Assembly (NCBI GenBank): GCA_036802765.1
Contig: DAIRVP010000001.1
Location: 2,153-66,152, forward strand
Reading direction: 5' to 3'
Length of the DNA stretch: 64,000 nucleotides
Origin: Candidatus Rokuibacteriota bacterium
Lineage (GTDB): Bacteria > Methylomirabilota > Methylomirabilia > Rokubacteriales > CSP1-6
How positions within the stretch are numbered: position 1 is the first letter of the stretch; every line of letters starts with the position of its first letter. Position numbers and translations under genes: made by a program. This document shows, piece after piece, positions 1 through 64,000 of this stretch. The notes under the pieces were generated by a model. That model was not told where the DNA came from. It did no database searches and saw nothing but the letters and a program-made list of their open reading frames with translations.

Positions 1-329
1 CCGAGCGCTGTCTGGCCGCGGTCGTCGACGCGGTGTTCGACGGCCGGCGCCTCGGCGTGATCGTTCCGATCAAGGAGCAGCAGGCGTCGTCCGCCGAGCG
101 GTGGGCACGCGTCGATCCCGGCGTCGTCGTCACGGTCGCGTCGCCCTACGACGAGCCCGCGCGTCTCGTTGCCGCCGCAGAGGAGCTGCAGCGCGCGCGT
201 GTGAGCCTCGTGGTGCTGGAGTGCCAGGGATTCACCGGCGCGATGAAGAAGGTCGTGCGGGAGGTGACGAGCGCGCCGGCGCTGCTGCCGACGACGGTGC
301 TCGCCCACTTCCTCGCCGAGCTGACCTAG
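1..329 (+). CDS. 3' end of an AroM / Asp-Glu-hydantoin-racemase-like protein (5' end lies outside the window)
   Basis: ORF 33..329 stays open upstream to the window edge in the same frame. The motif ...SLVVLECQGFTGAMKK... resembles AroM-type proteins. Third-codon positions are G/C-rich. Confidence 0.4.
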   Translation, partial: ERCLAAVVDAVFDGRRLGVIVPIKEQQASSAERWARVDPGVVVTVASPYDEPARLVAAAEELQRARVSLVVLECQGFTGAMKKVVREVTSAPALLPTTVLAHFLAELT

Positions 330-346
330 CGGCCGCGGCAGCGGAC

Positions 347-1048
347 CTAGCGACCGCGCCGTCGCGGCGCCGACAATCCCGGCAGCCCGGCCGTCCAACG
401 CGGCATCGGCGGAAACTCTTCGGCCAGTCGCCCGTCGACATACGTCGCAACCGGCCGATACGGCGTGCTGACCATGCTGTTGTCGAAGAGAAACGCCTTG
501 TCGACGACCCCGACTGCGGCGGTCAGATTCTTCAGCGTCCGCGGAAATCGCGCGAACAGCTTGTCGTTCGGCACGTCGTGCCCGCCCCGCGCGACGCGCG
601 TGGCCACGCGAGCCACGGACAGCGCAGGGCTGGCGAGACCGATGAACACCAGCAGCACGACGAAGCCTGACCCCCGAGCGCGCTCGATGAAGTCGAGCTT
701 CGCTCCGGCCGGATCCGACAACACGGTCTCGGTGCAAAACCCGAAACGTAGGTCCAACAGGTCCGCGCGAAGCCGTTCGGCTTCCTCGAACGCGCGCCGC
801 TCGAGCTGCGCCGGCGGCAGGCGGGGGTCGGCGTCGCGCATCACACGCGCGATGTGGTCGGCGTTGACGAAGAGCAGTCCCAAGCCGTGCAGGTATTCAG
901 CGAAGAATGTCGACTTGCCGGCGCCGTTAGGGCCGGCGAGCACGATCAGAACCGGCCGCTCGTCAGCGGCGGCGGCGCGCAGCGATGCGGATGGGGGGAC
1001 GCTCAACGAACGTCCGTCCCTCGAAGTGGCCGAGCGTCCGGCGGCCAT
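347..1048 (-). CDS. Zeta-toxin-like P-loop kinase (toxin of a type II TA pair)
   Basis: Walker A motif LIVLAGPNGAGKST. It overlaps the 3' end of an upstream ParD-like antitoxin gene on the same strand. The true start may be downstream of the first ATG. Confidence 0.6.
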   Translation of the reverse strand: MAAGRSATSRDGRSLSVPPSASLRAAAADERPVLIVLAGPNGAGKSTFFAEYLHGLGLLFVNADHIARVMRDADPRLPPAQLERRAFEEAERLRADLLDLRFGFCTETVLSDPAGAKLDFIERARGSGFVVLLVFIGLASPALSVARVATRVARGGHDVPNDKLFARFPRTLKNLTAAVGVVDKAFLFDNSMVSTPYRPVATYVDGRLAEEFPPMPRWTAGLPGLSAPRRRGR

Positions 1049-1388
1049 CCGGCGCGATCTGGATCACGCTGTCGGGATCCTCGGGGTCCGCTTCGTAGAG
1101 CGGCCCGCCTCCGGCGCGGATCCTGGCCTTGACGGACTCACGGTCGGACTCGTGCGTGAGCTCCGTGAGCACGGCTTCGACGTCGTCGCGTCGCACCCAG
1201 GTGGGCATGGCGAGCCGCTCGCCGGCACGCTTGAGCATGAGCACTTCGCTGTGGCCGGCCATCACCTCGATGGCGCGGCCGAGGGTGGCCCAGTGCTCGA
1301 TCTGCGCGGTGACGGAGCGGTGGGTTTCCTTGGCTTCGGCTTTGGCCCGAGCAAGCAGCCGATCCGAGATCTTCACCGGTGCGGGCAT
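963..1388 (-). CDS. ParD-like antitoxin (partner of the zeta-like toxin)
   Basis: 141-aa protein MPAPVKISDRLLARAKAEA...IEHWATLGRAIEV, typical of ParD-like antitoxins found upstream of zeta/AAA toxins. Gene order is antitoxin then toxin, with an overlap. Confidence 0.55.
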   Translation of the reverse strand: MPAPVKISDRLLARAKAEAKETHRSVTAQIEHWATLGRAIEVMAGHSEVLMLKRAGERLAMPTWVRRDDVEAVLTELTHESDRESVKARIRAGGGPLYEADPEDPDSVIQIAPDGRRTLGHFEGRTFVERPPIRIAARRRR

Positions 1389-1435
1389 GGCCCCTCCCCG
1401 CCGGTAGCCTCAGGCTACCCGCTGGTAGTAGATTA

Positions 1436-1813
1436 CTACTTCAGGGCCACCTCGAGCCACACCCGCCGTTTGATACGGCCGCTGAGGCGCGAAAACAGGT
1501 CCAACAGCGTGACCTGCCAGCCGTACTTGGCGCGCAAGATCGCGTGGGCGTCGATGATCGCGCGCCGGTCCTGCGCGATCCGCGCAGTCCCCTCCTGCCA
1601 CGGTCCGTGCACGATGCCGCGGACGTCGCACGCCGCCACGCGGACGCGCGAATCGTGGCGTAGGCGCTTGACCTTGCCGGAGTCGCCACCGGTCATCATC
1701 CACAGCGCGTCGCCGGTGGTCGCGAACCAGATCGGCGTGCGGACTTCCGTCCCGTTGCGGCGAAACGTCGCGAGGCTCACGTAGCGCTCGCGCGCGAGGT
1801 CGGCGGCCGACAC
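1436..1813 (-). CDS. PPOX-class F420-dependent / pyridoxamine 5'-phosphate oxidase family protein
   Basis: The C-terminal 125 aa of the off-frame ORF 1436..2698 read ...YVSLATFRRNGTEVRTPIWFA...GDALWMMTGGDSGKVKRLRHDSRVRVAACD, a split-barrel signature. A GTG start is proposed at 1813. It overlaps the aminotransferase stop. Confidence 0.5.
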   Translation of the reverse strand: MSAADLARERYVSLATFRRNGTEVRTPIWFATTGDALWMMTGGDSGKVKRLRHDSRVRVAACDVRGIVHGPWQEGTARIAQDRRAIIDAHAILRAKYGWQVTLLDLFSRLSGRIKRRVWLEVALK

Positions 1814-1818
1814 CGCCG

Positions 1819-3165
1819 TCAGCGCGTCAGCTCGCGGTCGAGCTCCCCGATGCTGTCCGCGACGGCCTCCACGAGCCGATCGACCTCCGCCGCGCTGATG
1901 CACAGCGGGGGCGCCAGCCGCACGGTCTGGCCGCGGGCTGAGACGATGGCGCCGCGCTCCCAGGCCTTGCGGTCGAGCTTCACGACCTCCGCCGTCTCGA
2001 GCGGCTTGCCGGAGCCGTCGGGGGCCACCAGCTCGGCGCAGACCATCAGGCCGCGGCCGCGCACGTCGCCGACGATGCGCAGCTTGCCGACGGCATCCTG
2101 CAGCCCCGCGAGCAGGCGGCGACCCATGACCTCCGCGTTGGCGACCAGACCGTCCTTCTCCATGATCTGCAGATTCGCGAGCGCGGCTGCGCACGCAACC
2201 GGGTGCCCCGCGTAAGTGTTGGGGTGGACGACCTCCTGCGTGCCGTTGTCGGGAAACGCGTCGGTCAGCCGACTGCGCGCGATCGCGCCGGACAGCGGGA
2301 GGTAGCCCGACGTGATGCCCTTGGCCACCGTCATCAGATCTGGCACGACACCCTCGTGCTCGACGCCGAACCAGCGTCCCGTCCGGCCGAAGCCGGTGAT
2401 CACCTCGTCGGCGATCATCAACACGTCGAGCTCGTCGCAGATCGCACGCACGCCGCGCAGCCAGCCGATCGGCGGAATGATGAAGCCGCCCGACGACAGC
2501 ACGGGCTCCATGATCACCGCGGAGACCGTGTCGGCGCCCTCGCGGACGATCGCGTCGCGCAATTCCGCAGCGCGGCGCTGCACCAGCTGCGCGTCGGTGC
2601 CCGTGCCGCGATCGCGGAACGGGTACGGCGGCGCGACCTTCGTGAAGCCGGACGGCTGCAGCGCGGAGTAGGCGGCCGTCATGTGCGGCAGCCCGCACAC
2701 GGCGAAGGTCCCCACCGTGGCGCCGTGGTAACCGCCCTGCAGCGAGATCACCTTGTGCTTGCCGACCTTGCCGCGCGCGATCCAGTAGTGACGCGCGATC
2801 TGCATCGCGCGCTCGTTGGCCTCCGAGCCGCTCGTCGCGAACATCGTGTAGTCGAGATCACCGGGGGTCAGCGTGGCGAGCTTCGCCGCGAGCTCGGCGG
2901 CCGGTCGATTGGAGAACTGTCGCGTCGTCGGGTAATACGCCAGCCGCACGGTCTGCTCGGCGATGGCCTCGGCGATTTCGCGCCGGCCGTGGCCGACGTT
3001 GACGACCGCCAGGCCGGCGAAGCCGTCCATCAGCTTCTTGCCGCTCTCCGTCCACACCCACACGCCCTCGGCGCGGTCGATGACGAGCTCTCCGTCGGAG
3101 AGCCAGGGGTGGTCCTGCGTCTTGTGCGTCCACAGATGCTTGATCGCGGCGGCTGGGGTCGTCAT
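1819..3165 (-). CDS. Class III (omega) aminotransferase, PLP-dependent
   Basis: 448-aa ORF with the motifs GSEANE, DEVITGFGRTG and the TVAKG lysine motif. Confidence 0.85.
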   Translation of the reverse strand: MTTPAAAIKHLWTHKTQDHPWLSDGELVIDRAEGVWVWTESGKKLMDGFAGLAVVNVGHGRREIAEAIAEQTVRLAYYPTTRQFSNRPAAELAAKLATLTPGDLDYTMFATSGSEANERAMQIARHYWIARGKVGKHKVISLQGGYHGATVGTFAVCGLPHMTAAYSALQPSGFTKVAPPYPFRDRGTGTDAQLVQRRAAELRDAIVREGADTVSAVIMEPVLSSGGFIIPPIGWLRGVRAICDELDVLMIADEVITGFGRTGRWFGVEHEGVVPDLMTVAKGITSGYLPLSGAIARSRLTDAFPDNGTQEVVHPNTYAGHPVACAAALANLQIMEKDGLVANAEVMGRRLLAGLQDAVGKLRIVGDVRGRGLMVCAELVAPDGSGKPLETAEVVKLDRKAWERGAIVSARGQTVRLAPPLCISAAEVDRLVEAVADSIGELDRELTR

Positions 3166-3184
3166 GGTCGCACAGTATAGCGAC

Positions 3185-3820
3185 TCATCGCGAGCTCCAG
3201 AAGCGCCGATAGTGTTCGGCCAGCTGCGTGGCCGCGGACCGCACGTCGGGATGCCGCCGCGCCGTCACGTACGCCTCCCGCGTGGCCGCATCGTTGAGAT
3301 CGACCTCCCCCTCCGCGCAGCACATCAGCGAGCGTGGATCGCTCACGTGCGGCAGGCCGAGCGCGTGTCCGAGCTCGTGCGCGAGAACCTGATACAGGAC
3401 GATGTCGCGGCTGACCTGGCCGCGAGCGGCAGGCGCGGTGATCGCGATGCGCACCGGGACGCGGATGACGCCGTCATCGCTCTCGAGCTCGGTGACGCCC
3501 ATCCGTCGGGAGGCGTCCGGCGGCTCGGTACGTACCTGCACCTGCGCCTCGTCGGCGCGGGCGACGCGCGCGAAGACCGGCACGCCGAGGACGTCGCGCG
3601 CAAGCGCGTTCCAGTCGTCGACGGCCCGCGCGGCCGCCTCGTCGAGCTTCGCGTCAGCGAACGAGGGCAGGTAGAGCGGCAGCGGCAGCCGCGAGCGGGG
3701 ATGCCCATCGACGCCGGTGAGCGGGGTGTTCGACGCGGCGGCGACCGCGCTCCATAGCGCGATCACGGCCGCTGCCACGACACGAGTCACCCGTCGACGC
3801 TCACCGTGATCGCGACACAC
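3185..3820 (-). CDS. Secreted matrixin-like zinc metalloprotease (M10 family)
   Basis: HELGHALGLPH zinc-binding motif and an N-terminal signal peptide. Confidence 0.75.
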   Translation of the reverse strand: MCRDHGERRRVTRVVAAAVIALWSAVAAASNTPLTGVDGHPRSRLPLPLYLPSFADAKLDEAAARAVDDWNALARDVLGVPVFARVARADEAQVQVRTEPPDASRRMGVTELESDDGVIRVPVRIAITAPAARGQVSRDIVLYQVLAHELGHALGLPHVSDPRSLMCCAEGEVDLNDAATREAYVTARRHPDVRSAATQLAEHYRRFWSSR

Positions 3821-4110
3821 GCGATGATCGTGTCGCCGACGGGGACACGTAGCCCGCCCTCGACCGCTCGCACGGTGACCTCGCCATGCGGCAGGTCTCG
3901 CTTGACCGCGGCCACGTCGACGGCTTTCGGATCCGGCACGCCAACCGTGACGTCGACGAGCATGCGGCCGCCGCGCGCGCGGACGTCGGCGAAGAAGGGA
4001 AGGCTCGAATGGCGGATCGCGTCCGAGACGGCGCGGCGAGCCGCCGTCGTCGCATCAGCGCCGTGCACGTCCACACCCATCCCGAACTCGAGCACGTAGG
4101 GTTTGCTCAT
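3787..4110 (-). CDS. Lin0512-family conserved hypothetical protein
   Basis: 107-aa protein MSKPYVLEFGMGVDVHG..., a Lin0512-like N-terminus. Overlaps flanking genes, which suggests an operon. Confidence 0.5.
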   Translation of the reverse strand: MSKPYVLEFGMGVDVHGADATTAARRAVSDAIRHSSLPFFADVRARGGRMLVDVTVGVPDPKAVDVAAVKRDLPHGEVTVRAVEGGLRVPVGDTIIACVAITVSVDG

Positions 4111-4508
4111 GCCGGTACTGTACGCTCCAACACCATCTGGGTCTGGATGGTCACCGAGAGCAGCCGGCCGGACTCATCGGTCACGCGTGTCTGCCACACG
4201 TGTGTGCGGCGCCCGCGATGCAAAGGCGTCGTCTCCGCGCGCACGGTCCCGGATTTGCCGGCCGCAAAGAAGTTCGTCTTGGACTCGAGCGTCGTCGTGC
4301 CGGCGCCCGCGGGCAGGTTCAGAAACGTCGCGGCGGCGCCGACCGTGTCCGCCAGAGCCATCAGCGTCCCGCCGTGCAGCGCGCCGCCGACGGTGGTGAC
4401 CGCCGGACGGTGATCCAGCTCCGCCACCACGCGTTCGGGCGTGGCCTCCACGAAGCGGATGCCGAGATGTTCTGCGAGCGTCCCCTTGTGCACGTTTTGA
4501 AGATCCAC
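4107..4508 (-). CDS. PaaI-family hotdog-fold thioesterase
   Basis: 133 aa; ...GALHGGTLMALADTVGAAA... 4HBT/PaaI signature. Confidence 0.8.
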   Translation of the reverse strand: MDLQNVHKGTLAEHLGIRFVEATPERVVAELDHRPAVTTVGGALHGGTLMALADTVGAAATFLNLPAGAGTTTLESKTNFFAAGKSGTVRAETTPLHRGRRTHVWQTRVTDESGRLLSVTIQTQMVLERTVPA

Positions 4509-4606
4509 GAGTCCACCTCCGGGCGCAGCATCACTGGACCGCGCCGTGTGCTCAATTACCTCGGGGGTAATGTCCGGGCCGATGGCGGGATGCTAGCATC
4601 CGCGTC

Positions 4607-5440
4607 GTGGAGAAGACGATCCAGGAGGGCGGTTTCGGTCGGCTGCTGCGCGAGTGGCGGTCGCGCCGCGGCATGAGCCAGCTCGATCTTGCGGTCGAAG
4701 CCGGCGTATCGTCACGCCATCTGAGCTTCGTGGAGACCGGCCGCGCGTCGCCGAGTCGCGAGATGGTGGTGTTGCTCGCCCGGGCGCTGGACGTTCCGTT
4801 CCGCGACCGCAACGATCTCCTCACGGCGGCGGGGTATGCTGCAGTCTATCGCGCAACCAGCCTCGATGCGCCCGCGCTCGCCCAGGCGCGCCGGGCGCTC
4901 GACTACATCCTGCGTCAGCAGGAGCCGTACCCGGCGCTCGTGCTGGATCGCCACTGGAACGTGCTGAAGGTCAACGACGGCAGTGCGCGCGTGCAAGCCG
5001 TCTTTCTCGACGCCGCGAGCGTGTCCGCGCTGGGACCGCCCAACGCGATGCGCCTCATGTTCCATCCGAAGGCATTCCGCCCGTGGATCGTGAACTGGGA
5101 GCCGACGGCGGCGTCGCTCATCCAATGGCTGCACCGCGACGTGGCCACGGGCTTTGCGGACGACGAGACGCGCGCGTTGCTCGACGAGCTCCTGTCGTAT
5201 CCGGACACGCCGCGACAGTGGCGCGCGCTGGACCTCGACGCCTCGCCGGCGCCCTTCTTGCCCATCGAGTTTCGCAAGAACGATCTCGTGCTGCGATATT
5301 TCACGACGCTCACGATGCTCGGCACGCCCCACGACATCACGCTGCAGGAGGTGCGTGTCGAGAGCTTCTTTCCGGCGGACGAGGCGACGGAGAAGGCTAC
5401 GGCAGCCCTCTCCGCCCCCTCCGCCGAGCGACTACGCTGA
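4607..5440 (+). CDS. XRE-type HTH transcriptional regulator with an MmyB-like ligand-binding domain
   Basis: N-terminal LREWRSRRGMSQLDLAVEAGVSSRHLSFVETGRASPS is an HTH. The rest is an MmyB-like C-terminal domain. It is divergent from the thioesterase operon. Confidence 0.8.
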   Translation: MEKTIQEGGFGRLLREWRSRRGMSQLDLAVEAGVSSRHLSFVETGRASPSREMVVLLARALDVPFRDRNDLLTAAGYAAVYRATSLDAPALAQARRALDYILRQQEPYPALVLDRHWNVLKVNDGSARVQAVFLDAASVSALGPPNAMRLMFHPKAFRPWIVNWEPTAASLIQWLHRDVATGFADDETRALLDELLSYPDTPRQWRALDLDASPAPFLPIEFRKNDLVLRYFTTLTMLGTPHDITLQEVRVESFFPADEATEKATAALSAPSAERLR

Positions 5441-5893
5441 GCGCTTCGCCGAGCGGCGCGAGACTTCCTGCGCCGCTTCGAGCGCCTCGTCTTTTTCCGG
5501 CGCGCGGAACGCCAGCGAGCTGAGCGTCACCACGCCCACCAGCTGATCCTCGTCGTCCAGAACCGGCAGCCGACCGACCTGCGCTTGGGCCATCGTCTGC
5601 ATCGCTTGCTCGGTGTTCCACTCGGGATGCGCAACGATGGCGTTGATCGAAAGACAGTCACCGACGGCGGTGGACGCGGGATCCGCGTCACGCGCGACCG
5701 CGCGGACGACGATGTCGCGGTCGGTGATGACGCCGAGCACCTTGCCGTCCTGTACGACCGGCAGCATGCCGACGTTCGCCTCCTCCATCGCGCGCGCCGC
5801 GTCGGTGAGCGATGCAGCCGGCTCGATGCTGACGACGTCCTGAACCATGATGTCGCGCACTTTTCGCTCCGATCTTCTCTGGCGCTTGGTCAT
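5432..5893 (-). CDS. CBS-domain pair protein
   Basis: Tandem CBS motifs (DIMVQDVVSIEP...; GVITDRDIVVRAV...). ATG at 5893 is preceded by GGAGGA. The upstream part of the listed ORF is Arg-rich, off-bias extension. Confidence 0.75.
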   Translation of the reverse strand: MTKRQRRSERKVRDIMVQDVVSIEPAASLTDAARAMEEANVGMLPVVQDGKVLGVITDRDIVVRAVARDADPASTAVGDCLSINAIVAHPEWNTEQAMQTMAQAQVGRLPVLDDEDQLVGVVTLSSLAFRAPEKDEALEAAQEVSRRSAKRSA

Positions 5894-6298
5894 TGACGCG
5901 TCCTCCTTCCGCTCAGATGAGGGCTCGAGATCAGAGCCGCTTGTACGGAGCGAACGACATGCCACCGAGTGCGGCTGGCCGCCTCCTTGCACCTGTTGCA
6001 ATCCTTGCCGCACTGCTGCCGGTTGCGCGCGTCGGCGCCGCCGACCCGACACTGAGCGACATCGCGAGCTGTAACCAGGAGGCGGCGCGCCGGGCGCCGA
6101 CATCACGCAGCCCGGAAACACGGGGACCAGCACCGAGAAGACGGATCCCAGCGGGGCGGTGATCACGCAGTCGCCCGACCCGCTGCTGAGGGGCATGGAC
6201 GCGGAGAAGGCGAACGACACCGCGTATCGAACGGCCTATCGCGAGTGCATGCGCGCCAAGGGCGCGCGCTGAATGGAGCGGCGACTTATACTGCCCGC

Positions 6299-7534
6299 GT
6301 GCCTCGGATCAATGAACACTACCTGAACCTGCGCGCCGCCTACCTCTTCGCCGAGATCCGGCGACGGCAGGCGGCGTTCAGCGCCGCGCATCCCGCCGCG
6401 CACGTCATCGACCTGGGCGTCGGTGACGTGACGCGGCCGCTGCCGCCCGCGGTCGTCCGCGCGCTCCACGAGGCCGCCGACGACATGGCGCGGGTCGAGA
6501 CCTTCAAGGGCTACGGGCCATACGTCGGGTACGAGTGGCTGCGCGCCGAGGTCGCTGCGCAGGACTTCGGCCCGCGCGGCGTGACGCTGGCCCCCGACGA
6601 GATCTTCATCAGCGACGGCGGCAAAAGCGACAGCGCCAATCTTCAAGAGATTTTCGCCACCGAGTGCGTGGTCGGCGTGATGGATCCCGTCTATCCCGTG
6701 TATGCCGATGCCAACGTGGTCGCCGGGCGCTCCGGCGCGGCGGATGCGGCCGGCCGCTACGCCGGCATGGTCTACCTGCCGTGCGTCGCGGAAAACGACT
6801 TCCAGCCGGCGCTGCCCGATCGCCGCGTCGACCTCATCTATCTCTGCTATCCGAACAATCCGACGGGCGCCGTGGCGACACGCGAGGCGCTGGCGCGTTG
6901 GGTCGATTACGCGCGCGCGCACCAGGCCGTGATCTTCTACGACGCCGCGTATGAAGCGTACATCGCCGACGAGGCCGTGCCGCACTCGATCTACGAGATC
7001 CCGGGCGCGCGCGACGTCGCGCTCGAGTCCCGCTCGTTTTCGAAGAACGCGGGGTTCACCGGGATGCGTCTGGCCTATACGGTCGTGCCGAAGCAGGCGA
7101 TGGGCCGCAGCGCGGACGGCCGCACGCACAGCCTCAACGCGCTCTGGACCCGCCGGGTGAACATGAAGTCCAACGGGCAGCCCTACATCGTCCAGAAAGC
7201 CGCCGCGGCGATTTATACGCCCGACGGTCAAAAGCAAGTGCAGGCGCTGATCGACTTCTACATGGCGAACGCGCGTGTGATCCGCGACGGGCTGCTCGCG
7301 GCCGGCTTCACCGTGTATGGTGGTCGCAACGCGCCCTACATCTGGTTCCGCACGCCGTCGGGCGTGTCGTCGTGGGATTTCTTCGATCGGCTGCTGGCGG
7401 ATGTCCAGATCGTCGGCTCACCGGGCGCGGGCTTCGGTCCGAGCGGCGAAGGCTACTTCCGGCTCACCGCCTTCGGCTCACGCGAGCAGACCGAGGAGGC
7501 GGTGGAGCGCATTCGCAGGCGGCTTCATCCGTGA
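6299..7534 (+). CDS. dapL: LL-diaminopimelate aminotransferase
   Basis: N-terminus RINEHYLNLRAAYLFAEIRRR and the SFSKNAGFTG lysine motif. GTG start at 6299 was chosen by homology. The stop overlaps the next start (TGATG). Confidence 0.8.
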   Translation: MPRINEHYLNLRAAYLFAEIRRRQAAFSAAHPAAHVIDLGVGDVTRPLPPAVVRALHEAADDMARVETFKGYGPYVGYEWLRAEVAAQDFGPRGVTLAPDEIFISDGGKSDSANLQEIFATECVVGVMDPVYPVYADANVVAGRSGAADAAGRYAGMVYLPCVAENDFQPALPDRRVDLIYLCYPNNPTGAVATREALARWVDYARAHQAVIFYDAAYEAYIADEAVPHSIYEIPGARDVALESRSFSKNAGFTGMRLAYTVVPKQAMGRSADGRTHSLNALWTRRVNMKSNGQPYIVQKAAAAIYTPDGQKQVQALIDFYMANARVIRDGLLAAGFTVYGGRNAPYIWFRTPSGVSSWDFFDRLLADVQIVGSPGAGFGPSGEGYFRLTAFGSREQTEEAVERIRRRLHP

Positions 7535-8391
7535 TGCGCACGCTCACGTTCGGCCGTCTCACCGTCGATGTCGTCGTCGAGCGGTCGGGCCCGACGCGGC
7601 CGACGTGGCTGTTGCCCGATGCGACGCCGGACGCGGTCGAGCGTCATCGCCCGTGGCTCGCGCCGCACTTTCTCGACGACAAGGGTCGATTCCTCCAGTC
7701 GATCCACACGTTCGTGGTCCGCGCACCGGGACTGACCGTGCTCGTGGACACGTGCGTCGGCAACGACAAGGATCGCGGCGGGCGCGCGCCGTTCCACATG
7801 ATGCGCACGACGTTCCTGGACGACCTGCAGACCGCCGGAGTGGCGCCGGAATCCGTGGACGTGGTGATCTGCACTCACCTGCACGTCGACCACGTCGGCT
7901 GGAACACGCGGCTCGAGAACGGTCGTTGGGTGCCGACGTTCCCGCGTGCGCGCCATCTGTTCGCGAGGCGCGAGTGGGAACACTGGTCGAGCGAGCGTGA
8001 CGACGACACGCGCCGCATCATGGCCGACAGCGTGCAGCCCGTGCTCGACGCCGGTTTGGCCGATCTCGTCGAGATGGATCACCGGTTGTCCGCCGAGATC
8101 ACGCTGGAGCCGACGCCGGGACACACGCCGGGGCACACCAGCGTGCGGCTGCGGTCCGAGGGCGGCGACGCGGTGATCACCGGCGACCTCATGCACCACC
8201 CGATTCAGATGGCGGAACCGCAGTGGTGCAGTCATTTCGACGTCGATCCCGAAACGGCGCGCAAAACGCGCCGGGCGTTTTGCGAGCGCTATGCGGGCGG
8301 CGCCGTCGCCGTGCTCGGCACGCACTTCCATGACCCGACCGCCGGCAGGATCGTCCGTCACGGCGAGACGTGGCGTTTCGAGGTGCTCTGA
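7534..8391 (+). CDS. MBL-fold metallo-hydrolase (lactonase-like)
   Basis: HLHVDHVGW motif. ATG overlaps the dapL stop. Its own stop overlaps the EthD start. Confidence 0.8.
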   Translation: MRTLTFGRLTVDVVVERSGPTRPTWLLPDATPDAVERHRPWLAPHFLDDKGRFLQSIHTFVVRAPGLTVLVDTCVGNDKDRGGRAPFHMMRTTFLDDLQTAGVAPESVDVVICTHLHVDHVGWNTRLENGRWVPTFPRARHLFARREWEHWSSERDDDTRRIMADSVQPVLDAGLADLVEMDHRLSAEITLEPTPGHTPGHTSVRLRSEGGDAVITGDLMHHPIQMAEPQWCSHFDVDPETARKTRRAFCERYAGGAVAVLGTHFHDPTAGRIVRHGETWRFEVL

Positions 8392-8771
8392 TGGTGAAGC
8401 TCGTGTTCTCTCTTACGCGGCTGCCGCACCTTTCGCGCGACGAATTCCAGCGCTACTGGCGTGAGCGTCATGGGCCACTGGTGCGTGAGTCGGCCAAGGC
8501 GCTCGGGATCCGTCGATACGTTCAGGTGCACACGCTCGACACAGCGGTGAACGACGCGCTCCGGCGCGGGCGCGGCGGTCCCGAGCCGTACGACGGCGTG
8601 GCCGAGCTGTGGTTCGACAGCCTCGACGCGCTGGCGGCCGCCGGGGCCACACCGGAGGGCCGCGCCGCGGGCCGACGGCTGGTCGAAGACGAGCGCACGT
8701 TCATCGACCTTGCTCGCTCGCCCGTCATGCTGGCCGAGGAGCACGAGATCGTCGGCACCGCTTCGCGCTGA
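8391..8771 (+). CDS. EthD-domain protein
   Basis: MVKLVFSLTRLPHLSRDEFQRYWRERHGPLV... matches the EthD family. TGATG overlap with the upstream gene. Confidence 0.7.
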   Translation: MVKLVFSLTRLPHLSRDEFQRYWRERHGPLVRESAKALGIRRYVQVHTLDTAVNDALRRGRGGPEPYDGVAELWFDSLDALAAAGATPEGRAAGRRLVEDERTFIDLARSPVMLAEEHEIVGTASR

Positions 8772-8859
8772 CGACGACTTGCCGACGCGCGTGCGCGCCC
8801 GTACCCTGTCCGGCGCTTCGGCGTTCGTGAGGCGCATGAACATCCCATAGGAGGAACGC

Positions 8860-9363
8860 ATGGCGATCAAGGTCGGCGATCGGCTGCCCGAGGGCACCCT
8901 GACGGAGATGATCGACACGGAGCGTGAGGGCTGCACGCTCGGTCCCAATGCTTTCAATGTGAGCGACCTGGTCAAAGGCAAGAAGGTCGCGGTCTTCGCG
9001 GTGCCCGGCGCCTTCACGCCGACGTGCTCGGCCAAGCACGTGCCGAGCTACGTGCAAAACTTCGACAAGCTGCGCGCCAAGGGCGTGGACGAGATCTGGT
9101 GCATCGCGGTCAACGACGCGTTCGTCATGGGCGCCTGGGGGCGGGATCAGAAGGCCGGCGGCAAGGTCCGGATGCTGGCCGACGGCAGCGCGACCTACAC
9201 GAAGCAGCTCGGCCTCGACCTGGATCTCGTGGGCCGCGGCATGGGGGTGCGCTCGCAGCGCTATTCGATGCTGGTTGACGATGGCGTCGTCAAGGCGCTG
9301 CACGTCGAGGCCCCGGGCAAGTTCGAGGTCAGCGACGCTGAGACCATGCTGAAAGACCTGTGA
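8860..9363 (+). CDS. Peroxiredoxin, Prx5 type (Redoxin family)
   Basis: FTPTCS peroxidatic-Cys motif. RBS AGGAGGA upstream. Confidence 0.85.
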   Translation: MAIKVGDRLPEGTLTEMIDTEREGCTLGPNAFNVSDLVKGKKVAVFAVPGAFTPTCSAKHVPSYVQNFDKLRAKGVDEIWCIAVNDAFVMGAWGRDQKAGGKVRMLADGSATYTKQLGLDLDLVGRGMGVRSQRYSMLVDDGVVKALHVEAPGKFEVSDAETMLKDL

Positions 9364-9836
9364 TGGCCATCGTCGAGGGCAAGAAGGCGCCTGATTTCAC
9401 GCTCGCGGACGCGGCGGGCAAGAAGGTCTCGCTCGCCGACTTCAAAGGTAAGGACGTCGTCGTCTACTTCTATCCGAAGGACGACACGCCGGGCTGCACC
9501 AAGGAGGCCTGCGGGTTCCGCGATCTGAACAAAGAACTCCAGAATTCCGGCGTCATGGTGCTCGGTGTCTCGGCCGACTCGGGGGAATCACATACGAAGT
9601 TCGCGCAGAAATATCGGCTGCCCTTCACGCTGCTGTCGGATCCCGACCGGAAGGTCATGACCGCATGGGGGGCCTACGGCGACAAGATGATGTACGGCAA
9701 GAAGACGAAGGGCGTCATCCGCTCGACGGTGTGGATCGGCCCCGACGGCGTCGTTCGCAAGCACTGGAAGAAGGTGGCGGATGCCGCCAAGCATCCCGAG
9801 CAGGTGTGGGCCGCGGTCCGTGGAGATGGCGTATGA
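9363..9836 (+). CDS. bcp: Thioredoxin-dependent peroxiredoxin Bcp
   Basis: YFYPKDDTPGCTKEAC motif. The start overlaps the Prx5 stop. Confidence 0.85.
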   Translation: MAIVEGKKAPDFTLADAAGKKVSLADFKGKDVVVYFYPKDDTPGCTKEACGFRDLNKELQNSGVMVLGVSADSGESHTKFAQKYRLPFTLLSDPDRKVMTAWGAYGDKMMYGKKTKGVIRSTVWIGPDGVVRKHWKKVADAAKHPEQVWAAVRGDGV

Positions 9837-10543
9837 CGGACTACGCTGCGATCGAGCGACGCTTGCGCGCGCAGTTGGGTCTCACGCGCCGCCCGGTCGC
9901 CATCGCGTTCCGCGACACGCCGCCCGCTGGCGTGAAGCAATTCTCGGGCTCCGAGCCGTCGGGCTGCTCGTTCTGGCGGATCGCGATGGAAGGACGGACA
10001 TTTTTCACGGTGCCGGGCGATCACTACAACTGCCCTGTCGGCGCTCACACGCACAACATTCCACTTCCGAGCGAGCGCGCCGGCGAGCTGCCGCAAGTGT
10101 TGCAGATCATGACGGGCCTCGGCTACTTGAAGATGGAAGAAGTGCCCGGCATCCCGCGCCTTCCGAAGACGCCGGGCGCGGTCGTGTATGCGCCGCTCGG
10201 CGACACCCCCATGGATCCCGACGTCGTGCTCTTCATCGGCCCGCCGGGACGGCTGATGCTGCTGCAAGAGGCCGCGCTCCGCGCGGGCGTCACCCCTAAC
10301 GTCCCGTTGCTCGGCCGTCCGACCTGCATGGCGCTGCCCGCGGCGCTGGCCGGCGGCGCCGTCGCGAGCACGGGGTGCATCGGCAACCGGGTCTACACGG
10401 GAGCCGGCGAGGACGAGTTGTACGTCGCCGTGGCCGGGCGTGACATCGCGCGCGTTGCCGACGAGACGGAGACCATCGCGCGGGCCAACGCGGCGCTCGC
10501 CGACTATCATCGTGGCCGCCGCGCGACGTTGGCCACGGAGTAA
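9833..10543 (+). CDS. DUF169-family protein
   Basis: 236 aa. ATGA overlap with the bcp stop. Family assignment is recalled from memory. Confidence 0.6.
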   Translation: MTDYAAIERRLRAQLGLTRRPVAIAFRDTPPAGVKQFSGSEPSGCSFWRIAMEGRTFFTVPGDHYNCPVGAHTHNIPLPSERAGELPQVLQIMTGLGYLKMEEVPGIPRLPKTPGAVVYAPLGDTPMDPDVVLFIGPPGRLMLLQEAALRAGVTPNVPLLGRPTCMALPAALAGGAVASTGCIGNRVYTGAGEDELYVAVAGRDIARVADETETIARANAALADYHRGRRATLATE

Positions 10544-10552
10544 GGGGCGGCC

Positions 10553-10957
10553 ATGAAGCTGAAGAAGGGATTTCGCCAGCTCGTCGACGAGGCGAAGGCG
10601 CGCATCATGACGATCAGCCTGGACGACGCCAAGCGGCGTCACGGCCGCGACGACGTCGTGTTCGTGGATCTGCGCGACATCCGTGAGCTCGAGCGCGAAG
10701 GCATGATCCCCGGCGCGTTTCACTGCCCTCGCGGCATGCTCGAGTTCTGGATCGATCCCGACAGTCCCTACCACAAGGACGTGTTCGCGTCGGGCAAGGA
10801 GTTCGTCTTCTACTGCAACGGCGCCTGGCGGTCCGCGCTCGCGACCGACGTGGCGCAACAGATGGGCCTGCCGCGCGTGGTCGAGATGGACGGCGGCTTC
10901 ACCGCCTGGAAGAACGCCGGTCTGCCCGTCGCACAGCGCGAGAAGAAGAAGGTGTGA
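10553..10957 (+). CDS. Rhodanese-domain sulfurtransferase
   Basis: Active-site loop FYCNGAWRS. Confidence 0.8.
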   Translation: MKLKKGFRQLVDEAKARIMTISLDDAKRRHGRDDVVFVDLRDIRELEREGMIPGAFHCPRGMLEFWIDPDSPYHKDVFASGKEFVFYCNGAWRSALATDVAQQMGLPRVVEMDGGFTAWKNAGLPVAQREKKKV

Positions 10958-10967
10958 CCACCCGCTG

Positions 10968-12224
10968 CTACGGCCGGCGATAGTCTCCTGACACGACGCG
11001 CCGACCGATCTGTCGGAGCTGCGCGCGATCGTCGGCGGCCGTCGGCGCCACGGGAACGCGCAGCACCGTGTCCTGACACGAGGTCGTCACGATCTCGCCC
11101 GCCTTCAATCCCAATCCACGCGGCGCCTCGCCCGCCTGGACGGCGCGGATGCCATCGCGGAGGATCTTTCGAAACATGATCACGCCGCGGTCGGTCGACG
11201 CGAGGTGCTCGAGGTCGTGCACCGCAATCGTTCGCTGGCTCGACTGCGCGTCATAGTCGCCCGGATGGCGCTGCCGCTCCTCGTAGGGACGATCCGCCGA
11301 CTGGCCGAATCCCGGCTGCGCGATTTGCGCCGACGTCAGACCCCAGGCCGGGTCCACCTGCGCGAGCTCGAAGTTGAGCGTCTGCGTATCGTCGACGGGC
11401 ACCGCCCAGCGGATGACGACGGGGCGCGAGGCGATACGCTCCGACGCAGCCTCCTCGATCTCGCGCGTGAACTGGTGGATGTTTGGCGCCATGAAGTCGC
11501 AAATGCGCACCCACACGAAATCGCCGACCCGCCGCGTAGCGATATAGATCATCCCGGACGGCGTCTCCTGCCACTCGAGCTCCGCCAGCTCGCCGAAGGC
11601 CGGCGTGAAGTGATACCCGCTGCTGATGGCGTGGAGAAACGACGTGTGGACAGGGTCCATCGCGTTGTCCTTCACCTGAAGCCAATTGCACGGCATCGAG
11701 AATTGCGCGGCCGGGTGGAGCTGAAGTCCCGGCACGTCGAATGTGTCGTACATCGGAAACACGGGCTTCGAGTCCGGCGGCCCCATGTACGCAAAGACCA
11801 GTCCGCAGAACTCGAGCGCGGGGTACGCGCCCTGACACAGTCGATGCCGCAGTGTGCTGTCCGCCGGCTCGCCGGGCGTCTCGAGAATGCGACCGTCGAT
11901 GTCGAAGACCCAGCCGTGATAGCAGCAGCGTATGCCGCGCTCCTGAAGGATGCCGAATTCCAGCGACGTTCCGCGGTGCGTGCAGTGCAATTGTAGTAGA
12001 CCGATACGTCCGGAGCGATCGCGAAAGACCACGAGATCCTCGCCCATGACCCGGATCCTGCGGGGCACGTCCGTCAGGTCTCGCACAAACGCGACCGGCT
12101 GCCAGAACCGCCGCAGGTACTCGCCGCACGGGGTCCCGGGACCGACGCGGGTCAACAGCGGATCCGGCGCGGGGACGTTGCGCGCATGCCAGGCGCCGAA
12201 CGGCACGTTGAGGAAGTCGCGCAT
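10968..12224 (-). CDS. Rieske [2Fe-2S] ring-hydroxylating oxygenase alpha subunit
   Basis: CTHRGTSL...CCYHGW Rieske motif plus a catalytic mononuclear-iron domain. Start placed at ATG 12224; the longer listed ORF is an Arg-rich extension. Confidence 0.8.
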   Translation of the reverse strand: MRDFLNVPFGAWHARNVPAPDPLLTRVGPGTPCGEYLRRFWQPVAFVRDLTDVPRRIRVMGEDLVVFRDRSGRIGLLQLHCTHRGTSLEFGILQERGIRCCYHGWVFDIDGRILETPGEPADSTLRHRLCQGAYPALEFCGLVFAYMGPPDSKPVFPMYDTFDVPGLQLHPAAQFSMPCNWLQVKDNAMDPVHTSFLHAISSGYHFTPAFGELAELEWQETPSGMIYIATRRVGDFVWVRICDFMAPNIHQFTREIEEAASERIASRPVVIRWAVPVDDTQTLNFELAQVDPAWGLTSAQIAQPGFGQSADRPYEERQRHPGDYDAQSSQRTIAVHDLEHLASTDRGVIMFRKILRDGIRAVQAGEAPRGLGLKAGEIVTTSCQDTVLRVPVAPTAADDRAQLRQIGRRVVSGDYRRP

Positions 12225-12338
12225 GGCCGCCCATGGTACCGCACAGGCCGTCGGGCGCGGCGCCCCGCGCCCAAGGCGCTCGCGGGCGAATCGCCCGCGC
12301 GCTCGCGTAAATTTCCGCGAATGGCGCGGGTTTCGGTG

Positions 12339-12353
12339 TGGCACTCCACTTGC
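12339..12353 (+). promoter_or_regulatory. sigma54-type -24/-12 promoter (TGGCAC-N5-TTGC)
   Basis: tggcac tccac ttgc. Exact consensus spacing, 55 nt upstream of the ATG at 12409. Confidence 0.55.
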
Positions 12354-12408
12354 GCTTCGGACGCGGCGACAGGGACGTGGCAGGCAACGCGAGCAAGAGG
12401 AGGCGGCG

Positions 12409-12717
12409 ATGTTCAAGCGTTTGCTCTTCGGCGGTCTATTCGTCCTGTCGGCCACCACGGCGATCTCGGCGACCGTTGTCGCCGCAAGCAGCCTCACCGA
12501 GCGCCTCGATACCCAGCGCATGACCGTCCTCAAGACCGATCTGGCAAGCGGGCGGTTTTTGTGCGCCGAGCATCGGCACTGGACGCCCGTCGTGAAGTCC
12601 GATCTCCGGGGCCTGCAGGCCGGCGACATCGTGCGTGTGGACCCACAAGCCAACGGCCGCGCGCGCCTGGTGCTGCTGCGCACCGCAGCCGACGAGCTCG
12701 AGAGTCCCGAAAAGTAG
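12409..12717 (+). CDS. Small secreted protein, paralog A (102 aa, signal peptide, unknown family)
   Basis: RBS AGAGGAGG. Signal peptide MFKRLLFGGLFVLSATTAISA. About 60% identical to the ORF at 12918..13226. Confidence 0.6.
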   Translation: MFKRLLFGGLFVLSATTAISATVVAASSLTERLDTQRMTVLKTDLASGRFLCAEHRHWTPVVKSDLRGLQAGDIVRVDPQANGRARLVLLRTAADELESPEK

Positions 12718-12723
12718 CGCGCG

Positions 12724-12757
12724 GGCCAGCGCGCGCAAGATTACGCGCGCGCTGGCC
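12724..12757 (+). terminator. GC-rich perfect 13-bp stem-loop directly after paralog A
   Basis: ggccagcgcgcgc / aagattac / gcgcgcgctggcc. No U-tract. Confidence 0.45.
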
Positions 12758-12873
12758 ACCCCGTTCGGCGGACGAAACCTCGCCACTGGTTCGGGACTAG
12801 CCAGGCCCCAGAATCTCCGCACGAGTCGTCGGGCACACCGGCGGCCCGAGCCCCTACCTGTAGATGTCCGCCG

Positions 12874-12888
12874 TGGCATGCGCGTCGC
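12874..12888 (+). promoter_or_regulatory. sigma54-type -24/-12 promoter (TGGCAT-N5-TCGC)
   Basis: tggcat gcgcg tcgc. GG/GC spacing is correct. 30 nt upstream of the ATG at 12918, with GAGGAGGA in between. Confidence 0.45.
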
Positions 12889-12917
12889 AATAGCCTGCTC
12901 GTGAGGAGGAGACGACC

Positions 12918-13226
12918 ATGGTGAAACGAATGCTGTTCGGCGCTCTGTGTGTGATATCCGCCATCGCCGCGGTCTCGGCGACCGTGTTCGCCGCGAGCAC
13001 CCTTACCGAGCGCATCGAAGGCGGGCGCATGACGGTGCTCAAGACCGACGTCCCGACGGGCCGGTTCCTCTGCGTCGAGCATCACAGCTGGTATCCCGTC
13101 CTCAAGTCCGATCTTCGCGGCCTGCAGCCCGGTGACATCGTGCGCGTCGAGCCGCAGGCGAACGGCGACACGCGGCTGATCCGACTGCGCACGGCGGCGG
13201 ACGAGCTCGGCAGCACGGAGAAGTAA
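12918..13226 (+). CDS. Small secreted protein, paralog B (102 aa)
   Basis: Collinear with paralog A: MTVLKTD..GRFLC.EH..W.PV.KSDLRGLQ.GDIVRV.PQANG..RL..LRTAADEL. Confidence 0.6.
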   Translation: MVKRMLFGALCVISAIAAVSATVFAASTLTERIEGGRMTVLKTDVPTGRFLCVEHHSWYPVLKSDLRGLQPGDIVRVEPQANGDTRLIRLRTAADELGSTEK

Positions 13227-13238
13227 GCGGCGCACGAT

Positions 13239-13263
13239 CGCGCGCGGCTAATAGCCGCGCGCG
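13239..13263. terminator. Bidirectional GC hairpin between two convergent genes
   Basis: cgcgcgcggcta a tagccgcgcgcg, a near-perfect palindrome between the paralog B stop and the dehydrogenase stop. Confidence 0.4.
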
Positions 13264-14276
13264 CGATCCACGAGGTTGAGCAGCGGCGTCCCCGCCCGAA
13301 ATCGCCTGAGATTTTCCGCGAAGAGATCCGTGCAGCGGTCGTCGTACGAGGCGAGGAAGCCCGAGACGTGGGGCGAGACGATCACGTCCTCGATCGCATA
13401 AAGCGGATGACCAGCCGGTGGCGGCTCCTGGCTGAAGACGTCGACCGCCGCGCCGGCGAGCCTCCCCGCCTTCAGCGCCGCCGCAAGCGCGGCCTCATCC
13501 ACCGTCGCGCCGCGCCCCACGTTGACGAAGAATGCCGTCGGCTTCATGGCGGCGAGCTCGGCAGCGCCGATCATCGCGCGGGTGTCCGCCGTCAGCGGCG
13601 CGGACATCACCACGACGTCGGAGCGCGCCAGCAAGTCGTGCAGCCGCGACGGCGCGTACCACGCCTCCGGCAACGCGCCCTCTGGATCACCGGTGCCCGG
13701 TAAGCAATAGCCCTCGTCCGCGCGACGCGACGGATCGCGCTTGCCCGCGACGACCCGCATGCCGAGCGCGGTCGTCGCCATACGCGCGAGCTCGCGTCCG
13801 ATACTGCCGTAGCCGATCAGGCCGAGCGTGGCGCCGCGCAACTCCGTCGGCACGAACAGCGGCCAGCGCTGGGCGTCGGGCGGCCAGCCGCCCTTCATGC
13901 GCCAGTGCACCATCCGCGGGACGCGGTGAGCGAGCGCCAGAATCACTGTCAGCGCATACTCCGCGATCGTCGCCGCGTGCACGCCGCTGGTCGTCGTGAT
14001 GGCGATCGAGCTCTTGGTGTAGAGCGGATGGTCGTGCAACGCGTCGATGCCCGCCATGTGAACCTGCACCCACTTCAGACGAGGCGCGCGATCGAGCTCG
14101 CGCGGCGGCGCGCCGGCGTAGAGGACATCGACGTTCGCGTAGTCGGCGCGCGCCGGCTCGGCAGCCGACACGACGACGTCGGGTGAGACGGTGCGCAGCC
14201 GATCCAGTCGCGCTTCGCCGAACGGCATCGTGACGAGAACGTTCAGCACGGGGCGGATGGTATCATCCGCGCTCAT
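13248..14276 (-). CDS. D-isomer-specific 2-hydroxyacid dehydrogenase (NAD-binding)
   Basis: GLIGYGSIGRELA Rossmann motif and catalytic R/E/H residues. Start placed at ATG 14276; the listed ORF extends further upstream off-bias. Confidence 0.8.
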   Translation of the reverse strand: MSADDTIRPVLNVLVTMPFGEARLDRLRTVSPDVVVSAAEPARADYANVDVLYAGAPPRELDRAPRLKWVQVHMAGIDALHDHPLYTKSSIAITTTSGVHAATIAEYALTVILALAHRVPRMVHWRMKGGWPPDAQRWPLFVPTELRGATLGLIGYGSIGRELARMATTALGMRVVAGKRDPSRRADEGYCLPGTGDPEGALPEAWYAPSRLHDLLARSDVVVMSAPLTADTRAMIGAAELAAMKPTAFFVNVGRGATVDEAALAAALKAGRLAGAAVDVFSQEPPPAGHPLYAIEDVIVSPHVSGFLASYDDRCTDLFAENLRRFRAGTPLLNLVDRARGY

Positions 14277-14291
14277 CGAAGGAGGCCCGCC

Positions 14292-15305
14292 ATGTGCTTC
14301 GTCGACGACGTATCGCTCGCTATGCATCACGTTTCGCGCCGTCGTCTGCTCGGGGCGGGCCTTGCGGCCGGCGCGGCGCTCGTCGCCGGCGGTCGTTCGT
14401 TGCTGCTTCCGGGCGTGGCCGAGGGCGCGGAGACGGCGCCGGCCGGCGGCGGCCCCGGCAGCGCTGGCGTGAACTTCACGTGGTTCGGCACGAATGGATG
14501 GGAGATCAGCTTCGGGAGCAAGACCGTCCTGTTCGATCCGTGGTTCAACCGCTTCACGTCCGGGTTCCTGCAGAACAAGCTCGATCCCAACGCGGTCCTG
14601 CCGACGGACACGACGCTGATCGATGCGCATGTGACGAAGGCGGATCAGATCCTCATCGGTCACGGCCACTGGGATCACTTCGCAGACATCCCGTACATCG
14701 CGAAGAAGACGAACGCGATGGTCATCGGCTCCGAGACGCACGCCAATCTCCTGCGCGCCGCCGGCGTTACCGAGGGCAAGATCGTGCAGGTCAAGGGCGG
14801 CGAATACATGCAGTTCGACGGCTACACCATCGAGGTCTTCCCGAGCGTCCATTCGATGGGCGGTACCAAGAAATACGCGGTGCCTGGTCGCCTCATCGCA
14901 CCGCCGGCCTCGCCGCCGACGAAAGTCGGCGACCTGCCCGAAGGCGAGACGTTGATCTACGTCCTCACCATCGGCGGCAAGTGGAGCGTGTTCCTGATGA
15001 GCTCGGGCAACTACATCGAGCGCGCCATCGCCGGGCTCAAGCCCGACGTCGCGCTCGTCGCCCCGCTGTTCTCCAACAACACGCACGCGTTCACGCCGCG
15101 CCTCATGAAGGCACTCAACTATCCCCGAGTGGTGCTACCCACGCACTGGGACAACTTCGAGGCGCCGCTCGCCGAGCAACCTCAAGATTTGCGCGGCGTC
15201 TACGGCGACCCCGCGAATCTCGATCTCTGGGTCAAGGAGATGCGAACCGTCTCGCCGAAGACAAAGATCGTGACGCTGAAATATTTCGGCTCGTACGCGC
15301 CGTAA
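14292..15305 (+). CDS. Tat-exported MBL-fold metallo-hydrolase
   Basis: SRRRLLGAGLAAGAALVA twin-arginine signal and HGHWDH motif. An alternative start is at 14322. Confidence 0.75.
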   Translation: MCFVDDVSLAMHHVSRRRLLGAGLAAGAALVAGGRSLLLPGVAEGAETAPAGGGPGSAGVNFTWFGTNGWEISFGSKTVLFDPWFNRFTSGFLQNKLDPNAVLPTDTTLIDAHVTKADQILIGHGHWDHFADIPYIAKKTNAMVIGSETHANLLRAAGVTEGKIVQVKGGEYMQFDGYTIEVFPSVHSMGGTKKYAVPGRLIAPPASPPTKVGDLPEGETLIYVLTIGGKWSVFLMSSGNYIERAIAGLKPDVALVAPLFSNNTHAFTPRLMKALNYPRVVLPTHWDNFEAPLAEQPQDLRGVYGDPANLDLWVKEMRTVSPKTKIVTLKYFGSYAP

Positions 15306-15323
15306 GTCGGTCGTACGCGCCGT
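15291..15323. repeat. Short tandem duplication (tcgtacgcgccgt x2, 20-nt period) spanning the MBL stop
   Basis: tcgtacgcgccgtaagtcgg tcgtacgcgccgtcgg. Confidence 0.5.
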
Positions 15324-15339
15324 CGGAGGAGGATCGCTC

Positions 15340-16893
15340 ATGAGATTCGGCTGCCGCGCTCCGGTCATCGCCGCCCTCGTGGTTGTCGTCCTCGCTCTCA
15401 CTTCGGCCGCCTCCGCGCAGGAGACACCGCGCATGGGCGGCGTGCTGAAGGTTGCCTCGATCGGCGAGCCGCCGACGCTGGACATCCAGGCGACGACGAC
15501 CACGCTCACGTCCGAGATCATGTGGCACGTCTACGAGCCGTTGTTCACCCACGACCGCGCGTGGAACGTCATTCCGATGCTCGCCGAGGGCGACGTGGTG
15601 AGCGACCGCGGGCTACGCCACACGATCACGCTGCGGCGCGGCGTGAAATTCCACAACGGCAAGGAGATGACGGCCGCCGACGTCGTCGCCTCATTGAAAC
15701 GCTGGGGCCAGATTGCGACGCTTGGCAGGGTGATATGGCCCGGCGTGGAAAGCATCGAGGCGAAGGACCCCTACACCGTGGTAGTCGGCCTCAAGCAGCC
15801 GTCGGGGTCGCTGTTGTACGCCCTGTCGGAGCCGTCGGCGATGATCTACACCAAAGAGGTCGTGGACGCCGCGGGCACGAACCCGATCGCCGAGCACATC
15901 GGCACCGGCCCGTATCGGTTCGTCGAGCACAAGCCCGATCGCCACGTCAAGCTCGTGCGCTTCAAAGACTACTCGGCGCGGTCCGAGCCTCCGAACGGCT
16001 TCGGCGGCAAGCGGACGGCGTGGCTCGACGAGATCCTCTTCATCCCTGTGCCCGACACCGCCGTGCGCCAGGCCGGCGTGGAGACCGGCGAGTACCATCA
16101 CGCGATGTTCATGAAGCAGGACAACTGGGACCGGATCAAGGCGCTGCCGCAGCTCGAGTCTCGAGTCGTCAAGCCGCGCGGCTGGACGCTCGTCTCCATG
16201 AACCACAAGGCGGGGCTCATGACGAGCCGCGCGCTGCGCCAGGCGGTGCAGGCGGCGCTGGACATGGAGCCGATCATGATCGCGGCCTTCGGTCACAAGG
16301 ACTTCTATCGGCTGAGCCCGGCACTGTTCTTCCCCGAGCAGCCGGCATGGTATGTCACCGCGGGCGCGCCGCTCTACAACCAGCACGACCGCGAAAAGGC
16401 CAAACGCCTGATGAAGGAGGCCGGGTACGCCGGCCAGACCGTGCGCTGGATCAGCACGCGCGAATACGAGTTCATGTACAAGTCGTCGCTGGTGGCCAAG
16501 CAGCAGCTCGAGGCCGTCGGCTTCGTCATCGATCTTCAAGTCGTCGACTGGGCGACGCTGAATCAGCGCGTGCAGAAGCCCGAGCTGTGGGAGGCGTACG
16601 TAACAGGCTATCCGCTCAATCCGGACCCCGCGCTCCACGTCGCCTTCCGCTGCTCGTTCCAGGGCTGGTGGTGCAACGAGGAAAAGGAGCGCCTGGTCGC
16701 CGAGATGCGACAGGAGAGCGACGCGAAGAAGCGCAAGGCTCTTCTGGAACGCATCCAGGCGATTCATTACGAGGACGTTGGCCAGGTGAAGCTCGGCGAT
16801 TACAACACCCTGGACGTCGCCCGCAAGGAGCTGCGCGGCGACTTCCGCACGGCGCCGCGGCTGTACTTCTGGAACTCATGGCTGGCCAAATAA
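15340..16893 (+). CDS. ABC transporter substrate-binding protein, family 5 (peptide/nickel/opine type)
   Basis: Signal peptide. SBP_bac_5 architecture. Confidence 0.85.
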   Translation: MRFGCRAPVIAALVVVVLALTSAASAQETPRMGGVLKVASIGEPPTLDIQATTTTLTSEIMWHVYEPLFTHDRAWNVIPMLAEGDVVSDRGLRHTITLRRGVKFHNGKEMTAADVVASLKRWGQIATLGRVIWPGVESIEAKDPYTVVVGLKQPSGSLLYALSEPSAMIYTKEVVDAAGTNPIAEHIGTGPYRFVEHKPDRHVKLVRFKDYSARSEPPNGFGGKRTAWLDEILFIPVPDTAVRQAGVETGEYHHAMFMKQDNWDRIKALPQLESRVVKPRGWTLVSMNHKAGLMTSRALRQAVQAALDMEPIMIAAFGHKDFYRLSPALFFPEQPAWYVTAGAPLYNQHDREKAKRLMKEAGYAGQTVRWISTREYEFMYKSSLVAKQQLEAVGFVIDLQVVDWATLNQRVQKPELWEAYVTGYPLNPDPALHVAFRCSFQGWWCNEEKERLVAEMRQESDAKKRKALLERIQAIHYEDVGQVKLGDYNTLDVARKELRGDFRTAPRLYFWNSWLAK

Positions 16894-17993
16894 CTGGCGT
16901 CGAGGCAATCGCGCTCGACATCCCGCTGACGAAGGATTTCGGCGGCAGCACCTACCACGTGCTCAAGCGCAGCACGGTCATCACGCGCATGCGCACGCAC
17001 GACGGTCTGGTGAGCGAGGTGTACAACGGCGACAACCGGAGCCACGGCCGTGAGATCGTCCGCATCATTGCCGACGAGCTCGCGCCGCTCGTCCGCGGGG
17101 GCAGCATCTTCGAGGGTGAGCGCCTCTGGGAGGCGATGTTCGCGCTCAGTCACGCGCAGCGCGACCGCAAGACGCTGCTCGAAGCGATCGCTTGTGTCGA
17201 CTGCGCCATCTGGGATCTCGTCGGCAAAACCGTCGGCAAGAGCGTGCGCGCGCTGCTCGGCGGCTACCGCGCCGAGCTGCCGATCATCTCCATCGGCGGG
17301 TACTACATGGAGGGCAAGACTCTCGCAGACATCGGGCGCGAAATGGAAACCTACCGGGTCGCCGGCATGGCCGGCTGCAAGTTCAAAGTGGGCGGGCTCA
17401 CGCCCGAAGAGGACGCTCGGCGCGTGGAAGCGGCGCGCCGCGCGGCCGGCGCCGATTTCGTGCTGGCCGTCGACGCCAATCGCGGCTGGAGCGCGGCGGA
17501 CGCGATTCGGTTCGCCCATCTCGTCGAGTTACACGACATCCGCTGGTTCGAGGAGCCCTGCCACTGGTACGACGACGTCGCGATGATGGCGCGGGTGCGG
17601 CAGGCGAGCCGGATTCCCGTCACCGCCGGCCAGAGCGAGATCACGAGCCACGCGATTCGCCGCTTGATCGAGGCGCGCGCGGTCGACTTCGTGAACTACG
17701 ATGCGTCGGAAGGCGGCGGCGTCACGGACTGGCGCCGCGCGGCCGGACTCTGCCACGCGGCTGGCGTGCAGATGGCGCATCACGAGGAGCCGCAGATCGC
17801 GCAGCACCTGCTCGCCGGCGTGCCACACGGCACCTACGTCGAATGCTTTGCCGATCCGGCTCGCGATCCGATGTGGCAAGCCGTGTGGGCCAACCGCCCG
17901 CCCATCAAGAACGGCATCATGACTGTCTCCAACGAGCCCGGTTTCGGCATCGTGCTGGACGAGGCGCTGGTGAAACGGTATCGGGTCGCCTAG
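16878..17993 (+). CDS. Enolase-superfamily enzyme (mandelate racemase / muconate lactonizing / dipeptide epimerase-like)
   Basis: KFKVGG...DANRGW...FEEP motifs. ATG at 16878 overlaps the SBP5 3' end. Confidence 0.8.
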   Translation: MAGQITGVEAIALDIPLTKDFGGSTYHVLKRSTVITRMRTHDGLVSEVYNGDNRSHGREIVRIIADELAPLVRGGSIFEGERLWEAMFALSHAQRDRKTLLEAIACVDCAIWDLVGKTVGKSVRALLGGYRAELPIISIGGYYMEGKTLADIGREMETYRVAGMAGCKFKVGGLTPEEDARRVEAARRAAGADFVLAVDANRGWSAADAIRFAHLVELHDIRWFEEPCHWYDDVAMMARVRQASRIPVTAGQSEITSHAIRRLIEARAVDFVNYDASEGGGVTDWRRAAGLCHAAGVQMAHHEEPQIAQHLLAGVPHGTYVECFADPARDPMWQAVWANRPPIKNGIMTVSNEPGFGIVLDEALVKRYRVA

Positions 17994-18016
17994 ATTCGCC
18001 GCACTGGAGACCGCAC

Positions 18017-18724
18017 ATGGCTGACCTCGCAACGCTCGATCGGACGTACGACTTCATCATGCGGCGAATCATCGCGGACGGACGCGCGCCGCATTACACC
18101 GAGATCGCCTCGGAATTTCGCGTTGCACCCGACGTCGGACTCGGGCTGCTGCGTGATCTCATGGCCGTCGGCCTGCCGAACTGGCTTCATCCTCACACCG
18201 ACCTGATCGCGTCGTTCCCGCCGTTCAACAATCTGCCGACGCAGTACCGCCTCGGCGTCGGCGGCGAGTGGAAGTGGTTCGCGCAGTGCGGCCTCGAAGC
18301 GCTCGCCGCCTGCTGGGCGTTCCCTGGACGCGGCGTGGACATCGAAGCGCCGTGCCTCGACTGCGGCAAGTCCATCGAGGTCACCGTGCGCGATGGCCGG
18401 ATCGAGCGCGCGGTGCCGGCCACGATCCGCTTCTACGTCTCGGTGCCGGTGCGCGACTGGCGCGCGAACATCACCTATACCTGAAGCCACATGAACCTCT
18501 TCCGGTCGGAAGAGGATGCGCGTCGGTGGTCGGACTTCGTGCCTGGCAGCGACGCGGGCATTGTCACGCTCGAACAAGCGATGGCGATCATGAGCACCCC
18601 ACGCCACCGCAACCGATTCGACGGCCGCTACGTTTCGTCGTCGCCGAGCTACGGCGCGGCGTTCTTCGCGAAGCTGCGCGAGGTGACCGGCGGCAGCCCT
18701 TACTGGGAGCCGCCGGCCACCTGA
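18017..18724 (+). CDS. Alkylmercury-lyase (MerB) family protein interrupted by an in-frame TGA at 18482-18484 (candidate Sec codon or nonsense/pseudogene)
   Basis: ORFs 18017..18484 and 18491..18724 are in the same frame. Conserved MerB C-terminal motifs (FxxSVPxxDW; GIVTLEQAMA) lie on both sides of the TGA. Confidence 0.5.
18496..18515 (+). other. SECIS-like hairpin (8-bp perfect stem cctcttcc/ggaagagg, loop GGUC) starting 12 nt after the UGA
   Basis: Seen directly in the sequence. Confidence 0.45.
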
Positions 18725-18736
18725 TCGATCGCCGCG

Positions 18737-19354
18737 CTACTGCAGCGGCGAGAACGAGGACGGCAGGCAGATCTTCGTCTCCTGCGTGATCAGCCGATCG
18801 GCGCCGCCCGGCGGCGGCCACACGCCCTTCTTGCGGGCCTCGTCACGGATCTGCATGCGCTGATCCAGGCTCTGGTATGCCCAGATGTGCACGAAGCCGT
18901 TGGCGCGCCCGAACTCCACGCCGCCCGCAAACACCACCGGCGAGAGCTTGATGCGATCCGGCAGCTTCTCGCTCCAGCCCTTCGCGGTGGCCGGGAGCGA
19001 CCCTCCCTTGAGGGTGTAGTAGCGGATCTCGAAGATCGGGCCCATCCGGCCGGGCTGCGGCGTGGGCACGAAATCGAACGGCGAGATGATCTCCGAGCTC
19101 ATCGTACGGATGAACTCCTGGATCTTCGGCGGCCAGTTCGGGTCCTTGGAGGCCTCGGCGCGGATGCTCGCGCGCTCCGCGAGGTCCTTGTACCCCCAGA
19201 TGTGGATGATCTCGTTGAGCGGCCCGATCTCCGTGTGCAGGAAAGCCGTGAGCGGGGAGTACTTCTTGCGGTGCTCGTACGCCTCGCCGTACCGCTTCTC
19301 GACCTCAGCCAGGCTACCGGGCACGATACCGTAGGTGCGGATCTCGTAGATCAT
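18737..19354 (-). CDS. NIPSNAP-family protein (tandem NIPSNAP domains)
   Basis: MIYEIRTY...IWGYKDLAERASIRA, repeated twice. Confidence 0.75.
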   Translation of the reverse strand: MIYEIRTYGIVPGSLAEVEKRYGEAYEHRKKYSPLTAFLHTEIGPLNEIIHIWGYKDLAERASIRAEASKDPNWPPKIQEFIRTMSSEIISPFDFVPTPQPGRMGPIFEIRYYTLKGGSLPATAKGWSEKLPDRIKLSPVVFAGGVEFGRANGFVHIWAYQSLDQRMQIRDEARKKGVWPPPGGADRLITQETKICLPSSFSPLQ

Positions 19355-19536
19355 GCGCTCTCCTTTCAGACTCCGAACGGTTCAAGGCCGCCCATGCGGC
19401 GCCCAGCCTACGAGGGTGCCGGCCGGGCGTCAACCGGGATGCAGATTGTCTTCCTCGCCGAGCGGCGGTAGCATCCCCGCACTCGTCTCGCGTCGCACGA
19501 ACGTCCGCGCCCCGTGACATCACAGGAGGACTGCTC

Positions 19537-20202
19537 ATGACGACCCCGCGCTCGCGCATCATCGCGAGCAGTGACCTCGGCTGGCAGGAATTCCGGCCTG
19601 GCATCAGCTTCAAAATTTTGTGGGAAGACCCCGCCACGAAACGGCGGGCGCAGATGACGCGCTTCGCGCCGGGCGCCCGGCTGCCTCAGCATCGGCACCT
19701 CGGGGACGAGCTGATCTTCGTCATCGAGGGCGCGCTGACCGACGAGGCGGGAACGGTCACCGCCGGCAACGTCGTGTACCGGCCCAACGGGTGCATCCAC
19801 AACGTCTCGACGCAGAACGGCGCGACGGCCCTCGCCGTGCTCACCGGCGACATCGAGCCGACCGACGACGCGGCCGGCGCGGCGCGCTCGCAGATCGTCA
19901 CGCTGAGCGAGCGGCCGTGGGTCGACGCGCGCCCGGGCGTGCGCCAGAAGCGGATCTGGGAGGACAAATCCACCGAGCGCCGCGCGATTCTGGCGCGCTT
20001 CGAGCCGGGTGCGAAGCTCCCGCTGCATCGTCACGTCGGCGACGAGCTGATCTTTCTGCTCGAGGGCTCCAATGCGGACGAATCGGGCGTCGTGGCCACC
20101 GGCAACCTGAACTACCGCCCGAACGGCTGCGTCCACAGCGTGACGACCCAGAACGGCGCAACGGTATTCGCCGTCGTCTGGGGTCATACAGAACCGGTCT
20201 GA
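19537..20202 (+). CDS. Tandem-cupin protein (ChrR-like cupin domains)
   Basis: Two repeats of ...RF.PGA.LP.HRH.GDELIF..EG...DE.G....GN..YRPNGC.H. Confidence 0.7.
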   Translation: MTTPRSRIIASSDLGWQEFRPGISFKILWEDPATKRRAQMTRFAPGARLPQHRHLGDELIFVIEGALTDEAGTVTAGNVVYRPNGCIHNVSTQNGATALAVLTGDIEPTDDAAGAARSQIVTLSERPWVDARPGVRQKRIWEDKSTERRAILARFEPGAKLPLHRHVGDELIFLLEGSNADESGVVATGNLNYRPNGCVHSVTTQNGATVFAVVWGHTEPV

Positions 20203-20213
20203 GAGGAGTCGAC

Positions 20214-21281
20214 ATGGAGATTCCACGCACGATGAAGGCGACCGTCCTCGTCGCGCCGCACCGCTTCGAGCTGCAAGAGCGGCCCGTGCCGGTGCCCGGC
20301 GACGAAGACGTGCTCGTTCGCGTGCGCGCCTGCGGCGTCTGAGGCACAGATCTGAAAATCATCCACACCGGCATGCCCCAGATGCCGCCGTACGGCGAGT
20401 TCATCTTCGGGCACGAGTACGCGGGCGACGTCGTTGCCATCGGCCGGACCGTGGACGAGTTTCAGGTCGGCGACCGGGTGGTCGTCGAGGCGCACATGGG
20501 CTGCCGTCGCTGCGAGAACTGCATTCGTGGCCTGTACACCGCGTGTCTGAACTACGGCAACGCCAAGCGCGGACACCGCGCGAACGGCTTCACCACCAAC
20601 GGCGGGCTCGCGGAATACGCCGTGAACCACGTCAACACGCTCTATCGGATCCCCGAGGGCGTCTCGTACGAAGAAGCGACGGTCGTGATGACGTCCGGCA
20701 GCCCGCTGTTCGGTCTCGAGAACGCCGGCGGATACTTTGCCGGTGAGACCGTGGCTGTGCTCGGGCCCGGACCGATCGGGCTGATGGCGATCCAGCTGGT
20801 GAAGGCGCTCGGCGCGACGCGCGTGATCCTGACCGGCACGCGAGCCTCGCGGCTGGCCATGGGGCGTCAGCTCGGCGCCGATGTGATCGTGAACAGTCGC
20901 GAGCAAGATCCGATCGAGGCGGTGATGACGGCGACCGGTGGCAAGGGCGCCGACCTCGTCATCGACTGTGCGGGCGCCGACGAGACGTTCGATCAGTCGC
21001 TGAAGATGACGAAGTCGGGCGGCAAGGTGCTGCTCGTCGCGTTCTATCACGGCCCGGTGACCGCCGACGTCAGTCACGCTGTACGCCGCAACGTGACGAT
21101 CTACACCGAGCGCGGCGAGGGCGGCACCAGCGTGGGGCGCGCGCTCGCGCTGCTGGCGGCCGGTCGCCTCACCGCCAAGCCGCTGATCACGCACCAGTTC
21201 CCGCTCTCCCGCGTGCACGAGGCGTTCGACGTGCTCGAAAAACGGATCGGCGATCCTCTGAAAGTCGTTCTCAATCCGTGA
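20214..21281 (+). CDS. Zn-dependent alcohol dehydrogenase (MDR family) with an in-frame TGA at 20340-20342 replacing the catalytic Zn-ligand Cys (candidate Sec or nonsense)
   Basis: ORFs 20214..20342 and 20373..21281 share one frame. Read-through gives VRVRACGV-U-GTDLKIIHTG...GHEYAG...CRRCENC. RBS GAGGAG. Confidence 0.6.
20369..20387 (+). other. Weak hairpin (6-bp stem ccggca(u)/a(u)gccg... loop gccccag) 27 nt after the ADH UGA
   Basis: Seen in the sequence. There is no U in the loop. Less SECIS-like than the other two. Confidence 0.2.
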
Positions 21282-22222
21282 GGCGTGCGCTCGGGCTCGC
21301 CGCCCTCCTGCTGCTGGCAGCAGTCGCGCCGGCGACGGCGTTTCCCGACAAGCCGCTCGAGCTGACCGTGCTCTTCGGGGCCGGCAGCGCCGCGGACCTG
21401 CTCGCGCGCAAGCTCGCGGAGCTCGCTGGGCGCGACCTCGGCCAGCCCGTGGCGGTCGTGAATCGCACCGGCGCCGGCGGCGCGCTCGGGTACACCTACG
21501 TGAAGAGCCAGCCCGCCGACGGCCACGCGCTGGTGTGGAACAGCAACAGCGTCAGCACCGCCTATCACGCCGGCAACATGAAGCTCGACTACAACGCATT
21601 CGCCGGCGTGGCGACGTTGACGAGCGAGCCGGTGTCGCTGGCGGTCAAAGCGGATGCGCCGTGGAAGGCCATCCGCGAGCTGCTCGCGCATGCGAAGGCG
21701 CATCCGGGTCAGGTGCGCATCGGCAACTCGGGCCGCGGCAGCTTCACGCATCTCGTCGCCGTCGCGCTGGAGAACCGCGCCGGCGTCAAGCTGACTCATG
21801 TGCCGTTCGGCCGCGAGCTCGCGGTGACGACGGTGCTCGGCGACAAGATCGAGGCGAGCGTGCAGCTGCCCGCGGAGATCATGGCGCAGATCACCGGCCG
21901 ACAGGTCCGGGTCCTGGCGGTGAGCGGCAACAAGCGCCTCGCCTCCCTGCCCGACGTGCCGACGCTCAAAGAATCCGGCGTCGATCTCACGATGACGCTG
22001 TGGCGGGGCGTGGCGGTGCCGAAGGGCACGCCTCCGGCCGTGATCGTGCGGCTCGAGCGCGCGTTCACACAGGCAGCGCAGAGCGCCGAGTTCCGCGACT
22101 TCGCGACGCGCATGGGCGCCGTCGTCGACGTGCGCGGCGCGGCCGACTTCGATGCGTTCATCGCGCGCGACGACCGCGAGATCGCCGCGCTAATGGAGCA
22201 GATCGGGCTCAGGAAGCAGTAG
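21278..22222 (+). CDS. tctC: Tripartite tricarboxylate transporter substrate-binding protein TctC
   Basis: Bug/TctC family. GTG overlaps the ADH stop. Confidence 0.85.
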   Translation: MRRALGLAALLLLAAVAPATAFPDKPLELTVLFGAGSAADLLARKLAELAGRDLGQPVAVVNRTGAGGALGYTYVKSQPADGHALVWNSNSVSTAYHAGNMKLDYNAFAGVATLTSEPVSLAVKADAPWKAIRELLAHAKAHPGQVRIGNSGRGSFTHLVAVALENRAGVKLTHVPFGRELAVTTVLGDKIEASVQLPAEIMAQITGRQVRVLAVSGNKRLASLPDVPTLKESGVDLTMTLWRGVAVPKGTPPAVIVRLERAFTQAAQSAEFRDFATRMGAVVDVRGAADFDAFIARDDREIAALMEQIGLRKQ

Positions 22223-22224
22223 CG

Positions 22225-22692
22225 GTGGGCCGCGACCGCTGGAGCGCGGCCGGGCTCGCACTGCTGGCCATCATGTATCTCCTCGTCGCCCGGCGTTATC
22301 CCCTCGACACGCTCGCCACGCCAGGCCCGGGCGTCATCCCGCTGATCGCGGGAGTCGCGCTGCTCGCGACGGCGATCTGGCTGTTGATCGTCGCGAGAAC
22401 CGCGAGGCCGGCTCGTGATGTGGGCGGCCTGAGCGGGAGCGGCGCGGCTCCGACACGCCCGATCGAATCGGTGCCTGTTCTCAGGTCGCCGTTCGTGCTG
22501 ACCGCGGCGCTCATCCTCTACGCGGCGCTGCTTCCGCGACTCGGGTTCATCGCCTCCTCGTTCGCACTCGTCGTGCTCGCCTCGCGGCTCATGGGCGCGC
22601 GTGGCTGGTGGCGTCCCGTCGTGCTCGGGCTCGGCGTTGCCGCCACCGCTTACCTGCTCTTCGCGCGCTGGCTCGGCGTGCCGCTGCCGTGA
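22225..22692 (+). CDS. tctB: Tripartite tricarboxylate transporter TctB (small membrane subunit)
   Basis: 4-TM 155-aa protein between tctC and tctA. GTG start. Confidence 0.6.
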   Translation: MGRDRWSAAGLALLAIMYLLVARRYPLDTLATPGPGVIPLIAGVALLATAIWLLIVARTARPARDVGGLSGSGAAPTRPIESVPVLRSPFVLTAALILYAALLPRLGFIASSFALVVLASRLMGARGWWRPVVLGLGVAATAYLLFARWLGVPLP

Positions 22693-24167
22693 GCGAGCTC
22701 TTCGTCGCGCTGACACCGGCGAATCTGCTCGCGTGCTTCGTCGGCACGGTGCTCGGCACGATCGTCGGCGTGCTGCCCGGGCTCGGGCCCGCCGGCGCGA
22801 TGGCCCTGGTGCTGCCGCTCACGATCAAGCTAGGGCCGACGGCCGGTCTGATCATGCTCGCCGGCATCTATTACGGCGCGATGTACGGCGGCTCGACGAC
22901 GTCGATCCTCGTCAACGTGCCCGGCGAGGCGGCGAGCGTCGTGACCACGATCGACGGGTATCGCCTTGCGCGAAAAGGCCGCGCCGGTGCCGCGCTCGCC
23001 ATCGCTGCGATCGCGTCGTTCGTCGCGGGCACGATCAGCGTCGTCGCGCTGCAAGTCGCCGCGCCGTTCGTCGCTCGGGCGGCGCTCGCGTTCGGTCCCG
23101 CGGAATATTTCGCCTTCGCACTGCTCGGTCTCGTGCTGCTCGCGAATCTCACCGGCGGCTCGCGCGCGAAATCGCTCGCGATGGTGCTCACCGGTCTCAT
23201 GCTGTCCACGGTCGGCATGGACCCGCTGGGCGGCACGGTGCGGTTCACGTTCGATCTGGCCGGCGCGCAGGCCGGGCTCAGCTTCGTCGCCGTCACGACG
23301 GGACTCTTCGGTGTCGCCGAGGTGCTTGCGAGCATGGCCGAGCCGGCGGCAAGCAGCGCCGTCGCCCGCGTGCGCTTCCGCGATCTCTATCCGAACCGCG
23401 AGGAGCTGCGTCGCTCGGTGCCGCCGATGCTGCGCGGCACCGTGCTCGGCTTTCTCGTCGGCCTCGTACCGGGACCGGCCGCGACGATCGCGTCGTTCGT
23501 GTCGTACGGCATCGAAAAAAAGGTAAGCAGACATCGTCGCGAGCTCGGCACCGGCGCCATCGAAGGCGTCGCCGGCCCCGAGGCGGCGAACAACGCGGCC
23601 GCCGGTGGCGGGATGATTCCACTACTCTCGCTCGGGCTGCCGTTCACGCCGTCGACGGCGGTGCTGCTGAGCGGGATGCTGCTGATGAGCGTGACGCCGG
23701 GGCCCTTTTTGTTGCGCGACCATCCGAGCGTTTTCTGGGGCGTGATCGGATCCTTCTACGTCGGCAACGTGATGCTGCTCCTGCTCAACCTGCCGCTGGT
23801 CGGCGTCTTCGCGCGCGTCGCCACGATTCCGCCGAAGTATCTGATGCCCGGCGTGCTCGTGCTCTGCGCGGTGGCCGCGTACTCGGACAACAACAACATC
23901 TTCGACGTGTGGGTCATGGTCGTCGCGGGCATCGCCGGCTGGGCGATGCGCGCGCTCGATTTCTCTCCCGCGCCGCTGGTGCTCGGACTCGTGCTCGGCC
24001 CGGTGCTCGAGCGCTCACTGCTGCAGGCGCTGACGATCGCGCGCGGCGAGGTCCGCGGCCTGTGGGCATCGGGCCCCGCCGCGGTCATGCTGGCGGCCGC
24101 CGTGGTCGCCTTCGTCGCGCCGGGTCTCGTGGCGCTGGTCCGCCGAAGCGCCACGCGGACGACTTAG
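22689..24167 (+). CDS. tctA: Tripartite tricarboxylate transporter permease TctA
   Basis: Polytopic membrane protein. GTGA overlap with tctB. Confidence 0.85.
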   Translation: MSELFVALTPANLLACFVGTVLGTIVGVLPGLGPAGAMALVLPLTIKLGPTAGLIMLAGIYYGAMYGGSTTSILVNVPGEAASVVTTIDGYRLARKGRAGAALAIAAIASFVAGTISVVALQVAAPFVARAALAFGPAEYFAFALLGLVLLANLTGGSRAKSLAMVLTGLMLSTVGMDPLGGTVRFTFDLAGAQAGLSFVAVTTGLFGVAEVLASMAEPAASSAVARVRFRDLYPNREELRRSVPPMLRGTVLGFLVGLVPGPAATIASFVSYGIEKKVSRHRRELGTGAIEGVAGPEAANNAAAGGGMIPLLSLGLPFTPSTAVLLSGMLLMSVTPGPFLLRDHPSVFWGVIGSFYVGNVMLLLLNLPLVGVFARVATIPPKYLMPGVLVLCAVAAYSDNNNIFDVWVMVVAGIAGWAMRALDFSPAPLVLGLVLGPVLERSLLQALTIARGEVRGLWASGPAAVMLAAAVVAFVAPGLVALVRRSATRTT

Positions 24168-24185
24168 ACACGCGGACGACTTAGA
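24152..24185. repeat. Perfect 17-bp tandem duplication cacgcggacgacttaga x2 covering the tctA stop
   Basis: Seen directly. The second copy sits in the spacer before the RidA RBS. Confidence 0.6.
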
Positions 24186-24197
24186 AAGGAGGCAACC

Positions 24198-24593
24198 GTG
24201 AATCGTCGGCTCATCAGCTCAGGCTCGACATTCGAACGAGAGATCGGTTACTCGCGAGCGGTCGTCGATGGCGAATGGGTGTTCGTCTCGGGGACGACCG
24301 GCTACGACTACCAGGCGATGACGATTTCGGACAACCTGCTCGAGCAAACCGAGCAGTGCTTGCGCAACATCAAATCTGCGCTCGAGCAGGCCGGCGCCTC
24401 CTTTGCGGACGTCGTGCGCGTCACCTACATCCTCCCTCGGAGCGACGACTTCCCGGCGTGCTGGCCCGTCCTCCGGAAATATTTCGGTGACGTTCGACCG
24501 GCGGCGACGATGATTTCGGCGGGGCTGGCCGACCCCAGGATGCGGATCGAGATCGAAGTCACGGCGCGCCGTCGGGCGGCGGCGGTGGTATAA
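24198..24593 (+). CDS. ridA: RidA/YjgF-family reactive-intermediate deaminase
   Basis: 131 aa, GTG start, RBS AAGGAGG. Confidence 0.8.
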   Translation: MNRRLISSGSTFEREIGYSRAVVDGEWVFVSGTTGYDYQAMTISDNLLEQTEQCLRNIKSALEQAGASFADVVRVTYILPRSDDFPACWPVLRKYFGDVRPAATMISAGLADPRMRIEIEVTARRRAAAVV

Positions 24594-24602
24594 GTCGGGA
24601 CC

Positions 24603-26288
24603 ATGACAAGCGCAGAGCCCATGTACGACGTTGTCTGGCCGCTCGCCCCGTCCGCCGCACCGCCGGGATCACTCGCGGCGCGTTCCCAGGATCTTCGCGG
24701 CAAAACCGTCGGTGAGCTATGGGATTACCTGTTCAAGGGCGAGGAGATCTTTCCCCTCATCCGAACGGCGCTCGAGGCCCGCTATCCCGGTATCCGCTTC
24801 GTCGAGTTCGAGACCTTCGGCTCGACGCACGGCCGCGACGAGAAAGAGCTCGCAGCGACGCTGCCCGGACTGCTGCGCCAGCACGGCTGCGACGCGGTGA
24901 TCTCCGCCGTCGGCGCCTGAGGATCGTGCACGCCCGCCGTGTTGCGGGCCGCCGCGATCGCCGAGCGCGCCGGAGTGCCGAGCGTCTCTATCGTCACGAC
25001 ACCGTTCATGCAGCAGGCCGCGGTCGTGTCCAAGGGCGTCGGCCTGCCGTCGCTGCCGATCGCTGAGTACCCCGGCGTGCCGATGACCGACGGCTCGGAC
25101 GCCGTCGCACGAAAGATCGACGCGCTGTTGCCACAGATCGTGGCGGGCCTCGCCGGCGCCCGCGACGTCGTGCGCACCGCAGTCGCCGAGCCGGGGCCGC
25201 GCGACATCGTGGCGCGTGGCACGCTCGACGAGGTCCAGGAGCTCTATCACCGCAATCTTTGGAGCGACGGGCTGCCGGTGATTCCCCCGACGATCGACCG
25301 CGTCGAGCGCTTTCTCGCTCAAACGCGGCGCGCACCAGACGAAGTGATCGGACGGCTGCTGCCCGAGAACCGTGCGGCCACCGTCTGGAGCATCGCGGTC
25401 AACGGCGTCATGGCAGGCTGCCGGCCCGAATACATGCCGGTCCTCGTTGCTATCGTGGAAGCCATCGCGGAGCCGATCTTCCGCGTCGAGGACGCCGGCT
25501 CGACGCCGGGCTGGGAGCCGCTCGTGATCGTGAGCGGCCCCATCGCCAGGCGTCTCGACCTCAATCACGGTCAGGGCGTGATGCGTGTGGGGCGCCAGGC
25601 CAACACGAGTCTCGGTCGCTTCTTGCGGCTCTACCTTCGCAACGTCGCGGGGCTGCGAATTCCGCCCGGCGCGGGCGACAAGGGCGGCATCGCGGCCTCG
25701 TTCAACGTGGCGCTGGCCGAAGACGAAGACGCCGCTGCCGCGCTGGGATGGCCGACGTTCGGCGCGGACCAAGGCTTCACGCGCGACGACAGCGTGGTCA
25801 CCGTGCAGAGCGTGGTGAGCATCAGCCCGCCGATCTACTCCGCCGGCACGCGCGCGCTCGAGCATGCGCGCATCCTCGCCGAGGTGTTCGGCGGCGCGTG
25901 CAGCTACTGGTCGTCGATCGGCATGAAGTACGCGCGCTGGGAGCCGCTGCTCGTGCTGGGCCCGTCGATCGCGCGTGTGATCGCCGACGACGGCTGGTCG
26001 AAGGACGATCTGCGCCGTTACCTCCACGAGCACGTGACGATCACCGCACGCCAGGCCGAGACGTATGCGCTGCAGGTCGGCGCAACGTCGTTCACGCTCG
26101 ACGCCCACGTCAAGGCCGGCGTGCTGCCCGCCTCCTACGCGACGTCCAGCGATCCGGAACGCGCGGTGCCGGTGTTCGTGCAGCCGGAGAAGATCGGGAT
26201 TCTCGTCGCCGGCGATCCCGGCCGCAATCAGTCCAAAGGCTACGTCAACAACCACATTCAGGGTGGCCGCATCAGCAAGAGGGTTTGA
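24603..26288 (+). CDS. Candidate selenoprotein with a U-G-S-C motif (in-frame TGA 24918-24920) and a long C-terminal domain of unknown function
   Basis: ORFs 24603..24920 and 24939..26288 share one frame. GC3 bias is continuous through the whole 561 codons. Context reads ...HGCDAVISAVGA-U-GSCTPAVLRAAAIAERAGVPS... Confidence 0.55.
24932..24949 (+). other. SECIS-like hairpin (gcccgc / CGUGUU / gcgggc) starting 12 nt after the UGA
   Basis: Seen directly. GU in the apical loop. Confidence 0.45.
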
Positions 26289-26289
26289 T

Positions 26290-26796
26290 ATGGATGCCAA
26301 TGCGAAGAAAACCGCGCTGCGAATGATTCCGTACGGCCTCTACGTCCTCACCGCCGCAGACAAGAGCGGCGGCCGCGTGGCCGCCGGCACCGTGAACTGG
26401 GTGACGCAGGTCGCGTTCGAGCCGCCGCTGGTCGTCGTCGGCGTGAAGACGGACTCGCACGCGCATCCACTCATCAAGGAAACGAAGGCGTTCGCGCTGA
26501 ACGTGCTCGGCAAGGGTCAGCAGGCGATGGCATTCACATTCTTCAAACCGGCCGAGCTCGCCGGCGACACCGTCTCCGGTCAGCCATTTCGTCGCGGCAC
26601 GACGGGGGCGCCGATTCTGAGCAACGCGCCGGCCTTCGTCGAGTGCACGCTCGAGACGACCGTCGAACAAGGCGATCACTCGATCTTCGTCGGCCGCGTC
26701 GTCGAGGCCGGGGTGGCGAAGGCGCCGGACGGGCGACCCGATGACGCCACGCTGTGGCTGCGCGATCTCGGCGACAAGGTTTTCTACGGAGGCTAG
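26290..26796 (+). CDS. Flavin reductase-like (FMN-binding split-barrel) protein
   Basis: MDANAKKTALRMIPYGLYVLTA... Start overlaps the upstream stop. Confidence 0.8.
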   Translation: MDANAKKTALRMIPYGLYVLTAADKSGGRVAAGTVNWVTQVAFEPPLVVVGVKTDSHAHPLIKETKAFALNVLGKGQQAMAFTFFKPAELAGDTVSGQPFRRGTTGAPILSNAPAFVECTLETTVEQGDHSIFVGRVVEAGVAKAPDGRPDDATLWLRDLGDKVFYGG

Positions 26797-26800
26797 GCGC

Positions 26801-28327
26801 ATGAGGCACGTCATGAGAGTCCTGCTCGGTGCGGCGCTCGTCGTCGCGCTGGTGCCGGTGGTCGGCCTCGCCGCCGAAGGCGAGCTGCGTTATGGCCTGC
26901 ACGTCACCGTTCCCGCCAAGTGGCTGGACCCCGGGGAAACCGAGGCCTTCAGTACGCCGTACATGGTGCTTTACGCCGTTCACGACGCGCTGGTGAAGCC
27001 GATGCCGGCCGGCATGACCACGCCGAGCCTTGCGGAATCCTGGAATGAATCGAAAGACCATCTGACCTACACGTTCACGCTGCGCAAGAACGCCAAGTTC
27101 CACGACGGCTCGCCAGTGACCGCCGAGGACGCGAAGTTCTCGTTCGAGCGTTACAAGGGCGCCTCCGCCACGCTGCTGAAGGAAAAGGTCAAAGAGGTTC
27201 AGGTTGTCTCGCCGGGCCAGGTGCGAGTCGTCCTCAAAGAGCCGTGGCCCGACTTCATGCTCTTCTACGGCACCACCGCCTCCGGCGCCGGCTGGATCGT
27301 GCCGAAGCACTACGTCGAGAAGGTCGGCGACGACGGGTTCAAGCGCGCGCCGATCGGCGCCGGTCCGTACAAGGTCGTCTCGTTCTCGCCCGGCGTCGAG
27401 CTGGTCCTCGAGGCGTTCGACGGCTATTGGCGAAAGGCTCCGAGCATCAAGCGGCTCGTCATGCGCACAATGACGGAAGAGAGCACCCGTGCGGCCGCGG
27501 TCAAGCGCGGCGAGGTCGATCTCGCGTATCTCTTCGCCGGACCCGTGGCCGAAGAGCTGAAGCGCACGCCGGGCATCAAGCTGGAGGCGCCCCTGCTCAC
27601 CGGCGCCTTCTGGCTCGAGCTGCCGGAGCAGTGGGACCCGAAATCACCGTGGCACGACCGGCGCGTGCGGCTGGCCGCCAGCCACGCCATCGATCGCGCC
27701 GCCATCAATCAGGCCGAAACGCTGGGATACTCGAAGCTCAACGGCTCGATCGTGCCGCGCATCTTCCAGTTCGCGGTGCCGGTCGAGCCCCCGGCCTACG
27801 ACCCGGCCCGCGCGAAGAAGCTTCTGGCCGAAGCCGGATATCCCAACGGCTTCGACGCGGGAGACTTCTATCCGTTTCCCCCGTACAACTCGATGGCGGA
27901 GGCGATCCAGGGCTACCTGCAGGCGGTCGGGATCAGGAGTCGTCTGCGCGCGATGGAGCGCGCGGCGTACTTTGCCGCGTGGCGGGAGAAGAAGCTGCAC
28001 GGCATCATCCTCGTCATCACGTCGGTCATGGGGAACGCGGCCACGCGTCTGGAACCGTACGCGACCAAGCAGGGCGTCTACGCCTACGGTTCGCTGCCAG
28101 AGATCGACGATCTCTTCTACCGTCAGGCCAAGGAGGTGGACGTCAAGAAGCGCGAGGCGCTCGTGCAGCAAATGCAGAAAATCATGACCGAGCACGTCTT
28201 GAACGTTCCCATCTACGATCTCGCATTCATCTGGGCCGTCGGTCCGCGCGTCGAGGTCAGCGGCGCCAACGCGATTCCCGGCTTTCCGTACTCGGCGCCG
28301 TTCGAGGATCTGAAGCTGAAGAAATGA
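26801..28327 (+). CDS. ABC transporter substrate-binding protein, family 5
   Basis: Signal peptide. RBS GGAGG. Confidence 0.85.
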   Translation: MRHVMRVLLGAALVVALVPVVGLAAEGELRYGLHVTVPAKWLDPGETEAFSTPYMVLYAVHDALVKPMPAGMTTPSLAESWNESKDHLTYTFTLRKNAKFHDGSPVTAEDAKFSFERYKGASATLLKEKVKEVQVVSPGQVRVVLKEPWPDFMLFYGTTASGAGWIVPKHYVEKVGDDGFKRAPIGAGPYKVVSFSPGVELVLEAFDGYWRKAPSIKRLVMRTMTEESTRAAAVKRGEVDLAYLFAGPVAEELKRTPGIKLEAPLLTGAFWLELPEQWDPKSPWHDRRVRLAASHAIDRAAINQAETLGYSKLNGSIVPRIFQFAVPVEPPAYDPARAKKLLAEAGYPNGFDAGDFYPFPPYNSMAEAIQGYLQAVGIRSRLRAMERAAYFAAWREKKLHGIILVITSVMGNAATRLEPYATKQGVYAYGSLPEIDDLFYRQAKEVDVKKREALVQQMQKIMTEHVLNVPIYDLAFIWAVGPRVEVSGANAIPGFPYSAPFEDLKLKK

Positions 28328-30423
28328 GCTATTCGCTCGGCATCGACATCGGCGGCACGTTCACCGACATCGTCGTCTACGACCACGCGCGCGGCCGACA
28401 GTACAGCCGCAAGCTGCTGACCACGCACGACGACCCTGCGCGCGCCGTCGCCACCGGCGTCGACGGATTGCTGCGTCGCCATCGCCTGCCCGCTCGGGAC
28501 TTCACGCGCGTGGTGCACGCCACCACGCTGTTCACCAACGCGCTGATCGAGCGCCGTGGTGCCGTCACGGGACTCATCACCACCACGGGCTTTGCCGATG
28601 CGCTGGAAATCGGCCGCGAGCGGAAGTTCGAGCTCTACGACCTCAATATCGTGAAGCCCGAGCCGCTCGTGCCGCGAAATTTGCGAGCAGAGGTGCGCGA
28701 GCGCCTGAGAGCCGACGGATCGGTGGAGCGACGGCTCGACGCGCGGGAGGTGGCGGCCCGCGCGAAGTCGCTCGTCGCCGCGGGTGTGACGTCCATCGCC
28801 ATCGTGTTCCTGCATTCGTATGCGAACCCGCGTCACGAGGCCGAGGCGGCACGCGTCATCGCCCGCCGCCACCGCGGCGTGTCGGTCACCACATCGCACG
28901 AGGTCGCGCCGGAGATCCGCGAATACGAGCGGGCATCGACGACGGTCGCCAACGCGTACATCAAGCCGCTGGCCCGCCAGTATCTCGACGCGATGGCCCG
29001 ACGCGTGGCCGCGCTGGGCATCCCGGCGCCGCTGCTGCTGATGCTCTCGAGCGGTGGGCTGACGCACGTGGCCGAAGCCGAACGCACACCGGTGCAGATG
29101 CTCGAGTCCGGCCCGGCCGCCGGCGCGCTTGCCGCTGCGTTCTTCGGCCGCGAGGACAGCCGCGGCAACCTGCTCGCCTTCGACATGGGCGGGACGACGG
29201 CGAAGCTGTCACTCGTGGACGGCGGCGAGCCGCTGACCGCCTACGCCTTCGAGGCCGCGCGACAGAAACGGTTCATGGAAGGCAGCGGGCTGCCGATCCG
29301 GATCTCGACCATCGAGCTCATCGAGATCGGCGCCGGCGGCGGTTCCATCGCGTCCGTCGACGAGATCGGGCTGCTCAAGGTCGGCCCGCGCAGCGCCGGA
29401 TCACACCCGGGTCCGGCGTCCTACGGCCTCGGAGGCGCCGAGCCGACGGTGACCGACGCGGACTTCCTGCTCGGTTACCTCAATCCCGAGTACTTCGCGG
29501 GCGGCGAAGTGCGCGTCGACATCGACGCCGCGCGCCGAGCCATCGACCGGCTCGCCAAGCAGGTGGGTCTCCCGCAGACGGACGTCGCGTGGGGCATCCA
29601 CGACGTCGTCAACGAGAACATGGCCTCCGCCGCGCGCGTGCACGTCGCCGAGCGCGGCCGCGATCCGCGGGATTACGCCTTGCTCTGCACGGGCGGCGCC
29701 GGTCCGGTGCACGCGTGGGGCGTCGCGCGCAAGCTCGGCCTGCACCAGATTATCTGCCCGCCGGCCGCGGGCGTCGCGTCCGCCCTTGGTCTGCTCGTCG
29801 CGCCCGCGCGGGTCGATCGCATGGCCACGGTCGGCATCCGGCTCGACCGCGACAGTCCCGTGGCGCTGGAAGACGCGTTCCAGCGATTGGAAGAGGAGGC
29901 CCGCGCGGTGATGGCAGACACGGGACTGAAGCTCGAAACCGCGACCGTCACGCGCCTGGCCGACGGGCGGTTTCTCGGACAAGGCTTCGATCTCGTCGTC
30001 GATCTGCCGCCGGGCCCGTACATGGACAACACGGAGAGTCGGCGACGACTGGCCGACGCGTTCGAAGCGGCGTATCGCGACAAGTTCGCGCTCACACCGC
30101 CCGACGTGCCGATCGAGTTCATCAACATCCGCGTCGCCGTGCGAGCCCCGGTCGCGGGCGCCGACGTCACCGTCCATGGCGAGACGGCGGACGGCGGCCG
30201 CGCGGTGAAAGGCGCGCGCCCGGCGTACTTCGCCGAGCGCCGCGGCTTCGTCGACACCACGGTGTACGACCGTGGTCGCCTGGTGTCGGGCGACGAGGTG
30301 CGCGGGCCGGCGGTCGTCGAGGAAGAAGGCTCGACGCTGGTCATCGGGCCCGGCGGGGTCGCGCGCGTGGCGCCGAGCGGCAATCTCGTCGTGACGCTCC
30401 CCGACCCGGAGTCGCGACCATGA
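28324..30423 (+). CDS. hyuA: Hydantoinase/oxoprolinase A subunit (HyuA family)
   Basis: MSYSLGIDIGGTFTDIV... ATGA overlap. Confidence 0.85.
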   Translation: MSYSLGIDIGGTFTDIVVYDHARGRQYSRKLLTTHDDPARAVATGVDGLLRRHRLPARDFTRVVHATTLFTNALIERRGAVTGLITTTGFADALEIGRERKFELYDLNIVKPEPLVPRNLRAEVRERLRADGSVERRLDAREVAARAKSLVAAGVTSIAIVFLHSYANPRHEAEAARVIARRHRGVSVTTSHEVAPEIREYERASTTVANAYIKPLARQYLDAMARRVAALGIPAPLLLMLSSGGLTHVAEAERTPVQMLESGPAAGALAAAFFGREDSRGNLLAFDMGGTTAKLSLVDGGEPLTAYAFEAARQKRFMEGSGLPIRISTIELIEIGAGGGSIASVDEIGLLKVGPRSAGSHPGPASYGLGGAEPTVTDADFLLGYLNPEYFAGGEVRVDIDAARRAIDRLAKQVGLPQTDVAWGIHDVVNENMASAARVHVAERGRDPRDYALLCTGGAGPVHAWGVARKLGLHQIICPPAAGVASALGLLVAPARVDRMATVGIRLDRDSPVALEDAFQRLEEEARAVMADTGLKLETATVTRLADGRFLGQGFDLVVDLPPGPYMDNTESRRRLADAFEAAYRDKFALTPPDVPIEFINIRVAVRAPVAGADVTVHGETADGGRAVKGARPAYFAERRGFVDTTVYDRGRLVSGDEVRGPAVVEEEGSTLVIGPGGVARVAPSGNLVVTLPDPESRP

Positions 30424-32030
30424 GCGCGCGGCTGGATGCGGTCACGCTCGAAGTGTTGTGGACGCGCATCATCTCGGTCGTCGACGAGGCGGCCAAGGCG
30501 ATCGTGCGGACGTCATTCTCCACGCTGTCCAACGAGGCGAACGACTTCGCGTGCGTGCTGACCGACGCGCGGGGCCGCGCGCTCGCCCAGAACACCGGCT
30601 CCATCCCGTCGTTCATCGGCACGCTGCCGGCGACCGTGCGCCACTTCATCCGCGAGCTCGGCGTCGACTCGATGAAGCCGGGTGACGTGCTGATCACCAA
30701 CGACGCGTGGATGGGCACCGGCCATATGAGCGACGTCTCGGTGCTCAAACCCATCTTCCATCGCGACCGTCTCGTCGCCTTCTCGGCGACGACGTCGCAC
30801 ATGCCGGACATCGGCGGTCGCATCCGGGCCATCGAGGCGCGCGAGATCTTCGAGGAAGGTCTGCACATCCCGCTGGCGCGCCTGAGGCGCGATGGCCGCG
30901 TGGACGACACACTGGTCGCGCTGATTCGCGCCAACGTTCGCACGCCCGACCAGACGATGGGAGACATCTGGGCGCAGGTGAGCGCCAATGAGCTGATGGA
31001 GCGCCGCGTGCGGGCGCTGATGGACGATTACCATCTCGACACGCTGGAGACGCTCGGGGACGAGCTCTTCAGCCGCTCGGAGCGCGCGATGCGCGACGCG
31101 ATCCGCGCCGTGCCGGATGGCACGTATCGTTATGGCTTTCGCACCGACGGCACCGGCGCGCCCTTCGAGTTCAAGATCGCGCTCACGGTGAAGGGCGACG
31201 AGATCATTGCCGACTACACGGGCACCTCGCCGCAGCAGCCGCGCGCCATCAATTGCGTGATGGCCTACACGTACGCGATGACGGCGTACGCGGTGCGGTG
31301 CGTGCTGCTGCCGGGGCTGCCGAACAACGAGGGCATGTACCGGCCGATTACCGTCGAAGCGCCCGAAGGCTCCATCCTGAACCCGCGCTTCCCCGCCGCG
31401 GTGGTGAGCCGCGCCACCACGGGCCACTACGTGCCCGCGCTCGTGCTCGGCGCTCTGCATCGCGTGATCCCCGATCGCGTGATGGCGGGCGTCGGCTCGC
31501 CGCTGTGGGCGCTGAGCCTGTCCAGCACACGCGCCGACGGCAAGCCCTACACGACGGTGCTGTTCTTCAACGGCGGGATGGGCGCCACGCCGCTCAAGGA
31601 CGGCGAAAACGTGCTGTCGTGGCCCAGCAACATCTCGTCGACGCCGGTCGAGGTCGCCGAGCGCCAGAGCCCGCTCTTCTTCCACTACAAGCGGCTGCGC
31701 CCGAGCTCAGGCGGAGCCGGCCGCTTCCGCGGCGGCCTCGGTCAGGACATTTCGATCGAGAGCCGCTCGGCGCGGCCGATGGTGCTCAGTGTGATGGCCG
31801 AGCGCACGGCGTACCCGGCGCCTGGTCTCGCCGGCGGTGCCGCCGGCGGCTTGGGCGACGTGCAAATCAACGGTCGCCGCATCGACAACCGCAGGCAGCA
31901 CATTCTCGAGCGCGGCGATCGCGTGCTCGTGCGCACACCTGGCGGGGGCGGCTACGGCCCACGGCGGCAGCGCAGCAAAAATCTGATCGCGCGGGATCGT
32001 GCGCTGGGCTATGTGACCCGCGGCCGCTGA
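30420..32030 (+). CDS. hyuB: Hydantoinase/oxoprolinase B subunit (HyuB family)
   Basis: ATGA overlap with hyuA. HyuB signature regions. Confidence 0.85.
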   Translation: MSARLDAVTLEVLWTRIISVVDEAAKAIVRTSFSTLSNEANDFACVLTDARGRALAQNTGSIPSFIGTLPATVRHFIRELGVDSMKPGDVLITNDAWMGTGHMSDVSVLKPIFHRDRLVAFSATTSHMPDIGGRIRAIEAREIFEEGLHIPLARLRRDGRVDDTLVALIRANVRTPDQTMGDIWAQVSANELMERRVRALMDDYHLDTLETLGDELFSRSERAMRDAIRAVPDGTYRYGFRTDGTGAPFEFKIALTVKGDEIIADYTGTSPQQPRAINCVMAYTYAMTAYAVRCVLLPGLPNNEGMYRPITVEAPEGSILNPRFPAAVVSRATTGHYVPALVLGALHRVIPDRVMAGVGSPLWALSLSSTRADGKPYTTVLFFNGGMGATPLKDGENVLSWPSNISSTPVEVAERQSPLFFHYKRLRPSSGGAGRFRGGLGQDISIESRSARPMVLSVMAERTAYPAPGLAGGAAGGLGDVQINGRRIDNRRQHILERGDRVLVRTPGGGGYGPRRQRSKNLIARDRALGYVTRGR

Positions 32031-32168
32031 CTGGATCGAAGTCGGAGCGAGACCAGCCCTTCGTCGCATCCCGATCGTTGCCAATCGAGGACAACAAAGC
32101 GTTGCGCAGTCCGATGACGTCAGTGCTGCGTCGGCCCGCGCTGCGCCAACAACGGCGCGTGGCCGCGC

Positions 32169-33032
32169 GTGGCGAGCTTGTTGCTCTCACACACGCGCAT
32201 GCTCAATCTGAAATTCGTCATCGTCACCTCTGGTCGTCTCCCCGAAGCCTACTTCCTCGCATTCCACCTCGACTCGCGCAGGCAGCAATTCGCGATCGTC
32301 GACGTTGCTCGCCCTGCGGGCAGTTATCTGAACGTGCTGCGCCGGCTGCGTCGCTCGCGCGGCGCCCTGTATGTTGCCGATCTGCTGCTGGCGCGGCTGA
32401 CGGATCGGCTGCTGACCCCGATCGTGCGGCCCACGCTACCGCCGGGCTCCAGCGCCTTTCCCGAAGTCGACGCTGGGCGCATCGAACACATTCTCGCTCG
32501 GCACCCGCACATCGAGTGCACGGATCCTCACGCGCCCGAGGTGCTCGACTTCGTGCGCACGTTCGGCCCCGACTACATCCTGCTCGCCGGGTGCCCAATT
32601 CTGAAAGAGTGCTTCTACGGCCTTGCGCGCCGTGGCGCGCTGAACCGCCATCTGGGAATGCTGCCGGAGTTCCGGGGAGCGGACTGCCCATGGTGGGCCT
32701 TCGCGCTCGAGCAGCCCGACCGCGCCGGCTACTCGATCCACGTGGTCAGCGAGCGCGTGGACGCCGGCGACGTCGTGCTCCGGCGATGTGTGGCCGTTCA
32801 GGACGAGCCTTCGTTGCCTCGTTATCTGCGCCGACTCCGTCGCGAGGCGTCGCAAGCGTTCGTGGAGGTCGTCGATCAACTCCTTCACGGTGCGCCGCTG
32901 TCCAGCGAGCCGCAGAACGGCGCGGGACGCTACTATCCGCCCGCGGGACTCGTGACGCAGTTGCGTGCGTGCCGCAGCTACGCCCGCATCCTCCGCTCAG
33001 CGTCCCTGACGCTCACCCCAAAACGCGCGTGA
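32169..33032 (+). CDS. Formyltransferase-family protein (Formyl_trans_N-like)
   Basis: ...ILLAGCPILKE... and HPS-like motifs. The start may be at 32199. Confidence 0.55.
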   Translation: MASLLLSHTRMLNLKFVIVTSGRLPEAYFLAFHLDSRRQQFAIVDVARPAGSYLNVLRRLRRSRGALYVADLLLARLTDRLLTPIVRPTLPPGSSAFPEVDAGRIEHILARHPHIECTDPHAPEVLDFVRTFGPDYILLAGCPILKECFYGLARRGALNRHLGMLPEFRGADCPWWAFALEQPDRAGYSIHVVSERVDAGDVVLRRCVAVQDEPSLPRYLRRLRREASQAFVEVVDQLLHGAPLSSEPQNGAGRYYPPAGLVTQLRACRSYARILRSASLTLTPKRA

Positions 33033-34157
33033 TGCCAGCCGCGCCCCCTCGGCGAGGCTTCGCATCTTCGCCCACGCGACGCCGGGATCCACGGCGGCCT
33101 GACCGACCCACGTGCCGAAGCCACAGTCGGTGCTTCCGAGGACACGCTCGCGGCCGACGAGCGCGGCATAGCGGCCGATCCGCTGCGCCACCAGCTCGGG
33201 ATGCTCGATGTAATTCGTTTTCGACTCGATGACGCCGGGAATCAGGATCTTGTCGTCCGGCAGCTTCACGCGCTCGAACACCGTCCACTCGTGACCGTGC
33301 CGCGGATTGGCAGCCTCGAACGAGATGGCCGAGGGCCGCGCGGCGAAGACGATGTCGATGATGTCCGCTAACGCGACGTCGTAGTGATGCGGGCCCTCGT
33401 AGTTGCCCCAGCATACGTGCATGCGCAGCTGCTCGGGCGGGATGTTGGCGGTGGCGTGATTGAGCGCCTCGACGTGCAGCCGCGCCGCCCTGCGGAACTC
33501 CGCGAGACTCAGCTGCGCGTACTGGATGTGCCGGCCCATGGCCAGGTCGGGACAATCGATCTGTAAGATCAGGCCGGCGCGCGCGATGGTCTCGTACTCG
33601 TGGCGCATGGCATCGGCGATCGCGGCCAGGTACGCCTCGTGGCTCGCGTAGTGATCGTTGTGGAAGAAGAGCGAGATCACGCCGGGCGAGGCCGCCGAGA
33701 GAAATCCCTCGCCGGCCTTCGCGCGGGCCACCGCCGTCGTGACGACCTCGGCGTCGGTCTGCGCGGCGCGCGGATCGCGCACGCTGATCGGCCCCGTGCA
33801 CGCGGGGGTCCGCCGCCGTGAGCGGCCGGGATCGCCGAACACGCGCTGCGCGAGCTCGGGGAACTCCGCGAGATCCTGGTAGACGAGCGCGTGGCTTTCG
33901 CCGCCGAAGCCGTGCAGGCGATCCTTGATGTAGGTCGCGTAGCTCGGCTTGCTCAGCTCGCCGTCGTTGACGACGTCGAGCCCGCACTCGACCTGCATGC
34001 GCACCACGTCGTCGACGGCGGCGCGAATGCGGGCCGCCAGCGCCGTCGGATCGACCGGCACCCCTTCCTCGCGCGCGAACATCATGCGGATCAGATCCGG
34101 CGGTCGCGGCAGGCTTCCGGTGTGCGTCGTGAGGAATCGCTCCGTGCTGCGCTTCAC
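32997..34157 (-). CDS. MetE C-terminal-domain-like protein (cobalamin-independent methionine synthase family methyltransferase)
   Basis: Meth_synt_2-like 386-aa protein. Confidence 0.7.
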   Translation of the reverse strand: MKRSTERFLTTHTGSLPRPPDLIRMMFAREEGVPVDPTALAARIRAAVDDVVRMQVECGLDVVNDGELSKPSYATYIKDRLHGFGGESHALVYQDLAEFPELAQRVFGDPGRSRRRTPACTGPISVRDPRAAQTDAEVVTTAVARAKAGEGFLSAASPGVISLFFHNDHYASHEAYLAAIADAMRHEYETIARAGLILQIDCPDLAMGRHIQYAQLSLAEFRRAARLHVEALNHATANIPPEQLRMHVCWGNYEGPHHYDVALADIIDIVFAARPSAISFEAANPRHGHEWTVFERVKLPDDKILIPGVIESKTNYIEHPELVAQRIGRYAALVGRERVLGSTDCGFGTWVGQAAVDPGVAWAKMRSLAEGARLASRAFWGERQGR

Positions 34158-34372
34158 GAGTGCCCTCCCAGATCCGGAATGGACAGCACCAGATGCAGCG
34201 ACCCACCGAGCTCGTTCAGTCGTCGCGGGTTCCAGCGCACGAACGCGGCGCGCTCCTCGTCGGTCAGCTCGGCCGCGCTCAGCGCGTCGGCCGGATCGCG
34301 GCGGAAGCGCTCGCGAAAGGCGGCGTCCTTCTTGAGCCGGTACAGCAGCACGTTGACGTCGTAACGGCTCAT
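34154..34372 (-). CDS. LigA-like small subunit of a class III extradiol dioxygenase
   Basis: 72 aa MSRYDVNVLLYRLKKDAAFRERFRRDPADALSAAELTDEERAAF... Confidence 0.55.
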   Translation of the reverse strand: MSRYDVNVLLYRLKKDAAFRERFRRDPADALSAAELTDEERAAFVRWNPRRLNELGGSLHLVLSIPDLGGHS

Positions 34373-35211
34373 AGGATGCACTCCACCGCGGCGAGATCGA
34401 TGCGACCCATCTCGCCGAAAAACCGAACGCGCGCGCGGGCGGGGGCCACGGCGCCCAGCAGCACCATCCAGTTCAGCAGCTCGTGCGATCCCGTGGTGTG
34501 CAGCTCCTTGGACGTGAGCGCGGTGAGGCTCGCGTGATCGCCGCGCTCCATCAAGCCCACCACGCGGCGGTCGAACTCGGGATCGGACTCGCCGACCCGC
34601 GCCAGCGACAGCTCGGGAAAGTGCGAGAGGCCACCGGTGGCGATGATGCCGACGTTCCACGGGCTGTTCGCCACGACGCGCGCGATGTGCTGGCCCGCCG
34701 CGAAGCAGCGGCGCGCCGATGGCAGCGGCGAGACGAAGCAGTTGACCCAGAAGGGCACGAGCGGCGTCATCGGCCGCTCGCCGTGCAACACGCTCAGCGG
34801 TGAGAGGAAGGCGTGATCGAGCGGCGCCGACCACGAGGCGGCGAAATCGAAGCCGGCCTCGAGGCCGTCCTCGAGGATCCTGTTGGCGAGATCCTCGTGC
34901 AGCGGATAGCGGTCGGCCAGCCCGTCGAGCGCGCGATCGAATTCGATCGCGCCCTGCTGCGCCATCCGCGACACCGAGCGGCCAATGCGCACGCACATCG
35001 CCGGCACGGCATCGAACGAGAACACATTCAGGTGATCGTCGGCCACGACGACGAGCGCGTCGGGACGCCGCGCGGCGAGCTCGCGGCCCATCTCACCCAC
35101 GACGGCGATCAGCTCCTCCACCATCCGCTTGCCGTGTGGCCCGACGTTTTTCTCGTAGTACGGCGGATGCAGCACGTGCGACATCGCCGCCGCGTAGACG
35201 ATCCGGCCCAT
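34369..35211 (-). CDS. LigB-type class III extradiol ring-cleavage dioxygenase catalytic subunit
   Basis: 280 aa. His ligand motifs. Confidence 0.8.
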   Translation of the reverse strand: MGRIVYAAAMSHVLHPPYYEKNVGPHGKRMVEELIAVVGEMGRELAARRPDALVVVADDHLNVFSFDAVPAMCVRIGRSVSRMAQQGAIEFDRALDGLADRYPLHEDLANRILEDGLEAGFDFAASWSAPLDHAFLSPLSVLHGERPMTPLVPFWVNCFVSPLPSARRCFAAGQHIARVVANSPWNVGIIATGGLSHFPELSLARVGESDPEFDRRVVGLMERGDHASLTALTSKELHTTGSHELLNWMVLLGAVAPARARVRFFGEMGRIDLAAVECIL

Positions 35212-35344
35212 CTCAGAACGTGGGGGGCCCCGACATGGCCCCCCAAATTGACCGAGCGAAGGGGCTACGCCCCCTCGGCCTCCCCGGCCAGCGCTCGTCC
35301 CGGCCCGGCAAAGCCGTGCCGGGCCTCGATCCGCGCTGCATCAC

Positions 35345-36439
35345 TTAGAACACCACGACGCCGCGCGCGACCTGTCCCGAGCGAAGCGCCGCAAAACCCT
35401 CGTTGATTTCCTCGAGCCGGTACGTCCGGCTCACCAGCTCGTCGATCTTGAGCTGACCGGCGAGATACTGATCCACCAGCCACGGGAAATCGAGGTTCGG
35501 CCGCACCGACCCGTACATCGTCCCTTTGATGCACTTCTCCTGGAGCGCCATCATGTAGGGCGTGATCGGCGCGCGAACGTTCATCGCGGCCATGCCGACG
35601 ATGACGGCGGTGCCGCCGGGCCGGATCGCGTCGAGGATCTGCAGCGTGGTGGCCTCGCCGCCGATCGCGTCGAACGCATAGTCCACGCCGCGCCCGGCCG
35701 TCAGCGAGCGGACGAGCTCCACCGCGTTGGTCTTCGACGCGTTCACAGTGTGCGTGGCGCCGAACTTCTTGGCGAACTCGAGCTTGTTGTCGAGCAGGTC
35801 GACGGCCACGATGATGCCGGCGCCGGCGAGCCGCGCGCCCTGAACGACGTTCAATCCGACGCCGCCGCAGCCGACGATCATAACCGACGCGCCAGGCTCG
35901 ACCTCGGCGCAGCGCGTGACCGCGCCGACACCGGTCGGGACGCAGCAACCGAGCAACGCCGCCTGCGGCCACGGCATCTCCTTGCGGATCGGCACGAGCT
36001 GCTCGGCGGGGCAGACGACCTGCTCGGCGAACGTCCCGATGCGCGCCATCTGCTTGATCTCGTCGCCGTTGCGCTTCAGACGGTGCGTGCCGTCGAACAT
36101 CACCCAGCGCGGGCTGTCGTTGTGGCCGTCGCAGAGGATCGAGCGGCCGATCGAGCAGTAGAGGCAGCGACCGCAGTGCGGCCGAAACGAGAAGATGACG
36201 TGATCGCCAGGCTTGACGTTCGTCACGCCGGGCGCGACCTCTTCGACGATGCCCGCCGCCTCGTGGCCGAGCACCATCGGCAGCGGCAGTGGCCAGTCGC
36301 CGTTCATGATGTGCCAGTCGCTGTGACACACGCCCGCCGCCTTGACCTTCACGCGCGCTTCGCCGGCCTTCGGTCCCTGCTGCTCGACGTCTACGACCTC
36401 GAGCCCCATGTTCGCCTTGTAGAGCACCGCGGCTTTCAT
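35345..36439 (-). CDS. Zn-dependent alcohol dehydrogenase (class III-like)
   Basis: AGVCHSD with the Cys codon intact. Confidence 0.85.
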
Positions 36440-36551
36440 GCTTGGCCTCCTCGGCTTCCCAAACGTGCGACAACCCTACTCGGCCGGAGGGGCGGCGGTC
36501 AACGCCGCGCGTCGGCGCGGCGGCGGGACGCCGATTTGCCACGGGCGCCGC

Positions 36552-37454
36552 CTAGGCGCGACGCACGGCTCGCGCCATACCGACCGCGACGCCGGCGATG
36601 CCGACGAGCTGCACGACCGCGGGCACTTCGCCGAGCACGACCACGCCCAGCGACACAGCGAACACGGGAACGAGCGGCATGAAGAGCGAGGCGAGTCCGT
36701 CGCCGAGCACTCGGATCGCCCACGCGTACAGGGCGAGCGCGACGATCGCGACACCGAGTCCCTGAAACAGAGCCTGAAAGATGACCTCGCCGCGCGGCGC
36801 ATCGAGCACGCGGCGTCCTGCGACGACGGCGTAGAACGGAACGTATGGAAGCGCCAGCACCCACACCGCAGCCGTCGCGGGCAGCGGGTCGATCCGCCAT
36901 CGCCGCGCGGCAACGGTGAAGAGCGCCCACAGCACGGCGGCCACGGTGAACAGCGCGTCGCCGAGCCAGGCGGTGCCGCCGGCGGCGAGCGCGGGCCAGC
37001 CGACGAGCGTCAGTCCGATCACGATCAGCGCGAGGCCGAGCGCCTTCGACGACGACTGCCGCTCGCCGAGCCAGAGCCATGCGAGCACCGCGGCGAACAC
37101 CGGCATGGCGCCGGTGATGATGACAGCGCCGTGCGCCGCCGGGGCCTGCGTGAGTCCCGCATACATGATGAGCGTGTACGGCCCGCCGGCGCCGAGGGAC
37201 AGCACGGCGATTCGCCGCCATGCGCGCGTGCCGTCGGGCGGGCGTCGGATGACGATCGGCAGGCTGACGAGCCCGGCGACGGTGAAGCGCAGGGCCGCCA
37301 GATCCCAGAGCGGGATCGTGCGCTGCATGCTCCAGCGCGAGAACACGAACTGGCTGGCGTAGATCAACATCGCGAGCACCGCCGCGCCGACTGCCAGCGC
37401 GCGGCGCGCTCGCGAGGGCGCGACGCTCAGCTCGACGCTGGGGGCCGGCGCCAC
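36552..37454 (-). CDS. EamA/DMT-family transporter
   Basis: 10-TM profile. Confidence 0.75.
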   Translation of the reverse strand: MAPAPSVELSVAPSRARRALAVGAAVLAMLIYASQFVFSRWSMQRTIPLWDLAALRFTVAGLVSLPIVIRRPPDGTRAWRRIAVLSLGAGGPYTLIMYAGLTQAPAAHGAVIITGAMPVFAAVLAWLWLGERQSSSKALGLALIVIGLTLVGWPALAAGGTAWLGDALFTVAAVLWALFTVAARRWRIDPLPATAAVWVLALPYVPFYAVVAGRRVLDAPRGEVIFQALFQGLGVAIVALALYAWAIRVLGDGLASLFMPLVPVFAVSLGVVVLGEVPAVVQLVGIAGVAVGMARAVRRA

Positions 37455-38563
37455 CAGATCTCGCCCGCGCGGAGCGTGAGCGCCGGGGCAAAGCGGTGGC
37501 GGCCGGTGATGTGCTGGCCGTGCGCGTCCTCGTAATCGAACGCGCCCTCCTCGAGGTCGAAGACGGCGACGTCGGCGACCGCGCCCGGCTTCAGCGTCCC
37601 CAGCCGCCCGTCGCGGCCGATCGCCTTCGCGGGATTCGTCGTGACCGCGCGCACGACGTCCGGAAGCGGCATCCCGAGGCTGAGAAACTTGCCCATCGTG
37701 GTCGGCAGGTCTTTGACGCAGCCGGCGGCGCCGCCGCTGGTGAGATCCGACGAGATCGTGTCGGGATAGAACCCTTCGGCAAACGCCGCGCGCACCACGG
37801 GGAAGTTCACGTGCATGCGGCCATGGGCGACGTCGAAGACGATCCCGCGCTCGCGCGCGGCGCGAATGTCCTTCGATACCTTGCCCTGCGCGTCGAGGAT
37901 GCCGTGGCCGCGGCCGTGCAGGAAGTGGCTCACGATGTCGCCGGGCCGCATCAGCGCGAGCAGCTCCGCGAGCGGGCGCGGCGGGTTCGTGCAGTGCAGC
38001 ATCACGCGGCCGCCGATGGCGTCGGCCGCGCGGACCGCGCGCTTGAGCGGCTCGAGCCCCGCCTCGCCGACCACCTCGATCTGGTTGCGAACCTTGATCC
38101 CGAGGATCAAGTCGGCGTGATCACGCGCGGCGCCGACGGCCGCGTCGACGTCGGCATAGGCGAGATGGTTGAGCTCGCCGACCTTGAGATACGTGAGCCC
38201 GATCGCCGAGATGTTGAGGAAGGCGAACATGCGGACGCGCGAGCGCGACATCACCCACTCGCGCATGCCCTCGAAATTGCCGGCGCCCGTGCTGCCGCCG
38301 TCCACCCAGGTGGTGACGCCAGTCGCGCGCGCAACGTCGTCGGTGCGGGGGCCGAAGTCGGAGGCGCCGGCAAAGCAGTGAGCGTGCAGATCGATGAGCC
38401 CTGGCAGCACCAGTCTTCCGCTCACGTCGATGACGGTATCGCCATCGGGGGCGAGTCCCGCGCGCACGTCGGTGACGAGCCCGTCGCGCACGCGCACGTC
38501 GAGCGCGCCAGTCAACCCCCCGCTCGGATCCATCACCTGTCCGCCTCGCAGCAGCACGCCCAT
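37427..38563 (-). CDS. Amidohydrolase-family metallo-hydrolase
   Basis: DLHAHC... metal-binding motif. Start placed at ATG 38563. Confidence 0.75.
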   Translation of the reverse strand: MGVLLRGGQVMDPSGGLTGALDVRVRDGLVTDVRAGLAPDGDTVIDVSGRLVLPGLIDLHAHCFAGASDFGPRTDDVARATGVTTWVDGGSTGAGNFEGMREWVMSRSRVRMFAFLNISAIGLTYLKVGELNHLAYADVDAAVGAARDHADLILGIKVRNQIEVVGEAGLEPLKRAVRAADAIGGRVMLHCTNPPRPLAELLALMRPGDIVSHFLHGRGHGILDAQGKVSKDIRAARERGIVFDVAHGRMHVNFPVVRAAFAEGFYPDTISSDLTSGGAAGCVKDLPTTMGKFLSLGMPLPDVVRAVTTNPAKAIGRDGRLGTLKPGAVADVAVFDLEEGAFDYEDAHGQHITGRHRFAPALTLRAGEIWWRRPPASS

Positions 38564-38609
38564 GACTCGCCTCCGCCCGCATCGAGCACATCCCGTAAGA
38601 TCGGGCGCC

Positions 38610-39476
38610 GTGAGCTTACCCGAACGAATTCTATTGATCCAGGGTTCGCCGCTCCTCGCAGCGCTGCAACGACTCGCGCGCGACGCGCGGTGTGTGTTCT
38701 TCGCCGGCTTGCCAGGCACCGGCAAGAGCCTGCTGATCCACCAGCTCGCGCACCTGGCTGGCGCGAGCGGACGAGCCATGCATCTGCTGCAATGGGACGT
38801 CGCTCGCCCCGCCTTCGAGGCGAGCCCGGCCGGGCGCCGGTATCCCCAACACCACGGCGTCACGCACGCGATGATTCGCATCGCGGTCGGACGCTGGGCC
38901 CGTCCCGCGATCGCGCGGTGGGACGCCGTGCAGCCGTCGAGCGCCCTGCTCGTCGGCGAGACACCGTTCGTCGGCCATCGCTTCATCGACCTCGCCCGAT
39001 CGTTCGACGATGCGGCGGAGCGGGTCCTGAGCGCGCCTACGACGCGCTTCGTGATTCCCGTGCCCTCGGTCTCGCTCCGACGCCATCTCGAAGCCGAGCG
39101 CGTCCGCCGCGCCGCAGCACCCGTCCACGCCCGCGAGCGTGAGGACGCGCCGCCCGACGTGCTGCGCGCCGTGTGGCGCGAGCTCGTCGGCGCCGCCGCC
39201 GCGCTCGGCCTCGCGCGCATCGCCGACGACGCCGACTACGATCCCGAAGTCTATCGAGCGGTCTACGAACGGCTGCTGGCGCGTCGTCACGTCGAAGCGC
39301 TGATGCTCGACGAACGGCTGCCGACGAGCGGGATGTCGGCCTACGAGTTCGGGATCCCGGCCACGGATCTCGTGCCGAGCGAGCAGGAAACCACACGCTT
39401 CATCGCCGAAGCCGAGCGCGAGTACACTGACTCGGCGGCGCTCGAGCGCGCCATCGTCGGCTGGTTCGAGCCCTGA
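38610..39476 (+). CDS. P-loop NTPase of unknown function
   Basis: GLPGTGKS Walker A. GTG start proposed. Confidence 0.4.
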   Translation: MSLPERILLIQGSPLLAALQRLARDARCVFFAGLPGTGKSLLIHQLAHLAGASGRAMHLLQWDVARPAFEASPAGRRYPQHHGVTHAMIRIAVGRWARPAIARWDAVQPSSALLVGETPFVGHRFIDLARSFDDAAERVLSAPTTRFVIPVPSVSLRRHLEAERVRRAAAPVHAREREDAPPDVLRAVWRELVGAAAALGLARIADDADYDPEVYRAVYERLLARRHVEALMLDERLPTSGMSAYEFGIPATDLVPSEQETTRFIAEAEREYTDSAALERAIVGWFEP

Positions 39477-39500
39477 TACCCTGACCGCCGGAGGACGGCC

Positions 39501-40382
39501 ATGACCACGACGATCGCCCAGCGCTATCTCACCGAGGAGCAGATCGCGAGCTACCGCCGGGACGGCTACCTCGCCGTGCCCGGCGTCATCGACGCCGAGC
39601 GCGTGCAGGCACTCCGCCGCGTGACCGAGGCGTTCGTCGAGCGCGCGCGGGGCCTCGCGCGGAGCGATGCGGTGTTCGACCTCGATCCGCGTCATACGGC
39701 CGCGGCGCCGATCGTGAGGCGGATCAAGAATCCCGCCGATCACGATCCGCTCTACGCGTGGGTGTCGCTGGAGTCGCCGATCCTCGACATCGTCACCGAG
39801 CTGCTCGGGCCGTCGATCCGTTTTCATCACAGCAAGCTGAATCTCAAGGGCGGTCACGTCGGCGCGCCGGTCGAGGTGCATCAGGACGCGGCGTTCTACC
39901 CGCACTCGAACGACGACGTGCTCGCCGTCGGCCTGTTGCTGGACGACGCGACGGCGGAAAACGGCGCCATGTCCGTGCTGCCTGGCAGCCATCGCGGACC
40001 GATCTACACGCACTACGATGCGCAGGGGCGCTTCGTCGGCGGCCTGCGCGCCGAGGACATCTCGCGGCTCGATCGGAGCGGCGCCACGCTGCTCGCGCTG
40101 CCGGCTGGCAGCATCCACATCCATCACTACCGGCTCGTGCACTGGTCGGCCCCCAACACGTCGCCCGCGGATCGCCGGCTGCTCATCGACGCGTACTCCG
40201 CGGCCGATGCGATCCCGCTCGCGGCGGATCCGACGTGCTCACCGCGCTACGGACGGCTCGTGCGTGGCTCCTATCCGTCCGTCGCGCGCCGCACCGCCGG
40301 CGACATGCCGATGCCGCCCGACTTCAGTCGCGGTTACACGTCGATTTACGAGCTGCAGCAGAACGACGCCGTCAGCCCTTGA
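39501..40382 (+). CDS. Phytanoyl-CoA dioxygenase (PhyH) family Fe(II)/2OG oxygenase
   Basis: HQD...H facial-triad context. Confidence 0.8.
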   Translation: MTTTIAQRYLTEEQIASYRRDGYLAVPGVIDAERVQALRRVTEAFVERARGLARSDAVFDLDPRHTAAAPIVRRIKNPADHDPLYAWVSLESPILDIVTELLGPSIRFHHSKLNLKGGHVGAPVEVHQDAAFYPHSNDDVLAVGLLLDDATAENGAMSVLPGSHRGPIYTHYDAQGRFVGGLRAEDISRLDRSGATLLALPAGSIHIHHYRLVHWSAPNTSPADRRLLIDAYSAADAIPLAADPTCSPRYGRLVRGSYPSVARRTAGDMPMPPDFSRGYTSIYELQQNDAVSP

Positions 40383-41196
40383 CGGACCCGGCCGCCAGCC
40401 CTTCCACCATCCAGCGGTGGATGAACATGTAGAGCGCGACGACAGGGAGCGTCGTGATGACGGAGGCCGCCATCAGCTGGCCCCACGAGAACACGTCGCC
40501 GTAGATCAACAAGTTCAGTCCCACCGGCACGGTGATCGCCGTCTCGTCCTGGATGAACACCAGCGCGTACAGAAACTCGTTCCACGACAGCGTGAACGCG
40601 AAGATCGAGGACGCCACGAGGCCCGGCGCGGCCAGCGGCAGCAGCACACGCGTCAGCGCCGCCGCGCGCGTCGCGCCGTCCACGAATGCCGCTTCCTCGA
40701 GCTCGCGCGGCAGGGCCTTGAAGAAGCCGATCAGGAGCCACGTGCAGAACGGAACCGTGAACGTCGGATAGGACAGCACGAGCGCCATGAGGCTGTTCGT
40801 GGCGCCCAGCTCGGCCAGCACGCGATAGAGCGGGATGAAGAGCAACGCCGGCGGCACGAGGTAGAGGACCAGGATGAGCGTCGCGAAGGACTCGCGTCCA
40901 GGAAAGCGCAGCCGCGCGACCGCATAGCCGGCGAGGCTCGCCACGATCGTGGTCACGGCTGTCACGAGGACCGCGGTCACCAGGCTGTTGCGCAGCCACA
41001 GCGGAAAGCGCGTCGCCGTCAACAACAGCGTGTAGTTCTCCCACGTGAACGGGCGCGGCACGTAGATGCTGGTCGCGAACTGTACCTGCTCGTAGGTCTT
41101 GAACGACATGCTGGCGATCCACCAGAACGGCACGAGCACGATCAGCAGAAACGCAATGATGCCGGCGATGGTGATGACACGCGCCCGCGTGCTCAT
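40372..41196 (-). CDS. Carbohydrate ABC transporter permease (MalG-like)
   Basis: EAA loop. Start placed at ATG 41196. Confidence 0.8.
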   Translation of the reverse strand: MSTRARVITIAGIIAFLLIVLVPFWWIASMSFKTYEQVQFATSIYVPRPFTWENYTLLLTATRFPLWLRNSLVTAVLVTAVTTIVASLAGYAVARLRFPGRESFATLILVLYLVPPALLFIPLYRVLAELGATNSLMALVLSYPTFTVPFCTWLLIGFFKALPRELEEAAFVDGATRAAALTRVLLPLAAPGLVASSIFAFTLSWNEFLYALVFIQDETAITVPVGLNLLIYGDVFSWGQLMAASVITTLPVVALYMFIHRWMVEGLAAGSVKG

Positions 41197-42086
41197 TCCC
41201 GCTCTCTCAGCAGATACCGGCTCACGAGCGCGATGGCGACGATGAGCGCGGGCACGAGGAAGATCGAGATCGTCACCCCGCGCCCCCAGCGCAGCTGGTT
41301 GAAGGCCACCTCGTAGGAATACGTCGCGAACACCTGCGTGGCGGTGCCGGGCCCGCCACGCGTCATCACGTACACGATGTTGAAGTCGTTGATGGTGAGA
41401 ATGAACGACAGCACGATCGTCACGATGAGAACGTGCCGTAGCCCGGGCAGCGTGACGTGCCGAAACCGATGCCAGGCGCCGGCGCCGTCGACCGAGGCGG
41501 CGTCGTAGAGCTCGCGCGGGATAGCCTGCATCGCCGCCAGGTACGACACGCCGAAGAATGGAAACGCGCGCCACCAGTTCGCGACGATGACGGCCGCCAT
41601 GGCGCCGGCGGGCGTCGCCATGAACGCGATCGGCCGGCTCACCAGGCCGGCGTCGAGCAGCACGCTGTTGAAAAAGCCGCGGCCTGGAAATGCGTCGAAC
41701 ATCCAGCGCCACGTGAGCGCGATGATCACCGTCGACGTGATCCAAGGCAGCAGGAACAGCCCGCGGAAGAACGTGCGTCCGCGCCACACGGCGTTGAGCA
41801 CGAGCGCCATCGCCAGTCCGGTGAGCACCTTGAGCACGAGCGAGCCGGCGGTGAAGACGAGCGTGTTCCGGACGACCTCGTGAAACGTGTCGTCGTCCAG
41901 CAGGTAAGCGTAGTTGCGGAGGCCCACGAACCGCTCCGGGTAGCCGACGAGCTTGTCGGTCAGCGACAGCCAGATCGCGCGCGAGAACGGATACGCGATG
42001 AGACCGACCACGAGCAGTAGGAGCGGCGACAGAAACAGAAACGCGGCGCCGGTGTCGCGGGACCGTCTTCTATTGAATGATCTCAT
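41193..42086 (-). CDS. Carbohydrate ABC transporter permease (MalF-like)
   Basis: EAA loop ...AAMQAIPRELYDAASVDGAG... Confidence 0.8.
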   Translation of the reverse strand: MRSFNRRRSRDTGAAFLFLSPLLLLVVGLIAYPFSRAIWLSLTDKLVGYPERFVGLRNYAYLLDDDTFHEVVRNTLVFTAGSLVLKVLTGLAMALVLNAVWRGRTFFRGLFLLPWITSTVIIALTWRWMFDAFPGRGFFNSVLLDAGLVSRPIAFMATPAGAMAAVIVANWWRAFPFFGVSYLAAMQAIPRELYDAASVDGAGAWHRFRHVTLPGLRHVLIVTIVLSFILTINDFNIVYVMTRGGPGTATQVFATYSYEVAFNQLRWGRGVTISIFLVPALIVAIALVSRYLLRERE

Positions 42087-43047
42087 CCGCTCGCAGCAGC
42101 AGCGACTGCGGGATGGTCACGCCGAGGACCCTGGCCGTCTTGAGGTTGATGACCAGCTTGAACTTGGTCGGCTGCTCGAAGGGCAGGTCGGCCGGCTTCG
42201 CGCCTCTCAGGATCTTGTCGGTGAGGTCGGCCGCACGCCGCCAGAGCTCCTCTTCTTCCGCCCCGTAGCTCAGCAAGGCGCCGGCCGTCTCGGGATACGA
42301 GCGGTCGAGCATGCTCGGAATCCGCTTCTGCGTCGCGAACTCCACGATTTGTTCACCGTGCTGGAGCGTCAGACGATCGCCGATCAGGAGGACCGCGTCG
42401 GGGCGCTCTCGAGCCGTGTCATTCAGAACGCGCTCGAAATCCGACGGGCCGCGCACCTCGCGCGATTGCAGCGTGATGTGCAAGACGCGGGCGGCGTCCT
42501 GCACTTCCCTCCACGACCGCGCGTTCGCCGGGTTGGCGGCGTTCCACACGACGGCCACGGTGGCCACGTGCGGGATCGCTTGCGCCAGCAGCTGCAGTCG
42601 CTTGGCGAAGAGGTCGGGGGCCTGCTGCGTCGTGCCCGTGATGTTCCCGCCAGGCCGCGCGAGGCTCGCCACCAGCCCGACGCCCACGGGATCGATCGAG
42701 TTCGCCAGAACGACCGGTATCGTCTTCGTCACGTTCTTGACGGCCAGCGCGGCCGGGGTCGTCGTGGCGATGATCAGGTCGAGGTTGAGTCGGGCGAGCG
42801 CGGTCGCAAATTCCGGAAACCGCTCCGCGCGTCCGTCGGAGTATCGACGCTCCACGACGAGGTTCTGTCCCTCCACGTACCCGAGTTGGTTCAGATGCTG
42901 GAAGAAGACGTTCTCGATCCTCATGTACGCGACCGAGATGAAGCCGATGCGCCACACCTTGCCCGCCTGCTGCGCCTCGATGGCGAGCGGATGGATGGCG
43001 AGCGCGACGGCGAGTGCCGCTGCGAGCGCCGCGCGAAGGCGGGTCAT
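42070..43047 (-). CDS. ABC-type substrate-binding protein (ABC_sub_bind/BMP-like family)
   Basis: Signal peptide. It sits between the family-1 SBP and the two permeases. Confidence 0.65.
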   Translation of the reverse strand: MTRLRAALAAALAVALAIHPLAIEAQQAGKVWRIGFISVAYMRIENVFFQHLNQLGYVEGQNLVVERRYSDGRAERFPEFATALARLNLDLIIATTTPAALAVKNVTKTIPVVLANSIDPVGVGLVASLARPGGNITGTTQQAPDLFAKRLQLLAQAIPHVATVAVVWNAANPANARSWREVQDAARVLHITLQSREVRGPSDFERVLNDTARERPDAVLLIGDRLTLQHGEQIVEFATQKRIPSMLDRSYPETAGALLSYGAEEEELWRRAADLTDKILRGAKPADLPFEQPTKFKLVINLKTARVLGVTIPQSLLLRADEIIQ

Positions 43048-43075
43048 GCCGGGGCGGTGCCGAGCAACGTGGGTC

Positions 43076-44428
43076 TCACCCGCCGAGCGTGCCGTAAATC
43101 TCCTTGATCTTCTTGTCCTCCCACTCGATCGCCTGGTCGACCGACCATTTATCGACGATGACCTTGGCGGGCGCGTCGGTGAGAACGTTGCTCGCCTGCA
43201 CTTCGGCGGCGGCCGCTGTCACGGGTCCCGGCCAGCCGGTGGGCACGAACCACTCTGCCGCCTTGCCGAATGTTCGGTAGTTCTCGTTCTTGTTGAAGTA
43301 GTCCTTTGAGGCCGCACGCCCTTTGTCCAGCACAGGCGCGAACTGGCCGTACGAATCCTTCATCACACCCAGGGTCTCTTCGGGGGACAGCAGGTGTGCG
43401 ACCAGGCTCATAGCGGCCTCGGGATCCTTGCTGTTCTTGAAGATGCCGAAGCTCATCGCGATGGCCCACATCCGGCGGCCGTCGGGTCCGGCCGGGTGCG
43501 GGAGCGCGAGGTGATTCGCGAGCGCCTCTTCCTTCTTCTTGCGATCCGCCGCGTCGGTGGCCTTGGCCACCGCGTTCTCCATCGCGAACGTGATGCTCGG
43601 GCCATTGGACGTTTGCGCGATGTTCTTGGCGATGAAGTTCTCGTTGTTGCCCGAGCCCGTCCACGTCAGCGTGTCAGCGGGCTGGATGCCTTCCTTGTAG
43701 ATGTCCGTCGCCCAGCGCATCACCGTCTGCATCGCAGGCGTTTTGATCGAGCGATACTTGCCTTCTTTCGTCACCCAGCTCGCGCCATACGAGTACATCA
43801 GGCTCTGCATGACCCCGTAGCCGTCGGCGGTGCGGTTCCAGGATTGGCCGAGGCCGTAGAAGTTGTCCTTGGGGCGGTTCAGCGCCTGCGCGGCCTGCTT
43901 GGCTTCTTCGAACGTGGTCGGAAGCTTGACCTTCTTCTTCTCGAACTCGTCGCGCCAGACGTACCAGAACGGCGCCATGATGTACCACGGAATCGCCCAC
44001 GTCTTGCCGTCGACGATGTTGACGGGCGCGACGTTGGCCGGCGGCTTACCGACTTGCCCCTCGATCTGCTTGGCGAAGCCGGTGAGATCCAGCAGCTGGC
44101 CCATCCCCGCAAAGCGCGCGGGCGCGCTCGTCTCGAGCTGGCCGACGTCGGGCGTGTTCTTGTTCTCGATGGCCGCCACGTACTTCGTCTGCATGTCCTC
44201 GAAGGTGAAGTACTCGACGACGACGCTGCCGCCGTTCTTGGCCGCCCAGCGCTGCGCGCTGGCCTCGATGGCCTTATTCGTCGGCTCGACGTAGGTCTTG
44301 AGGATCCAGAGGCGGAGGTTGGCCGCCTTCTTCTGAGCGGGCGCCTCACGAGCGCCGAGCGCCAATGCCGCGCCCGCCGTCGTTGCGCCGATGAGGAAAT
44401 GCCGCCGACTCACGCGCCGGTGTGCCAT
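43076..44428 (-). CDS. Extracellular solute-binding protein family 1, Tat signal (sugar ABC SBP)
   Basis: SRRHFLIGATTAGAALALG. A sigma70-like TTGACA-N18-GATACT lies upstream. Confidence 0.8.
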   Translation of the reverse strand: MAHRRVSRRHFLIGATTAGAALALGAREAPAQKKAANLRLWILKTYVEPTNKAIEASAQRWAAKNGGSVVVEYFTFEDMQTKYVAAIENKNTPDVGQLETSAPARFAGMGQLLDLTGFAKQIEGQVGKPPANVAPVNIVDGKTWAIPWYIMAPFWYVWRDEFEKKKVKLPTTFEEAKQAAQALNRPKDNFYGLGQSWNRTADGYGVMQSLMYSYGASWVTKEGKYRSIKTPAMQTVMRWATDIYKEGIQPADTLTWTGSGNNENFIAKNIAQTSNGPSITFAMENAVAKATDAADRKKKEEALANHLALPHPAGPDGRRMWAIAMSFGIFKNSKDPEAAMSLVAHLLSPEETLGVMKDSYGQFAPVLDKGRAASKDYFNKNENYRTFGKAAEWFVPTGWPGPVTAAAAEVQASNVLTDAPAKVIVDKWSVDQAIEWEDKKIKEIYGTLGG

Positions 44429-44496
44429 GGGAGCCTCCCGTGTGCGCGCGAGTATCGGCGCCGCCCGCGGCCGGTGTCAACCCGGGCGGCGCCGCG

Positions 44497-44898
44497 TCAG
44501 ATCTCGGTCTTCGTCGTCGTCGTCTTCACACCCTGCTCGTCGTCGGGCGTGTCGCTCCCGTCGGTGCCCTGGTCGAGCGCCTCGAGCATCTGCTTTCCGG
44601 CCTCGTCGGCGAAGAGGACACCGACCAGCACCCGATCACCGACGATCCGCATGCCGGTCAACGCGACGACGGCGGGCTCGAACGCAATGGCCCCGTTCGC
44701 AGCATCCTCCACCGCATCCTGGAGCGCCCGCTCAAAATCGTGCGGCGATTTGATGTCGGCGATGTCGATCGCCGTCGTCACCTGCACCACGTGCGCAGAG
44801 ACAACGCTCGCAATGACGAGCGTCGCGAGCATGAACGCGAGCGCCACGGAGACGATCGGCAAACGGCGATGGTCCGTCGAGAGTCTGAGCCTGGTCAT
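44497..44898 (-). CDS. Small membrane-anchored/exported hypothetical protein
   Basis: N-terminal hydrophobic segment. RBS GGAGGG. Confidence 0.45.
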   Translation of the reverse strand: MTRLRLSTDHRRLPIVSVALAFMLATLVIASVVSAHVVQVTTAIDIADIKSPHDFERALQDAVEDAANGAIAFEPAVVALTGMRIVGDRVLVGVLFADEAGKQMLEALDQGTDGSDTPDDEQGVKTTTTKTEI

Positions 44899-44927
44899 AT
44901 TGGGCGCCCTCCGGCCGCACGTGTCTT

Positions 44928-44942
44928 GCAGGGTTCAGGCCA
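44928..44942 (-). promoter_or_regulatory. Possible sigma54-type promoter (TGGCCT-N5-CTGC) upstream of 44497..44898
   Basis: GG/GC spacing is correct. The -24 box is imperfect. Confidence 0.3.
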
Positions 44943-44974
44943 GCCAGTGCGCGCTCAGAGAGGCGGTGTAGGAC

Positions 44975-45472
44975 TTACTTGCGGGACGCGTCGGACGCGG
45001 GCGGCTCGCCGGCTACGAACTCGAGCGACGCGGAGTTCAGGCAGTAGCGACGGCCGGTTGGTGGGGGGCCGTCGGGAAAGACGTGGCCGAGATGACCGTC
45101 GCACCGTCGGCAACGGATCTCGACCCGTTCCATGCCGTACGACCGATCGCGCAGATACGTGATGTGGTCGGGATCGAAGGATTCATAGAACGACGGCCAA
45201 CCGGTCCCCGACTCGAACTTTGTCGCGGAGCGAAAGAGCGGAAGCCCGCAGAGCCGGCAGGTGTAGACTCCGGCCTCCTTGTTGTTCAACAGGCCACCGC
45301 AGAACGGCGGCTCGGTCCCGTGATCGAGCAGCACACGCCGCTCCTCGGCCGACAGTCGCCGCGCGAGGCCCTCGCGTTCCGTTGCCGCGAGCGGATCGAT
45401 CTCGTAACCGGACTTCGAGCGCGTGCTCATGGCCGTCATTATATGATCCTTGCCCGGAGGTGGCGCGGGCAT
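44975..45472 (-). CDS. msrB: Peptide-methionine (R)-S-oxide reductase MsrB
   Basis: CxxC...CxxC zinc motifs and RYCLNSAS catalytic Cys. The start is probably at an internal Met. Confidence 0.85.
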
Positions 45473-46460
45473 GGACTATCGCACGCTCGGACGGACGGGA
45501 CTCCGCGTTGGGGCGCTCGGCTTCGGCTGCGGCAACGTGGGCGGTCTGCTTATCCGCGGCACGCCCGCCGAGCGCGAGCGCGCCGTGGCGCGCGCGCTCG
45601 AGCTGGGTCTGAATTACTTCGACACCGCGCCGCTCTATGGCGACGGCCAGTCGGAGACGAACCTCGGCCAGGTGCTGCGCACGCTGAAGCCGCAGCTGTA
45701 CGTCGGCACGAAGTTCCGCGTCCCTGACGTGCCCGCGGCCGACTTGCCCGCCGCGGTGGTGAGCTCGCTCGAGGCCAGCCTCAGACGCCTCGGCCTCGAG
45801 CGCGTCGATCTGCTGCAGTGCCACAACCTCGTCACTCGAGAACGCAACGGGCGCAGCGTGGCCGTCAAAGACATGCGCGACGCGATCGTGCCCGCGCTGG
45901 TGCGTCTGGTCGAACAGGGCAAGATCAGTTTTTACGGTATGACTGCGCTCGGCGAGACCGGCGCGCTGCACGACGTGCTCGACAGCGCCATGGTGCAGAC
46001 GGCACAGGTGTGCTTCAACCTGCTCAATCCGAGCGCGGCGCGCGCGCTGCCGCCAGGCTTCCCCGCTCACGATTTCGGCAAGCTGCTCGACCACGCCGCG
46101 AAGAGCCGCGTCGGGGTGATCGTGATCCGGGTCCTCGCCGCCGGCGCGCTCAGCGGCACCGAGGCGCGCCATCCGATCGCGGTACCCACCGTCGATCCGA
46201 TCGGCTCGGCGCCGGACTACGCCGTCGACGTGCGGCGCGCGCGGCTGCTCGAGCCGCTCGTCAAGGAAGGCCACGCGGCGAGTCTCGTCGAGGCTTCGCT
46301 ACGGTTCGCGCTCACGAGCCCCGCCGTCTCGACCGTGCTGCTCGGCTATTCGAGCCTCGAGCATCTCGAATACGCCGCTGCGGCCGTCGCCAAGGGGCCG
46401 CTGTCGGATGCCGCGCTGACGCGACTGTCGCAGCTCTGGGCGCAGCTCGCTCAGCAGTGA
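45471..46460 (+). CDS. Aldo/keto reductase
   Basis: [19 protein letters not shown]... Confidence 0.85.
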
Positions 46461-46473
46461 TAGGCTCGGAGCC

Positions 46474-47355
46474 ATGACGCTGACGTTCAAGCAACTTCAT
46501 CCCGCTTTCGTCGGCGAAGCGAGTCCCTTCGAGCTGCGCCAGATCCACGACGACGCCACGCTCGCAGCCATCCGCGACGCGATGAACCGCTACGCCGTGC
46601 TGGTGTTTCACGATCAGCTCTTCACCGACGACGAGCATCTCGCGTTCGCTCAACGGCTCGACGGCGCGTTGCATACCAAGCTCGGCTCGGCGGCCATCCA
46701 GAAGAATCGCTTCGGCAACGAGGCGCTCGGCGACATCTCGAACATCGGCGCCGATGGCGAGATTCTCCAGCCCGGCGACCGACGGCGCGCGTATAGCCTC
46801 GGCAACCGTCTCTGGCACACCGACGCGTCATTTCAGGATCCGCCCGGCCGCTACTCGATGCTCCACGCCAAGGTGATCCCGCCGGTCGGCGCCGACACCG
46901 AATACGCCGACATGCGCGCCGCCTACGACGCGCTGCCGGCGGCGACGAAGGCGCAGCTCGAAGGGCTGCGCGTGCACCATTCGATCGCCTACTCGCGCCA
47001 GACGCTCGGCTTCGATTTCTCGAAGGACGAAGAGGAGATGCTCAAGGGCGCGGTGCACCCTCTCGTGAGGACGTTGCCGCGCTCCGGGCGCCGCGCGCTC
47101 TATCTGGCCTCGCACGCGTCACGGATCATCGACTGGCCCGTGCCCGAAGGCCGCCTGCTGCTCCGCGACCTGATCGAGCACGCCACACAGCGGCAGTTCG
47201 TGCACCGACACGCCTGGCGCGTCGGTGACCTCGTCATCTGGGACAACCGCTGCACGATGCACCGGGCGACCCCGTTCGAGGACGTCGAGCACCGCCGTGA
47301 GCTGCGGCGGGTGACGACGCTCGATCTGCCCGAGCCCGTCGCCGCGCGCGCCTAG
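46474..47355 (+). CDS. TauD/TfdA-family Fe(II)/2OG dioxygenase
   Basis: HTD...H motif. Confidence 0.8.
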   Translation: MTLTFKQLHPAFVGEASPFELRQIHDDATLAAIRDAMNRYAVLVFHDQLFTDDEHLAFAQRLDGALHTKLGSAAIQKNRFGNEALGDISNIGADGEILQPGDRRRAYSLGNRLWHTDASFQDPPGRYSMLHAKVIPPVGADTEYADMRAAYDALPAATKAQLEGLRVHHSIAYSRQTLGFDFSKDEEEMLKGAVHPLVRTLPRSGRRALYLASHASRIIDWPVPEGRLLLRDLIEHATQRQFVHRHAWRVGDLVIWDNRCTMHRATPFEDVEHRRELRRVTTLDLPEPVAARA

Positions 47356-47462
47356 CCCACCGCGCCGGACGCCTCCCGCCGCCTGCGCGCGGCCGTCGTG
47401 CCGCTCGGCGCCGTGGTCGTGCCGCTTGACAGCGGCGTGAAACACATGTTTCATTCAGCTTC

Positions 47463-48413
47463 GTGAGCCAGCAACAACTTCTGCTCCTGCTGGTCGGGGT
47501 GCCGCCGACGCCGTCGAGCCTGCGCGTGCGCGTGTGGCGGCGGCTTCGCTCCCTCGGGGCCGTGCCGCTCAAGCGCTCGGCCTATCTGCTCCCCGACACG
47601 CCCGACCGCTACGAAGACTTCCAGTGGCTCGCGCAGGAGATCGAGCGAGACGGCGGCGACGCCACCTTGGTGCGAGTCCAGCAGATCGAGAACGCGAGCC
47701 CGGCGGACGTGCTCGGGCTCTTCCACGAGCCGCGCGACCGCGACTACAAGCACCTCGCCGCGCGCTACAGGAAATTGCTTCAAAGCCTCGACCGGAAGAC
47801 GGCGGCGGCGAGCTCGCGCGTCCACGACGAGCTCGCGCGGCTTTCGAAGGAGCATCAACGGATCCGCGAGATCGACTTCTTCAGCGCCCCCGGTGGCGCC
47901 GAGGTGAGGCGGCTCGAGGAGGCGATCGCCATGCGTGTCAGACGTCCGGAATCTGCTCGTCCCGAACCCACCCCGACCCTCGACCTGACGAAGCTGCGCG
48001 GCCGCCGCTGGGTCACCCGGCCTCGGCCGCACGTCGATCGGGTCGCGTCCGCGTGGCTCATCAAGCGCTTCATCGATCCCGCGGCGGTGTTCGTCTTCGC
48101 GCCGCCCGCCGAGTTTCCGAAGGACGCGATCGCGTTCGACGCCCCCGGCGTGGAGCTCAGCCACCACGGCGAGGACTGCACGTTCGAGACGCTGGTCAAG
48201 CGCGCGCGCCTGCGCGACCGGCGCCTCACTCGCCTCGCCGAGGTCGTCCACGAGGCGGACTTGCGCGACGGCAAGTTTCCGCACGAAGAGGCGCGCGGGA
48301 TCGATGTCGCGATCCGCGCATTGCTCGCCGCGTCGCCGGACGACCAGCAGGTGCTGACGCAGGGCATGGCGATGTTCGAAGGGCTGTACGCGACGACGCC
48401 ACGGAGAGGCTGA
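47463..48413 (+). CDS. ChrB-domain (chromate-resistance regulator-like) protein
   Basis: Chrome_Resist-like. GTG start. TTGACA-N17-TTTCAT lies upstream. Confidence 0.7.
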   Translation: MSQQQLLLLLVGVPPTPSSLRVRVWRRLRSLGAVPLKRSAYLLPDTPDRYEDFQWLAQEIERDGGDATLVRVQQIENASPADVLGLFHEPRDRDYKHLAARYRKLLQSLDRKTAAASSRVHDELARLSKEHQRIREIDFFSAPGGAEVRRLEEAIAMRVRRPESARPEPTPTLDLTKLRGRRWVTRPRPHVDRVASAWLIKRFIDPAAVFVFAPPAEFPKDAIAFDAPGVELSHHGEDCTFETLVKRARLRDRRLTRLAEVVHEADLRDGKFPHEEARGIDVAIRALLAASPDDQQVLTQGMAMFEGLYATTPRRG

Positions 48414-48509
48414 GTTTTCTGCCCGGCAGTCGCCGCGCCGCCGTGTACCAGGACCGTCCGTGATTCGACGACCTCGTCGTCCGCGGCCAGAGTCTCTCGC
48501 GCTCGGCCT

Positions 48510-48920
48510 CTAGCAGCAGCCTCCCGACGGCGTCTTGCGCTCGACCAGCTCGAGACGCGTGTCGTCCGGGCCCTTGAGGAATGCGATGCGCGGGCCCTTG
48601 GGCACCTGCGTCGGGCCCTCGAGCAGCGTCGCCCCCAGACCTCTCAGGCGCGCGATGTCCGCTTCGATGTCCTGCGAGTCGAAGCCGAAGTGTTCCAGGC
48701 CGTGGTGCGGGTTGGCGTCGCCCGCGCCGAGCCGCTCGTTCGTGCGGGCGCCGGAGATGTTGACGGCGAAGCCGTCTTCACTCGTGCAGCGCACGAAGCG
48801 ATCGCCGAACACGCGCGTCTCGTCGCTGACGATCTTGAAGCCGAAGGCGCTGACGTACCACTCGGCCGTCTTCCGCGGATCCGGCGACTTCAGATGGATG
48901 TGGTTGATCCGATAGGGCAT
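48510..48920 (-). CDS. VOC/glyoxalase-family protein
   Basis: MPYRINHIHLKSPDPRKTAEWY... Confidence 0.7.
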   Translation of the reverse strand: MPYRINHIHLKSPDPRKTAEWYVSAFGFKIVSDETRVFGDRFVRCTSEDGFAVNISGARTNERLGAGDANPHHGLEHFGFDSQDIEADIARLRGLGATLLEGPTQVPKGPRIAFLKGPDDTRLELVERKTPSGGCC

Positions 48921-48956
48921 GAGGTCACCTCCGGCCGGGTATCGTACAATGCGCCG

Positions 48957-49775
48957 GTGCGACTCGGCCTGGCCCTGCCCACCACGACGTCGGACGGGCG
49001 TCCCCTCACCGGCGCCGCCCTGATCGCCGGCGCGCGCGCGATCGAGCGCGCGGGCTTCGACAGTCTCTGGTGCTTCGACTCGATCGGGCGCGGCTTCATG
49101 ATCCCGGATCCGCTCATCGCGGTGAGCGTGGCCGCGACGGCGACCGAGCGACTCACGCTGGGCACCGGCATTCTTCAAGTACCGCTGCGACGTCCGGTGG
49201 AGCTGGCGCACCGCATCCTCACCGCGCATCTGATCTGTGGCGACCGCCTGCTGCTCGGCGTCGGCGCGGGCTCGACCAAGGCGGATTTCGACGCGGTCGG
49301 CGTGGATTTCGAAACGCGCATGCGGCAGTTCGAAGACGCGCTGGCGCTGATGCGACGACTCTGGCAGGGCGAGAAGAGCGGCCCCGCGCAGCTGAACCCG
49401 TGGCCGGCGACCATCGGCGGGCCGAAGCTGCTCATCGGCTCGTGGGCGGGCAGCCGGTGGATTCCGCGCGCGGCGAAGGATTTCGACGGCTGGGTCGGAT
49501 CAGGCGCGCGCAGCAGCGTCGCGGCGCTGCGTGATGGCATCAAGCGCTTCCGGGAGGCCGGCGGGCGGCGCGCGATCGCCACCAACATTCCCGTGGATCT
49601 CGACTCGCCGACCGCGCCGATGCCCGACGAGGGGCAGTTCCACCTGCGCTGTGACGCGAAGACCGCCGCCGAGCGGCTCCGTATGCTCGCCGATCTCGGC
49701 TTCGACGACGCGGTGCTCGTGACGCGCCGTTACGGCGACGACGATCTGGCCGCGCTGCGCGCGCTTATCCGATAG
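48957..49775 (+). CDS. LLM-class (luciferase-like) flavin/F420-dependent oxidoreductase
   Basis: GTG start proposed. Confidence 0.7.
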   Translation: MRLGLALPTTTSDGRPLTGAALIAGARAIERAGFDSLWCFDSIGRGFMIPDPLIAVSVAATATERLTLGTGILQVPLRRPVELAHRILTAHLICGDRLLLGVGAGSTKADFDAVGVDFETRMRQFEDALALMRRLWQGEKSGPAQLNPWPATIGGPKLLIGSWAGSRWIPRAAKDFDGWVGSGARSSVAALRDGIKRFREAGGRRAIATNIPVDLDSPTAPMPDEGQFHLRCDAKTAAERLRMLADLGFDDAVLVTRRYGDDDLAALRALIR

Positions 49776-50649
49776 TTTTCGCGACCTCCTTGTCGGTCTT
49801 CCTGACGTCGTCGAGCACGTCGCCGATCCTCAGCCCGGCGCTCCGCGCAAACGCAGCCCAGCCCTGGCCCGCCTTGCGAGCGGCGAGAACACGGTCGAGG
49901 GCTTGCTGGCGCGTGCTCTTGTTGTGCTTCATGAGCTGCTGCGAGAACGCGAGCGACGCGCTGATTTCGCCATACCCGAGCTTCCGATCACGCAGGTCGG
50001 TGATCAGCTTTTCCTGAACGCTGTACTGCTTCGCGAGCAGCGTCGTCATGCGTGCGCGTCCGTCCGGCTTGGCGGTCAGTTTCGTGGTGTCGGTGTCGAG
50101 CCGCTTCTGCTCCGCCCACAGCTCTTCGGACAGCTTGCGCTCGGCATCGGTGAGCGTCACCGCGGCCGGCACCGCTTTCGGCTCGGGCTGCGCCTTCGGC
50201 GCCGTCTGCACGCTCGCCACCGTCCGTGGCTGTGAGGCCGCCTCGGTGCGCGGCGCCTCGGTGCGCGGCGCCTCGGCGCGCGGCTGTGCCGGCGACGCGT
50301 TCTTCTGTTGCTGTGCCGCGGTCATGGTCCACGCAGGTGGTGTTCCAGGCCGCGACTGTGGCGCCGCCGCGGTCCGCGATGGTGTCGCGGTCTTGGTCGT
50401 CTTGGTCGGCTTTTGCATCTGGACCATCACGACGACCGACACGATGCCAGCAACCATGGCCGCCGCGCCGACCGCGCCGGCCCAGTAGCGAACCGAATCT
50501 CGTGCCGCTCCCGTGCGTGCCTCCCGCGCCGCCATGCGAGCCTCCCCGCGCCGATACTGCGCTGCGGGCCCTGCGCGGACACTCCGCCCCGGGCCCGGCG
50601 CGAGGCTCCCGTGCACCGCACGTGCCACATTGCGAGCGCGGAAAATCAT
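49765..50649 (-). CDS. Membrane-anchored hypothetical protein with a low-complexity Ala/Pro/Thr-rich region and EAPRT repeats
   Basis: The start may be the internal Met at 50535. Confidence 0.4.
   Translation of the reverse strand: MIFRARNVARAVHGSLAPGPGRSVRAGPAAQYRRGEARMAAREARTGAARDSVRYWAGAVGAAAMVAGIVSVVVMVQMQKPTKTTKTATPSRTAAAPQSRPGTPPAWTMTAAQQQKNASPAQPRAEAPRTEAPRTEAASQPRTVASVQTAPKAQPEPKAVPAAVTLTDAERKLSEELWAEQKRLDTDTTKLTAKPDGRARMTTLLAKQYSVQEKLITDLRDRKLGYGEISASLAFSQQLMKHNKSTRQQALDRVLAARKAGQGWAAFARSAGLRIGDVLDDVRKTDKEVAKTIG
50241..50285. repeat. 15-bp tandem repeat x3 (cctcggtgcgcggcg) inside the hypothetical gene
   Basis: Encodes EAPRTEAPRTEA. Confidence 0.55.
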
Positions 50650-50817
50650 CGACCGCTATGGTTCTCGAGCGTGGGCAACGCTAGCGGTGCGCGGGACGTG
50701 ACGATTCGACGCGGAGCCACGCGTCATGCTGACACGTGTGCCGGCGCGGATCCGCCGGTGGCGACGCCGTTCCCCAACCCTTTGAGTTGCCCACGCGTTT
50801 GTTGTCAGGGGACGGCG

Positions 50818-50832
50818 TGGCACTCTTTCTGC
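50818..50832 (+). promoter_or_regulatory. sigma54-type -24/-12 promoter (TGGCAC-N5-CTGCA)
   Basis: 30 nt upstream of the ATG at 50862. RBS GGGAGGA lies between them. Confidence 0.5.
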
Positions 50833-50861
50833 ACGATGCCGCGACCCGGGAGGAACGATCG

Positions 50862-51308
50862 ATGACCCGCACGTGGCCGCTCCTCACTGTTGCGCTCGTT
50901 GTTGTCGAGCTGCTCGCCGCCGTCGCGGCGGCTGGTGACGTGAACATGAACATCGATCTCGGCTGGCCGCCGCCGCTGATCGTCGAGAAACCGCGCGTGA
51001 TCGCGGTGCCGGACACCCGCGTCTATCGCGCGCCGAATCTCGAGTTCAACGTCTTCATGTTCGGCGGCAAGTACTACAGCCAGCACAACGATCAGTGGTT
51101 CATGACGGTGAAGGTCGGCGCGCCGTGGACGCCGGTCGTCTATGAGCACGTGCCCGTCGAGGTGCGCGCGGTGCCGGTGAAGTACTACAAGATCCCGCCC
51201 GGCCACGCCAAGAAGATGCGGGACCGGAATGACGACGACGACCAGGGCCGTGGCAAAGAACACGGCAAGGGCTGCCCCCCGGGTCTGGCGAAGCAAGGCC
51301 GCTGCTAG
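50862..51308 (+). CDS. Small secreted hypothetical protein (148 aa, signal peptide, C-terminal Lys/Asp-rich tail)
   Basis: MTRTWPLLTVALVVVELLAAVAAAGD... Confidence 0.5.
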   Translation: MTRTWPLLTVALVVVELLAAVAAAGDVNMNIDLGWPPPLIVEKPRVIAVPDTRVYRAPNLEFNVFMFGGKYYSQHNDQWFMTVKVGAPWTPVVYEHVPVEVRAVPVKYYKIPPGHAKKMRDRNDDDDQGRGKEHGKGCPPGLAKQGRC

Positions 51309-52372
51309 ATCGCGTCCGCGATCGCTTTCCCCAGATCCGTCGTCTTGTCCTTGCCACCGAGGTCGGGCGTCCGCGGGGCGCCCGACCTCGGCTCCAACAG
51401 GGTCTCGATCGCGCGCACGATCGCCGCACCCGCCTCCGGATGTCCGAGGTGCTCGAGCATCATGGCCGCCGCCCAGATCTGACCGATCGGATTCGCGATG
51501 CCCTTGCCGTAGATGTCCGGCGCCGAGCCGTGCACCGGCTCGAACAGCGACGGAAATGCGCGCTCGGGGTTGATGTTGCCCGACGGCGCGATCGCAATCG
51601 TGCCCGTGCACGCTGGACCGAGGTCCGACAGGATGTCGCCGAAGAGATTCGACGCGACGACGACGTCGAACCAGTCGGGATGCTGCACGAAGTGCGCGCT
51701 GAGGATGTCGATGTGGAACTTGTCCCACTTCACGTCGGGATACGTCTTCGCCATCGCCTCCACGCGCTCGTCCCAATACGGCATGGTGATCGAAATGCCG
51801 TTGGACTTCGTGGCCGACGTCAGGTGCTTCTTCGGTCGTTTCTTCGCGAGCTCGAACGCGAACTTCAGAATCCGATCGACGCCCTTGCGTGAGAACACCG
51901 ATTGCTGGAACACGATCTCGCGCTCGGTGCCCTCGTACATCCGCCCGCCCACGCTCGAGTACTCGCCCTCGGTGTTCTCGCGCACCACGAAGAAGTCGAT
52001 GTCGCCCGGCTTGCGGTCCGCCAGCGGCGTCCGCATGCCCGGCATGAGGCGACAGGGACGAAGATTCACGTACTGATCGAAATCCCGGCGGAACTTGATC
52101 AGCGAGCCCCACAGAGAGACGTGATCCGGCACCTTCGCGGGCCAGCCGACGGCGCCGAAGAAGATCGCATCGTGGCGGCCGATCTGTTCCTTCCAGTTCT
52201 CCGGCATCATCGTGCCGTGCTGCAGGTAGTAGTCGCACGACCAGTCGAAGTGATCGAGCTGCAGCTCGACCTTGAACTTTCGCGCCGCCGCGTCCAGGAC
52301 GCGCAGGCCCTCGGGCACGACTTCCTTGCCGATGCCGTCGCCCGGAATCACCGCGATCTTATGCTTCGCCAA
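51305..52372 (-). CDS. Tartrate/D-malate dehydrogenase-like (isocitrate/isopropylmalate dehydrogenase family)
   Basis: IAVIPGDGIGKEV... TTG start proposed with GGGGAGGG. A possible longer form starts at 52444. Confidence 0.75.
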   Translation of the reverse strand: MAKHKIAVIPGDGIGKEVVPEGLRVLDAAARKFKVELQLDHFDWSCDYYLQHGTMMPENWKEQIGRHDAIFFGAVGWPAKVPDHVSLWGSLIKFRRDFDQYVNLRPCRLMPGMRTPLADRKPGDIDFFVVRENTEGEYSSVGGRMYEGTEREIVFQQSVFSRKGVDRILKFAFELAKKRPKKHLTSATKSNGISITMPYWDERVEAMAKTYPDVKWDKFHIDILSAHFVQHPDWFDVVVASNLFGDILSDLGPACTGTIAIAPSGNINPERAFPSLFEPVHGSAPDIYGKGIANPIGQIWAAAMMLEHLGHPEAGAAIVRAIETLLEPRSGAPRTPDLGGKDKTTDLGKAIADAI

Positions 52373-52989
52373 CTCACCCTCCCCGACGGCGTCTCGACGT
52401 GCGTCGAGCCGTCGCCCTGATAGACGTAGCGGAACGTCAGACATCCGGGTCGCGCGCCCGGACAGTAGTATCCGATGATTTGCATCTTGGCGTAACGGCC
52501 GTCCGCCGTCCGCACCGCCCACACGTGCGGCTTCGGACTCAGCACGTGCGTGAAGAAGCCGTAGTGATACCACGATGCGATGGCGGGATTGCGCGGCTCA
52601 CCGCGGCTGTCGTTGGCGAGGTAGCCATCTGCGGGCACGTCGCGGACGTCGTCGAAGCGTGTGTCGCCCAGATCGCGGATCCCCGCACCGACACCGGCGA
52701 CGATCGAGTAGCGGCGAAAGCCGAGATCACCGGTCCCATCGACGACGGAGCCGAGCCGGAACGAAAATGCGCGCCACGCGTCAGGCGCGGTGGCGTCGAC
52801 GGTGTAGACGACCGGCCCGACGAGCGCAGCGCCGACATCGTGTGGCGCGGGCGCCGTCGGTGACCAGGTCGGCACCATCGGCTGACGCAGCGTCAGCGCC
52901 ACCAGGATCACGGCGCCGAAGATCAGACCCGCGACGGCCAGCGCCGGCACGAAGCGCCCCATGCGCGAGATGCTAGCATCGGGGTTCAT
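52348..52989 (-). CDS. Membrane-anchored hypothetical protein
   Basis: One N-terminal TM segment, then a 180-aa domain. Confidence 0.4.
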   Translation of the reverse strand: MNPDASISRMGRFVPALAVAGLIFGAVILVALTLRQPMVPTWSPTAPAPHDVGAALVGPVVYTVDATAPDAWRAFSFRLGSVVDGTGDLGFRRYSIVAGVGAGIRDLGDTRFDDVRDVPADGYLANDSRGEPRNPAIASWYHYGFFTHVLSPKPHVWAVRTADGRYAKMQIIGYYCPGARPGCLTFRYVYQGDGSTHVETPSGRVSWRSIRSR

Positions 52990-53818
52990 GACCTCAGGAC
53001 AGCCCGCGCCGCTTCGCCACGAGACCTACACGCACGGCCACGCGCCCGCAGTGGTGCGCCAGCACGCGCAGCGCACCGCCGACGAGGCCGCGGCATTCCT
53101 GCTGCCGTCGTTGCGGCCGGGCATGCGCCTGCTCGACGTGGGCTGCGGTCCCGGTAGCATCACGCGCGGCCTGGCCGAGCGCGTGGCGCCCGGTGAGGCG
53201 ATCGGTCTCGATCTGTCGAAGGACACGCTGGAGGACGCGCGCCGCGACGCCGCCGCGCGCGGGCTGACGAATCTGAAGTTCCAGGAGGGCAGCGTCTATG
53301 CGCTGCCCTTCGGCGACGCCGCGTTCGACGTCGTCTACGCGCACCAGGTCTTCCAGCACCTGCGCGAGCGCGACGCGGCGCTGCGCGAGATGCTGCGCGT
53401 GCTGCGCCCTGGCGGGCTCGCCGCGGTGCGTGACGTCGACTGGGGAACCGCCGCCTACTGGCCGCGCGATCCCCGGCTCGATCGGTGGATCGAGCTGCAC
53501 CGCGACGCGTGGTATCGCAACGGCGGCGAGCCGCTCATGGGCCGTCAGCTTCGTGCGCTGTTCAACGCCGTCGGCGTCGACGATCTGGAGGTCACCGCCG
53601 CGGTCTGGTGCTACACCACACCGGACGACACGATCGCGTGGGGCGATGCGTACGCCGACCGCCTGCTCACGTCGCCGATGGGCGGCCGGCTGGTCGAGTA
53701 CGGCATGGTGACGCGCGCGGAGCTCGAGGGCATGGCCGAGGCGTTCCGGGCGTGGGCGCGCCACCCAGACGCGCTCTGGTCATTCATTCACGTCGCCGCA
53801 TTGGGTCGCAAGCGCTAG
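52961..53818 (+). CDS. Class I SAM-dependent methyltransferase
   Basis: LLDVGCGPGSIT motif I. Confidence 0.8.
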   Translation: MREMLASGFMTSGQPAPLRHETYTHGHAPAVVRQHAQRTADEAAAFLLPSLRPGMRLLDVGCGPGSITRGLAERVAPGEAIGLDLSKDTLEDARRDAAARGLTNLKFQEGSVYALPFGDAAFDVVYAHQVFQHLRERDAALREMLRVLRPGGLAAVRDVDWGTAAYWPRDPRLDRWIELHRDAWYRNGGEPLMGRQLRALFNAVGVDDLEVTAAVWCYTTPDDTIAWGDAYADRLLTSPMGGRLVEYGMVTRAELEGMAEAFRAWARHPDALWSFIHVAALGRKR

Positions 53819-53864
53819 CTCAGGCCGCAGGCGCTAGCAGCGACGGCCGGCGTCTCGCGCTATC

Positions 53865-54362
53865 ATGCGCGCCATGCCGAACGATCTCTCGATCGCCGGC
53901 GCGCTCGGCGCGCTGCTCAAAGACCGCAAGCAGACCGTCGCCGTCGCGGAGTCGTCCGCCGGCGGCCTCATCTCGGCTGCGCTGCTCGCCGTGCCCGGCG
54001 CCTCGGCGTACTTCCTCGGCGGCAGCGTCATCTATACCCAGCCGGCGCGACGCGCACTGCTGCGCATCGGCGACGATGCCGTGAAAGGCATCCGCTCGAG
54101 CACGGAAGCCTACGCGCAGCTCAAAGCCAGAACCGTGCGCGAGCTGCTCGGCGCCACGTGGGGCCTGGCCGAGACGGGCGCGAGCGGACCGACGGGCAAT
54201 CGTTACGGCGATGCCGCCGGCCACGCCTGCATCGCGGTCGCCGGCCCGGTCGAGCGCGTGATGACGTTGGAGACGGGCGTCGTGGATCGCGAGAGCAACA
54301 TGTGGGCGTTCACGCGTGCCGCGCTGAAGCTGCTGGAGGACGCGATGCGCGCAGCCGGCTAG
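53865..54362 (+). CDS. CinA C-terminal-domain / PncC-like nicotinamide-nucleotide amidohydrolase
   Basis: ...TVAVAESSAGGLIS... Confidence 0.75.
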   Translation: MRAMPNDLSIAGALGALLKDRKQTVAVAESSAGGLISAALLAVPGASAYFLGGSVIYTQPARRALLRIGDDAVKGIRSSTEAYAQLKARTVRELLGATWGLAETGASGPTGNRYGDAAGHACIAVAGPVERVMTLETGVVDRESNMWAFTRAALKLLEDAMRAAG

Positions 54363-55864
54363 GCGGGCGGGCGCCGAACGTCTACGCGGAGCAGCGTGAC
54401 CGAGTGCGAGGGCGCCGTGAGCGACAGCGCCGTGCCACGCGCCTCCAGCTTTCGCTCGCGCACGTCCACCGCGCGCGGCGTCTCGAACGAGTTCGTCGCG
54501 CCGACGTCGGGTCCGTTCACTTCCCACGCGCTCGCCGCGCCAGCGAACTCGGCGCCGGCGAGCTCGAGCGTGACCGGCAGATCGCGGTCCCGATCGCGGT
54601 TGACCAGCGCTACTGATAGCGCGCGACCCGGCTCGTCGCACGTGGCGCTGGCATCGACCAGCGTGAAGGGACCGAGGTCGGCGACGTGATGCACGCGGCC
54701 GTCGGGCGATTCCTGCTCGGCCCGCAGATCGCACGTCTCGCCGTCGACGTGGACGTCGAGGGCGACGTCCTGCGTGTGCTCGGCGTAGAGCCGCAGCGGG
54801 TGATAGATGGTTTGTAAGAAGAGTCCCTTGGGATTCGTGAAGATCGGGGCGATCGCGTTGACGAGCTGCGCGAAGTTCGCGATCCGTACCGCGCGGCACT
54901 GGCGAATGAATCCGTTCAGGTAGGCTGCGACAGCGAGCGCGTCGGATAGCGTGTAACGCTCCTCGACGCCGCCCACGCGATCCTCGTGGCTGCGCGTGCG
55001 CCACCAGACGTTCCACTCGTCGAACGCGATGTGGATGGGGTGCGCGATCCGCTGCGTGTAGCGGACGCGCTCGATGAGCGCCGCGCAGATGCGGATGGCG
55101 CGCTCGGCCTGGTGCGACTGGAACACCGTCGCGTAATGATCGGGGCCGCCGGTGTAGAGATGAATCGAATGGAAGTCGATGAACGGCGCCAGTCCGTTCA
55201 GCGTGATCTCGTCCCAGTCGCTCCAGCCGTCGCGTCCGCAGCCGATGAGCTGGATCGACGGATCGGTGCGCTTCATGACCATCGCGAAGGCGCGCGCCTT
55301 CTTGACGTAATCGTGGGCGTTCATGTTGCCGATCTGCCAGGCGCCGTACATCTCGTTGCCGAGCCCCCAGTAGCGCACGCGATAAGGCTCGGGATGACCG
55401 TGCTGTCGACGGAGATTCGCCCAGGACGTGTTGCCGGTGCCGTTGCAGTACTCGACCCACGCCTGCGCCTCGTCCATCGTGCCGGAGCCCATGTTCACGC
55501 AGATGAACGGCTCGGCACCGAGCACGCGACAGTACTCGATGAACTCGTCGGTGCCGAACCGATTGGACTCCTCCGCGTACCACGCCAGCTCGCTGCGCCG
55601 CGGCCGCTTGTCCTTCGGACCTACGCCGTCGAGCCAGTGATAGCCGCTCACAAAGTTGCCGCCTGGCCAGCGCAAGATCGGAATACGCAGGGGCCGCGCG
55701 GCGTCCAGCACGTCGCGCCGAAAGCCGCGCGCATCGGCGAGCGGCGAGCCCTCGTCGTAGATACCGCCGTAGATGCAGCGGCCGAGATGCTCGATGAACT
55801 GCCCGAAGATGCGACGATCCACGACGCCGAGCCGCCGCGCGAGATCGATGCCGACGCGAGTCAT
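54359..55864 (-). CDS. abfA: alpha-L-arabinofuranosidase, GH51
   Basis: RWPGGNFVSGYHW...GLGNEMYG motifs. Confidence 0.85.
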   Translation of the reverse strand: MTRVGIDLARRLGVVDRRIFGQFIEHLGRCIYGGIYDEGSPLADARGFRRDVLDAARPLRIPILRWPGGNFVSGYHWLDGVGPKDKRPRRSELAWYAEESNRFGTDEFIEYCRVLGAEPFICVNMGSGTMDEAQAWVEYCNGTGNTSWANLRRQHGHPEPYRVRYWGLGNEMYGAWQIGNMNAHDYVKKARAFAMVMKRTDPSIQLIGCGRDGWSDWDEITLNGLAPFIDFHSIHLYTGGPDHYATVFQSHQAERAIRICAALIERVRYTQRIAHPIHIAFDEWNVWWRTRSHEDRVGGVEERYTLSDALAVAAYLNGFIRQCRAVRIANFAQLVNAIAPIFTNPKGLFLQTIYHPLRLYAEHTQDVALDVHVDGETCDLRAEQESPDGRVHHVADLGPFTLVDASATCDEPGRALSVALVNRDRDRDLPVTLELAGAEFAGAASAWEVNGPDVGATNSFETPRAVDVRERKLEARGTALSLTAPSHSVTLLRVDVRRPPA

Positions 55865-55890
55865 GCGCGGAGTCTACAATACCGGCCGCC

Positions 55891-56403
55891 ATGCTGGTGC
55901 GCGTCCTCGGCCCAACAGATGCCGCGGCATTTCGCACGCTGCGAATCCGCGCACTGCGCGAGCATCCCGAGGCGTTCGGGCGCACGCCGGAAGAAGTCGA
56001 CTCGGTCGAGGTGTGGACGGAGCGGCTCCGTGTCGACACTGGCTCGGATCTCGACTTCGTGCTCGGCGCGTTCGAGGCCGACATGCTCGTCGGCACCGCG
56101 GGGTGTCATCGCGATCACGGCGCCAAGCAGCGCCACATCGTCTATGTCTGGGGAATGTATGTCGTCCCCGACCAGCGCGGCAAAGGCCTCGGGCGTCGGC
56201 TTCTGCTCGCCGCGCTCGAGCGCGCTCGCGCGTGGCCCGAGGTCGAGCAGGTCTGGCTCGACGTGACGACCGGCAACATCGCCGCCCGTGCGCTCTACGT
56301 CGCGTGCGGATTCACGTCGATCGCCATCAAGCCGCGTGTGCTCAAGGTCGGCGACCACTATCACGACGAGGAGCTGATGGCGCTTGCGCTGAAACCGTCG
56401 TAG
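55891..56403 (+). CDS. GNAT-family N-acetyltransferase
   Basis: ...VPDQRGKGLGRRLL... acetyl-CoA-binding motif. Confidence 0.75.
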   Translation: MLVRVLGPTDAAAFRTLRIRALREHPEAFGRTPEEVDSVEVWTERLRVDTGSDLDFVLGAFEADMLVGTAGCHRDHGAKQRHIVYVWGMYVVPDQRGKGLGRRLLLAALERARAWPEVEQVWLDVTTGNIAARALYVACGFTSIAIKPRVLKVGDHYHDEELMALALKPS

Positions 56404-56438
56404 AGTCGCGCCGATCGCGTTTTCACCGAGGAGGACTC

Positions 56439-57680
56439 ATGAACCGTCGTGCGTTTCTGGCCGGCGCCGCGGCGGCCACGGCGGCGTGGCCGCCTCGCGG
56501 CGCCGCGCAGCCCAAACCGAGCATCACCTACTGGAACGGCCTCACCGGCGCCGACGGCAAGGTGATGGACGAGCTCATCGAGCGGTTCACGCGCGAGACG
56601 GGTATCCGCATCGAGCAGCAGCGGCTGCCGTGGGCTGAGCTGTACCCGAAGCTGCAGGTCTCTGTGCCCGCCGGCGAGGGGCCCGACCTCGCGCTGATCC
56701 ACACGGTGGAGGTGCCGCACTTCGCCAACGATGGCGTGCTCGAGACGATCGACGACGCAACCGCCGCGGCGAAAGGCTTTCGCGGCGACGACTATCTGCC
56801 GGCGACGTGGCAGGGCGGAACGTTCCAGGGCAAGCGTTACTCGCTGCCGCTCGACGTCCCGCAGCACGTGCTCTATCTGAACGTCAAGGTCATGAAGGAT
56901 GCCGGCCTCACCGGCGCCGACGGCAAGCCGAAAGTGCCGGCCAGTCGCGACGAGCTCGTGAGCATGGCCAAGAAGATGACCAAAGCGGACTCATTCGGCT
57001 TCGCGATCGGCACGAGCAACCCCGGCCGCTACACGTGGGGCTTCCACAATCTGCTCTGGCAGAACGGCGCCAACATCTACACGGCCGATCTCAAGCGCGC
57101 CGGCGTGGGCGACCCGGCGGCGCTGGAGGCCGCGGAGTTCTGGGCGGGGCTCGCGGGCGGTCTGGGCATCGCGCCACCGGCCAACGCCAACTGCCGCGAT
57201 GCGTTCATCGCCAACCGGCTCGGCATGTGGATCGCCGGCTCGTGGAACTTCACCGGCCTGCGCGAGGCCAAGATCGATTTCACCGCCGCGCCGGTGCCGA
57301 AGCTCTTCAAGCAGCCCGTGGTCTGGTCCATGCCGCACCAGTACGCGTTTCCGAAGCCGAAGAGCGTCGACCGCGCCAAGCGCGACGCGGCGTGGACGCA
57401 CATCCGTTGGATGACGGACCACGTGGCGGAGTGGACGCTCAAGGCGGGTCAGGTCTCGGCCAGCCGTAAGGCTCACACCGATCCGCGAATCACCGGCGAT
57501 CCAGTCCTCAAGACGCTGCTCGGTCAGGCGCCGAACTGGCAGGTCGGCCAGCCCACACCGAAGTGGGTCGCGGCGGAGAACCTCACCCGCCCGGTGATCG
57601 AGAGTGTCTACACGGGTCAGAAGCCGGCGAAGGCGGCAATGGAGGACCTGGCCCGCCAGATCAACGCGCTGCCGGACTGA
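56439..57680 (+). CDS. Extracellular solute-binding protein family 1 (sugar ABC SBP), Tat signal
   Basis: MNRRAFLAGAAAATAAW... RBS GAGGAGGA. Confidence 0.8.
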   Translation: MNRRAFLAGAAAATAAWPPRGAAQPKPSITYWNGLTGADGKVMDELIERFTRETGIRIEQQRLPWAELYPKLQVSVPAGEGPDLALIHTVEVPHFANDGVLETIDDATAAAKGFRGDDYLPATWQGGTFQGKRYSLPLDVPQHVLYLNVKVMKDAGLTGADGKPKVPASRDELVSMAKKMTKADSFGFAIGTSNPGRYTWGFHNLLWQNGANIYTADLKRAGVGDPAALEAAEFWAGLAGGLGIAPPANANCRDAFIANRLGMWIAGSWNFTGLREAKIDFTAAPVPKLFKQPVVWSMPHQYAFPKPKSVDRAKRDAAWTHIRWMTDHVAEWTLKAGQVSASRKAHTDPRITGDPVLKTLLGQAPNWQVGQPTPKWVAAENLTRPVIESVYTGQKPAKAAMEDLARQINALPD

Positions 57681-57682
57681 GC

Positions 57683-58561
57683 GTGAGGCGCCGCCGTCGC
57701 CGGCAGACGGGGACGGCCTACTTGTTTCTGCTCCCTGGCCTGCTGCTGTTCGTGGTGTTTCGTCTCTACCCGTTGCTGGAAGGCCTGCGCATGTCGTTCA
57801 CCAACGCGCGACTCGGGCGCGCGACGTATCAGTACGTCGGGCTCGCCAACTACACGCGGCTCGCCGAGGACACGCGCTTCGGCGTGAGCCTCTGGAATAC
57901 GGCGTTCTACACGGTGGCGAGCACGCTCCCTATTCTGGCGGTGCCGCTCGGGCTCGCGCTGGCGCTCAACCGCGGCGCGCTTCGCAACGTGCTGCGCGGC
58001 GTCTTCTTCTTTCCGTTCACGCTGTCGGTGGTGACGGTCGGGCTCGCGTGGCTCTGGCTGCTCGATCCCGTCGTCGGACCGTTCAACTATTATCTGCGCG
58101 CGCTCGGCGTGCCGGCGCGCTCGTGGCTGGCCGATCCCGCGACCGCGATGTGGGCCATCATCGGCACGACCGTGTGGTGGGTGACCGGCTACTACCTCGT
58201 CGTCTATCTCGCCGGGCTCCAGGACATCCCGCGCGAGCTCTATGAGGCCGCCGCGCTCGACGGCGCCGGCGGCTGGCGCACGTTCTGGACGATCACGCTG
58301 CCGCTGCTGCGTCCCGTGCTGCTCTTCGTCGTGGTCACCCACGTCATCGGCTCGTTCCAGATCTTCGGTCAGGTCTTCGTGCTCACCATGGGCGGCCCGG
58401 GCGATGCCACGCGCACGGTCGTGCAGCACCTCTACGAGACGGCGTTTCAAAACTTCTTTCAGTTCGGCGCCGCCTCGGCGATGGCGTGGGTCCTGTTCGC
58501 GATCATCATGGTGTTCTCGATCTTACAGTTCCGGCTGCTGCGCGGGCACACGGAGTACTGA
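57683..58561 (+). CDS. Sugar ABC transporter permease (MalF-like)
   Basis: GTG start. EAA loop. Confidence 0.75.
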   Translation: MRRRRRRQTGTAYLFLLPGLLLFVVFRLYPLLEGLRMSFTNARLGRATYQYVGLANYTRLAEDTRFGVSLWNTAFYTVASTLPILAVPLGLALALNRGALRNVLRGVFFFPFTLSVVTVGLAWLWLLDPVVGPFNYYLRALGVPARSWLADPATAMWAIIGTTVWWVTGYYLVVYLAGLQDIPRELYEAAALDGAGGWRTFWTITLPLLRPVLLFVVVTHVIGSFQIFGQVFVLTMGGPGDATRTVVQHLYETAFQNFFQFGAASAMAWVLFAIIMVFSILQFRLLRGHTEY

Positions 58562-58563
58562 CG

Positions 58564-59409
58564 GTGCGCCGGTCGCGGGTGCAGACGCTCGTGCTCACGC
58601 TCGCGCTCGGCGCGCTCGCCATCCTGTGGCTGGCGCCGATCGTCTGGGTGATGGTCACCTCGCTCAAGGTCACCGCCGACATCGTGCGGCTGCCGCCGGA
58701 ATGGATCCCGTGGCCGATGACCGCCGAGCACTACCGGGAGGTGCTCTTCAGCAGCTCGCGGACGGCGCGCATCGGGCGGGCGTTCGCCAACAGCCTCGTG
58801 ATCGCGCTCGGCGCCGTCGTCATCGTCGTCCTCACCGCGGCCATGGCGGCCTACCCGCTGGCCCGGATGCGCTTTGCCGGCCGCGACGTCGTGTTCACCC
58901 TCGTCGTGGGCAGCTTGATGATTCCGAACGCGGTGGTTCTGGTTCCTCAGTACGTGCTCGTCCAGCGGCTCGGCTGGCTGAGCACCTATCAGGGGCTGAT
59001 CGTGCCGGAGGCGGCGATGACGTTCGCGTTCGGCGTGTTCCTGCTGCGGCAGTTCTTCCTCACGATGCCCGGCGACCTGGAGGAGGCGGCGCGCATCGAC
59101 GGGGCGAATGCGTGGCAGATCTTCACGCGCATCGTGCTGCCGCTGTCCCAGCCCGTGCTCGCGGCGCTCGCGATCTTCGCGTTCCGCTCGGCGTGGAACG
59201 ATTTTCTCTGGCCGCTGATCGCGGTCAACAAGCCGGAGATGTTTCCACTGCCCGTCGCGCTGGCGCTGCTGCGCAGCGCGTACAGCTCGGAGTCCTACGG
59301 ACCGATCATGGCCGGCGCCGCGCTCAGCGCGCTGCCGCTGCTGGTCGTCTTCATCGTCGCCAACCAGCGCATCGTCGAGGGCGTTCGGGTCAGCGGGCTG
59401 AAGGGCTGA
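58564..59409 (+). CDS. Sugar ABC transporter permease (MalG-like)
   Basis: GTG start. EAA loop ...EAARIDGANAWQIF... Confidence 0.75.
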   Translation: MRRSRVQTLVLTLALGALAILWLAPIVWVMVTSLKVTADIVRLPPEWIPWPMTAEHYREVLFSSSRTARIGRAFANSLVIALGAVVIVVLTAAMAAYPLARMRFAGRDVVFTLVVGSLMIPNAVVLVPQYVLVQRLGWLSTYQGLIVPEAAMTFAFGVFLLRQFFLTMPGDLEEAARIDGANAWQIFTRIVLPLSQPVLAALAIFAFRSAWNDFLWPLIAVNKPEMFPLPVALALLRSAYSSESYGPIMAGAALSALPLLVVFIVANQRIVEGVRVSGLKG

Positions 59410-59450
59410 CGACGGCCGCGCATTCCGCGGCCTAGTCCCTTTAGGGGCCG

Positions 59451-60461
59451 TTACCTCGTCGCGACGATCTTGTCCCAGAGCTCGGCGTACTGCTGCCGGT
59501 AAGGCGGCCAGATCTTCTCCTCGGCGATCTTGCGGAACGACGCGACGTCCGCGGCGTTGACCTTCATCCCGCGCGCCTCGAGGATCTCTTTGGCCTTGGC
59601 GAAGTTGTCGACGCTCTCCGTGACCTCGCGCACCTTCTTCTGAGCCTCGCGCCCGACCTCCATCACCAGCTTCTGCTGCTCCGGCGTCAGCCCTTTCCAG
59701 GCATCGAGGTTCATCACGAGCAGCGTCGGGCCGTAGTTGTGGAACGTCATCGAGACGTACTTGCTGACCTCGTAGACCTTGAGCGCGTTGATGTTGTAGA
59801 TCGGCAGGTCGGCGCCGTCGATCACGCCCTGCTGCGCGGCGGCGATGACCTCGCCCCACGGCATCGGCACCGCGCTGGCGCCGAGGCCATTGACGGTGTC
59901 GGCGAAGACCCGGCCCTGCTGCACGCGCAGCTTGAGGCCCTTGAGATCGGCCGGGGTGTTGATCGGCTTGCGGCTGTTCCAGAAGTGGCGGAAGCCGTAG
60001 TCGTAGAAGTAAATGATCTTGACCTTGTACTTCTTCTGGAACGTCTCGTCGAGCTGGCGCCCGATCTCGCCGTTGAACATCGCGTAGGCGTGGTTGTAGT
60101 CCCGCACGAGATACGGCGTGAGGAAGACGCACATCTCCGGAAACACCGTGCACGCCGCGCCCACCGGCGTGCCGAACGCGATGTTGCCCGACTTGACCGC
60201 GTCCATGATCTCCAGCTCTTTGCCGAGCAGCGTGCCGCCGTGGAAGACGACGTTGAGCTGGCCGTTCGAGCGCTTCGTGACTTCGTCGGCGAAATACTTG
60301 TAGCCGATCGCGCCCGACTCCGGCGGCGGCATGATGTGCGCGAGGTCGAGCTTCTTCCCGGCCGCCTGCGCCGGCCGCGCGGCCGGCATCAAGCTCCCCA
60401 GCCCGATCATCACCGCCATCACCACCGCGACACACGCGACGCTGCGCTGCGCTCGGCTCAT
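59451..60461 (-). CDS. dctP: TRAP transporter substrate-binding protein DctP
   Basis: DctP family. Signal peptide. Confidence 0.85.
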   Translation of the reverse strand: MSRAQRSVACVAVVMAVMIGLGSLMPAARPAQAAGKKLDLAHIMPPPESGAIGYKYFADEVTKRSNGQLNVVFHGGTLLGKELEIMDAVKSGNIAFGTPVGAACTVFPEMCVFLTPYLVRDYNHAYAMFNGEIGRQLDETFQKKYKVKIIYFYDYGFRHFWNSRKPINTPADLKGLKLRVQQGRVFADTVNGLGASAVPMPWGEVIAAAQQGVIDGADLPIYNINALKVYEVSKYVSMTFHNYGPTLLVMNLDAWKGLTPEQQKLVMEVGREAQKKVREVTESVDNFAKAKEILEARGMKVNAADVASFRKIAEEKIWPPYRQQYAELWDKIVATR

Positions 60462-60555
60462 GGAAGCCTCCTGTCGGCGTGCGACCTTCGCGCGTCGTCG
60501 GGGTGGTTGTCAAGCTTGACGCGCGCGGCCGGCTACCCGTACGATCCGCGCCGTC

Positions 60556-61053
60556 GTGATCCCGCTCCTGCGCGTCATCCGGTGGCTGCCGCACGTCGTG
60601 ATGACGGCGCTGATGATCGTCGCCATGGTCGACATGCTCGTCGGCGTCTTCCTGCGCTACGTCATGACATGGGTCTCGGCGACGTTCGACCTGCCGTCCG
60701 TCCGGTTCTTCTGGGTCGAGGAGATCGGCGAATACTCGCTCGCGTGGCTGACGTTCATCGGCGCGGCCATCGGCATCCGCCGCGGCACACACTTCGCGGT
60801 GCACATTCTCACTGATCGGTTTCCGCCGGCCGTTCGGCGCGGCGTGAAGGTCGGTCACTACGTGCTGCTGATCGGCTTCGGCCTGCTGCTCACCGTGTAC
60901 GGCTGGCAGGTCAGCGAGCTGAACTCGCAGTCCTACTCGCCGGCTCTCGATCTGAATCTGCGCTGGCTCTATCTCTCGTCGGTGGTCGGCGGCGTTCTGA
61001 CGATGATCTACAGCGCCGCCGGCGCGCTCGACGCCTGGCGCGCGCCCGCCTGA
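60556..61053 (+). CDS. dctQ: TRAP transporter small permease DctQ
   Basis: 4-TM. Divergent from dctP. Confidence 0.8.
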   Translation: MIPLLRVIRWLPHVVMTALMIVAMVDMLVGVFLRYVMTWVSATFDLPSVRFFWVEEIGEYSLAWLTFIGAAIGIRRGTHFAVHILTDRFPPAVRRGVKVGHYVLLIGFGLLLTVYGWQVSELNSQSYSPALDLNLRWLYLSSVVGGVLTMIYSAAGALDAWRAPA

Positions 61054-62336
61054 TGCTGTTCAGCGCCGTCGCGGTGACGTTCCTGGCGCTGACGATCGTC
61101 TCGCTGCCCATCGTGTTCTCGCTCGGCATCGCCGGCTTCGTCGGGCTCGTCGTCGGCAACTTCTCGCTCGGCAAGCTGCCCTCGAGCCTGGTGGCCGGCT
61201 CGCAGAGCTGGGTGCTGCTCGCGATTCCGACGTTCATTTTCGCGGGCAACCTGATGGAGCGGTGCGGGATGTCCTACGCGCTCGTCGATCTCGCGCGCGC
61301 GCTCATCGGCTGGGTGCGCGGCGGGCTCGGCATGTCCGTGGTGCTCGCGGAGTATTTCTTCTCCGGTATCTCGGGCTCGACGATCGCCGACGTCTCGGCG
61401 ATCGGGGCGATGCTCACACCACCGATGCTGCGCGCGGGCTACAAACCGGAGCACGCCGCGTCGCTCGTGGCCTCCGCCACCGCTATGGGAATCCTCGTGC
61501 CGCCGGCGATCTTCATGATCGTGCTTGGTCAGGTGACCGACACGTCCGTCGTCGGCATCTTCCTCGGCGGCTTCCTGCCCGCCGCCGTCACCGCGGTCTG
61601 TCTCATGGTGGTCATCTTCGGGCAGGCGCATCGGCTGAACTGGCCGAAGGACCGTCGCCCGACGCGTGCGGAGTTCGGTGTGGCCGCACGCGCCTCGCTG
61701 GTGCCGATGGTGGTGCCGATCGTCATCGTCCTGGGGTTTTACTTCGGCGTGTTCACCGCCACGGAGGCGGGCGCGCTCGTCGCCGCCTACGCCGTCGGCG
61801 CCGCGCTGCTCTACTACCGCAACGTCTCGCCGCGCGAAATGCTGGTGTTGATCCACGAGAGCGCGCTGCTCACCGCGGCGGTGGTGTTTCTGCTCGCGGT
61901 GGCGAGCGTCTACCAGTTCTTGATGGGGATGCTCGGCGTCCCGGCGATGCTGGGCGCACTGCTGCAGCCGCTGCACGCGACACCGTGGCTCTTCCTGCTT
62001 GCGGTGTCGGTCATCGTCATTCTGTTCGGTATGGTGCTCGAAGGCCTGCCGGCGGCGGTCGTGCTGGTGCCCGTCGTCTTTCCGATCGCCAAGCAGATCG
62101 GTATCCACCCAATCCACTTCAACATCGTGCTCACGGCGGCTGTCGGCATCGGGCTTTTCCTGCCGCCGATCGGGGTGGGGCTGCTCATGGCGCTGCGCTT
62201 CGCGAACATCTCGGTCGGCCAGCACTTCCGCTCGTACTGGCCGTATCTCGCCTCGCTCGTGGTCGGGCTGATGATCCTGATCCTGTTTCCGGAGATCACG
62301 CTGTTTCTACCCCGGCGCGCGGGGCTGGTGCGCTGA
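61053..62336 (+). CDS. dctM: TRAP transporter large permease DctM
   Basis: TGATG overlap with dctQ. Confidence 0.85.
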   Translation: MLFSAVAVTFLALTIVSLPIVFSLGIAGFVGLVVGNFSLGKLPSSLVAGSQSWVLLAIPTFIFAGNLMERCGMSYALVDLARALIGWVRGGLGMSVVLAEYFFSGISGSTIADVSAIGAMLTPPMLRAGYKPEHAASLVASATAMGILVPPAIFMIVLGQVTDTSVVGIFLGGFLPAAVTAVCLMVVIFGQAHRLNWPKDRRPTRAEFGVAARASLVPMVVPIVIVLGFYFGVFTATEAGALVAAYAVGAALLYYRNVSPREMLVLIHESALLTAAVVFLLAVASVYQFLMGMLGVPAMLGALLQPLHATPWLFLLAVSVIVILFGMVLEGLPAAVVLVPVVFPIAKQIGIHPIHFNIVLTAAVGIGLFLPPIGVGLLMALRFANISVGQHFRSYWPYLASLVVGLMILILFPEITLFLPRRAGLVR

Positions 62337-62339
62337 GCG

Positions 62340-63140
62340 CTAGCGCGAATCCCGCTCCGGCGCGGTGATCGTCGTGCCGCCGTCGACGACCAGCGTGTGG
62401 CCCGTAATGTAGCGCGCGTAGTCGGATAACAGAAACCGCACGGCGTGGCCGATGTCCCAGCCGGTGCCCTCCTGCTTCAGCACCGACGCGTTCTTGCGCA
62501 GCTCGCGCGCGGCGGGCGTCATGCCGCCGGCGTACACCATCGGCGTGTACACTGGGCCGGGCGCGACGCAGTTGACGCGAATGCCGTCGCGGCCGTGATC
62601 GACCGCCATCGCGCGCGTGAGCGCGATGACCGCCCCCTTCGACGCCGTGTAGGCGGTGAGCCCGCGCGGCCGCAGTGCCGAGATCGACGACACGTTCACG
62701 ATGGCGCCACCACCCGCGCGCTTCATGGCGGGGATCGCGTGCTTGGCCACCAGGAACATCGTCTCGACGTTCACCTGCATCACGCGGCGCCACTCGTCCT
62801 CGGCGAGATCGACGACTGACCCTCGGCTGCCGATGCCGACATTGTTGTCGAGCAGATCGAGGCGGCCATACCGCTCGACGGCCGTTTTCACCAGCGCCGC
62901 GCAGTCCGGAGAGCGCGTGACGTCGACCTCGATCGCGGTCGCCTGGCCGCCGGCGGACTCGATCATCTCGACAGTGCGACGCGCGAGCTTCAGATCTCGG
63001 TCGGCGACCACGACGCGCGCGCCGGCCTTTGCCAGCAAGATCGCCGCCGCACGACCGTTGCCGATGCCGTCGCCCGCGGCGCCGCCGCCCGTCACGAGCG
63101 CCACCTTGCCCTCGAGTCCCCAGCCATCCGGAATGTCCAT
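62340..63140 (-). CDS. SDR-family oxidoreductase
   Basis: TGGGAAGDGIG and YTASK motifs. Confidence 0.85.
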   Translation of the reverse strand: MDIPDGWGLEGKVALVTGGGAAGDGIGNGRAAAILLAKAGARVVVADRDLKLARRTVEMIESAGGQATAIEVDVTRSPDCAALVKTAVERYGRLDLLDNNVGIGSRGSVVDLAEDEWRRVMQVNVETMFLVAKHAIPAMKRAGGGAIVNVSSISALRPRGLTAYTASKGAVIALTRAMAVDHGRDGIRVNCVAPGPVYTPMVYAGGMTPAARELRKNASVLKQEGTGWDIGHAVRFLLSDYARYITGHTLVVDGGTTITAPERDSR

Positions 63141-63205
63141 CGCGCCCTCCTTGTCGTGAGCGGCGAGTCTTGTCGTCGGCGGCGAGTACGGTACACTCCC
63201 CCACC

Positions 63206-63970
63206 ATGAGATTCCAGGGAGGGATCGCGCTCATCACCGCCGGCGGCCGCGGCATCGGTCGCGCGACCGCAGAGATCATCGGTCGCGAGGGCGGCACGGT
63301 CGTGCTCGTCGACAACGACAAAGCGGCGCTCGATGAGGCGGCGGGCGCAGTGCGTGCGAGCAGCGGCACGGCCGACACGATCCTCGCCGACGCGCTCGAC
63401 GCCGCGCAGGTCGAAAGCGTCGTGCAGCGTGTCGTGCAGTCGCACCGACGTATCGACATTCTCGTCAATGCCGTCGGCGGCAGCACGATCATCGGCAAGC
63501 CCGCGGCGCCCATCGACGAGCTGGCATTCGAGGACTGGCAGCGGCTGCTGCACTTCAATCTGACGGGGACGTTCCTCTTCTGCCACGCGGTTGTCCCGAT
63601 CATGAAGCGCCAGGCCGCGGGCAAGATCGTCAACATCTCGTCGATCGCCGGTCGTGGCATCAGCGCCAGCAGCAGCGCCGCGTATGCCACCGCCAAGGGC
63701 GGCATCATCGCGCTCACGCGCAAGCTGTCGCTCGAGCTCGGACCGTTCGGCATCAACGTCAACGCCATCGCGCCGAGCCTGACGCTGTCGCCGCGACTGC
63801 GCCCTCGCTGGGACGGCATGTCGCCGATCGAGCAGAAGGCGGAGGTCGAGCGCGTGCCGCTGCGCCGCGTCGCCGAGCCAGAGGATCAGGCGCGCGTGAT
63901 CTGCTTCCTCGCCTCGCGCGACGCCGATTTCGTCACGGGCCTGACGATCGACGTGACCGGCGGCCAGTAG
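63206..63970 (+). CDS. SDR-family oxidoreductase
   Basis: ITAGGRGIG and YATAK motifs. Confidence 0.85.
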   Translation: MRFQGGIALITAGGRGIGRATAEIIGREGGTVVLVDNDKAALDEAAGAVRASSGTADTILADALDAAQVESVVQRVVQSHRRIDILVNAVGGSTIIGKPAAPIDELAFEDWQRLLHFNLTGTFLFCHAVVPIMKRQAAGKIVNISSIAGRGISASSSAAYATAKGGIIALTRKLSLELGPFGINVNAIAPSLTLSPRLRPRWDGMSPIEQKAEVERVPLRRVAEPEDQARVICFLASRDADFVTGLTIDVTGGQ

Positions 63971-64000
63971 CGTCTCCTGAAAGGAGCCTCATGTTCACCG

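What the first reader, a model, noticed from the sequence alone, without database searches (positions are those of the whole stretch)
12225..13263. Tandem paralogous 102-aa secreted proteins, each behind its own sigma54-type promoter and each followed by a GC hairpin
Two 102-aa signal-peptide proteins (12409..12717 and 12918..13226) are about 60% identical and collinear. Both keep a single Cys and the motifs GRFLC.EH..W.PV.KSDLRGLQ.GDIVRV.PQANG. Exact-spacing sigma54 elements lie upstream: TGGCAC-N5-TTGC (12339..12353) and TGGCAT-N5-TCGC (12874..12888). Perfect-stem hairpins follow each gene (12724..12757 and 13239..13263). The family is unknown to me. They lie divergently next to a Rieske oxygenase that has no reductase partner.
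Basis: seen in the sequence. Interest (0 to 1): 0.6.

Follow-up and report, generated by a model that had tools for sequence, protein, structure and literature searches.

The report
Sigma54-driven secreted OB-fold protein pair
Two neighbouring copies of a small, unnamed secreted protein found only in the uncultured soil phylum Rokubacteria each carry a conserved sigma-54 promoter, an upstream enhancer-like palindrome sits before the first copy, and a terminator hairpin follows each; the regulation is a standard kind, but the protein family has not been described.

Summary
Two 102-aa ORFs (12409..12717, 12918..13226) are collinear paralogues, 71% identical rather than ~60%. Both are under purifying selection (dN/dS 0.15-0.40).

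Each has a Sec-type signal peptide. AlphaFold2 predicts an OB-fold core with pLDDT above 90. No Pfam or NCBIfam family matches, and only 93 representatives turn up among 1.84 billion proteins. Every hit that carries an organism name comes from a Rokubacteria/Methylomirabilota MAG.

The sigma54 reading is strongly supported by comparison. All 23 upstream regions examined carry a GG-N10-GC element that matches TGGCAC-N5-TTGC at 8 or more of 10 positions, 27-63 nt before the ATG, while spacers and flanks vary. Ten of the 11 perfect matches in 433,078 scanned positions lie upstream of these genes. A distant 115-aa subfamily shows the same layout.

I also found a palindrome, CGGGC-N5-GCCCG, that occurs once in the window (12283-12297). 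It recurs on the same helical face upstream of gene-1 and single-copy promoters, so it is a likely enhancer-binding-protein site.

Both hairpins are real but lack U tracts. No rpoN or activator gene lies in any sequence I hold. The protein's function remains inferred: a periplasmic binding or stress protein. I rate this a new member of a known kind, of moderate interest.

The parts
12252..12266 (.). Distal enhancer-like site CGGGCgcggcGCCCC. Its left half and the GCC of its right half are conserved. Its centre lies about -106 from the predicted start site and about 35 bp from the Rieske ATG.
   Evidence: this is a conserved island (CGGGCGnnnnGCC) in all Rieske-linked loci. It is 31 bp (three helical turns) from the proximal site.
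12283..12297 (.). Proximal enhancer-like palindrome CGGGC-gaatc-GCCCG. Its centre lies about -75 from the predicted start site. Candidate enhancer-binding-protein site.
   Evidence: It is the only CGGGC-N5-GCCCG in the 64-kb window. A copy lies upstream of every gene-1/single-copy promoter, including the distant 115-aa subfamily (GGGCAYGACGCCC). Centres fall at -49/-60/-81/-92 from the TGGCAC, in steps of about 10.5 bp (Rayleigh R = 0.81).
12322..12335 (+). Conserved motif TGGCGCGGGTTTCG, ending 3 nt upstream of the -24 element of gene 1. Role unknown.
   Evidence: The pattern TGGCGnGG(n0-2)TTYCG occurs only twice in the window (0.11 expected). In related loci it occurs only at the equivalent positions. 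It is a conserved island in alignment A4.
12339..12353 (+). Sigma54-type promoter of gene 1, TGGCAC-tccac-TTGC. Predicted start site near 12365, giving a 5' UTR of about 44 nt.
   Evidence: Unique exact match in the window. Family PWM score 26.8. Conserved in orthologues with different spacers.
12409..12717 (+). Gene 1: a 102-aa precursor made of a signal peptide (about residues 1-26) and an OB-fold core (37-98). C52-x-E54-H55-x-x-W58 lies on the beta2-loop-beta3 region. The C-terminal tail is ELxSPE[KRQ].
12724..12757 (+). GC-rich hairpin after gene 1 (13-bp perfect stem, 8-nt loop, no U tract). Putative terminator or insulator between the two units.
   Evidence: dG -37.5, z -3.2. Of the four other tandem-copy lineages, only L001/L004 (closely similar to each other) hold an equivalent hairpin, with a different stem sequence (L001 16 bp, z -5.2). 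L021 and L022 show no compact hairpin there. It is one of only 6 perfect hairpins of this size in the window.
12773..12785 (-). Second copy of the motif TGGCGaGGTTTCG, in the opposite orientation, about 90 nt upstream of gene 2's -24 element.
   Evidence: It lies within the conserved block GACGAAACCTCGCCAsTGG, which is present in all tandem loci.
12874..12888 (+). Sigma54-type promoter of gene 2, TGGCAT-gcgcg-TCGC. Predicted start site near 12900, giving a 5' UTR of about 18 nt.
   Evidence: PWM 17.3, second best in the window. TGGCAY-N5-TCGC is conserved upstream of every gene-2 copy, with diverged flanks.
12918..13226 (+). Gene 2: a 102-aa paralogue, 71% identical to gene 1 and evolving faster.
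   Evidence: One search gives dN/dS 0.37-0.40, against 0.15-0.21 for five of six gene-1 comparisons (0.32 vs L024)..
13236..13268 (.). GC-rich hairpin shared by gene 2 and the convergent dehydrogenase gene (perfect core 13239-13263).
   Evidence: An equivalent hairpin follows the last small gene in L003 and L018, folding better than shuffles (z -3.7, -4.2). The folds in L001 and L024 are not better than shuffles.
10968..12224 (-). Divergent Rieske oxygenase gene (context). It shares the 184-bp control region with gene 1.
   Evidence: The synteny appears.
13248..14276 (-). Convergent D-2-hydroxyacid dehydrogenase gene (context).

Best explanation
These are two self-contained, monocistronic transcription units. 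They arose by tandem duplication of one gene for a small secreted OB-fold protein that is specific to Rokubacteria/Methylomirabilota.

Transcription (shown by comparison, not by experiment): each gene is read by sigma54-RNA polymerase from a -24/-12 promoter, at 12339-12353 and 12874-12888. Sigma54 holoenzyme cannot open DNA by itself, so expression should be off until an AAA+ enhancer-binding protein, encoded elsewhere, is activated.

Activation (inferred): that protein binds the paired sites CGGGC-N5-GCCCG (12283-12297) and CGGGC-N5-GCCCC (12252-12266). These lie about 75 and 106 bp upstream of the predicted gene-1 start, on one face of the helix. It then contacts the closed complex by DNA looping. 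Gene 2 has no such palindrome nearby. It is probably activated from the same enhancer about 585 bp away, or through the shared motif TGGCGnGGnTTTCG.

Termination: transcripts end at strong GC hairpins.

Protein: the products are exported by Sec and cleaved near residue 26, leaving soluble periplasmic beta-barrels of about 75 aa.

Function (inferred, about 25-30% confidence): the protein is an inducible periplasmic binding or stress protein. It would use the conserved Cys52-x-Glu54-His55-x-x-Trp58 patch on the beta2-loop-beta3 region, which is the canonical OB ligand face by general knowledge of the fold (I did not check residue exposure in the model). The ligand would be a metal ion or envelope ligand, or the sensor of its own regulatory system (ZraP-like feedback).
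For: Genes are real:
- dN/dS 0.15-0.40 and GC3 0.83/0.87, with strong Shine-Dalgarno sites.
- 52 close homologues and 93 representatives.

Sigma54 promoters:
- The exact consensus occurs once in the window, on the right strand and at the right distance.
- 23 of 23 upstream regions from diverse loci have GG-N10-GC with at least 8 of 10 matches, 27-63 nt from the ATG. The background rate is 2.8e-4 per position, and 10 of the 11 perfect matches in 433,078 scanned positions lie at these genes.
- Spacers and flanks vary while the -24 and -12 blocks stay fixed.
- A subfamily about 47% identical has TGGCAY-N5-ATGC plus the same palindrome.
- There is no sigma70-like promoter in the region.
- A PWM built from the family finds only these two sites in 64 kb.

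Enhancer site:
- The palindrome is unique in the window, recurs in all gene-1/single-copy loci whatever the neighbouring genes, and is helically phased.

Phylum plausibility:
- Sigma54 exists in the phylum: DAMO_1190 of Ca. Methylomirabilis (PMC12316311 supplement).
- Sigma54 typically controls envelope and exterior functions (PMC3162934).

Fold:
- AF2 core pLDDT above 90 with beta1-3/helix/beta4-5 topology.
- Weak but recurrent PCB_OB signal in 13 of 31 members.

Hairpins.

Monocistronic, stand-alone nature: neighbours differ between subfamilies.
Against: - No rpoN or enhancer-binding-protein gene (GAFTGA, ESELFGH, RpoN-box motifs) appears in the window or in any of the 51 held loci. The trans-acting factors are therefore assumed.
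- No transcription start or expression data exist.
- Gene 2's -12 element is TCGC rather than TTGC, and it has no nearby palindrome.
- The hairpins lack U tracts, so termination is not canonical.
- The E/H/W residues are not kept in the distant subfamily. The Cys is replaced by Ser, or otherwise lost (Gly, Leu, Val), in the membrane-anchored and leaderless forms.
- Signal-peptide cleavage was judged by eye only.
Confidence: 0.72

Rival explanations
1. Only gene 1 has a working sigma54 promoter. Gene 2 would be expressed by read-through from gene 1 (the hairpin acting as an attenuator or processing site), and its TGGCAT-N5-TCGC would be a decaying relic of the duplication.
For: Gene 2's element matches only 8-9 of 10 positions, always with TCGC. 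It has no CGGGC-N5-GCCCG within 200 nt. Its predicted leader is very short (about 18 nt). Gene 2 evolves faster (dN/dS 0.37-0.40). The hairpin lacks a U tract.
Against: TGGCAY-N5-TCGC is kept in all four independent gene-2 lineages, although the flanks have diverged at dS of about 0.6. It has the second-best PWM score in the window. A 13-16 bp GC hairpin separates the genes in the window and in L001/L004. Enhancer-binding proteins are known to act over hundreds of base pairs (general knowledge of NtrC).
Confidence: 0.15
2. The conserved GG-N10-GC blocks and palindromes are operators for conventional transcription factors, for example regulators of the divergent Rieske gene. The small genes would then be read from weak, non-consensus sigma70 or ECF promoters.
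For: No rpoN or activator is seen in the held sequence. High-GC genomes often have unrecognisable sigma70 promoters. The distal palindrome lies about 35 bp from the Rieske ATG.
Against: The blocks match the sigma54 consensus in sequence, spacing, strand and distance to the ATG in 23 of 23 cases. They travel with the small gene into contexts with no Rieske neighbour (L009, L011-L016, L023, L026-L046). GG-to-GC spacing of exactly 10 is not a feature of ECF (-35/-10, 16-17 nt) or sigma70 promoters (established knowledge).
Confidence: 0.08
3. The N-terminal hydrophobic segment is an uncleaved membrane anchor. The OB domain would then be tethered to the outer face of the inner membrane rather than released as a soluble periplasmic protein.
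For: Some distant relatives clearly have a longer N-terminal transmembrane helix plus linker (P0119, P0125, P0126, P0138, P0142). No signal-peptide predictor was available.
Against: The n/h/c layout is classic: MFKR, then about 20 hydrophobic residues, then small residues V-x-A/A-A-S at -3/-1. AF2 gives this segment low confidence, detached from the core.
Confidence: 0.15

Closest known systems
zraP (sigma54-dependent gene for a small periplasmic stress protein, activated by the ZraSR two-component system and enhancer-binding protein; E. coli/Salmonella)
   Same: A small exported protein expressed from a -24/-12 promoter with upstream activator sites, in a divergent arrangement with a neighbouring gene. 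It fits the general theme that sigma54 controls envelope and exterior functions (PMC3162934; the ZraP details come from my own knowledge).
   Different: ZraP is an all-helical protein of the CpxP/Spy type, whereas this one is an OB-fold beta-barrel. zraSR lies next to zraP; here no kinase or activator gene is adjacent in any locus. There is no sequence similarity.
CusF (periplasmic Cu(I)/Ag(I) chaperone, OB fold; PF11604)
   Same: A small periplasmic five-stranded OB barrel. Conserved His/Trp-type residues lie on the beta2-beta3 region. CusF (2vb2) appears among the Foldseek matches (rank 44, E 0.24).
   Different: The H-x7-W-x2-M-x-M metal site is absent, and the residues here are Cys/Glu/His/Trp. 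The only Pfam CusF_Ec hit is in one distant member at E 0.18. There is no cus operon context.
PBP1a OB-like (ODD) domain, Pfam PF17092 PCB_OB
   Same: This is the only family with a recurrent sequence signal: 13 of 31 members, best E 6.7e-4, aligned over the barrel. PBP1a structures 4oon and 3d0f are among the Foldseek hits.
   Different: All scores are below the 27-bit gathering cut-off. PCB_OB is an internal domain of a large synthase, whereas this is a stand-alone secreted protein.
Periplasmic stand-alone OB proteins (BOF family YgiW/YdeI, PilY2)
   Different: There is no Pfam match to BOF. PilY2 matches only at E 0.011 in one distant member. There is no pilus-gene context.
NtrC-type enhancer architecture (paired dyad sites about three helical turns apart, upstream of a sigma54 promoter)
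   Same: Two 15-bp dyad-like sites 31 bp apart, centred about -75 and -106, phased with the promoter.
   Different: The site sequence CGGGC-N5-GCCCG matches no enhancer-binding-protein site that I know of. The binding protein is unidentified.

Membership tests
Sigma54-dependent (-24/-12) promoter | GG and GC dinucleotides exactly 10 nt apart within TGGCAC-N5-TTGC | tested here: met
   Gene 1 matches 10/10 and is unique in the window. Gene 2 matches 8/10 with GG and GC intact.
Sigma54-dependent (-24/-12) promoter | Correct strand and distance upstream of a gene, conserved in orthologues while the spacer and flanks drift | tested here: met
   23 of 23 upstream regions, 27-63 nt from the ATG. The distant subfamily also has it, 76-125 nt from the ATG. 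Alignment A4 shows the conserved islands.
Sigma54-dependent (-24/-12) promoter | Upstream activator (enhancer) sites for an enhancer-binding protein | tested here: inconclusive
   Conserved, helically phased palindromes CGGGC-N5-GCCCG are present for gene 1 and single copies. None lies within 200 nt of gene 2. The binding protein is unknown.
Sigma54-dependent (-24/-12) promoter | rpoN and at least one enhancer-binding protein encoded in the genome | not testable with these tools
   Neither is present in the window or in the 51 loci. There is phylum-level support only: sigma54 DAMO_1190 in Ca. Methylomirabilis (PMC12316311 supplement).
Sigma54-dependent (-24/-12) promoter | Transcription start about 12 nt downstream of the GC, dependent on sigma54 | not testable with these tools
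   No transcript data are available. The predicted starts are 12365 and 12900.
Rho-independent (intrinsic) terminator | GC-rich stem-loop directly after the stop codon | tested here: met
   13-bp and 11-bp perfect stems.
Rho-independent (intrinsic) terminator | U tract immediately 3' of the stem | tested here: not met
   The stems are followed by ACCCCGUUCGG and CGAUCCACGAGG. The consensus scan finds nothing on the plus strand.
OB fold | Five-stranded closed beta-barrel with a helix between strands 3 and 4 | tested here: met
Sec (type I) signal peptide | Basic n-region, hydrophobic h-region of about 20 residues, small residues at -3/-1, no lipobox, no twin-arginine motif | tested here: met
   By inspection of MFKR-LLFGGLFVLSATTAISATVVA-AS and the family alignment. 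No dedicated predictor was run.
Pfam PF17092 PCB_OB | Score at or above the 27-bit gathering threshold | tested here: not met
   16.5 and 15.5 bits for the two window proteins. The best family member reaches E 6.7e-4, which is still below threshold.
CusF (PF11604) | His/Met/Met/Trp Cu(I) site and a match to the family HMM | tested here: not met
   No hit for the window proteins. The Met ligands are absent.
ZraP/CpxP/Spy periplasmic chaperones | All-helical fold with LTXXQ motifs | tested here: not met
   The predicted fold is a beta-barrel, and there is no Pfam hit.

The most novel reading that the evidence does not exclude
The family could be a phylum-specific periplasmic sensor-accessory protein or metallochaperone that forms a dedicated circuit with a still-unidentified enhancer-binding protein recognising CGGGC-N5-GCCCG. 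The OB protein, through its single conserved Cys and the Glu-His-x-x-Trp patch, would bind a metal or redox signal. It would either buffer that signal or feed back on the sensor. This would be the first defined sigma54 regulon and enhancer code in the uncultured Rokubacteria, and a new functional class of secreted OB-fold proteins.
Probability: 0.22. Interest if true: 0.6.

Novelty: new member of a known kind. Interest (0 to 1): 0.45.

Why it matters
Rokubacteria are abundant in soil but uncultured, and I found nothing published about their transcriptional regulation. This locus gives a clean prediction, supported by comparison, of a sigma54 promoter plus its enhancer site in that phylum. It is attached to an unannotated secreted protein family that could be defined as a new domain family.

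The cis-elements can be used to scan MAGs for the rest of the regulon. The same scan could identify the cognate activator by co-occurrence. The promoters are compact enough to test in a heterologous host.

The mechanism itself is conventional: sigma54, enhancer, hairpin and an OB-fold protein. The value lies in annotation and in a starting point for study, not in a new principle.

Tried and rejected
- Pfam, NCBIfam and PDB sequence searches gave no family for the small proteins.
- Rfam found nothing in the window or in the intergenic regions. No tRNAs were found.
- Motif scans for enhancer-binding proteins (GAFTGA, ESELFGH, Walker A, GG.LFLDE) and for the RpoN box were negative in the window and in all loci.
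- Literature searches for Rokubacteria or Methylomirabilis together with sigma54 or rpoN found nothing in main texts. The only result was a supplementary-table entry for Ca. Methylomirabilis.
- tblastn against plasmids and phages found no match, so the genes are not mobile-element cargo.
- Neighbourhood analysis outside the Rieske-linked clade found no constant partner. Neighbours include cytochrome c, a di-haem peroxidase-like protein, DsbA-like, PQQ dehydrogenases, P450, HD-domain proteins and histidine kinases. Guilt by association therefore gave no function.
- A look-up of distant member P0100 returned no DNA. The first distant-member alignment was too divergent to scan with.
- The third loose motif hit, at 5950-5964 on the minus strand, lies within a GC3-called ORF (5432-6220) and did not reach the family-PWM listing threshold of 9. 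I treated it as chance.
- I rejected a lipoprotein signal for ORF2 (C11 is not in a lipobox and is not conserved) and a Tat signal.
Full report

- ORFs 12409..12717 and 12918..13226 each encode 102 residues, and each is preceded by a GAGGAGG ribosome-binding site.
- TGGCAC-N5-TTGC at 12339-12353 is the only exact occurrence in the 64-kb window on either strand (0.15 expected).
- The looser TGGCAY-N5-TYGC occurs three times against 0.83 expected. The gene-2 site at 12874-12888 is one of them.
- The hairpins are real. The first has a 13-bp perfect stem at 12724-12757 (dG -37.5 kcal/mol, z -3.2). The second has an 11-bp perfect core at 13239-13263 that extends to 13236-13268.
- Only six perfect hairpins with stems of 10 bp or more exist in the whole window. 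Block shuffles give about 1.5. These two are among the three longest.
- Neither hairpin is followed by a U tract. The second overlaps the stop codon of the convergent dehydrogenase gene.

**The ORFs are genes.**

- Orthologous pairs give dN/dS of 0.15-0.21 for five of six gene-1 comparisons (0.32 against L024) and 0.37-0.40 for gene 2. The paralogue pair gives 0.25. GC3 is 0.83 and 0.87 against GC2 of 0.48.
- The word-indexed protein search found 52 relatives. All are metagenomic and unnamed.
- An exhaustive profile search of 1.84 billion cluster representatives found only 93 at E of 1e-3 or below.
- Scanning one genome per species, every genuine hit lay in a Candidatus Rokubacteria/Methylomirabilota MAG. 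One contig labelled as an archaeal Nitrosocosmicus MAG has almost the same context as a Rokubacteria contig and is probably misbinned.
- There are no matches in plasmid or phage collections.
- The window, at 68% G+C, is therefore almost certainly Rokubacterial chromosome.

**The protein.**

- No Pfam or NCBIfam model reaches threshold.
- The only recurrent signal is sub-threshold similarity to the PBP1a OB-like domain PF17092, in 13 of 31 members with best E 6.7e-4.
- AlphaFold2 run on the family alignment gives low confidence for residues 1-28 and pLDDT above 90 for residues 37-98. The topology is helix, beta1-beta3, short helix, beta4-beta5, which is an OB fold.
- The N-terminus has the n/h/c layout of a Sec signal peptide, with small residues at -3/-1 near residue 26 (by inspection).
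- In the close family, C52, E54, H55 and W58 are nearly invariant. They lie on the end of beta2, the following loop and the start of beta3. R37, M38, T39, D44, G72, D73, V75, R91 and E101 are invariant.
- In more distant members the beta2-beta3 region carries an insertion and the E/H/W residues are lost. The Cys is often kept.
- Forms with a membrane anchor have Ser there instead of Cys. A subgroup has no signal peptide at all.
- The C-terminal tail E-L-x-S-P-E-[KRQ] persists throughout.

**Promoters: the main test.** I fetched the DNA around homologues.

- In the closest clade the order is conserved: Rieske (minus strand), then the small gene or genes (plus), then the 2-hydroxyacid dehydrogenase (minus). 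That slot holds either one small gene (L003, L010, L018, L019, L024, L025; in L008 only the downstream flank is held) or two (window, L001, L004, L021, L022).
- A neighbour-joining tree places three of the four gene-2 copies together (L022's gene 2 falls with single-copy L019). Gene 1 groups with the single copies. This fits a single duplication inside this clade (no bootstrap).
- In all 23 upstream regions examined there is a GG-N10-GC element matching TGGCAC-N5-TTGC at 8 or more of 10 positions. Its GC lies 27-63 nt from the ATG.
- The background frequency of such matches is 2.8e-4 per position. Ten of the 11 perfect matches in 433,078 scanned positions (both strands) sit in front of these genes.
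- Anchored and MAFFT alignments show textbook footprints. The -24 and -12 blocks are fixed while the N5 spacer varies (tccac, tgcgc, tccgc, cgccc, ccccg and others) and the flanks drift.
- Gene-2 copies always have TGGCAY-N5-TCGC.
- Family members in quite different neighbourhoods (L009, L011-L016, L023) have the element too.
- A subfamily only about 47% identical (115 aa; 26 metagenomic loci) carries TGGCAY-N5-ATGC 76-125 nt upstream of its ATG. This holds in all of the 21 loci where the scan window lay upstream of a start codon, except L050.
- A PWM built from the sites scores only the two window sites highly (26.8 and 17.3; the next is 13.4 and lacks the GC).
- No sigma70-like promoter is found in 11900-13600.
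- Exact 10-nt GG-to-GC spacing is diagnostic of sigma54 promoters rather than sigma70 or ECF promoters (established knowledge).

**Enhancer-like sites.**

- Upstream of gene 1 two further islands are conserved: CGGGC-gaatc-GCCCG at 12283-12297 and CGGGC-gcggc-GCCCC at 12252-12266.
- The full palindrome occurs once in the window.
- A copy lies upstream of every gene-1 or single-copy promoter. This includes the non-Rieske contexts and the distant subfamily, where it reads GGGCAYGACGCCC and starts 65 nt before the -24 element (centre -59).
- Across loci the site centres fall at -49/-50, -59/-62, -80/-83 and -90/-93 from the T of TGGCAC. These are steps of one helical turn (Rayleigh R = 0.81 for a 10.5-bp period). 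The p-value is inflated because the loci are related.
- With the start site predicted at 12365, the window sites are centred near -75 and -106, 31 bp apart. This resembles the paired sites of NtrC-type activators (my own knowledge).
- Because the palindrome follows the small gene into contexts that have no Rieske gene, it belongs to the small gene's control region and is not an operator specific to the Rieske gene.
- The distal site is only about 35 bp from the Rieske ATG, so occupancy could also affect that gene (inference).
- Gene 2 has no such palindrome within 200 nt.
- Gene 2 does share with gene 1 a second motif, TGGCGnGG(n)TTYCG. This occurs exactly twice in the window (0.11 expected): at 12322-12335 on the plus strand, ending 3 nt upstream of gene 1's -24 element, and at 12773-12785 on the minus strand, about 90 nt upstream of gene 2's -24 element. 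In other loci it occurs only at the equivalent places. Its role is unexplained.

**What could not be shown.**

- No rpoN or enhancer-binding-protein signature occurs in the window or in any held locus.
- The literature held here says nothing about sigma54 in Rokubacteria.
- A 2025 survey lists a canonical sigma54 (DAMO_1190) for Ca. Methylomirabilis, in the same phylum (PMC12316311, supplementary file 8).
- Francke et al. report that sigma54 is almost universal in diderm LPS bacteria and typically governs envelope and exterior functions (PMC3162934).
- Gene neighbourhoods outside the Rieske-linked clade are heterogeneous. They give no functional partner, which fits a stand-alone unit with its own promoter and terminator.

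**Mechanism.** I conclude with about 0.7 confidence that these are two sigma54-dependent, enhancer-activated, monocistronic genes for a small secreted OB-fold protein. They are insulated by strong GC hairpins that lack the U tract of classical terminators.

Function is inferred with much lower confidence, about 0.25. I propose an inducible periplasmic binding or stress protein that uses the Cys/Glu/His/Trp patch on the canonical OB ligand face. It could work in the manner of CusF (metal binding) or of ZraP (a sigma54-dependent periplasmic protein that feeds back on its sensor).

It is a member of neither family. The CusF metal site, the ZraP fold and every HMM threshold were tested and not met.

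**Rivals.**

- Gene 2 is expressed mainly by read-through (0.15).
- The hydrophobic N-terminus is an uncleaved anchor (0.15).
- The conserved blocks are operators for other factors (0.08).

**Verdict.** The regulatory logic is of a well-known kind. The new elements are an unannotated, phylum-restricted protein family and a conserved enhancer motif for an unidentified activator. I rate the interest as moderate (0.45).

Noticed in passing
window 12232-12244: A conserved non-coding 13-mer, CATGGTACCGCAC, reads GTGCGGTACCATG on the Rieske strand and ends 8 nt upstream of the Rieske ATG. Ten of its 13 positions are invariant in alignment A4, and no Shine-Dalgarno sequence lies between it and the start codon. 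It could be a -10-like TACCAT giving a near-leaderless Rieske mRNA, or it could be an operator.
   Followed up: partly
window 12322-12335 (+) and 12773-12785 (-): The motif TGGCGnGG(n)TTYCG occurs only at these two places in 64 kb (0.11 expected), and only at the equivalent places in related loci. The two copies have opposite orientations and lie at different distances from the two promoters. Its role is unexplained.
   Followed up: partly
window 10957-10968, compared with L001, L004, L018, L019, L021, L022 and L024: Most syntenic Rokubacteria contigs have a DUF4142 gene between the rhodanese and Rieske genes. The window has none there: the rhodanese gene ends at 10957 and the Rieske gene ends at 10968.
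   Followed up: no
window 7531-18724: A long block is syntenic across Rokubacteria contigs: MBL hydrolase, EthD, two peroxiredoxins, DUF169, rhodanese, Rieske, the small OB genes, 2-hydroxyacid dehydrogenase, MBL-3, SBP_bac_5, an MR_MLE enolase-superfamily enzyme, a MerB-like protein and a conserved 77-aa ORF (18491-18724). Pfam scans of the flanking genes (7531-10954, 13248-18481) found no reductase or ferredoxin for the Rieske enzyme.
   Followed up: partly
L009 (DASRWT010000011.1): This contig is assigned to a Candidatus Nitrosocosmicus (archaeal) MAG. It carries the bacterial family with a perfect sigma54 promoter, and its gene order is nearly identical to Rokubacteria contig L012. It is probably misbinned.
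   Followed up: partly
proteins P0105/P0120 and P0119/P0125/P0126/P0138/P0142: The family has subgroups with different topology. Leaderless 92-aa forms carry two extra Cys. Forms with an N-terminal transmembrane helix plus linker have Ser (Gly in P0119) in place of the conserved Cys.
   Followed up: no
L026-L046 (distant 115-aa subfamily): The predicted 5' leader here is long (about 85-100 nt) and has conserved internal blocks such as CAACATGGATCGA. In L032, L041 and L045 the gene is flanked by a convergent cytochrome P450-like gene (judged from its N-terminal sequence; Pfam was not run) and a divergent 516-598-aa protein with no Pfam match.
   Followed up: no
window 12717-12736 (-): The only terminator-like hits from the consensus scan are on the minus strand. 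They are a by-product: the 'T run' is the complement of the conserved C-terminal codons P-E-K-stop.
   Followed up: yes
window 5950-5964 (-): A third TGGCAY-N5-TYGC match (TGGCATGTCGTTCGC) lies within a GC3-called ORF (5432-6220) and is not listed by the family PWM scan at score 9 or above. It is most likely chance.
   Followed up: partly

What the first reader, a model, noticed from the sequence alone, without database searches (positions are those of the whole stretch)
18017..18724. MerB-like (alkylmercury lyase family) gene split by one in-frame UGA, with a strong hairpin 12 nt downstream
ORFs 18017..18484 and 18491..18724 share a frame. Together they reconstruct a MerB-like protein whose conserved C-terminal elements (FxxSVPxxDW, then GIVTLEQAMA) straddle the TGA at 18482-18484. 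A perfect 8-bp stem cctcttcc/ggaagagg with a GGUC loop (18496..18515) starts 12 nt after the UGA. That is the same offset as the hairpin after the UGSC UGA. The region around the UGA looks like an inserted segment or partial internal duplication relative to canonical MerB (RFYVSVPVRDWRAN vs NLFRSEEDARRW). So this is either a Sec-containing variant or a decayed gene.
Basis: partly seen in the sequence, partly recalled or inferred. Interest (0 to 1): 0.7.

Follow-up and report, generated by a model that had tools for sequence, protein, structure and literature searches.

The report
Selenocysteine-containing MerB-like lyase gene
The apparent stop codon inside this mercury-lyase-like gene almost certainly encodes selenocysteine at a catalytic position, so this is one intact gene from a widespread family that databases routinely cut into pieces.

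Summary
ORFs 18017..18484 and 18491..18724 share a frame and are separated by TGA 18482-84. A perfect 8-bp hairpin with a GGUC loop lies at 18496-18515.

This is an intact selenoprotein gene of 235 codons, not a decayed one. The TGA aligns with catalytic Cys159 of MerB. Cys91 matches MerB Cys96 and Glu94 matches Asp99.

In 82 loci examined (80 species genomes, one metagenome contig, the window), 81 carry TGA at this site, each followed by a 75-95-codon open frame where the contig allows. The hairpin sits at a fixed position in all 81. Three of its base pairs show compensatory changes. It is destroyed in the single Cys/Cys locus.

In 63 of 82 loci the first catalytic Cys is also TGA, with its own GGUC(U)-loop hairpin. 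The window copy is a single-Sec form, probably derived.

The exact 155-aa product occurs on at least 23 contigs from several JGI and ENA assemblies. A UGSC selenoprotein gene lies 6.4 kb downstream.

The partial-duplication idea is not supported.

MerB-family selenoproteins are already known (SaoL). This clade fails the SaoL tests and is absent from the 2026 catalogue I read. Function as an organometal lyase is inferred, not shown.

The parts
18006..18009 (+). Likely ribosome-binding site GGAG, 7 nt upstream of the ATG
   Evidence: Read directly from the sequence. This is inference only.
18017..18724 (+). Complete coding sequence of the MerB-like selenoprotein. It has 235 codons plus the true stop TGA at 18722-24, with UGA codon 156 read as selenocysteine.
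   Evidence: Translation. The Pfam MerB domain spans residues 72-191. tblastn matches to residues 1-232 in 80 genomes cross the TGA. C-terminal tails are 75-95 codons in 81 loci; the one shorter tail (L052, 41 codons) is cut by the contig end.
18287..18289 (+). TGC, Cys91, equivalent to catalytic Cys96 of MerB. This position is TGA (Sec) in 63 of 82 family loci.
   Evidence: Alignment to PDB MerB chains. Codon census of the 82 loci.
18296..18298 (+). GAA, Glu94, at the position of the MerB proton donor Asp99. It is invariant in the close family.
18353..18364 (+). Invariant C113-L-D-C116 (CxxC) motif. Cys113 aligns with MerB Cys117.
   Evidence: Invariant columns in alignments A1 and A4. A CxxC is also present in most of the distant Cys/Cys homologs. 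Its role is unknown.
18482..18484 (+). In-frame TGA, predicted Sec156, equivalent to catalytic Cys159 of MerB
   Evidence: PDB alignments. TGA in 81 of 82 loci and TGC in one. Cys in distant homologs. The identical product occurs on at least 23 contigs from several assemblies.
18496..18515 (+). SECIS-type hairpin inside the coding sequence: 8-bp stem CCUCUUCC/GGAAGAGG with apical loop GGUC. It lies 11 nt after the UGA, with 19 nt from the UGA to the loop. Folding energy is -12.4 kcal/mol.
   Evidence: Conservation and compensatory changes in 81 loci. All four criteria of the bacterial SECIS consensus model are met.
18722..18724 (+). True stop codon (TGA) of the gene
   Evidence: Homologs end at the same relative position. 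The convergent NIPSNAP gene starts 13 nt further on.

Best explanation
Window 18017-18724 is one intact gene for a 235-residue selenoprotein of the MerB (organomercurial lyase) fold.

**Decoding (inferred from sequence features).** UGA codon 156 is read as selenocysteine. The hairpin 11 nt downstream, with a GGUC apical loop, acts as a bacterial SECIS element. It recruits SelB carrying Sec-tRNA(Sec) to the ribosome while the UGA is in the A site. The Sec machinery itself was not seen in the window.

**Active site.** The predicted site is Cys91 / Glu94 / Sec156. These are the positions of the MerB catalytic triad Cys96 / Asp99 / Cys159. The alignment is shown; the geometry rests on the fold only.

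**Function (inferred).** The enzyme most likely cleaves a carbon-metal bond by MerB-type protonolysis. The substrate is most plausibly an organomercurial, possibly another organometal. A thiolate and a selenolate would hold the metal, and the carboxylate would protonate the leaving carbon.

**Family.** The gene belongs to a widespread stand-alone family. Most members have Sec at both metal-binding positions, and the window copy is a single-Sec form.
For: **Domain and active-site alignment**
- The MerB domain runs across the TGA.
- The TGA aligns with Cys159 of MerB and with the equivalent Cys of MerB2. Cys91 aligns with Cys96 and Glu94 with Asp99.

**Conservation of the TGA and the downstream frame**
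- 351 loci in species-representative genomes encode relatives.
- All 82 loci examined were classified as TGA/TGA 63, TGC/TGA 18 and TGC/TGC 1, always 65 codons apart.
- An open frame of 75-95 codons follows the TGA in 81 of the 82 loci. The tail of the remaining locus is cut by the contig end. Mean identity to the window is 41% in this tail, against 54% in the N-terminal part.

**Hairpin**
- It sits at a fixed position in all 81 Sec loci.
- Pair 21-28 is CG in 66 rows and UA in 11. Pair 22-27 is CG 72, GC 4, AU 1. Pair 16-33 is CG 59, UA 4, UG 2. The six inner pairs have one mismatch among 462 cells. None of 500 shuffles reaches the observed covariation score.
- Some compensating changes cost an amino-acid change (E to K; R to V, A or G), which argues for selection on the RNA.
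- Third-codon positions inside the hairpin are mostly 86-99% conserved (one is 78%). Those in the flanking codons are mostly 32-67%. Host GC ranges from 41 to 71%.
- The only Cys/Cys locus (L077) has lost the hairpin.
- The hairpin meets all four criteria of the published bacterial SECIS model (PMC13188914).

**Other support**
- The second site has its own hairpin with a GGUCU loop, 98.9% paired, with GC/CG covariation of 45 to 14.
- The exact window product occurs on at least 23 contigs from JGI and ENA assemblies.
- TGA is an ordinary stop for 10 of 23 neighbouring genes.
- A UGSC-family selenoprotein gene with its own in-frame TGA and hairpin lies at 24621-26288.
- An AlphaFold model of the Cys/Cys homolog has pLDDT 92.6. 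It matches only MerB and MerB2 structures, with E 1e-10 to 1e-7.
- Distant full-length homologs carry Cys at both sites.
Against: - There is no experimental evidence of selenium incorporation.
- No selA, selB, selD or tRNA-Sec is in the 64-kb window. Sec use by this organism is inferred from the UGSC gene. It is also supported by a published report of selenoprotein-rich Methylomirabilota MAGs, cited in PMC13188914.
- On the window sequence alone the hairpin is not statistically striking (z = -1.9).
- Part of the nucleotide conservation in the hairpin reflects the conserved peptide LFRSEE.
- The function is uncertain. The gene is not in a mer operon and has no conserved neighbours.
- It scores far below the NCBIfam MerB equivalog cutoffs.
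- A Hg(II) product bound to a selenolate might be released very slowly.
- The structure model is of a 46%-identical homolog, and I could not measure distances in it.
Confidence: 0.9

Rival explanations
1. Decayed gene. A nonsense mutation truncated a MerB-like gene, and the downstream frame is a remnant.
For: Gene callers and NCBI annotate a 155-aa 'organomercurial lyase' or 'hypothetical protein'.
Against: - The same TGA is present in 81 of 82 loci, from many phyla and at 45-60% protein identity.
- The downstream frame is kept open for 75-95 codons with conserved sequence.
- The hairpin covaries.
- A pseudogene would not keep any of these features.
Confidence: 0.01
2. Sequencing or assembly error at 18482-84. 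The true codon would be TGC or TGT.
For: None beyond the general possibility.
Against: - The exact 155-aa product, ending at the same TGA, is on at least 23 contigs from several JGI and ENA assemblies.
- Dozens of 55-97% identical homologs are also exactly 155 aa.
Confidence: 0.01
3. Split gene. A 155-aa N-terminal protein and a separate 77-aa protein, started at ATG 18491, would assemble into a two-chain MerB-like enzyme lacking the Cys159-equivalent residue.
For: - An ATG lies two codons after the TGA.
- 74-78-aa C-terminal pieces are called as separate proteins in databases.
Against: - In the SRIHLF subgroup this codon is Ile (ATT/ATC), so no start codon is available there.
- No Shine-Dalgarno sequence precedes it.
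- The stop sits exactly on a catalytic Cys position, and distant homologs have Cys there in a single chain.
- The hairpin would occlude codons 2-8 of such an ORF.
Confidence: 0.02
4. UGA is decoded as another amino acid, without selenium. This could be Trp or Gly through reassignment (genetic code 4 or 25), or Cys or Trp through near-cognate read-through.
For: Some database entries translate these TGAs as W because the gene caller chose code 4.
Against: - TGA terminates 10 of 23 neighbouring genes and this gene itself.
- The hosts are Methylomirabilota, Proteobacteria and Thermodesulfobacteriota, which use the standard code.
- The position is Cys, not Trp or Gly, in TGA-free homologs.
- A SECIS-type hairpin accompanies each TGA and is lost when the codon is TGC.
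Confidence: 0.04
5. The hairpin is a terminator or attenuator that ends expression after a deliberately truncated 155-aa protein.
For: It is a strong GC-containing stem close to a stop codon.
Against: - No U-tract follows, and the terminator scan finds nothing in 17900-18900.
- The hairpin lies within conserved coding sequence.
- Its loop and spacing fit the SECIS model.
Confidence: 0.01

Closest known systems
SaoL, the MerB-like organometallic lyase selenoprotein (NCBIfam NF040728; Haft & Gwadz 2023, bioRxiv 10.1101/2022.07.06.499078)
   Same: - It has the MerB fold.
- Sec replaces the residue equivalent to MerB Cys159.
- Databases routinely truncate it at the UGA.
- It is a cytosolic putative organometal lyase that is not part of a mer resistance operon.
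   Different: - The window protein scores 34.6 bits against a SaoL cutoff of 140, and a double-Sec member scores 40.8.
- The motif is T-U-S rather than C-U.
- The carboxylate is Glu rather than Asp.
- There is no nine-gene SAO neighbourhood and no conserved neighbourhood at all.
- Hosts include Methylomirabilota, Alpha- and Betaproteobacteria and Nitrospinae-type lineages, not only the anaerobes to which SaoL is confined.
- Most members of this family also have Sec at the Cys96-equivalent site. SaoL is listed with a single Sec.
MerB, organomercurial lyase of plasmid R831b (PDB 1S6L, 3F0O, 3F0P; EC 4.99.1.2), and MerB2 of Bacillus (PDB 5C17)
   Same: - The Pfam MerB domain and the fold match.
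- The two metal-binding positions and the carboxylate position are conserved in register.
- MerB2 is the best PDB sequence match, at E = 3.8e-11.
   Different: - Sec replaces Cys159, and Glu replaces Asp99.
- An extra invariant CxxC motif is present.
- There is a C-terminal extension of about 40 residues.
- The protein is below the NCBIfam MerB equivalog cutoffs: 35.2 against 193 and 28.6 against 200.
- No merA, merR, merT or merP lies nearby.
Bacterial SECIS element (E. coli fdhF type; consensus model of Zhang & Gladyshev as summarised in PMC13188914)
   Same: - A stem-loop lies within the coding sequence immediately after the UGA.
- The small apical loop begins with GG followed by U.
- There are 19 nt from the UGA to the loop, within the model range of 16-37.
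- From my own recollection, not checked here, the E. coli fdhF loop is also GGUC and its minimal element must lie 11 nt after the UGA, as here.
   Different: - The stem is perfect, with no bulged U.
- Binding to SelB has not been tested.
'Organic mercuric lyase MerB2' selenoprotein family counted in 17 bacterial genomes (Peng et al. 2016, ISME J, Table S3)
   Same: It is a MerB-family selenoprotein predicted by comparative genomics.
   Different: Only a name and a count are given. I cannot tell whether those 17 genes are SaoL, this clade or both. Later reviews equate the entry with SaoL.

Membership tests
Bacterial selenoprotein gene (Sec-UGA plus SECIS) | In-frame UGA with conserved coding sequence on both sides | tested here: met
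   The downstream frame is open for 75-95 codons in 81 of 82 loci; the last is cut by the contig end.
Bacterial selenoprotein gene (Sec-UGA plus SECIS) | The UGA aligns with Cys in homologs (Sec/Cys pair) | tested here: met
   It aligns with Cys159 of MerB and the Cys of MerB2, with the L077 Cys/Cys form, and with distant Cys/Cys homologs.
Bacterial selenoprotein gene (Sec-UGA plus SECIS) | Downstream stem-loop fitting the bacterial SECIS model: 4-16 bp stem, 3-9 nt loop, G in the first two loop positions, 16-37 nt from the UGA to the loop, and folding energy of -7.5 kcal/mol or lower | tested here: met
   The stem is 8 bp, the loop is GGUC, the distance is 19 nt and the energy is -12.4 kcal/mol. 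Compensatory changes occur in three pairs.
Bacterial selenoprotein gene (Sec-UGA plus SECIS) | selA, selB, selC and selD in the same genome | not testable with these tools
   None are in the window. Indirect support comes from a UGSC-family selenoprotein gene at 24621-26288.
Bacterial selenoprotein gene (Sec-UGA plus SECIS) | Selenium shown in the protein (75Se labelling or mass spectrometry) | not testable with these tools
   This needs an experiment.
MerB organomercurial lyase (PF03243; EC 4.99.1.2) | Pfam MerB domain above the gathering score | tested here: met
   72.2 bits against 27, over residues 72-191.
MerB organomercurial lyase (PF03243; EC 4.99.1.2) | MerB three-dimensional fold | tested here: met
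   The model of the 46%-identical Cys/Cys homolog P0030 has pLDDT 92.6. Only MerB and MerB2 chains match, at E 1e-10 to 1e-7 and TM 0.57-0.68. The window protein itself was not modelled.
MerB organomercurial lyase (PF03243; EC 4.99.1.2) | Catalytic triad Cys96 / Asp99 / Cys159 | tested here: inconclusive
   All three positions are occupied in register, but as Cys91 / Glu94 / Sec156. The chemistry is plausibly equivalent but the residues are not identical.
MerB organomercurial lyase (PF03243; EC 4.99.1.2) | Reaches the NCBIfam equivalog cutoffs for MerB (NF009710, NF033555) | tested here: not met
   35.2 against 193 and 28.6 against 200.
MerB organomercurial lyase (PF03243; EC 4.99.1.2) | mer operon context (merA, merR, merT, merP) | tested here: not met
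   The window neighbours are an MR_MLE enzyme, a solute-binding protein and a NIPSNAP protein. No neighbour is conserved across the 82 loci.
MerB organomercurial lyase (PF03243; EC 4.99.1.2) | Cleaves carbon-mercury bonds | not testable with these tools
   This needs an enzyme assay.
SaoL (NF040728) | HMM score at or above 140 bits | tested here: not met
   34.6 bits for the window protein and 40.8 for a double-Sec member.
SaoL (NF040728) | Cys-Sec (CU) dipeptide at the active site | tested here: not met
   The motif is T-U-S in the window and [ATS]-U-[SG] across the family.
SaoL (NF040728) | Located in the nine-gene SAO neighbourhood | tested here: not met
SaoL (NF040728) | Sec at the position of MerB Cys159 | tested here: met
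   The SaoL assignment comes from the paper read.

The most novel reading that the evidence does not exclude
The window gene may represent an uncatalogued, widespread MerB-like selenoprotein family. At least 351 species-level genomes carry it, and it is nearly always mis-annotated as fragments. Its ancestral and commonest form has selenocysteine at both metal-binding positions of the MerB active site, each with its own SECIS hairpin. If so, this would be a bis-selenolate organometal lyase that acts alone, outside mer and SAO operons. It would be a concrete candidate for the unidentified mer-independent methylmercury-demethylating activity of sulfate-reducing and syntrophic bacteria. The window copy would be a derived single-Sec version found in Methylomirabilota, Proteobacteria and related lineages.
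Probability: 0.3. Interest if true: 0.7.

Novelty: new member of a known kind. Interest (0 to 1): 0.5.

Why it matters
**Annotation.** The gene is intact but is split or truncated in every database entry seen. Products of 155 aa, 90 aa and 77 aa appear, as do translations with Trp at the Sec codons. A family model spanning both Sec sites would correct hundreds of genomes.

**Biology.** It adds a second, much more widespread clade to the MerB-type selenoproteins, beside SaoL. The family shows all three active-site states: Sec/Sec, Cys/Sec and Cys/Cys. Each Sec codon is accompanied by a SECIS hairpin, and the hairpin is absent from most Cys-codon loci. This makes it a clean natural system for studying Sec-to-Cys exchange.

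**Environment.** A selenolate-bearing carbon-metal lyase in Methylomirabilota, sulfate reducers and syntrophs is a testable candidate for organomercury turnover at trace concentrations.

Tried and rejected
**Checks that ruled ideas out**
- Internal duplication: the repeat finder on 18380-18600 found only 8-10-nt chance repeats. Alignments place the upstream segment as a normal conserved part of the family.
- Terminator or promoter: none found in 17900-18900.
- Conserved gene neighbourhood: all-against-all BLAST of ORFs within 4.5 kb in 82 loci found nothing shared by more than 8 loci. The best cluster is a histidine kinase and response regulator. There were no mer or SAO genes.

**Searches that found nothing**
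- tRNA-Sec or other RNA families: ARAGORN and Rfam found nothing in the window.
- A crude scan of the window for other in-frame TGAs with downstream hairpins gave only two convincing cases, this gene and the UGSC gene, among many GC-driven false positives.

**Steps that were blocked or uninformative**
A natural Cys/Cys homolog was modelled instead.
- dN/dS on the C-terminal tail was uninformative because synonymous sites are near saturation at these distances.

**Literature**
- The GOS 2008 paper, cited by reviews for a MerB-like selenoprotein, contains no MerB, alkylmercury or organomercurial term and no lyase entry in its text or the supplements held.
- Peng 2016 gives only a name and a count.
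- Haft & Tolstoy 2025 was not available.

Full report
**1. The observation**

ORF 18017..18484 encodes 155 aa and ends in TGA at 18482-84. Two codons later (AGC CAC) an ATG opens ORF 18491..18724 in the same frame. Reading through gives 235 codons.

Pfam's MerB model (PF03243) matches residues 72-191 at 72.2 bits, against a gathering score of 27. One MerB domain therefore runs across the TGA.

The inverted repeat CCTCTTCC / GGAAGAGG with a GGTC loop lies at 18496-18515, 11 nt after the TGA. No U-tract follows, and no terminator-like or promoter-like site is found in 17900-18900.

On this one sequence the hairpin is not statistically remarkable. The 49-nt fold has z = -1.9, and 12 of 200 shuffles fold as well, because the DNA is 68% GC.

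**2. What the TGA aligns with**

phmmer against PDB sequences aligns the stop position with Cys159 of MerB (1S6L, 3F0O and others). It also aligns with the equivalent Cys of MerB2 (5C17, the best hit at E = 3.8e-11). Cys91 aligns with MerB Cys96, and Glu94 with Asp99. These three are the MerB catalytic residues; this is established knowledge, restated for SaoL in the paper read.

The MerB motif FFASVPTAEDW aligns with the downstream NLFRSEEDARRW. The upstream RFYVSVPVRDW is a separate segment that is conserved throughout this family. No DNA repeat supports a duplication.

**3. Homologs**

A search of the 5.8-billion-protein collection returned dozens of homologs at 55-97% identity. Nearly all are exactly 155 aa long, so they are cut at the same codon. 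Their sources name them Methylomirabilota, Rokubacteria, Proteobacteria and Sulfotelmatobacter.

The "full-length" hits of 232-239 aa carry Trp at both catalytic positions. On the one contig I could read (L001), both of these "Trp" codons are TGA. The gene caller had used genetic code 4.

A pattern scan of one genome per species (185,579 species) found 351 loci encoding relatives, and the best 80 were fetched. All 82 loci examined were classified: these 80, L001 and the window.

| Site 1 (MerB Cys96) / site 2 (MerB Cys159) | Loci |
|---|---|
| TGA / TGA | 63 |
| TGC / TGA | 18 (including the window) |
| TGC / TGC | 1 (L077) |

The two sites are always 65 codons apart. After the second TGA the frame stays open for 75-95 codons in 81 loci; the remaining locus (L052) is cut by the contig end. 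Mean identity to the window is 41% in this tail, against 54% for the N-terminal part.

A profile search of 1.84 billion cluster representatives gives the pattern expected of a family cut at two Sec codons:
- many products ending at profile position 90;
- products ending at position 155;
- products of 74-78 aa starting at position 159;
- few full-length proteins.

The full-length ones are more distant and carry Cys at both sites.

**4. The hairpins**

In all 81 loci with TGA at site 2, the hairpin CUCUUCC-GGUC-GGAAGAG lies at the same position. Counting pairs on the ungapped alignment gives:

| Pair (alignment columns) | Base pairs observed |
|---|---|
| 21-28 | CG 66, UA 11 |
| 22-27 | CG 72, GC 4, AU 1 |
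| 16-33 | CG 59, UA 4, UG 2, unpaired 12 |

The six inner pairs have one mismatch among 462 cells. None of 500 shuffles reaches the observed covariation score or number of doubly changed cells. Sliding the partner by 1-3 columns drops pairing from 86% to 39-63%.

Several compensating changes pair a synonymous change with an amino-acid change:
- TTC to TTT with GAA to AAA (Glu to Lys);
- CGG to GTG, GCG or GGG (Arg to Val, Ala or Gly) with TCG to TCC.

This is hard to explain without selection on the RNA.

Third-codon positions inside the stem-loop are mostly 86-99% conserved (one is 78%). Those in flanking codons are mostly 32-67%. The host loci range from 41 to 71% GC.

The single Cys/Cys locus reads CTCTTTCGATCGCGGGAA and forms no hairpin.

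Site 1 in the 63 double-TGA loci has its own hairpin, GCUGGC-GGUCU-GCUGGC. It starts 11 nt after the UGA and is 98.9% paired, with GC/CG covariation of 45 to 14 at its base. Most loci with TGC at site 1, including the window, lack it. Two loci (L013, L043) still have it, which suggests a recent Sec-to-Cys change.

The window hairpin meets every criterion of the published bacterial SECIS consensus (PMC13188914):
- stem of 4-16 bp: here 8;
- loop of 3-9 nt: here 4;
- G in the first two loop positions, usually followed by G or U: here GGUC;
- 16-37 nt from the UGA to the loop: here 19;
- folding energy of -7.5 kcal/mol or lower: here -12.4.

**5. Not an error, not a reassigned codon**

The exact 155-aa product is on at least 23 contigs from several JGI and ENA assemblies, with the same neighbours.

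TGA is the ordinary stop of 10 of 23 neighbouring genes and of this gene itself at 18722-24.

A separate downstream gene is unlikely. The ATG after the TGA is Ile in the SRIHLF subgroup, and no ribosome-binding site precedes it.

**6. Does this organism use selenocysteine?**

No tRNA or Rfam family is found in the window, and no sel gene was seen.

However, 6.4 kb downstream (24621-26288) lies a gene with an in-frame TGA at 24918-20 in the motif A-U-G-S-C. It matches the UGSC selenoprotein family (NF041046, E = 1.5e-15; Pfam UGSC on both halves). Its hairpin sits at the same offset.

A 2026 review also reports a Methylomirabilota MAG predicted to carry 63 selenoprotein genes.

Sec use by the host is therefore well supported but indirect.

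**7. Fold and likely function**

AlphaFold2 on the natural Cys/Cys homolog P0030 (46% identical to the window protein) gave mean pLDDT 92.6. Foldseek against the PDB returned only MerB and MerB2 chains as significant matches, at E 1e-10 to 1e-7 and TM 0.57-0.68. The tool would not accept the window protein with U replaced by C.

The gene is not in a mer operon. Its window neighbours are an enolase-superfamily enzyme, a solute-binding protein and a convergent NIPSNAP gene. No neighbour is conserved across the 82 loci.

The inferred mechanism is MerB-type protonolysis of a carbon-metal bond. Cys91 thiolate and Sec156 selenolate would hold the metal, and Glu94 would donate the proton. This step is inference. 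An invariant CxxC (C113, C116) of unknown role might accept the metal product.

**8. Comparison with what is known**

MerB-family selenoproteins are already known. SaoL (NF040728) has Sec at the MerB Cys159 position in a C-U motif. It lies in the nine-gene SAO locus of anaerobes.

Peng et al. 2016 counted an "Organic mercuric lyase MerB2" selenoprotein in 17 genomes, without details.

The window protein fails the SaoL tests:
- 34.6 bits against a cutoff of 140;
- T-U-S rather than C-U;
- no SAO neighbours.

It also falls below the MerB equivalog cutoffs.

The 2026 catalogue of 119 prokaryotic selenoprotein families lists SaoL as the only MerB-like entry, with one Sec. NCBIfam release 20 has no model for this clade.

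I therefore file the window gene as a new member of a known kind. The double-Sec majority of its family appears undescribed in the literature I could reach. That literature is incomplete: Haft & Tolstoy 2025 and Deng et al. 2026 were not readable.

**9. Evolution (inference)**

A neighbour-joining tree places the Cys/Sec forms in two groups nested among Sec/Sec forms, and the Cys/Cys locus inside a Sec/Sec clade. Together with the retained site-1 hairpins in L013 and L043, this suggests that Sec/Sec is ancestral and that Sec was replaced by Cys more than once. The tree is approximate.

**10. Verdict**

| Question | Verdict |
|---|---|
| Observation | Confirmed |
| "Sec-containing variant" | Supported; confidence about 0.9 that UGA156 encodes Sec through the adjacent SECIS hairpin |
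| "Decayed gene" | Rejected |
| "Duplication or insertion" | Rejected |
| Function as an organometal lyase | Plausible but untested |

Interest is moderate. This is a solid, correctable annotation error and a new clade of a recently recognised kind of selenoenzyme. The more novel double-Sec form is seen only outside the window.

Noticed in passing
window 24621-26288 (TGA at 24918-24920): A second selenoprotein gene. A UGSC-family domain (motif A-U-G-S-C) is fused to a C-terminal region of about 450 residues. Gene callers split it into 99-aa and 426/449-aa products. A 6-bp hairpin GCCCGC/GCGGGC starts 11 nt after the TGA, the same offset as in the MerB-like gene.
   Followed up: partly
L001 1938-1940 and 2133-2135; proteins P0026-P0029, P0033, P0042, P0063, P0084: Database proteins of this family that look full-length have Trp at both catalytic positions. 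On the one contig I could read (L001), both codons are TGA translated with genetic code 4. Such entries would mislead any alignment-based inference about the active site.
   Followed up: yes
L013 4798-4845 and L043 4916-4963: Two loci (Nitrospinae and Tectomicrobia MAGs) have TGC at site 1 but still carry the complete site-1 hairpin GCUGGC-GGUCU-GCUGGC. This looks like a SECIS element left over after a recent Sec-to-Cys change.
   Followed up: partly
L077 6271-6273 and 6466-6513: This is the only Cys/Cys member among the 82 loci (a deltaproteobacterial MAG, protein P0030). It has lost both hairpins. The site-2 region reads CTCTTTCGATCGCGGGAA.
   Followed up: yes
window 18353-18364: An invariant C-L-D-C motif lies 22 residues after the first catalytic Cys. 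The CxxC is kept in most of the distant Cys/Cys homologs too, but is absent from canonical MerB, which has only Cys117 there. It could be a metal hand-off or structural site.
   Followed up: no
window 18730-18750: A hairpin CGCCGC-(9 nt)-GCGGCG starts 5 nt after the gene's true stop (TGA 18722-24). It overlaps the end of the convergent NIPSNAP gene (18737-19354, minus strand). It may be a shared transcript-end structure, but it has no U-tract.
   Followed up: no
window 8860-10957: Upstream lies a cluster of redox-type genes: two adjacent AhpC/TSA-redoxin genes with overlapping stop and start, a DUF169 gene and a rhodanese gene. Some of these families have known selenoprotein members. I saw no in-frame TGA in them but did not examine them closely.
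   Followed up: no

What the first reader, a model, noticed from the sequence alone, without database searches (positions are those of the whole stretch)
18017..26288. Three Cys-position or motif-position UGA codons within about 7 kb point to Sec recoding in this genome rather than scattered pseudogenes
TGA is clearly a normal stop elsewhere in the window. Many genes end in TGA, including stop/start overlaps of the TGATG type (1-nt overlap). So a reassigned genetic code is excluded. Yet three otherwise intact genes (MerB-like, Zn-ADH, UGSC protein) each carry exactly one in-frame TGA. Two of the three have GC hairpins with GU loops at an identical +12 offset. No selA/selB/selD or tRNA-Sec is present in the window.
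Basis: inference. Interest (0 to 1): 0.8.

Follow-up and report, generated by a model that had tools for sequence, protein, structure and literature searches.

The report
Three selenocysteine genes in a Rokubacterium
Three neighbouring genes in this soil Rokubacteria (Methylomirabilota) genome each use one in-frame UGA to encode selenocysteine at a metal-binding or redox cysteine position, and one of them, a zinc alcohol dehydrogenase, is not in the 2026 catalogue of bacterial selenoproteins I could read.

Summary
Three intact genes each carry one in-frame TGA: a MerB-like gene at 18482, a Zn-ADH at 20340 and a UGSC protein at 24918. TGA is otherwise the commonest stop in the window. The same TGAs recur in at least 6 independent assemblies, so they are not assembly errors.

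- **MerB-like:** codon 156 is TGA in 88 of 88 loci (44-92% identity). It aligns with MerB catalytic Cys159. A 7-bp hairpin with a GGUC loop follows and shows compensatory changes. This gene is not SaoL.
- **UGSC:** a known selenoprotein family. Cys homologues read CG[ST]C, and the upper SECIS stem-loop is essentially invariant in 9 sequences. In one relative the gene sits beside selA, selB and tRNA-Sec.
- **Zn-ADH:** the TGA replaces the catalytic zinc-ligand Cys. It is conserved in 23 gene copies from 22 other loci in species-representative Rokubacteria MAGs, and 11 sister loci have TGC or TGT. The 42 codons upstream evolve as coding sequence (dN/dS 0.20). No canonical SECIS was found, only weak candidates.

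No Sec-decoding genes lie in the window or within 10 kb of it. The rest of the genome could not be searched. Verdict: selenocysteine recoding is supported. The ADH and the MerB-like subfamily appear to be uncatalogued members of a known kind.

The parts
18017..18724 (+). MerB-like (alkylmercury-lyase fold) selenoprotein gene, 235 codons, Cys91 / Sec156
   Evidence: Pfam MerB 5e-20. PDB alignment to MerB2 5c17 and to MerB puts C91 = Cys96, E94 = Asp99 and U156 = Cys159. Full-length alignment across the TGA in 88 loci.
18482..18484 (+). UGA (Sec156) of the MerB-like gene
   Evidence: TGA in 88 of 88 loci at 44-92% amino-acid identity. Cys in P0150 and P0217.
18496..18515 (+). SECIS hairpin of the MerB-like gene: 7-8 bp stem CCUCUUCC/GGAAGAGG with loop GGUC
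   Evidence: 98.1% of cells paired in 75 distinct sequences. 4 of 7 pairs have changes on both sides. 0 of 500 shuffles reach the observed covariation. Window fold -17 kcal/mol, z = -2.0.
20214..21281 (+). Zn-dependent medium-chain dehydrogenase gene (threonine/polyol-dehydrogenase-like), 355 codons, Sec43. Its terminal TGA overlaps the GTG start of tctC.
   Evidence: Pfam ADH_N plus ADH_zinc_N. Best PDB hit is P. horikoshii L-threonine dehydrogenase 2d8a, E = 5.5e-51. NCBIfam hits all fall below their cut-offs.
20340..20342 (+). UGA (Sec43) at the catalytic zinc-ligand Cys position of the ADH
   Evidence: Aligns with Cys42 of 2d8a. Cys in all 24 full-length homologues read. TGA in 23 gene copies from 22 other MAG loci; TGC or TGT in 11 sister loci and in every homologue below 60% identity.
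20332..20388 (+). Candidate RNA structure around the ADH UGA: a long hairpin whose 10-bp stem embeds the U and G of UGA. Function unproven.
   Evidence: -24.7 kcal/mol, z = -2.9 in the window. z = -3.5 to -4.4 in three other Sec forms against -0.8 to -2.3 in three Cys forms. No covariation, and 86% of cells are also paired in Cys forms.
20369..20387 (+). Candidate SelB-binding hairpin H1 of the ADH: CGGCAU/AUGCCG stem with loop GCCCCAG, 26 nt after the UGA. Weak evidence.
   Evidence: 91% of cells paired in 24 Sec forms. One pair switches C-G to G-C in 6 sequences. 5 of 500 shuffles reach the score. No covariation in 11 Cys forms, where one pair is broken in 4 of 11.
24603..26288 (+). UGSC-family selenoprotein gene, 561 codons: an N-terminal UGSC domain fused to a roughly 380-aa domain with no Pfam match; Sec106
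   Evidence: Pfam UGSC 5e-28. NCBIfam UGSC_fam 57 bits, below the 125 cut-off. Full-length homologues of 570-596 aa are named 'UGSC family (seleno)protein'.
24918..24920 (+). UGA (Sec106) of the U-G-S-C motif
   Evidence: Cys in full-length homologues, which read C-G-[ST]-C. TGA in L007, L013, L015, L171-L174 and L176.
24922..24959 (+). SECIS of the UGSC gene: lower stem GAUCGUG/CGCGAUC, and upper stem GCCCGC/GCGGGC with loop CGUGUU (upper part 24932-24949)
   Evidence: -23.6 kcal/mol, z = -1.8. The upper stem is invariant apart from one G-U wobble, and one loop position varies, in 9 sequences down to 58% identity; the lower stem is rebuilt from different sequence in L172.

Best explanation
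The window comes from a soil Rokubacterium (phylum Methylomirabilota). Its closest genome is Candidatus Rokuibacteriota AR7. The organism decodes specific UGA codons as selenocysteine with the standard bacterial system: tRNA-Sec, SelA, SelD, and SelB bound to an mRNA hairpin just downstream of the UGA. All three interrupted ORFs are single, functional selenoprotein genes.

1. **MerB-like lyase-fold protein.** Sec replaces the second metal-binding catalytic cysteine (MerB Cys159).
2. **Medium-chain Zn-dehydrogenase.** Sec replaces the cysteine ligand of the catalytic zinc.
3. **UGSC-family protein.** It has the U-G-S-C redox motif.

**Shown here:** the TGAs are real. They are conserved between species. 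They align with Cys in homologues. They are flanked by sequence under purifying selection. In genes 1 and 3 a conserved hairpin follows.

**Inferred:** the inserted residue is Sec, the genome encodes the machinery elsewhere, and the ADH UGA is served by a non-canonical or weak SECIS.

The ADH Sec form appears ancestral to the Rokubacteria clade and has reverted to Cys several times.
For: **Reality of the TGAs.** Identical split genes occur in at least 6 independent assemblies.

**MerB-like gene.**
- TGA at codon 156 in 88 of 88 loci at 44-92% identity.
- Cys at that position in P0150 and P0217.
- U156 = MerB Cys159.
- SECIS with 4 of 7 compensatory pairs, 98% of cells paired, 0 of 500 shuffles reaching the score.
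- As an internal control, a second hairpin with the same GGUC loop follows codon 91 only in family members where that codon is also TGA.

**ADH.**
- Cys43 in all 24 full-length homologues read.
- TGA in 23 gene copies from 22 other species-representative loci, against TGC or TGT in 11.
- Start codon retained (ATG in 22 of 23 Sec forms, GTG in one) and no indels.
- dN/dS is 0.20 upstream and 0.16 downstream of the UGA, with dS about 0.65.
- Sec is basal in the clade's tree.
- Position 43 = Cys42 of threonine dehydrogenase 2d8a.

**UGSC.**
- Pfam family hit.
- C-G-[ST]-C in Cys forms.
- Conserved SECIS.
- The orthologue in L172 lies next to selA, selB and tRNA-SeC.

**Code.** TGA is the main stop codon in the window.

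**Literature.** A Methylomirabilota MAG is predicted to hold 63 selenoprotein genes (PMC13188914). Sec-type hydrogenases are reported in Methylomirabilota (PMC13582414).
Against: - No selA, selB, selC or selD lies in the window, within 10 kb of it, or in any of the Rokubacteria loci fetched. The rest of the genome could not be searched.
- The ADH has no hairpin at the canonical offset.
- The ADH candidate structures show no covariation or only one covarying pair, and they are nearly as well paired in Cys forms. Much of their pairing follows from the conserved peptides ACGV(U/C)G and GMPxMP.
- The UGSC SECIS is conserved but shows no compensatory change in its upper stem.
- No protein-level evidence exists.
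Confidence: 0.85

Rival explanations
1. Some or all of the UGAs, above all the one in the ADH, are read as cysteine rather than selenocysteine. A SelC*-type tRNA (tRNA-ReC) delivered by SelB to SECIS-dependent UGA codons would do this.
For: Such tRNAs exist in Sec-using bacteria and co-occur with Sec-type genes (Vargas-Rodriguez 2018, as described in PMC13582414). A zinc ligand works as Cys in all relatives. Sec and Cys forms interchange often in the ADH tree.
Against: This route also needs SelB and a SECIS, so it does not explain the ADH's lack of a canonical hairpin. No tRNA of any kind lies in the window. tRNA-ReC is not reported for Methylomirabilota in the text read. A costly UGA kept for a long time (dS about 0.65) only to insert Cys has no obvious benefit over TGC.
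Confidence: 0.06
2. The ADH UGA alone is not a Sec codon. It would be a leaky or regulatory stop, read through at low level by a near-cognate tRNA or otherwise independently of a SECIS. The MerB-like and UGSC UGAs would still be true Sec codons.
For: No canonical SECIS was found. The candidate structures lack covariation. The stable hairpin that embeds the UGA could act as a read-through or attenuation signal.
Against: The stop falls exactly on a Cys codon position and alternates only with TGC or TGT in sister species, which is the signature of Sec/Cys exchange. Trp, the usual read-through product, could not ligate zinc. The TGA is conserved in 24 gene copies with full purifying selection on both sides. 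The same genome carries two solid selenoprotein genes within 5 kb. The 2026 review notes that many bacterial SECIS elements resemble neither each other nor the E. coli elements (PMC13188914).
Confidence: 0.07
3. The TGAs are inactivating mutations (pseudogenes), sequencing or assembly errors, or signs of a reassigned genetic code.
For: Gene callers split all three genes. Some database entries show Trp at the MerB-like TGAs.
Against: - The TGAs were assembled identically in at least 6 assemblies.
- They are conserved across many species with dN/dS about 0.2 on both sides.
- TGA ends 26 of 46 ORFs in the window, including overlapping stop/start pairs.
- The 'W' residues are TGA codons translated by gene callers on short contigs.
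Confidence: 0.02

Closest known systems
UGSC family (seleno)protein (Pfam PF24696, NCBIfam NF041046; Zhang & Gladyshev 2007/2008)
   Same: The U-G-S-C motif with Sec first. Cys forms read CG[ST]C. A SECIS lies directly downstream. Long versions of about 570 aa already carry this family name in NCBI. The GOS paper described a UGSC/'Unknown_1' fusion (PMC2398784).
   Different: The window protein scores 57 bits against NF041046, whose cut-off is 125, and only over its N-terminal domain. The roughly 380-aa C-terminal domain has no Pfam match.
SaoL, the MerB-like organometallic-lyase selenoprotein of the SAO locus (NF040728; Haft & Gwadz 2022/2023)
   Same: MerB fold with Sec at the position of MerB Cys159 (bioRxiv 10.1101/2022.07.06.499078).
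   Different: - The motif is T-U-S, not C-U.
- The HMM score is 34.6 against a cut-off of 140.
- No SAO gene neighbourhood: the neighbours are an enolase-superfamily enzyme, a NIPSNAP protein and a cupin.
- Found in soil and sediment metagenomes, not in the anaerobes of the SAO set.
- Most family members carry a second Sec at the Cys96 position.
MerB / MerB2 organomercurial lyase (PF03243; PDB 3F0P, 5C17)
   Same: Same fold and the same catalytic triad positions: Cys96, Asp99 and Cys159 correspond to C91, E94 and U156.
   Different: - The MerB equivalog models score 35 and 29 bits against cut-offs of 193 and 200.
- Asp99 is Glu here.
- No mer operon is present.
- The substrate is unknown.
Zn-dependent medium-chain dehydrogenases: L-threonine 3-dehydrogenase, sorbitol dehydrogenase and scyllo-inosose dehydrogenase IolM (PDB 2D8A, 1PL6)
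   Same: Full-length homology at E = 5.5e-51. GHE motif, four-Cys structural zinc site, and a GPGPIG nucleotide-binding motif.
   Different: The catalytic zinc-ligand Cys is encoded by UGA. No NCBIfam equivalog cut-off is reached, so the substrate is unknown. The gene sits in an operon with a TctCBA transporter.
Enzymes in which Sec ligates a catalytic metal: formate dehydrogenase FdhA (Mo/W) and [NiFeSe] hydrogenases
   Same: Sec substitutes for a Cys that binds the catalytic metal. Sec and Cys forms coexist in related organisms (PMC13188914; PMC13582414).
   Different: The metal here would be zinc in a non-redox, Lewis-acid site. The 2026 list of 119 families holds no such case.
Bacterial SECIS, for example E. 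coli fdhF
   Same: The MerB-like and UGSC hairpins start 11-12 nt after the UGA, have G+C-rich stems and have G/U-containing apical loops.
   Different: The ADH has nothing at that position. Its best candidates are a hairpin 26 nt downstream and a long stem that includes the UGA itself.

Membership tests
Bacterial selenoprotein gene (Sec/Cys-pair plus SECIS criteria) | In-frame UGA aligned with Cys in homologues | tested here: met
   ADH: Cys in all 24 full-length homologues read and in 11 sister loci. MerB-like: Cys in P0150 and P0217. UGSC: CG[ST]C in most of the full-length homologues read.
Bacterial selenoprotein gene (Sec/Cys-pair plus SECIS criteria) | UGA-containing orthologues in other organisms, with conserved coding sequence on both sides | tested here: met
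   MerB-like: 88 of 88 loci. ADH: 24 gene copies, dN/dS 0.20 upstream and 0.16 downstream. UGSC: 9 sequences and dozens of truncated clusters.
Bacterial selenoprotein gene (Sec/Cys-pair plus SECIS criteria) | SECIS stem-loop immediately downstream of the UGA | tested here: inconclusive
   Met for the MerB-like gene, with covariation. Met structurally for UGSC. Not met in canonical form for the ADH, which has only weak candidates.
Bacterial selenoprotein gene (Sec/Cys-pair plus SECIS criteria) | Genome encodes tRNA-Sec, SelA, SelB and SelD | not testable with these tools
   Absent from the window, from 10 kb on either side and from all fetched Rokubacteria loci. Indirect support only: literature for the phylum and the sel cluster beside a UGSC orthologue in L172.
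Bacterial selenoprotein gene (Sec/Cys-pair plus SECIS criteria) | Selenium demonstrated in the protein | not testable with these tools
   Needs 75Se labelling or mass spectrometry.
UGSC family | Pfam/NCBIfam family model and the U/C-G-S/T-C motif | tested here: met
   PF24696 scores 98.7 bits against a cut-off of 25. The motif A-U-G-S-C is present. The NF041046 equivalog cut-off is not reached: 57 against 125.
SaoL (NF040728) | HMM score above the cut-off, C-U dipeptide, and the nine-gene SAO neighbourhood | tested here: not met
   34.6 bits against 140. The motif is T-U-S. The neighbours are unrelated to SAO.
MerB organomercurial lyase (EC 4.99.1.2) | Equivalog HMM and the Cys96/Asp99/Cys159 triad | tested here: not met
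   NF009710 scores 35 against 193 and NF033555 scores 29 against 200. The triad positions are occupied by C, E and U. The protein has the fold but is not an equivalog.
Zn-dependent medium-chain dehydrogenase/reductase | GroES-like and Rossmann domains, catalytic Zn ligands (Cys, His-Glu), structural Zn Cys4, and a GxGxxG motif | tested here: met
   ADH_N and ADH_zinc_N. U43 stands in the Cys position, and H66-E67, C96/C99/C102/C110 and GPGPIG are present. The roles of these ligands come from established knowledge of threonine dehydrogenase and horse-liver ADH, not from a test here.

The most novel reading that the evidence does not exclude
The Rokubacteria dehydrogenase is a true selenoenzyme whose catalytic zinc is ligated by selenocysteine. 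That would be a selenoprotein family missing from the current 119-family catalogue. It arose once at the base of this clade and reverted to Cys at least five times. It is decoded without a canonical SECIS, possibly through a hairpin that sequesters the UGA.

Alongside it sits an uncatalogued MerB-like family in which the second metal-binding cysteine is always Sec and the first usually is.
Probability: 0.5. Interest if true: 0.75.

Novelty: new member of a known kind. Interest (0 to 1): 0.6.

Why it matters
Selenocysteine recoding and the UGSC family are well known, and Methylomirabilota are already reported to hold very large selenoproteomes.

What is new here is which proteins are involved.

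- **Zinc dehydrogenase.** A medium-chain zinc dehydrogenase with Sec as the catalytic zinc ligand would add a metal, and one of the best-studied enzyme superfamilies, to the short list of Sec-metal active sites. Natural Sec and Cys sister enzymes at 88-94% identity are ready for kinetic and oxidation-resistance comparison.
- **MerB-like family.** This family is widespread in soils and sediments. It always has Sec at one metal-binding position and usually at both. That points to organometal or metalloid chemistry outside the mer and SAO systems.
- **Annotation.** All three genes are split or truncated in public annotation. Some database entries show a false Trp at the Sec sites.

Tried and rejected
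- **Sec machinery.** I looked in the window (ARAGORN, Rfam, tblastn with E. coli SelA/B/D), in 10 kb on either side and in about 170 fetched loci. Nothing turned up except in L172, which is a different organism. The tools do not allow walking further along the contigs.
- **Canonical ADH SECIS.** The 60 nt downstream fold no better than shuffles. RNAalifold gives no consistent hairpin. The long UGA-embedding stem has no covariation and is almost as well paired in Cys forms. I keep it only as a candidate.
- **Literature.** Four text searches and three reviews or databases gave no Sec-containing zinc dehydrogenase. Deng et al. 2026 (Cell Rep), Haft & Gwadz 2023 (J Bacteriol) and Haft & Tolstoy 2025 were not held, so prior mention there cannot be excluded.
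- **Failed look-ups.** The look-up of window gene 39501-40382 found nothing. PMC13582414 has no supplement held.
- **Other same-frame stops.** Those at 10541, 39474, 43698, 44499 and 47353 were rejected as Sec candidates; the ones inspected (10541, 39474) are ordinary gene boundaries.

Full report
**Observation**

- The MerB-like ORF 18017-18724 reads ...ANITYT-TGA-SHMNLFRSEED... with the TGA at 18482.
- The dehydrogenase ORF 20214-21281 reads ...VRVRACGV-TGA-GTDLKIIHTG... with the TGA at 20340.
- The ORF 24603-26288 reads ...AVISAVGA-TGA-GSCTPAVL... with the TGA at 24918.

With the stop replaced by Cys, each product matches one Pfam family across the stop: MerB (5e-20), ADH_N plus ADH_zinc_N, and UGSC (5e-28).

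Third-position G+C stays at 0.80-0.95 in the same frame on both sides of each TGA. A scan of the whole window for stops flanked by coding-like sequence on both sides gave eight cases. Only these three interrupt a domain, and all three are TGA.

TGA is also the ordinary stop codon here. It ends 26 of 46 compositionally clear ORFs, including one-base TGATG overlaps at 9360 and 61051. A changed genetic code is therefore excluded.

The window contains no tRNA, no Rfam match and no relative of E. coli SelA, SelB or SelD.

**Origin, and exclusion of artefact**

An exact-protein look-up found the same locus, with the same three genes split in the same way, in at least six independent metagenome assemblies. 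The closest genome record is Candidatus Rokuibacteriota AR7 (L007, 96% for the dehydrogenase). Nearly all close relatives are Rokubacteria/Methylomirabilota MAGs.

**The MerB-like gene**

The protein search returned two groups. Dozens of 155-residue homologues at 55-97% identity stop exactly before codon 156. Full-length homologues of 232-239 residues lie at 41-47% identity.

In the alignment, most full-length homologues show Trp at codon 156 and at codon 91, while two from long contigs show Cys at both. Reading the DNA of one 'Trp' form showed that both Trp residues are TGA codons.

A metagenome scan gave 80 further loci. With the copies fetched earlier, codon 156 is TGA in 88 of 88 loci at 44-92% identity. 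Codon 91 is TGA in 61 loci and TGC or TGT in 27, including the window.

Alignment to solved MerB2 and MerB structures places C91 at MerB Cys96, E94 at Asp99 and the UGA at Cys159.

Twelve bases after the UGA lies the hairpin CUCUUCC-GGUC-GGAAGAG. Across 75 distinct sequences, 98.1% of cells pair. Four of the seven pairs show changes on both sides. Several of those changes alter the encoded amino acid (Glu to Lys), so the RNA pairing was kept at the protein's expense. None of 500 shuffles reaches the observed covariation.

There is also an internal control. Family members with TGA at codon 91 have a second hairpin, GCUGGC-GGUCU-GCUGGC, 11 bases downstream with the same GGUC loop motif. Cys91 forms, including the window, lack it.

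This is a selenoprotein family, but it is not the known SaoL.
- The SaoL model scores 34.6 bits against a cut-off of 140.
- The motif is T-U-S, not C-U.
- The gene neighbourhood is unrelated (SaoL description from bioRxiv 10.1101/2022.07.06.499078).

**The UGSC gene**

UGSC is an established selenoprotein family (PMC2398784; PMC13188914).

The search gave many homologues of about 450 residues that begin just after the TGA (58-91% identity). It also gave full-length proteins of 570-596 residues, some named 'UGSC family (seleno)protein'. Most of those read C-G-[ST]-C at the motif.

The RNA after the UGA folds into a lower stem, an internal loop and the upper hairpin GCCCGC-CGUGUU-GCGGGC (-23.6 kcal/mol, z = -1.8). 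In nine sequences down to 58% identity the upper stem is invariant apart from one G-U wobble, and one loop position varies. In L172 the lower stem is rebuilt from different sequence.

In L172 the orthologue, with motif U-G-A-C, lies divergently beside selA and selB and near a tRNA-SeC gene.

**The dehydrogenase**

This is the interesting case. All 24 full-length homologues I read have Cys at position 43, in the motif ACG[VI]CGTD. The search also returned a large number of 299-302-residue forms at 80-93% identity that start just after that position.

In species-representative genomes the orthologue aligns over residues 1-355 in one frame. Codon 43 is TGA in 23 gene copies from 22 loci and TGC or TGT in 11. 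Every homologue below 60% identity has Cys.

The 42 codons upstream of the UGA keep their start codon (ATG in 22 of the 23 Sec forms, GTG in one). They evolve with dN/dS 0.20 at dS 0.67. That matches the Cys forms (0.25) and is close to the rest of the gene (0.16). The UGA is therefore translated.

A neighbour-joining tree places Sec forms at the base of the Rokubacteria clade, with about five later changes to Cys.

Position 43 aligns with Cys42 of Pyrococcus L-threonine dehydrogenase. From established knowledge of this family, that residue is a ligand of the catalytic zinc and the equivalent of Cys46 of horse-liver ADH. The His-Glu pair and the four-Cys structural zinc site are present.

**What the dehydrogenase lacks**

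It has no canonical SECIS.
- The 60 bases after the UGA fold no better than shuffles (z = -0.38).
- **Long hairpin.** It pairs GCGGCGUCUG, which includes the U and G of UGA, with CAGAUGCCGC 40 bases downstream. In four Sec forms it folds with z = -2.9 to -4.4, against -0.8 to -2.3 in three Cys forms. It has no compensatory changes and is 86% paired in Cys forms too. Its strands encode the conserved peptides ACGV and QMPP.
- **Hairpin H1.** This smaller hairpin (CGGCAU-GCCCCAG-AUGCCG) lies 26 bases after the UGA. It is 91% paired, with one pair switching C-G to G-C in six sequences; 5 of 500 shuffles reach that score. The Cys forms show no such signal.
- Synonymous sites just upstream of the UGA, and at codons +4, +10, +13 and +18, are more conserved in Sec forms than in Cys forms.

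This is suggestive but not conclusive. I therefore give Sec decoding of this UGA a lower confidence than the other two. I keep two rivals open: Cys insertion by a tRNA-ReC type system, and SECIS-independent read-through.

**Machinery**

I could not examine the rest of the genome. No sel gene lies in the window, within 10 kb on either side, or in any Rokubacteria locus fetched.

Indirect support comes from the literature. A Methylomirabilota MAG is predicted to carry 63 selenoprotein genes (PMC13188914). Sec-type hydrogenases have been found in the phylum (PMC13582414).

**Comparison with what is known**

The 2026 inventory of 119 prokaryotic selenoprotein families lists UGSC and SaoL but no zinc or medium-chain dehydrogenase. 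Text searches pairing selenoprotein terms with this enzyme family found nothing relevant, and BSepDB does not mention it. NCBI-derived entries name the truncated forms simply 'zinc-binding dehydrogenase' and 'organomercurial lyase'.

Three papers that might mention candidates were not available to me.

**Verdict**

Two of the three proteins appear to be uncatalogued selenoprotein families.

Noticed in passing
L172:4900-11410: In a different organism (273-kb contig, 65% G+C), a tRNA-SeC gene, a pyridine-nucleotide disulfide oxidoreductase gene, selB and selA lie directly beside a TGA-split UGSC-fusion orthologue with motif U-G-A-C. This looks like a compact Sec-decoding locus next to a selenoprotein gene.
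   Followed up: partly
L085:906-1106 and L086-L165: Most members of the MerB-like family (61 of 88 loci) carry a second TGA at the MerB Cys96 position, so both metal-binding cysteines would be Sec. Protein databases hold these as full-length proteins with Trp at both sites, because gene callers on short contigs read TGA as Trp.
   Followed up: yes
L037:8724-11065: Two tandem dehydrogenase paralogues on one contig both have TGA at the zinc-ligand codon (73% and 81% identical to the window gene).
   Followed up: no
L174:1368-1835 (same in L175): An AhpC/TSA peroxiredoxin ORF is split by an in-frame TGA at the peroxidatic Cys position (...DWGRI-U-TPEL...). It is probably another selenoprotein on the contig that carries a UGSC orthologue.
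   Followed up: partly
L034, L037, L038, L039: Contigs binned as Anaeromyxobacter, Sulfotelmatobacter, Miltoncostaeaceae and Actinomycetes carry dehydrogenase genes 81-91% identical to the Rokubacteria gene. They are probably mis-binned Rokubacteria contigs.
   Followed up: no
window 8370-10957: A cluster of an EthD-like gene, two tandem AhpC/TSA-redoxin genes, a DUF169 gene and a rhodanese gene, all uninterrupted. AhpC/TSA-type and rhodanese-domain proteins are listed among known selenoprotein families; here the genes appear to be the Cys versions.
   Followed up: no
window 347-1388 (- strand): A ParD-like antitoxin gene overlapping a zeta-toxin-family gene, which looks like a toxin-antitoxin pair at the left end of the window.
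   Followed up: no
window 21278-24167 and 24198-26796: The dehydrogenase's stop overlaps the start of a tctC-tctB-tctA transporter operon. The UGSC gene sits between a RidA-family gene and a flavin-reductase gene. This context may hint at substrates but was not analysed.
   Followed up: no
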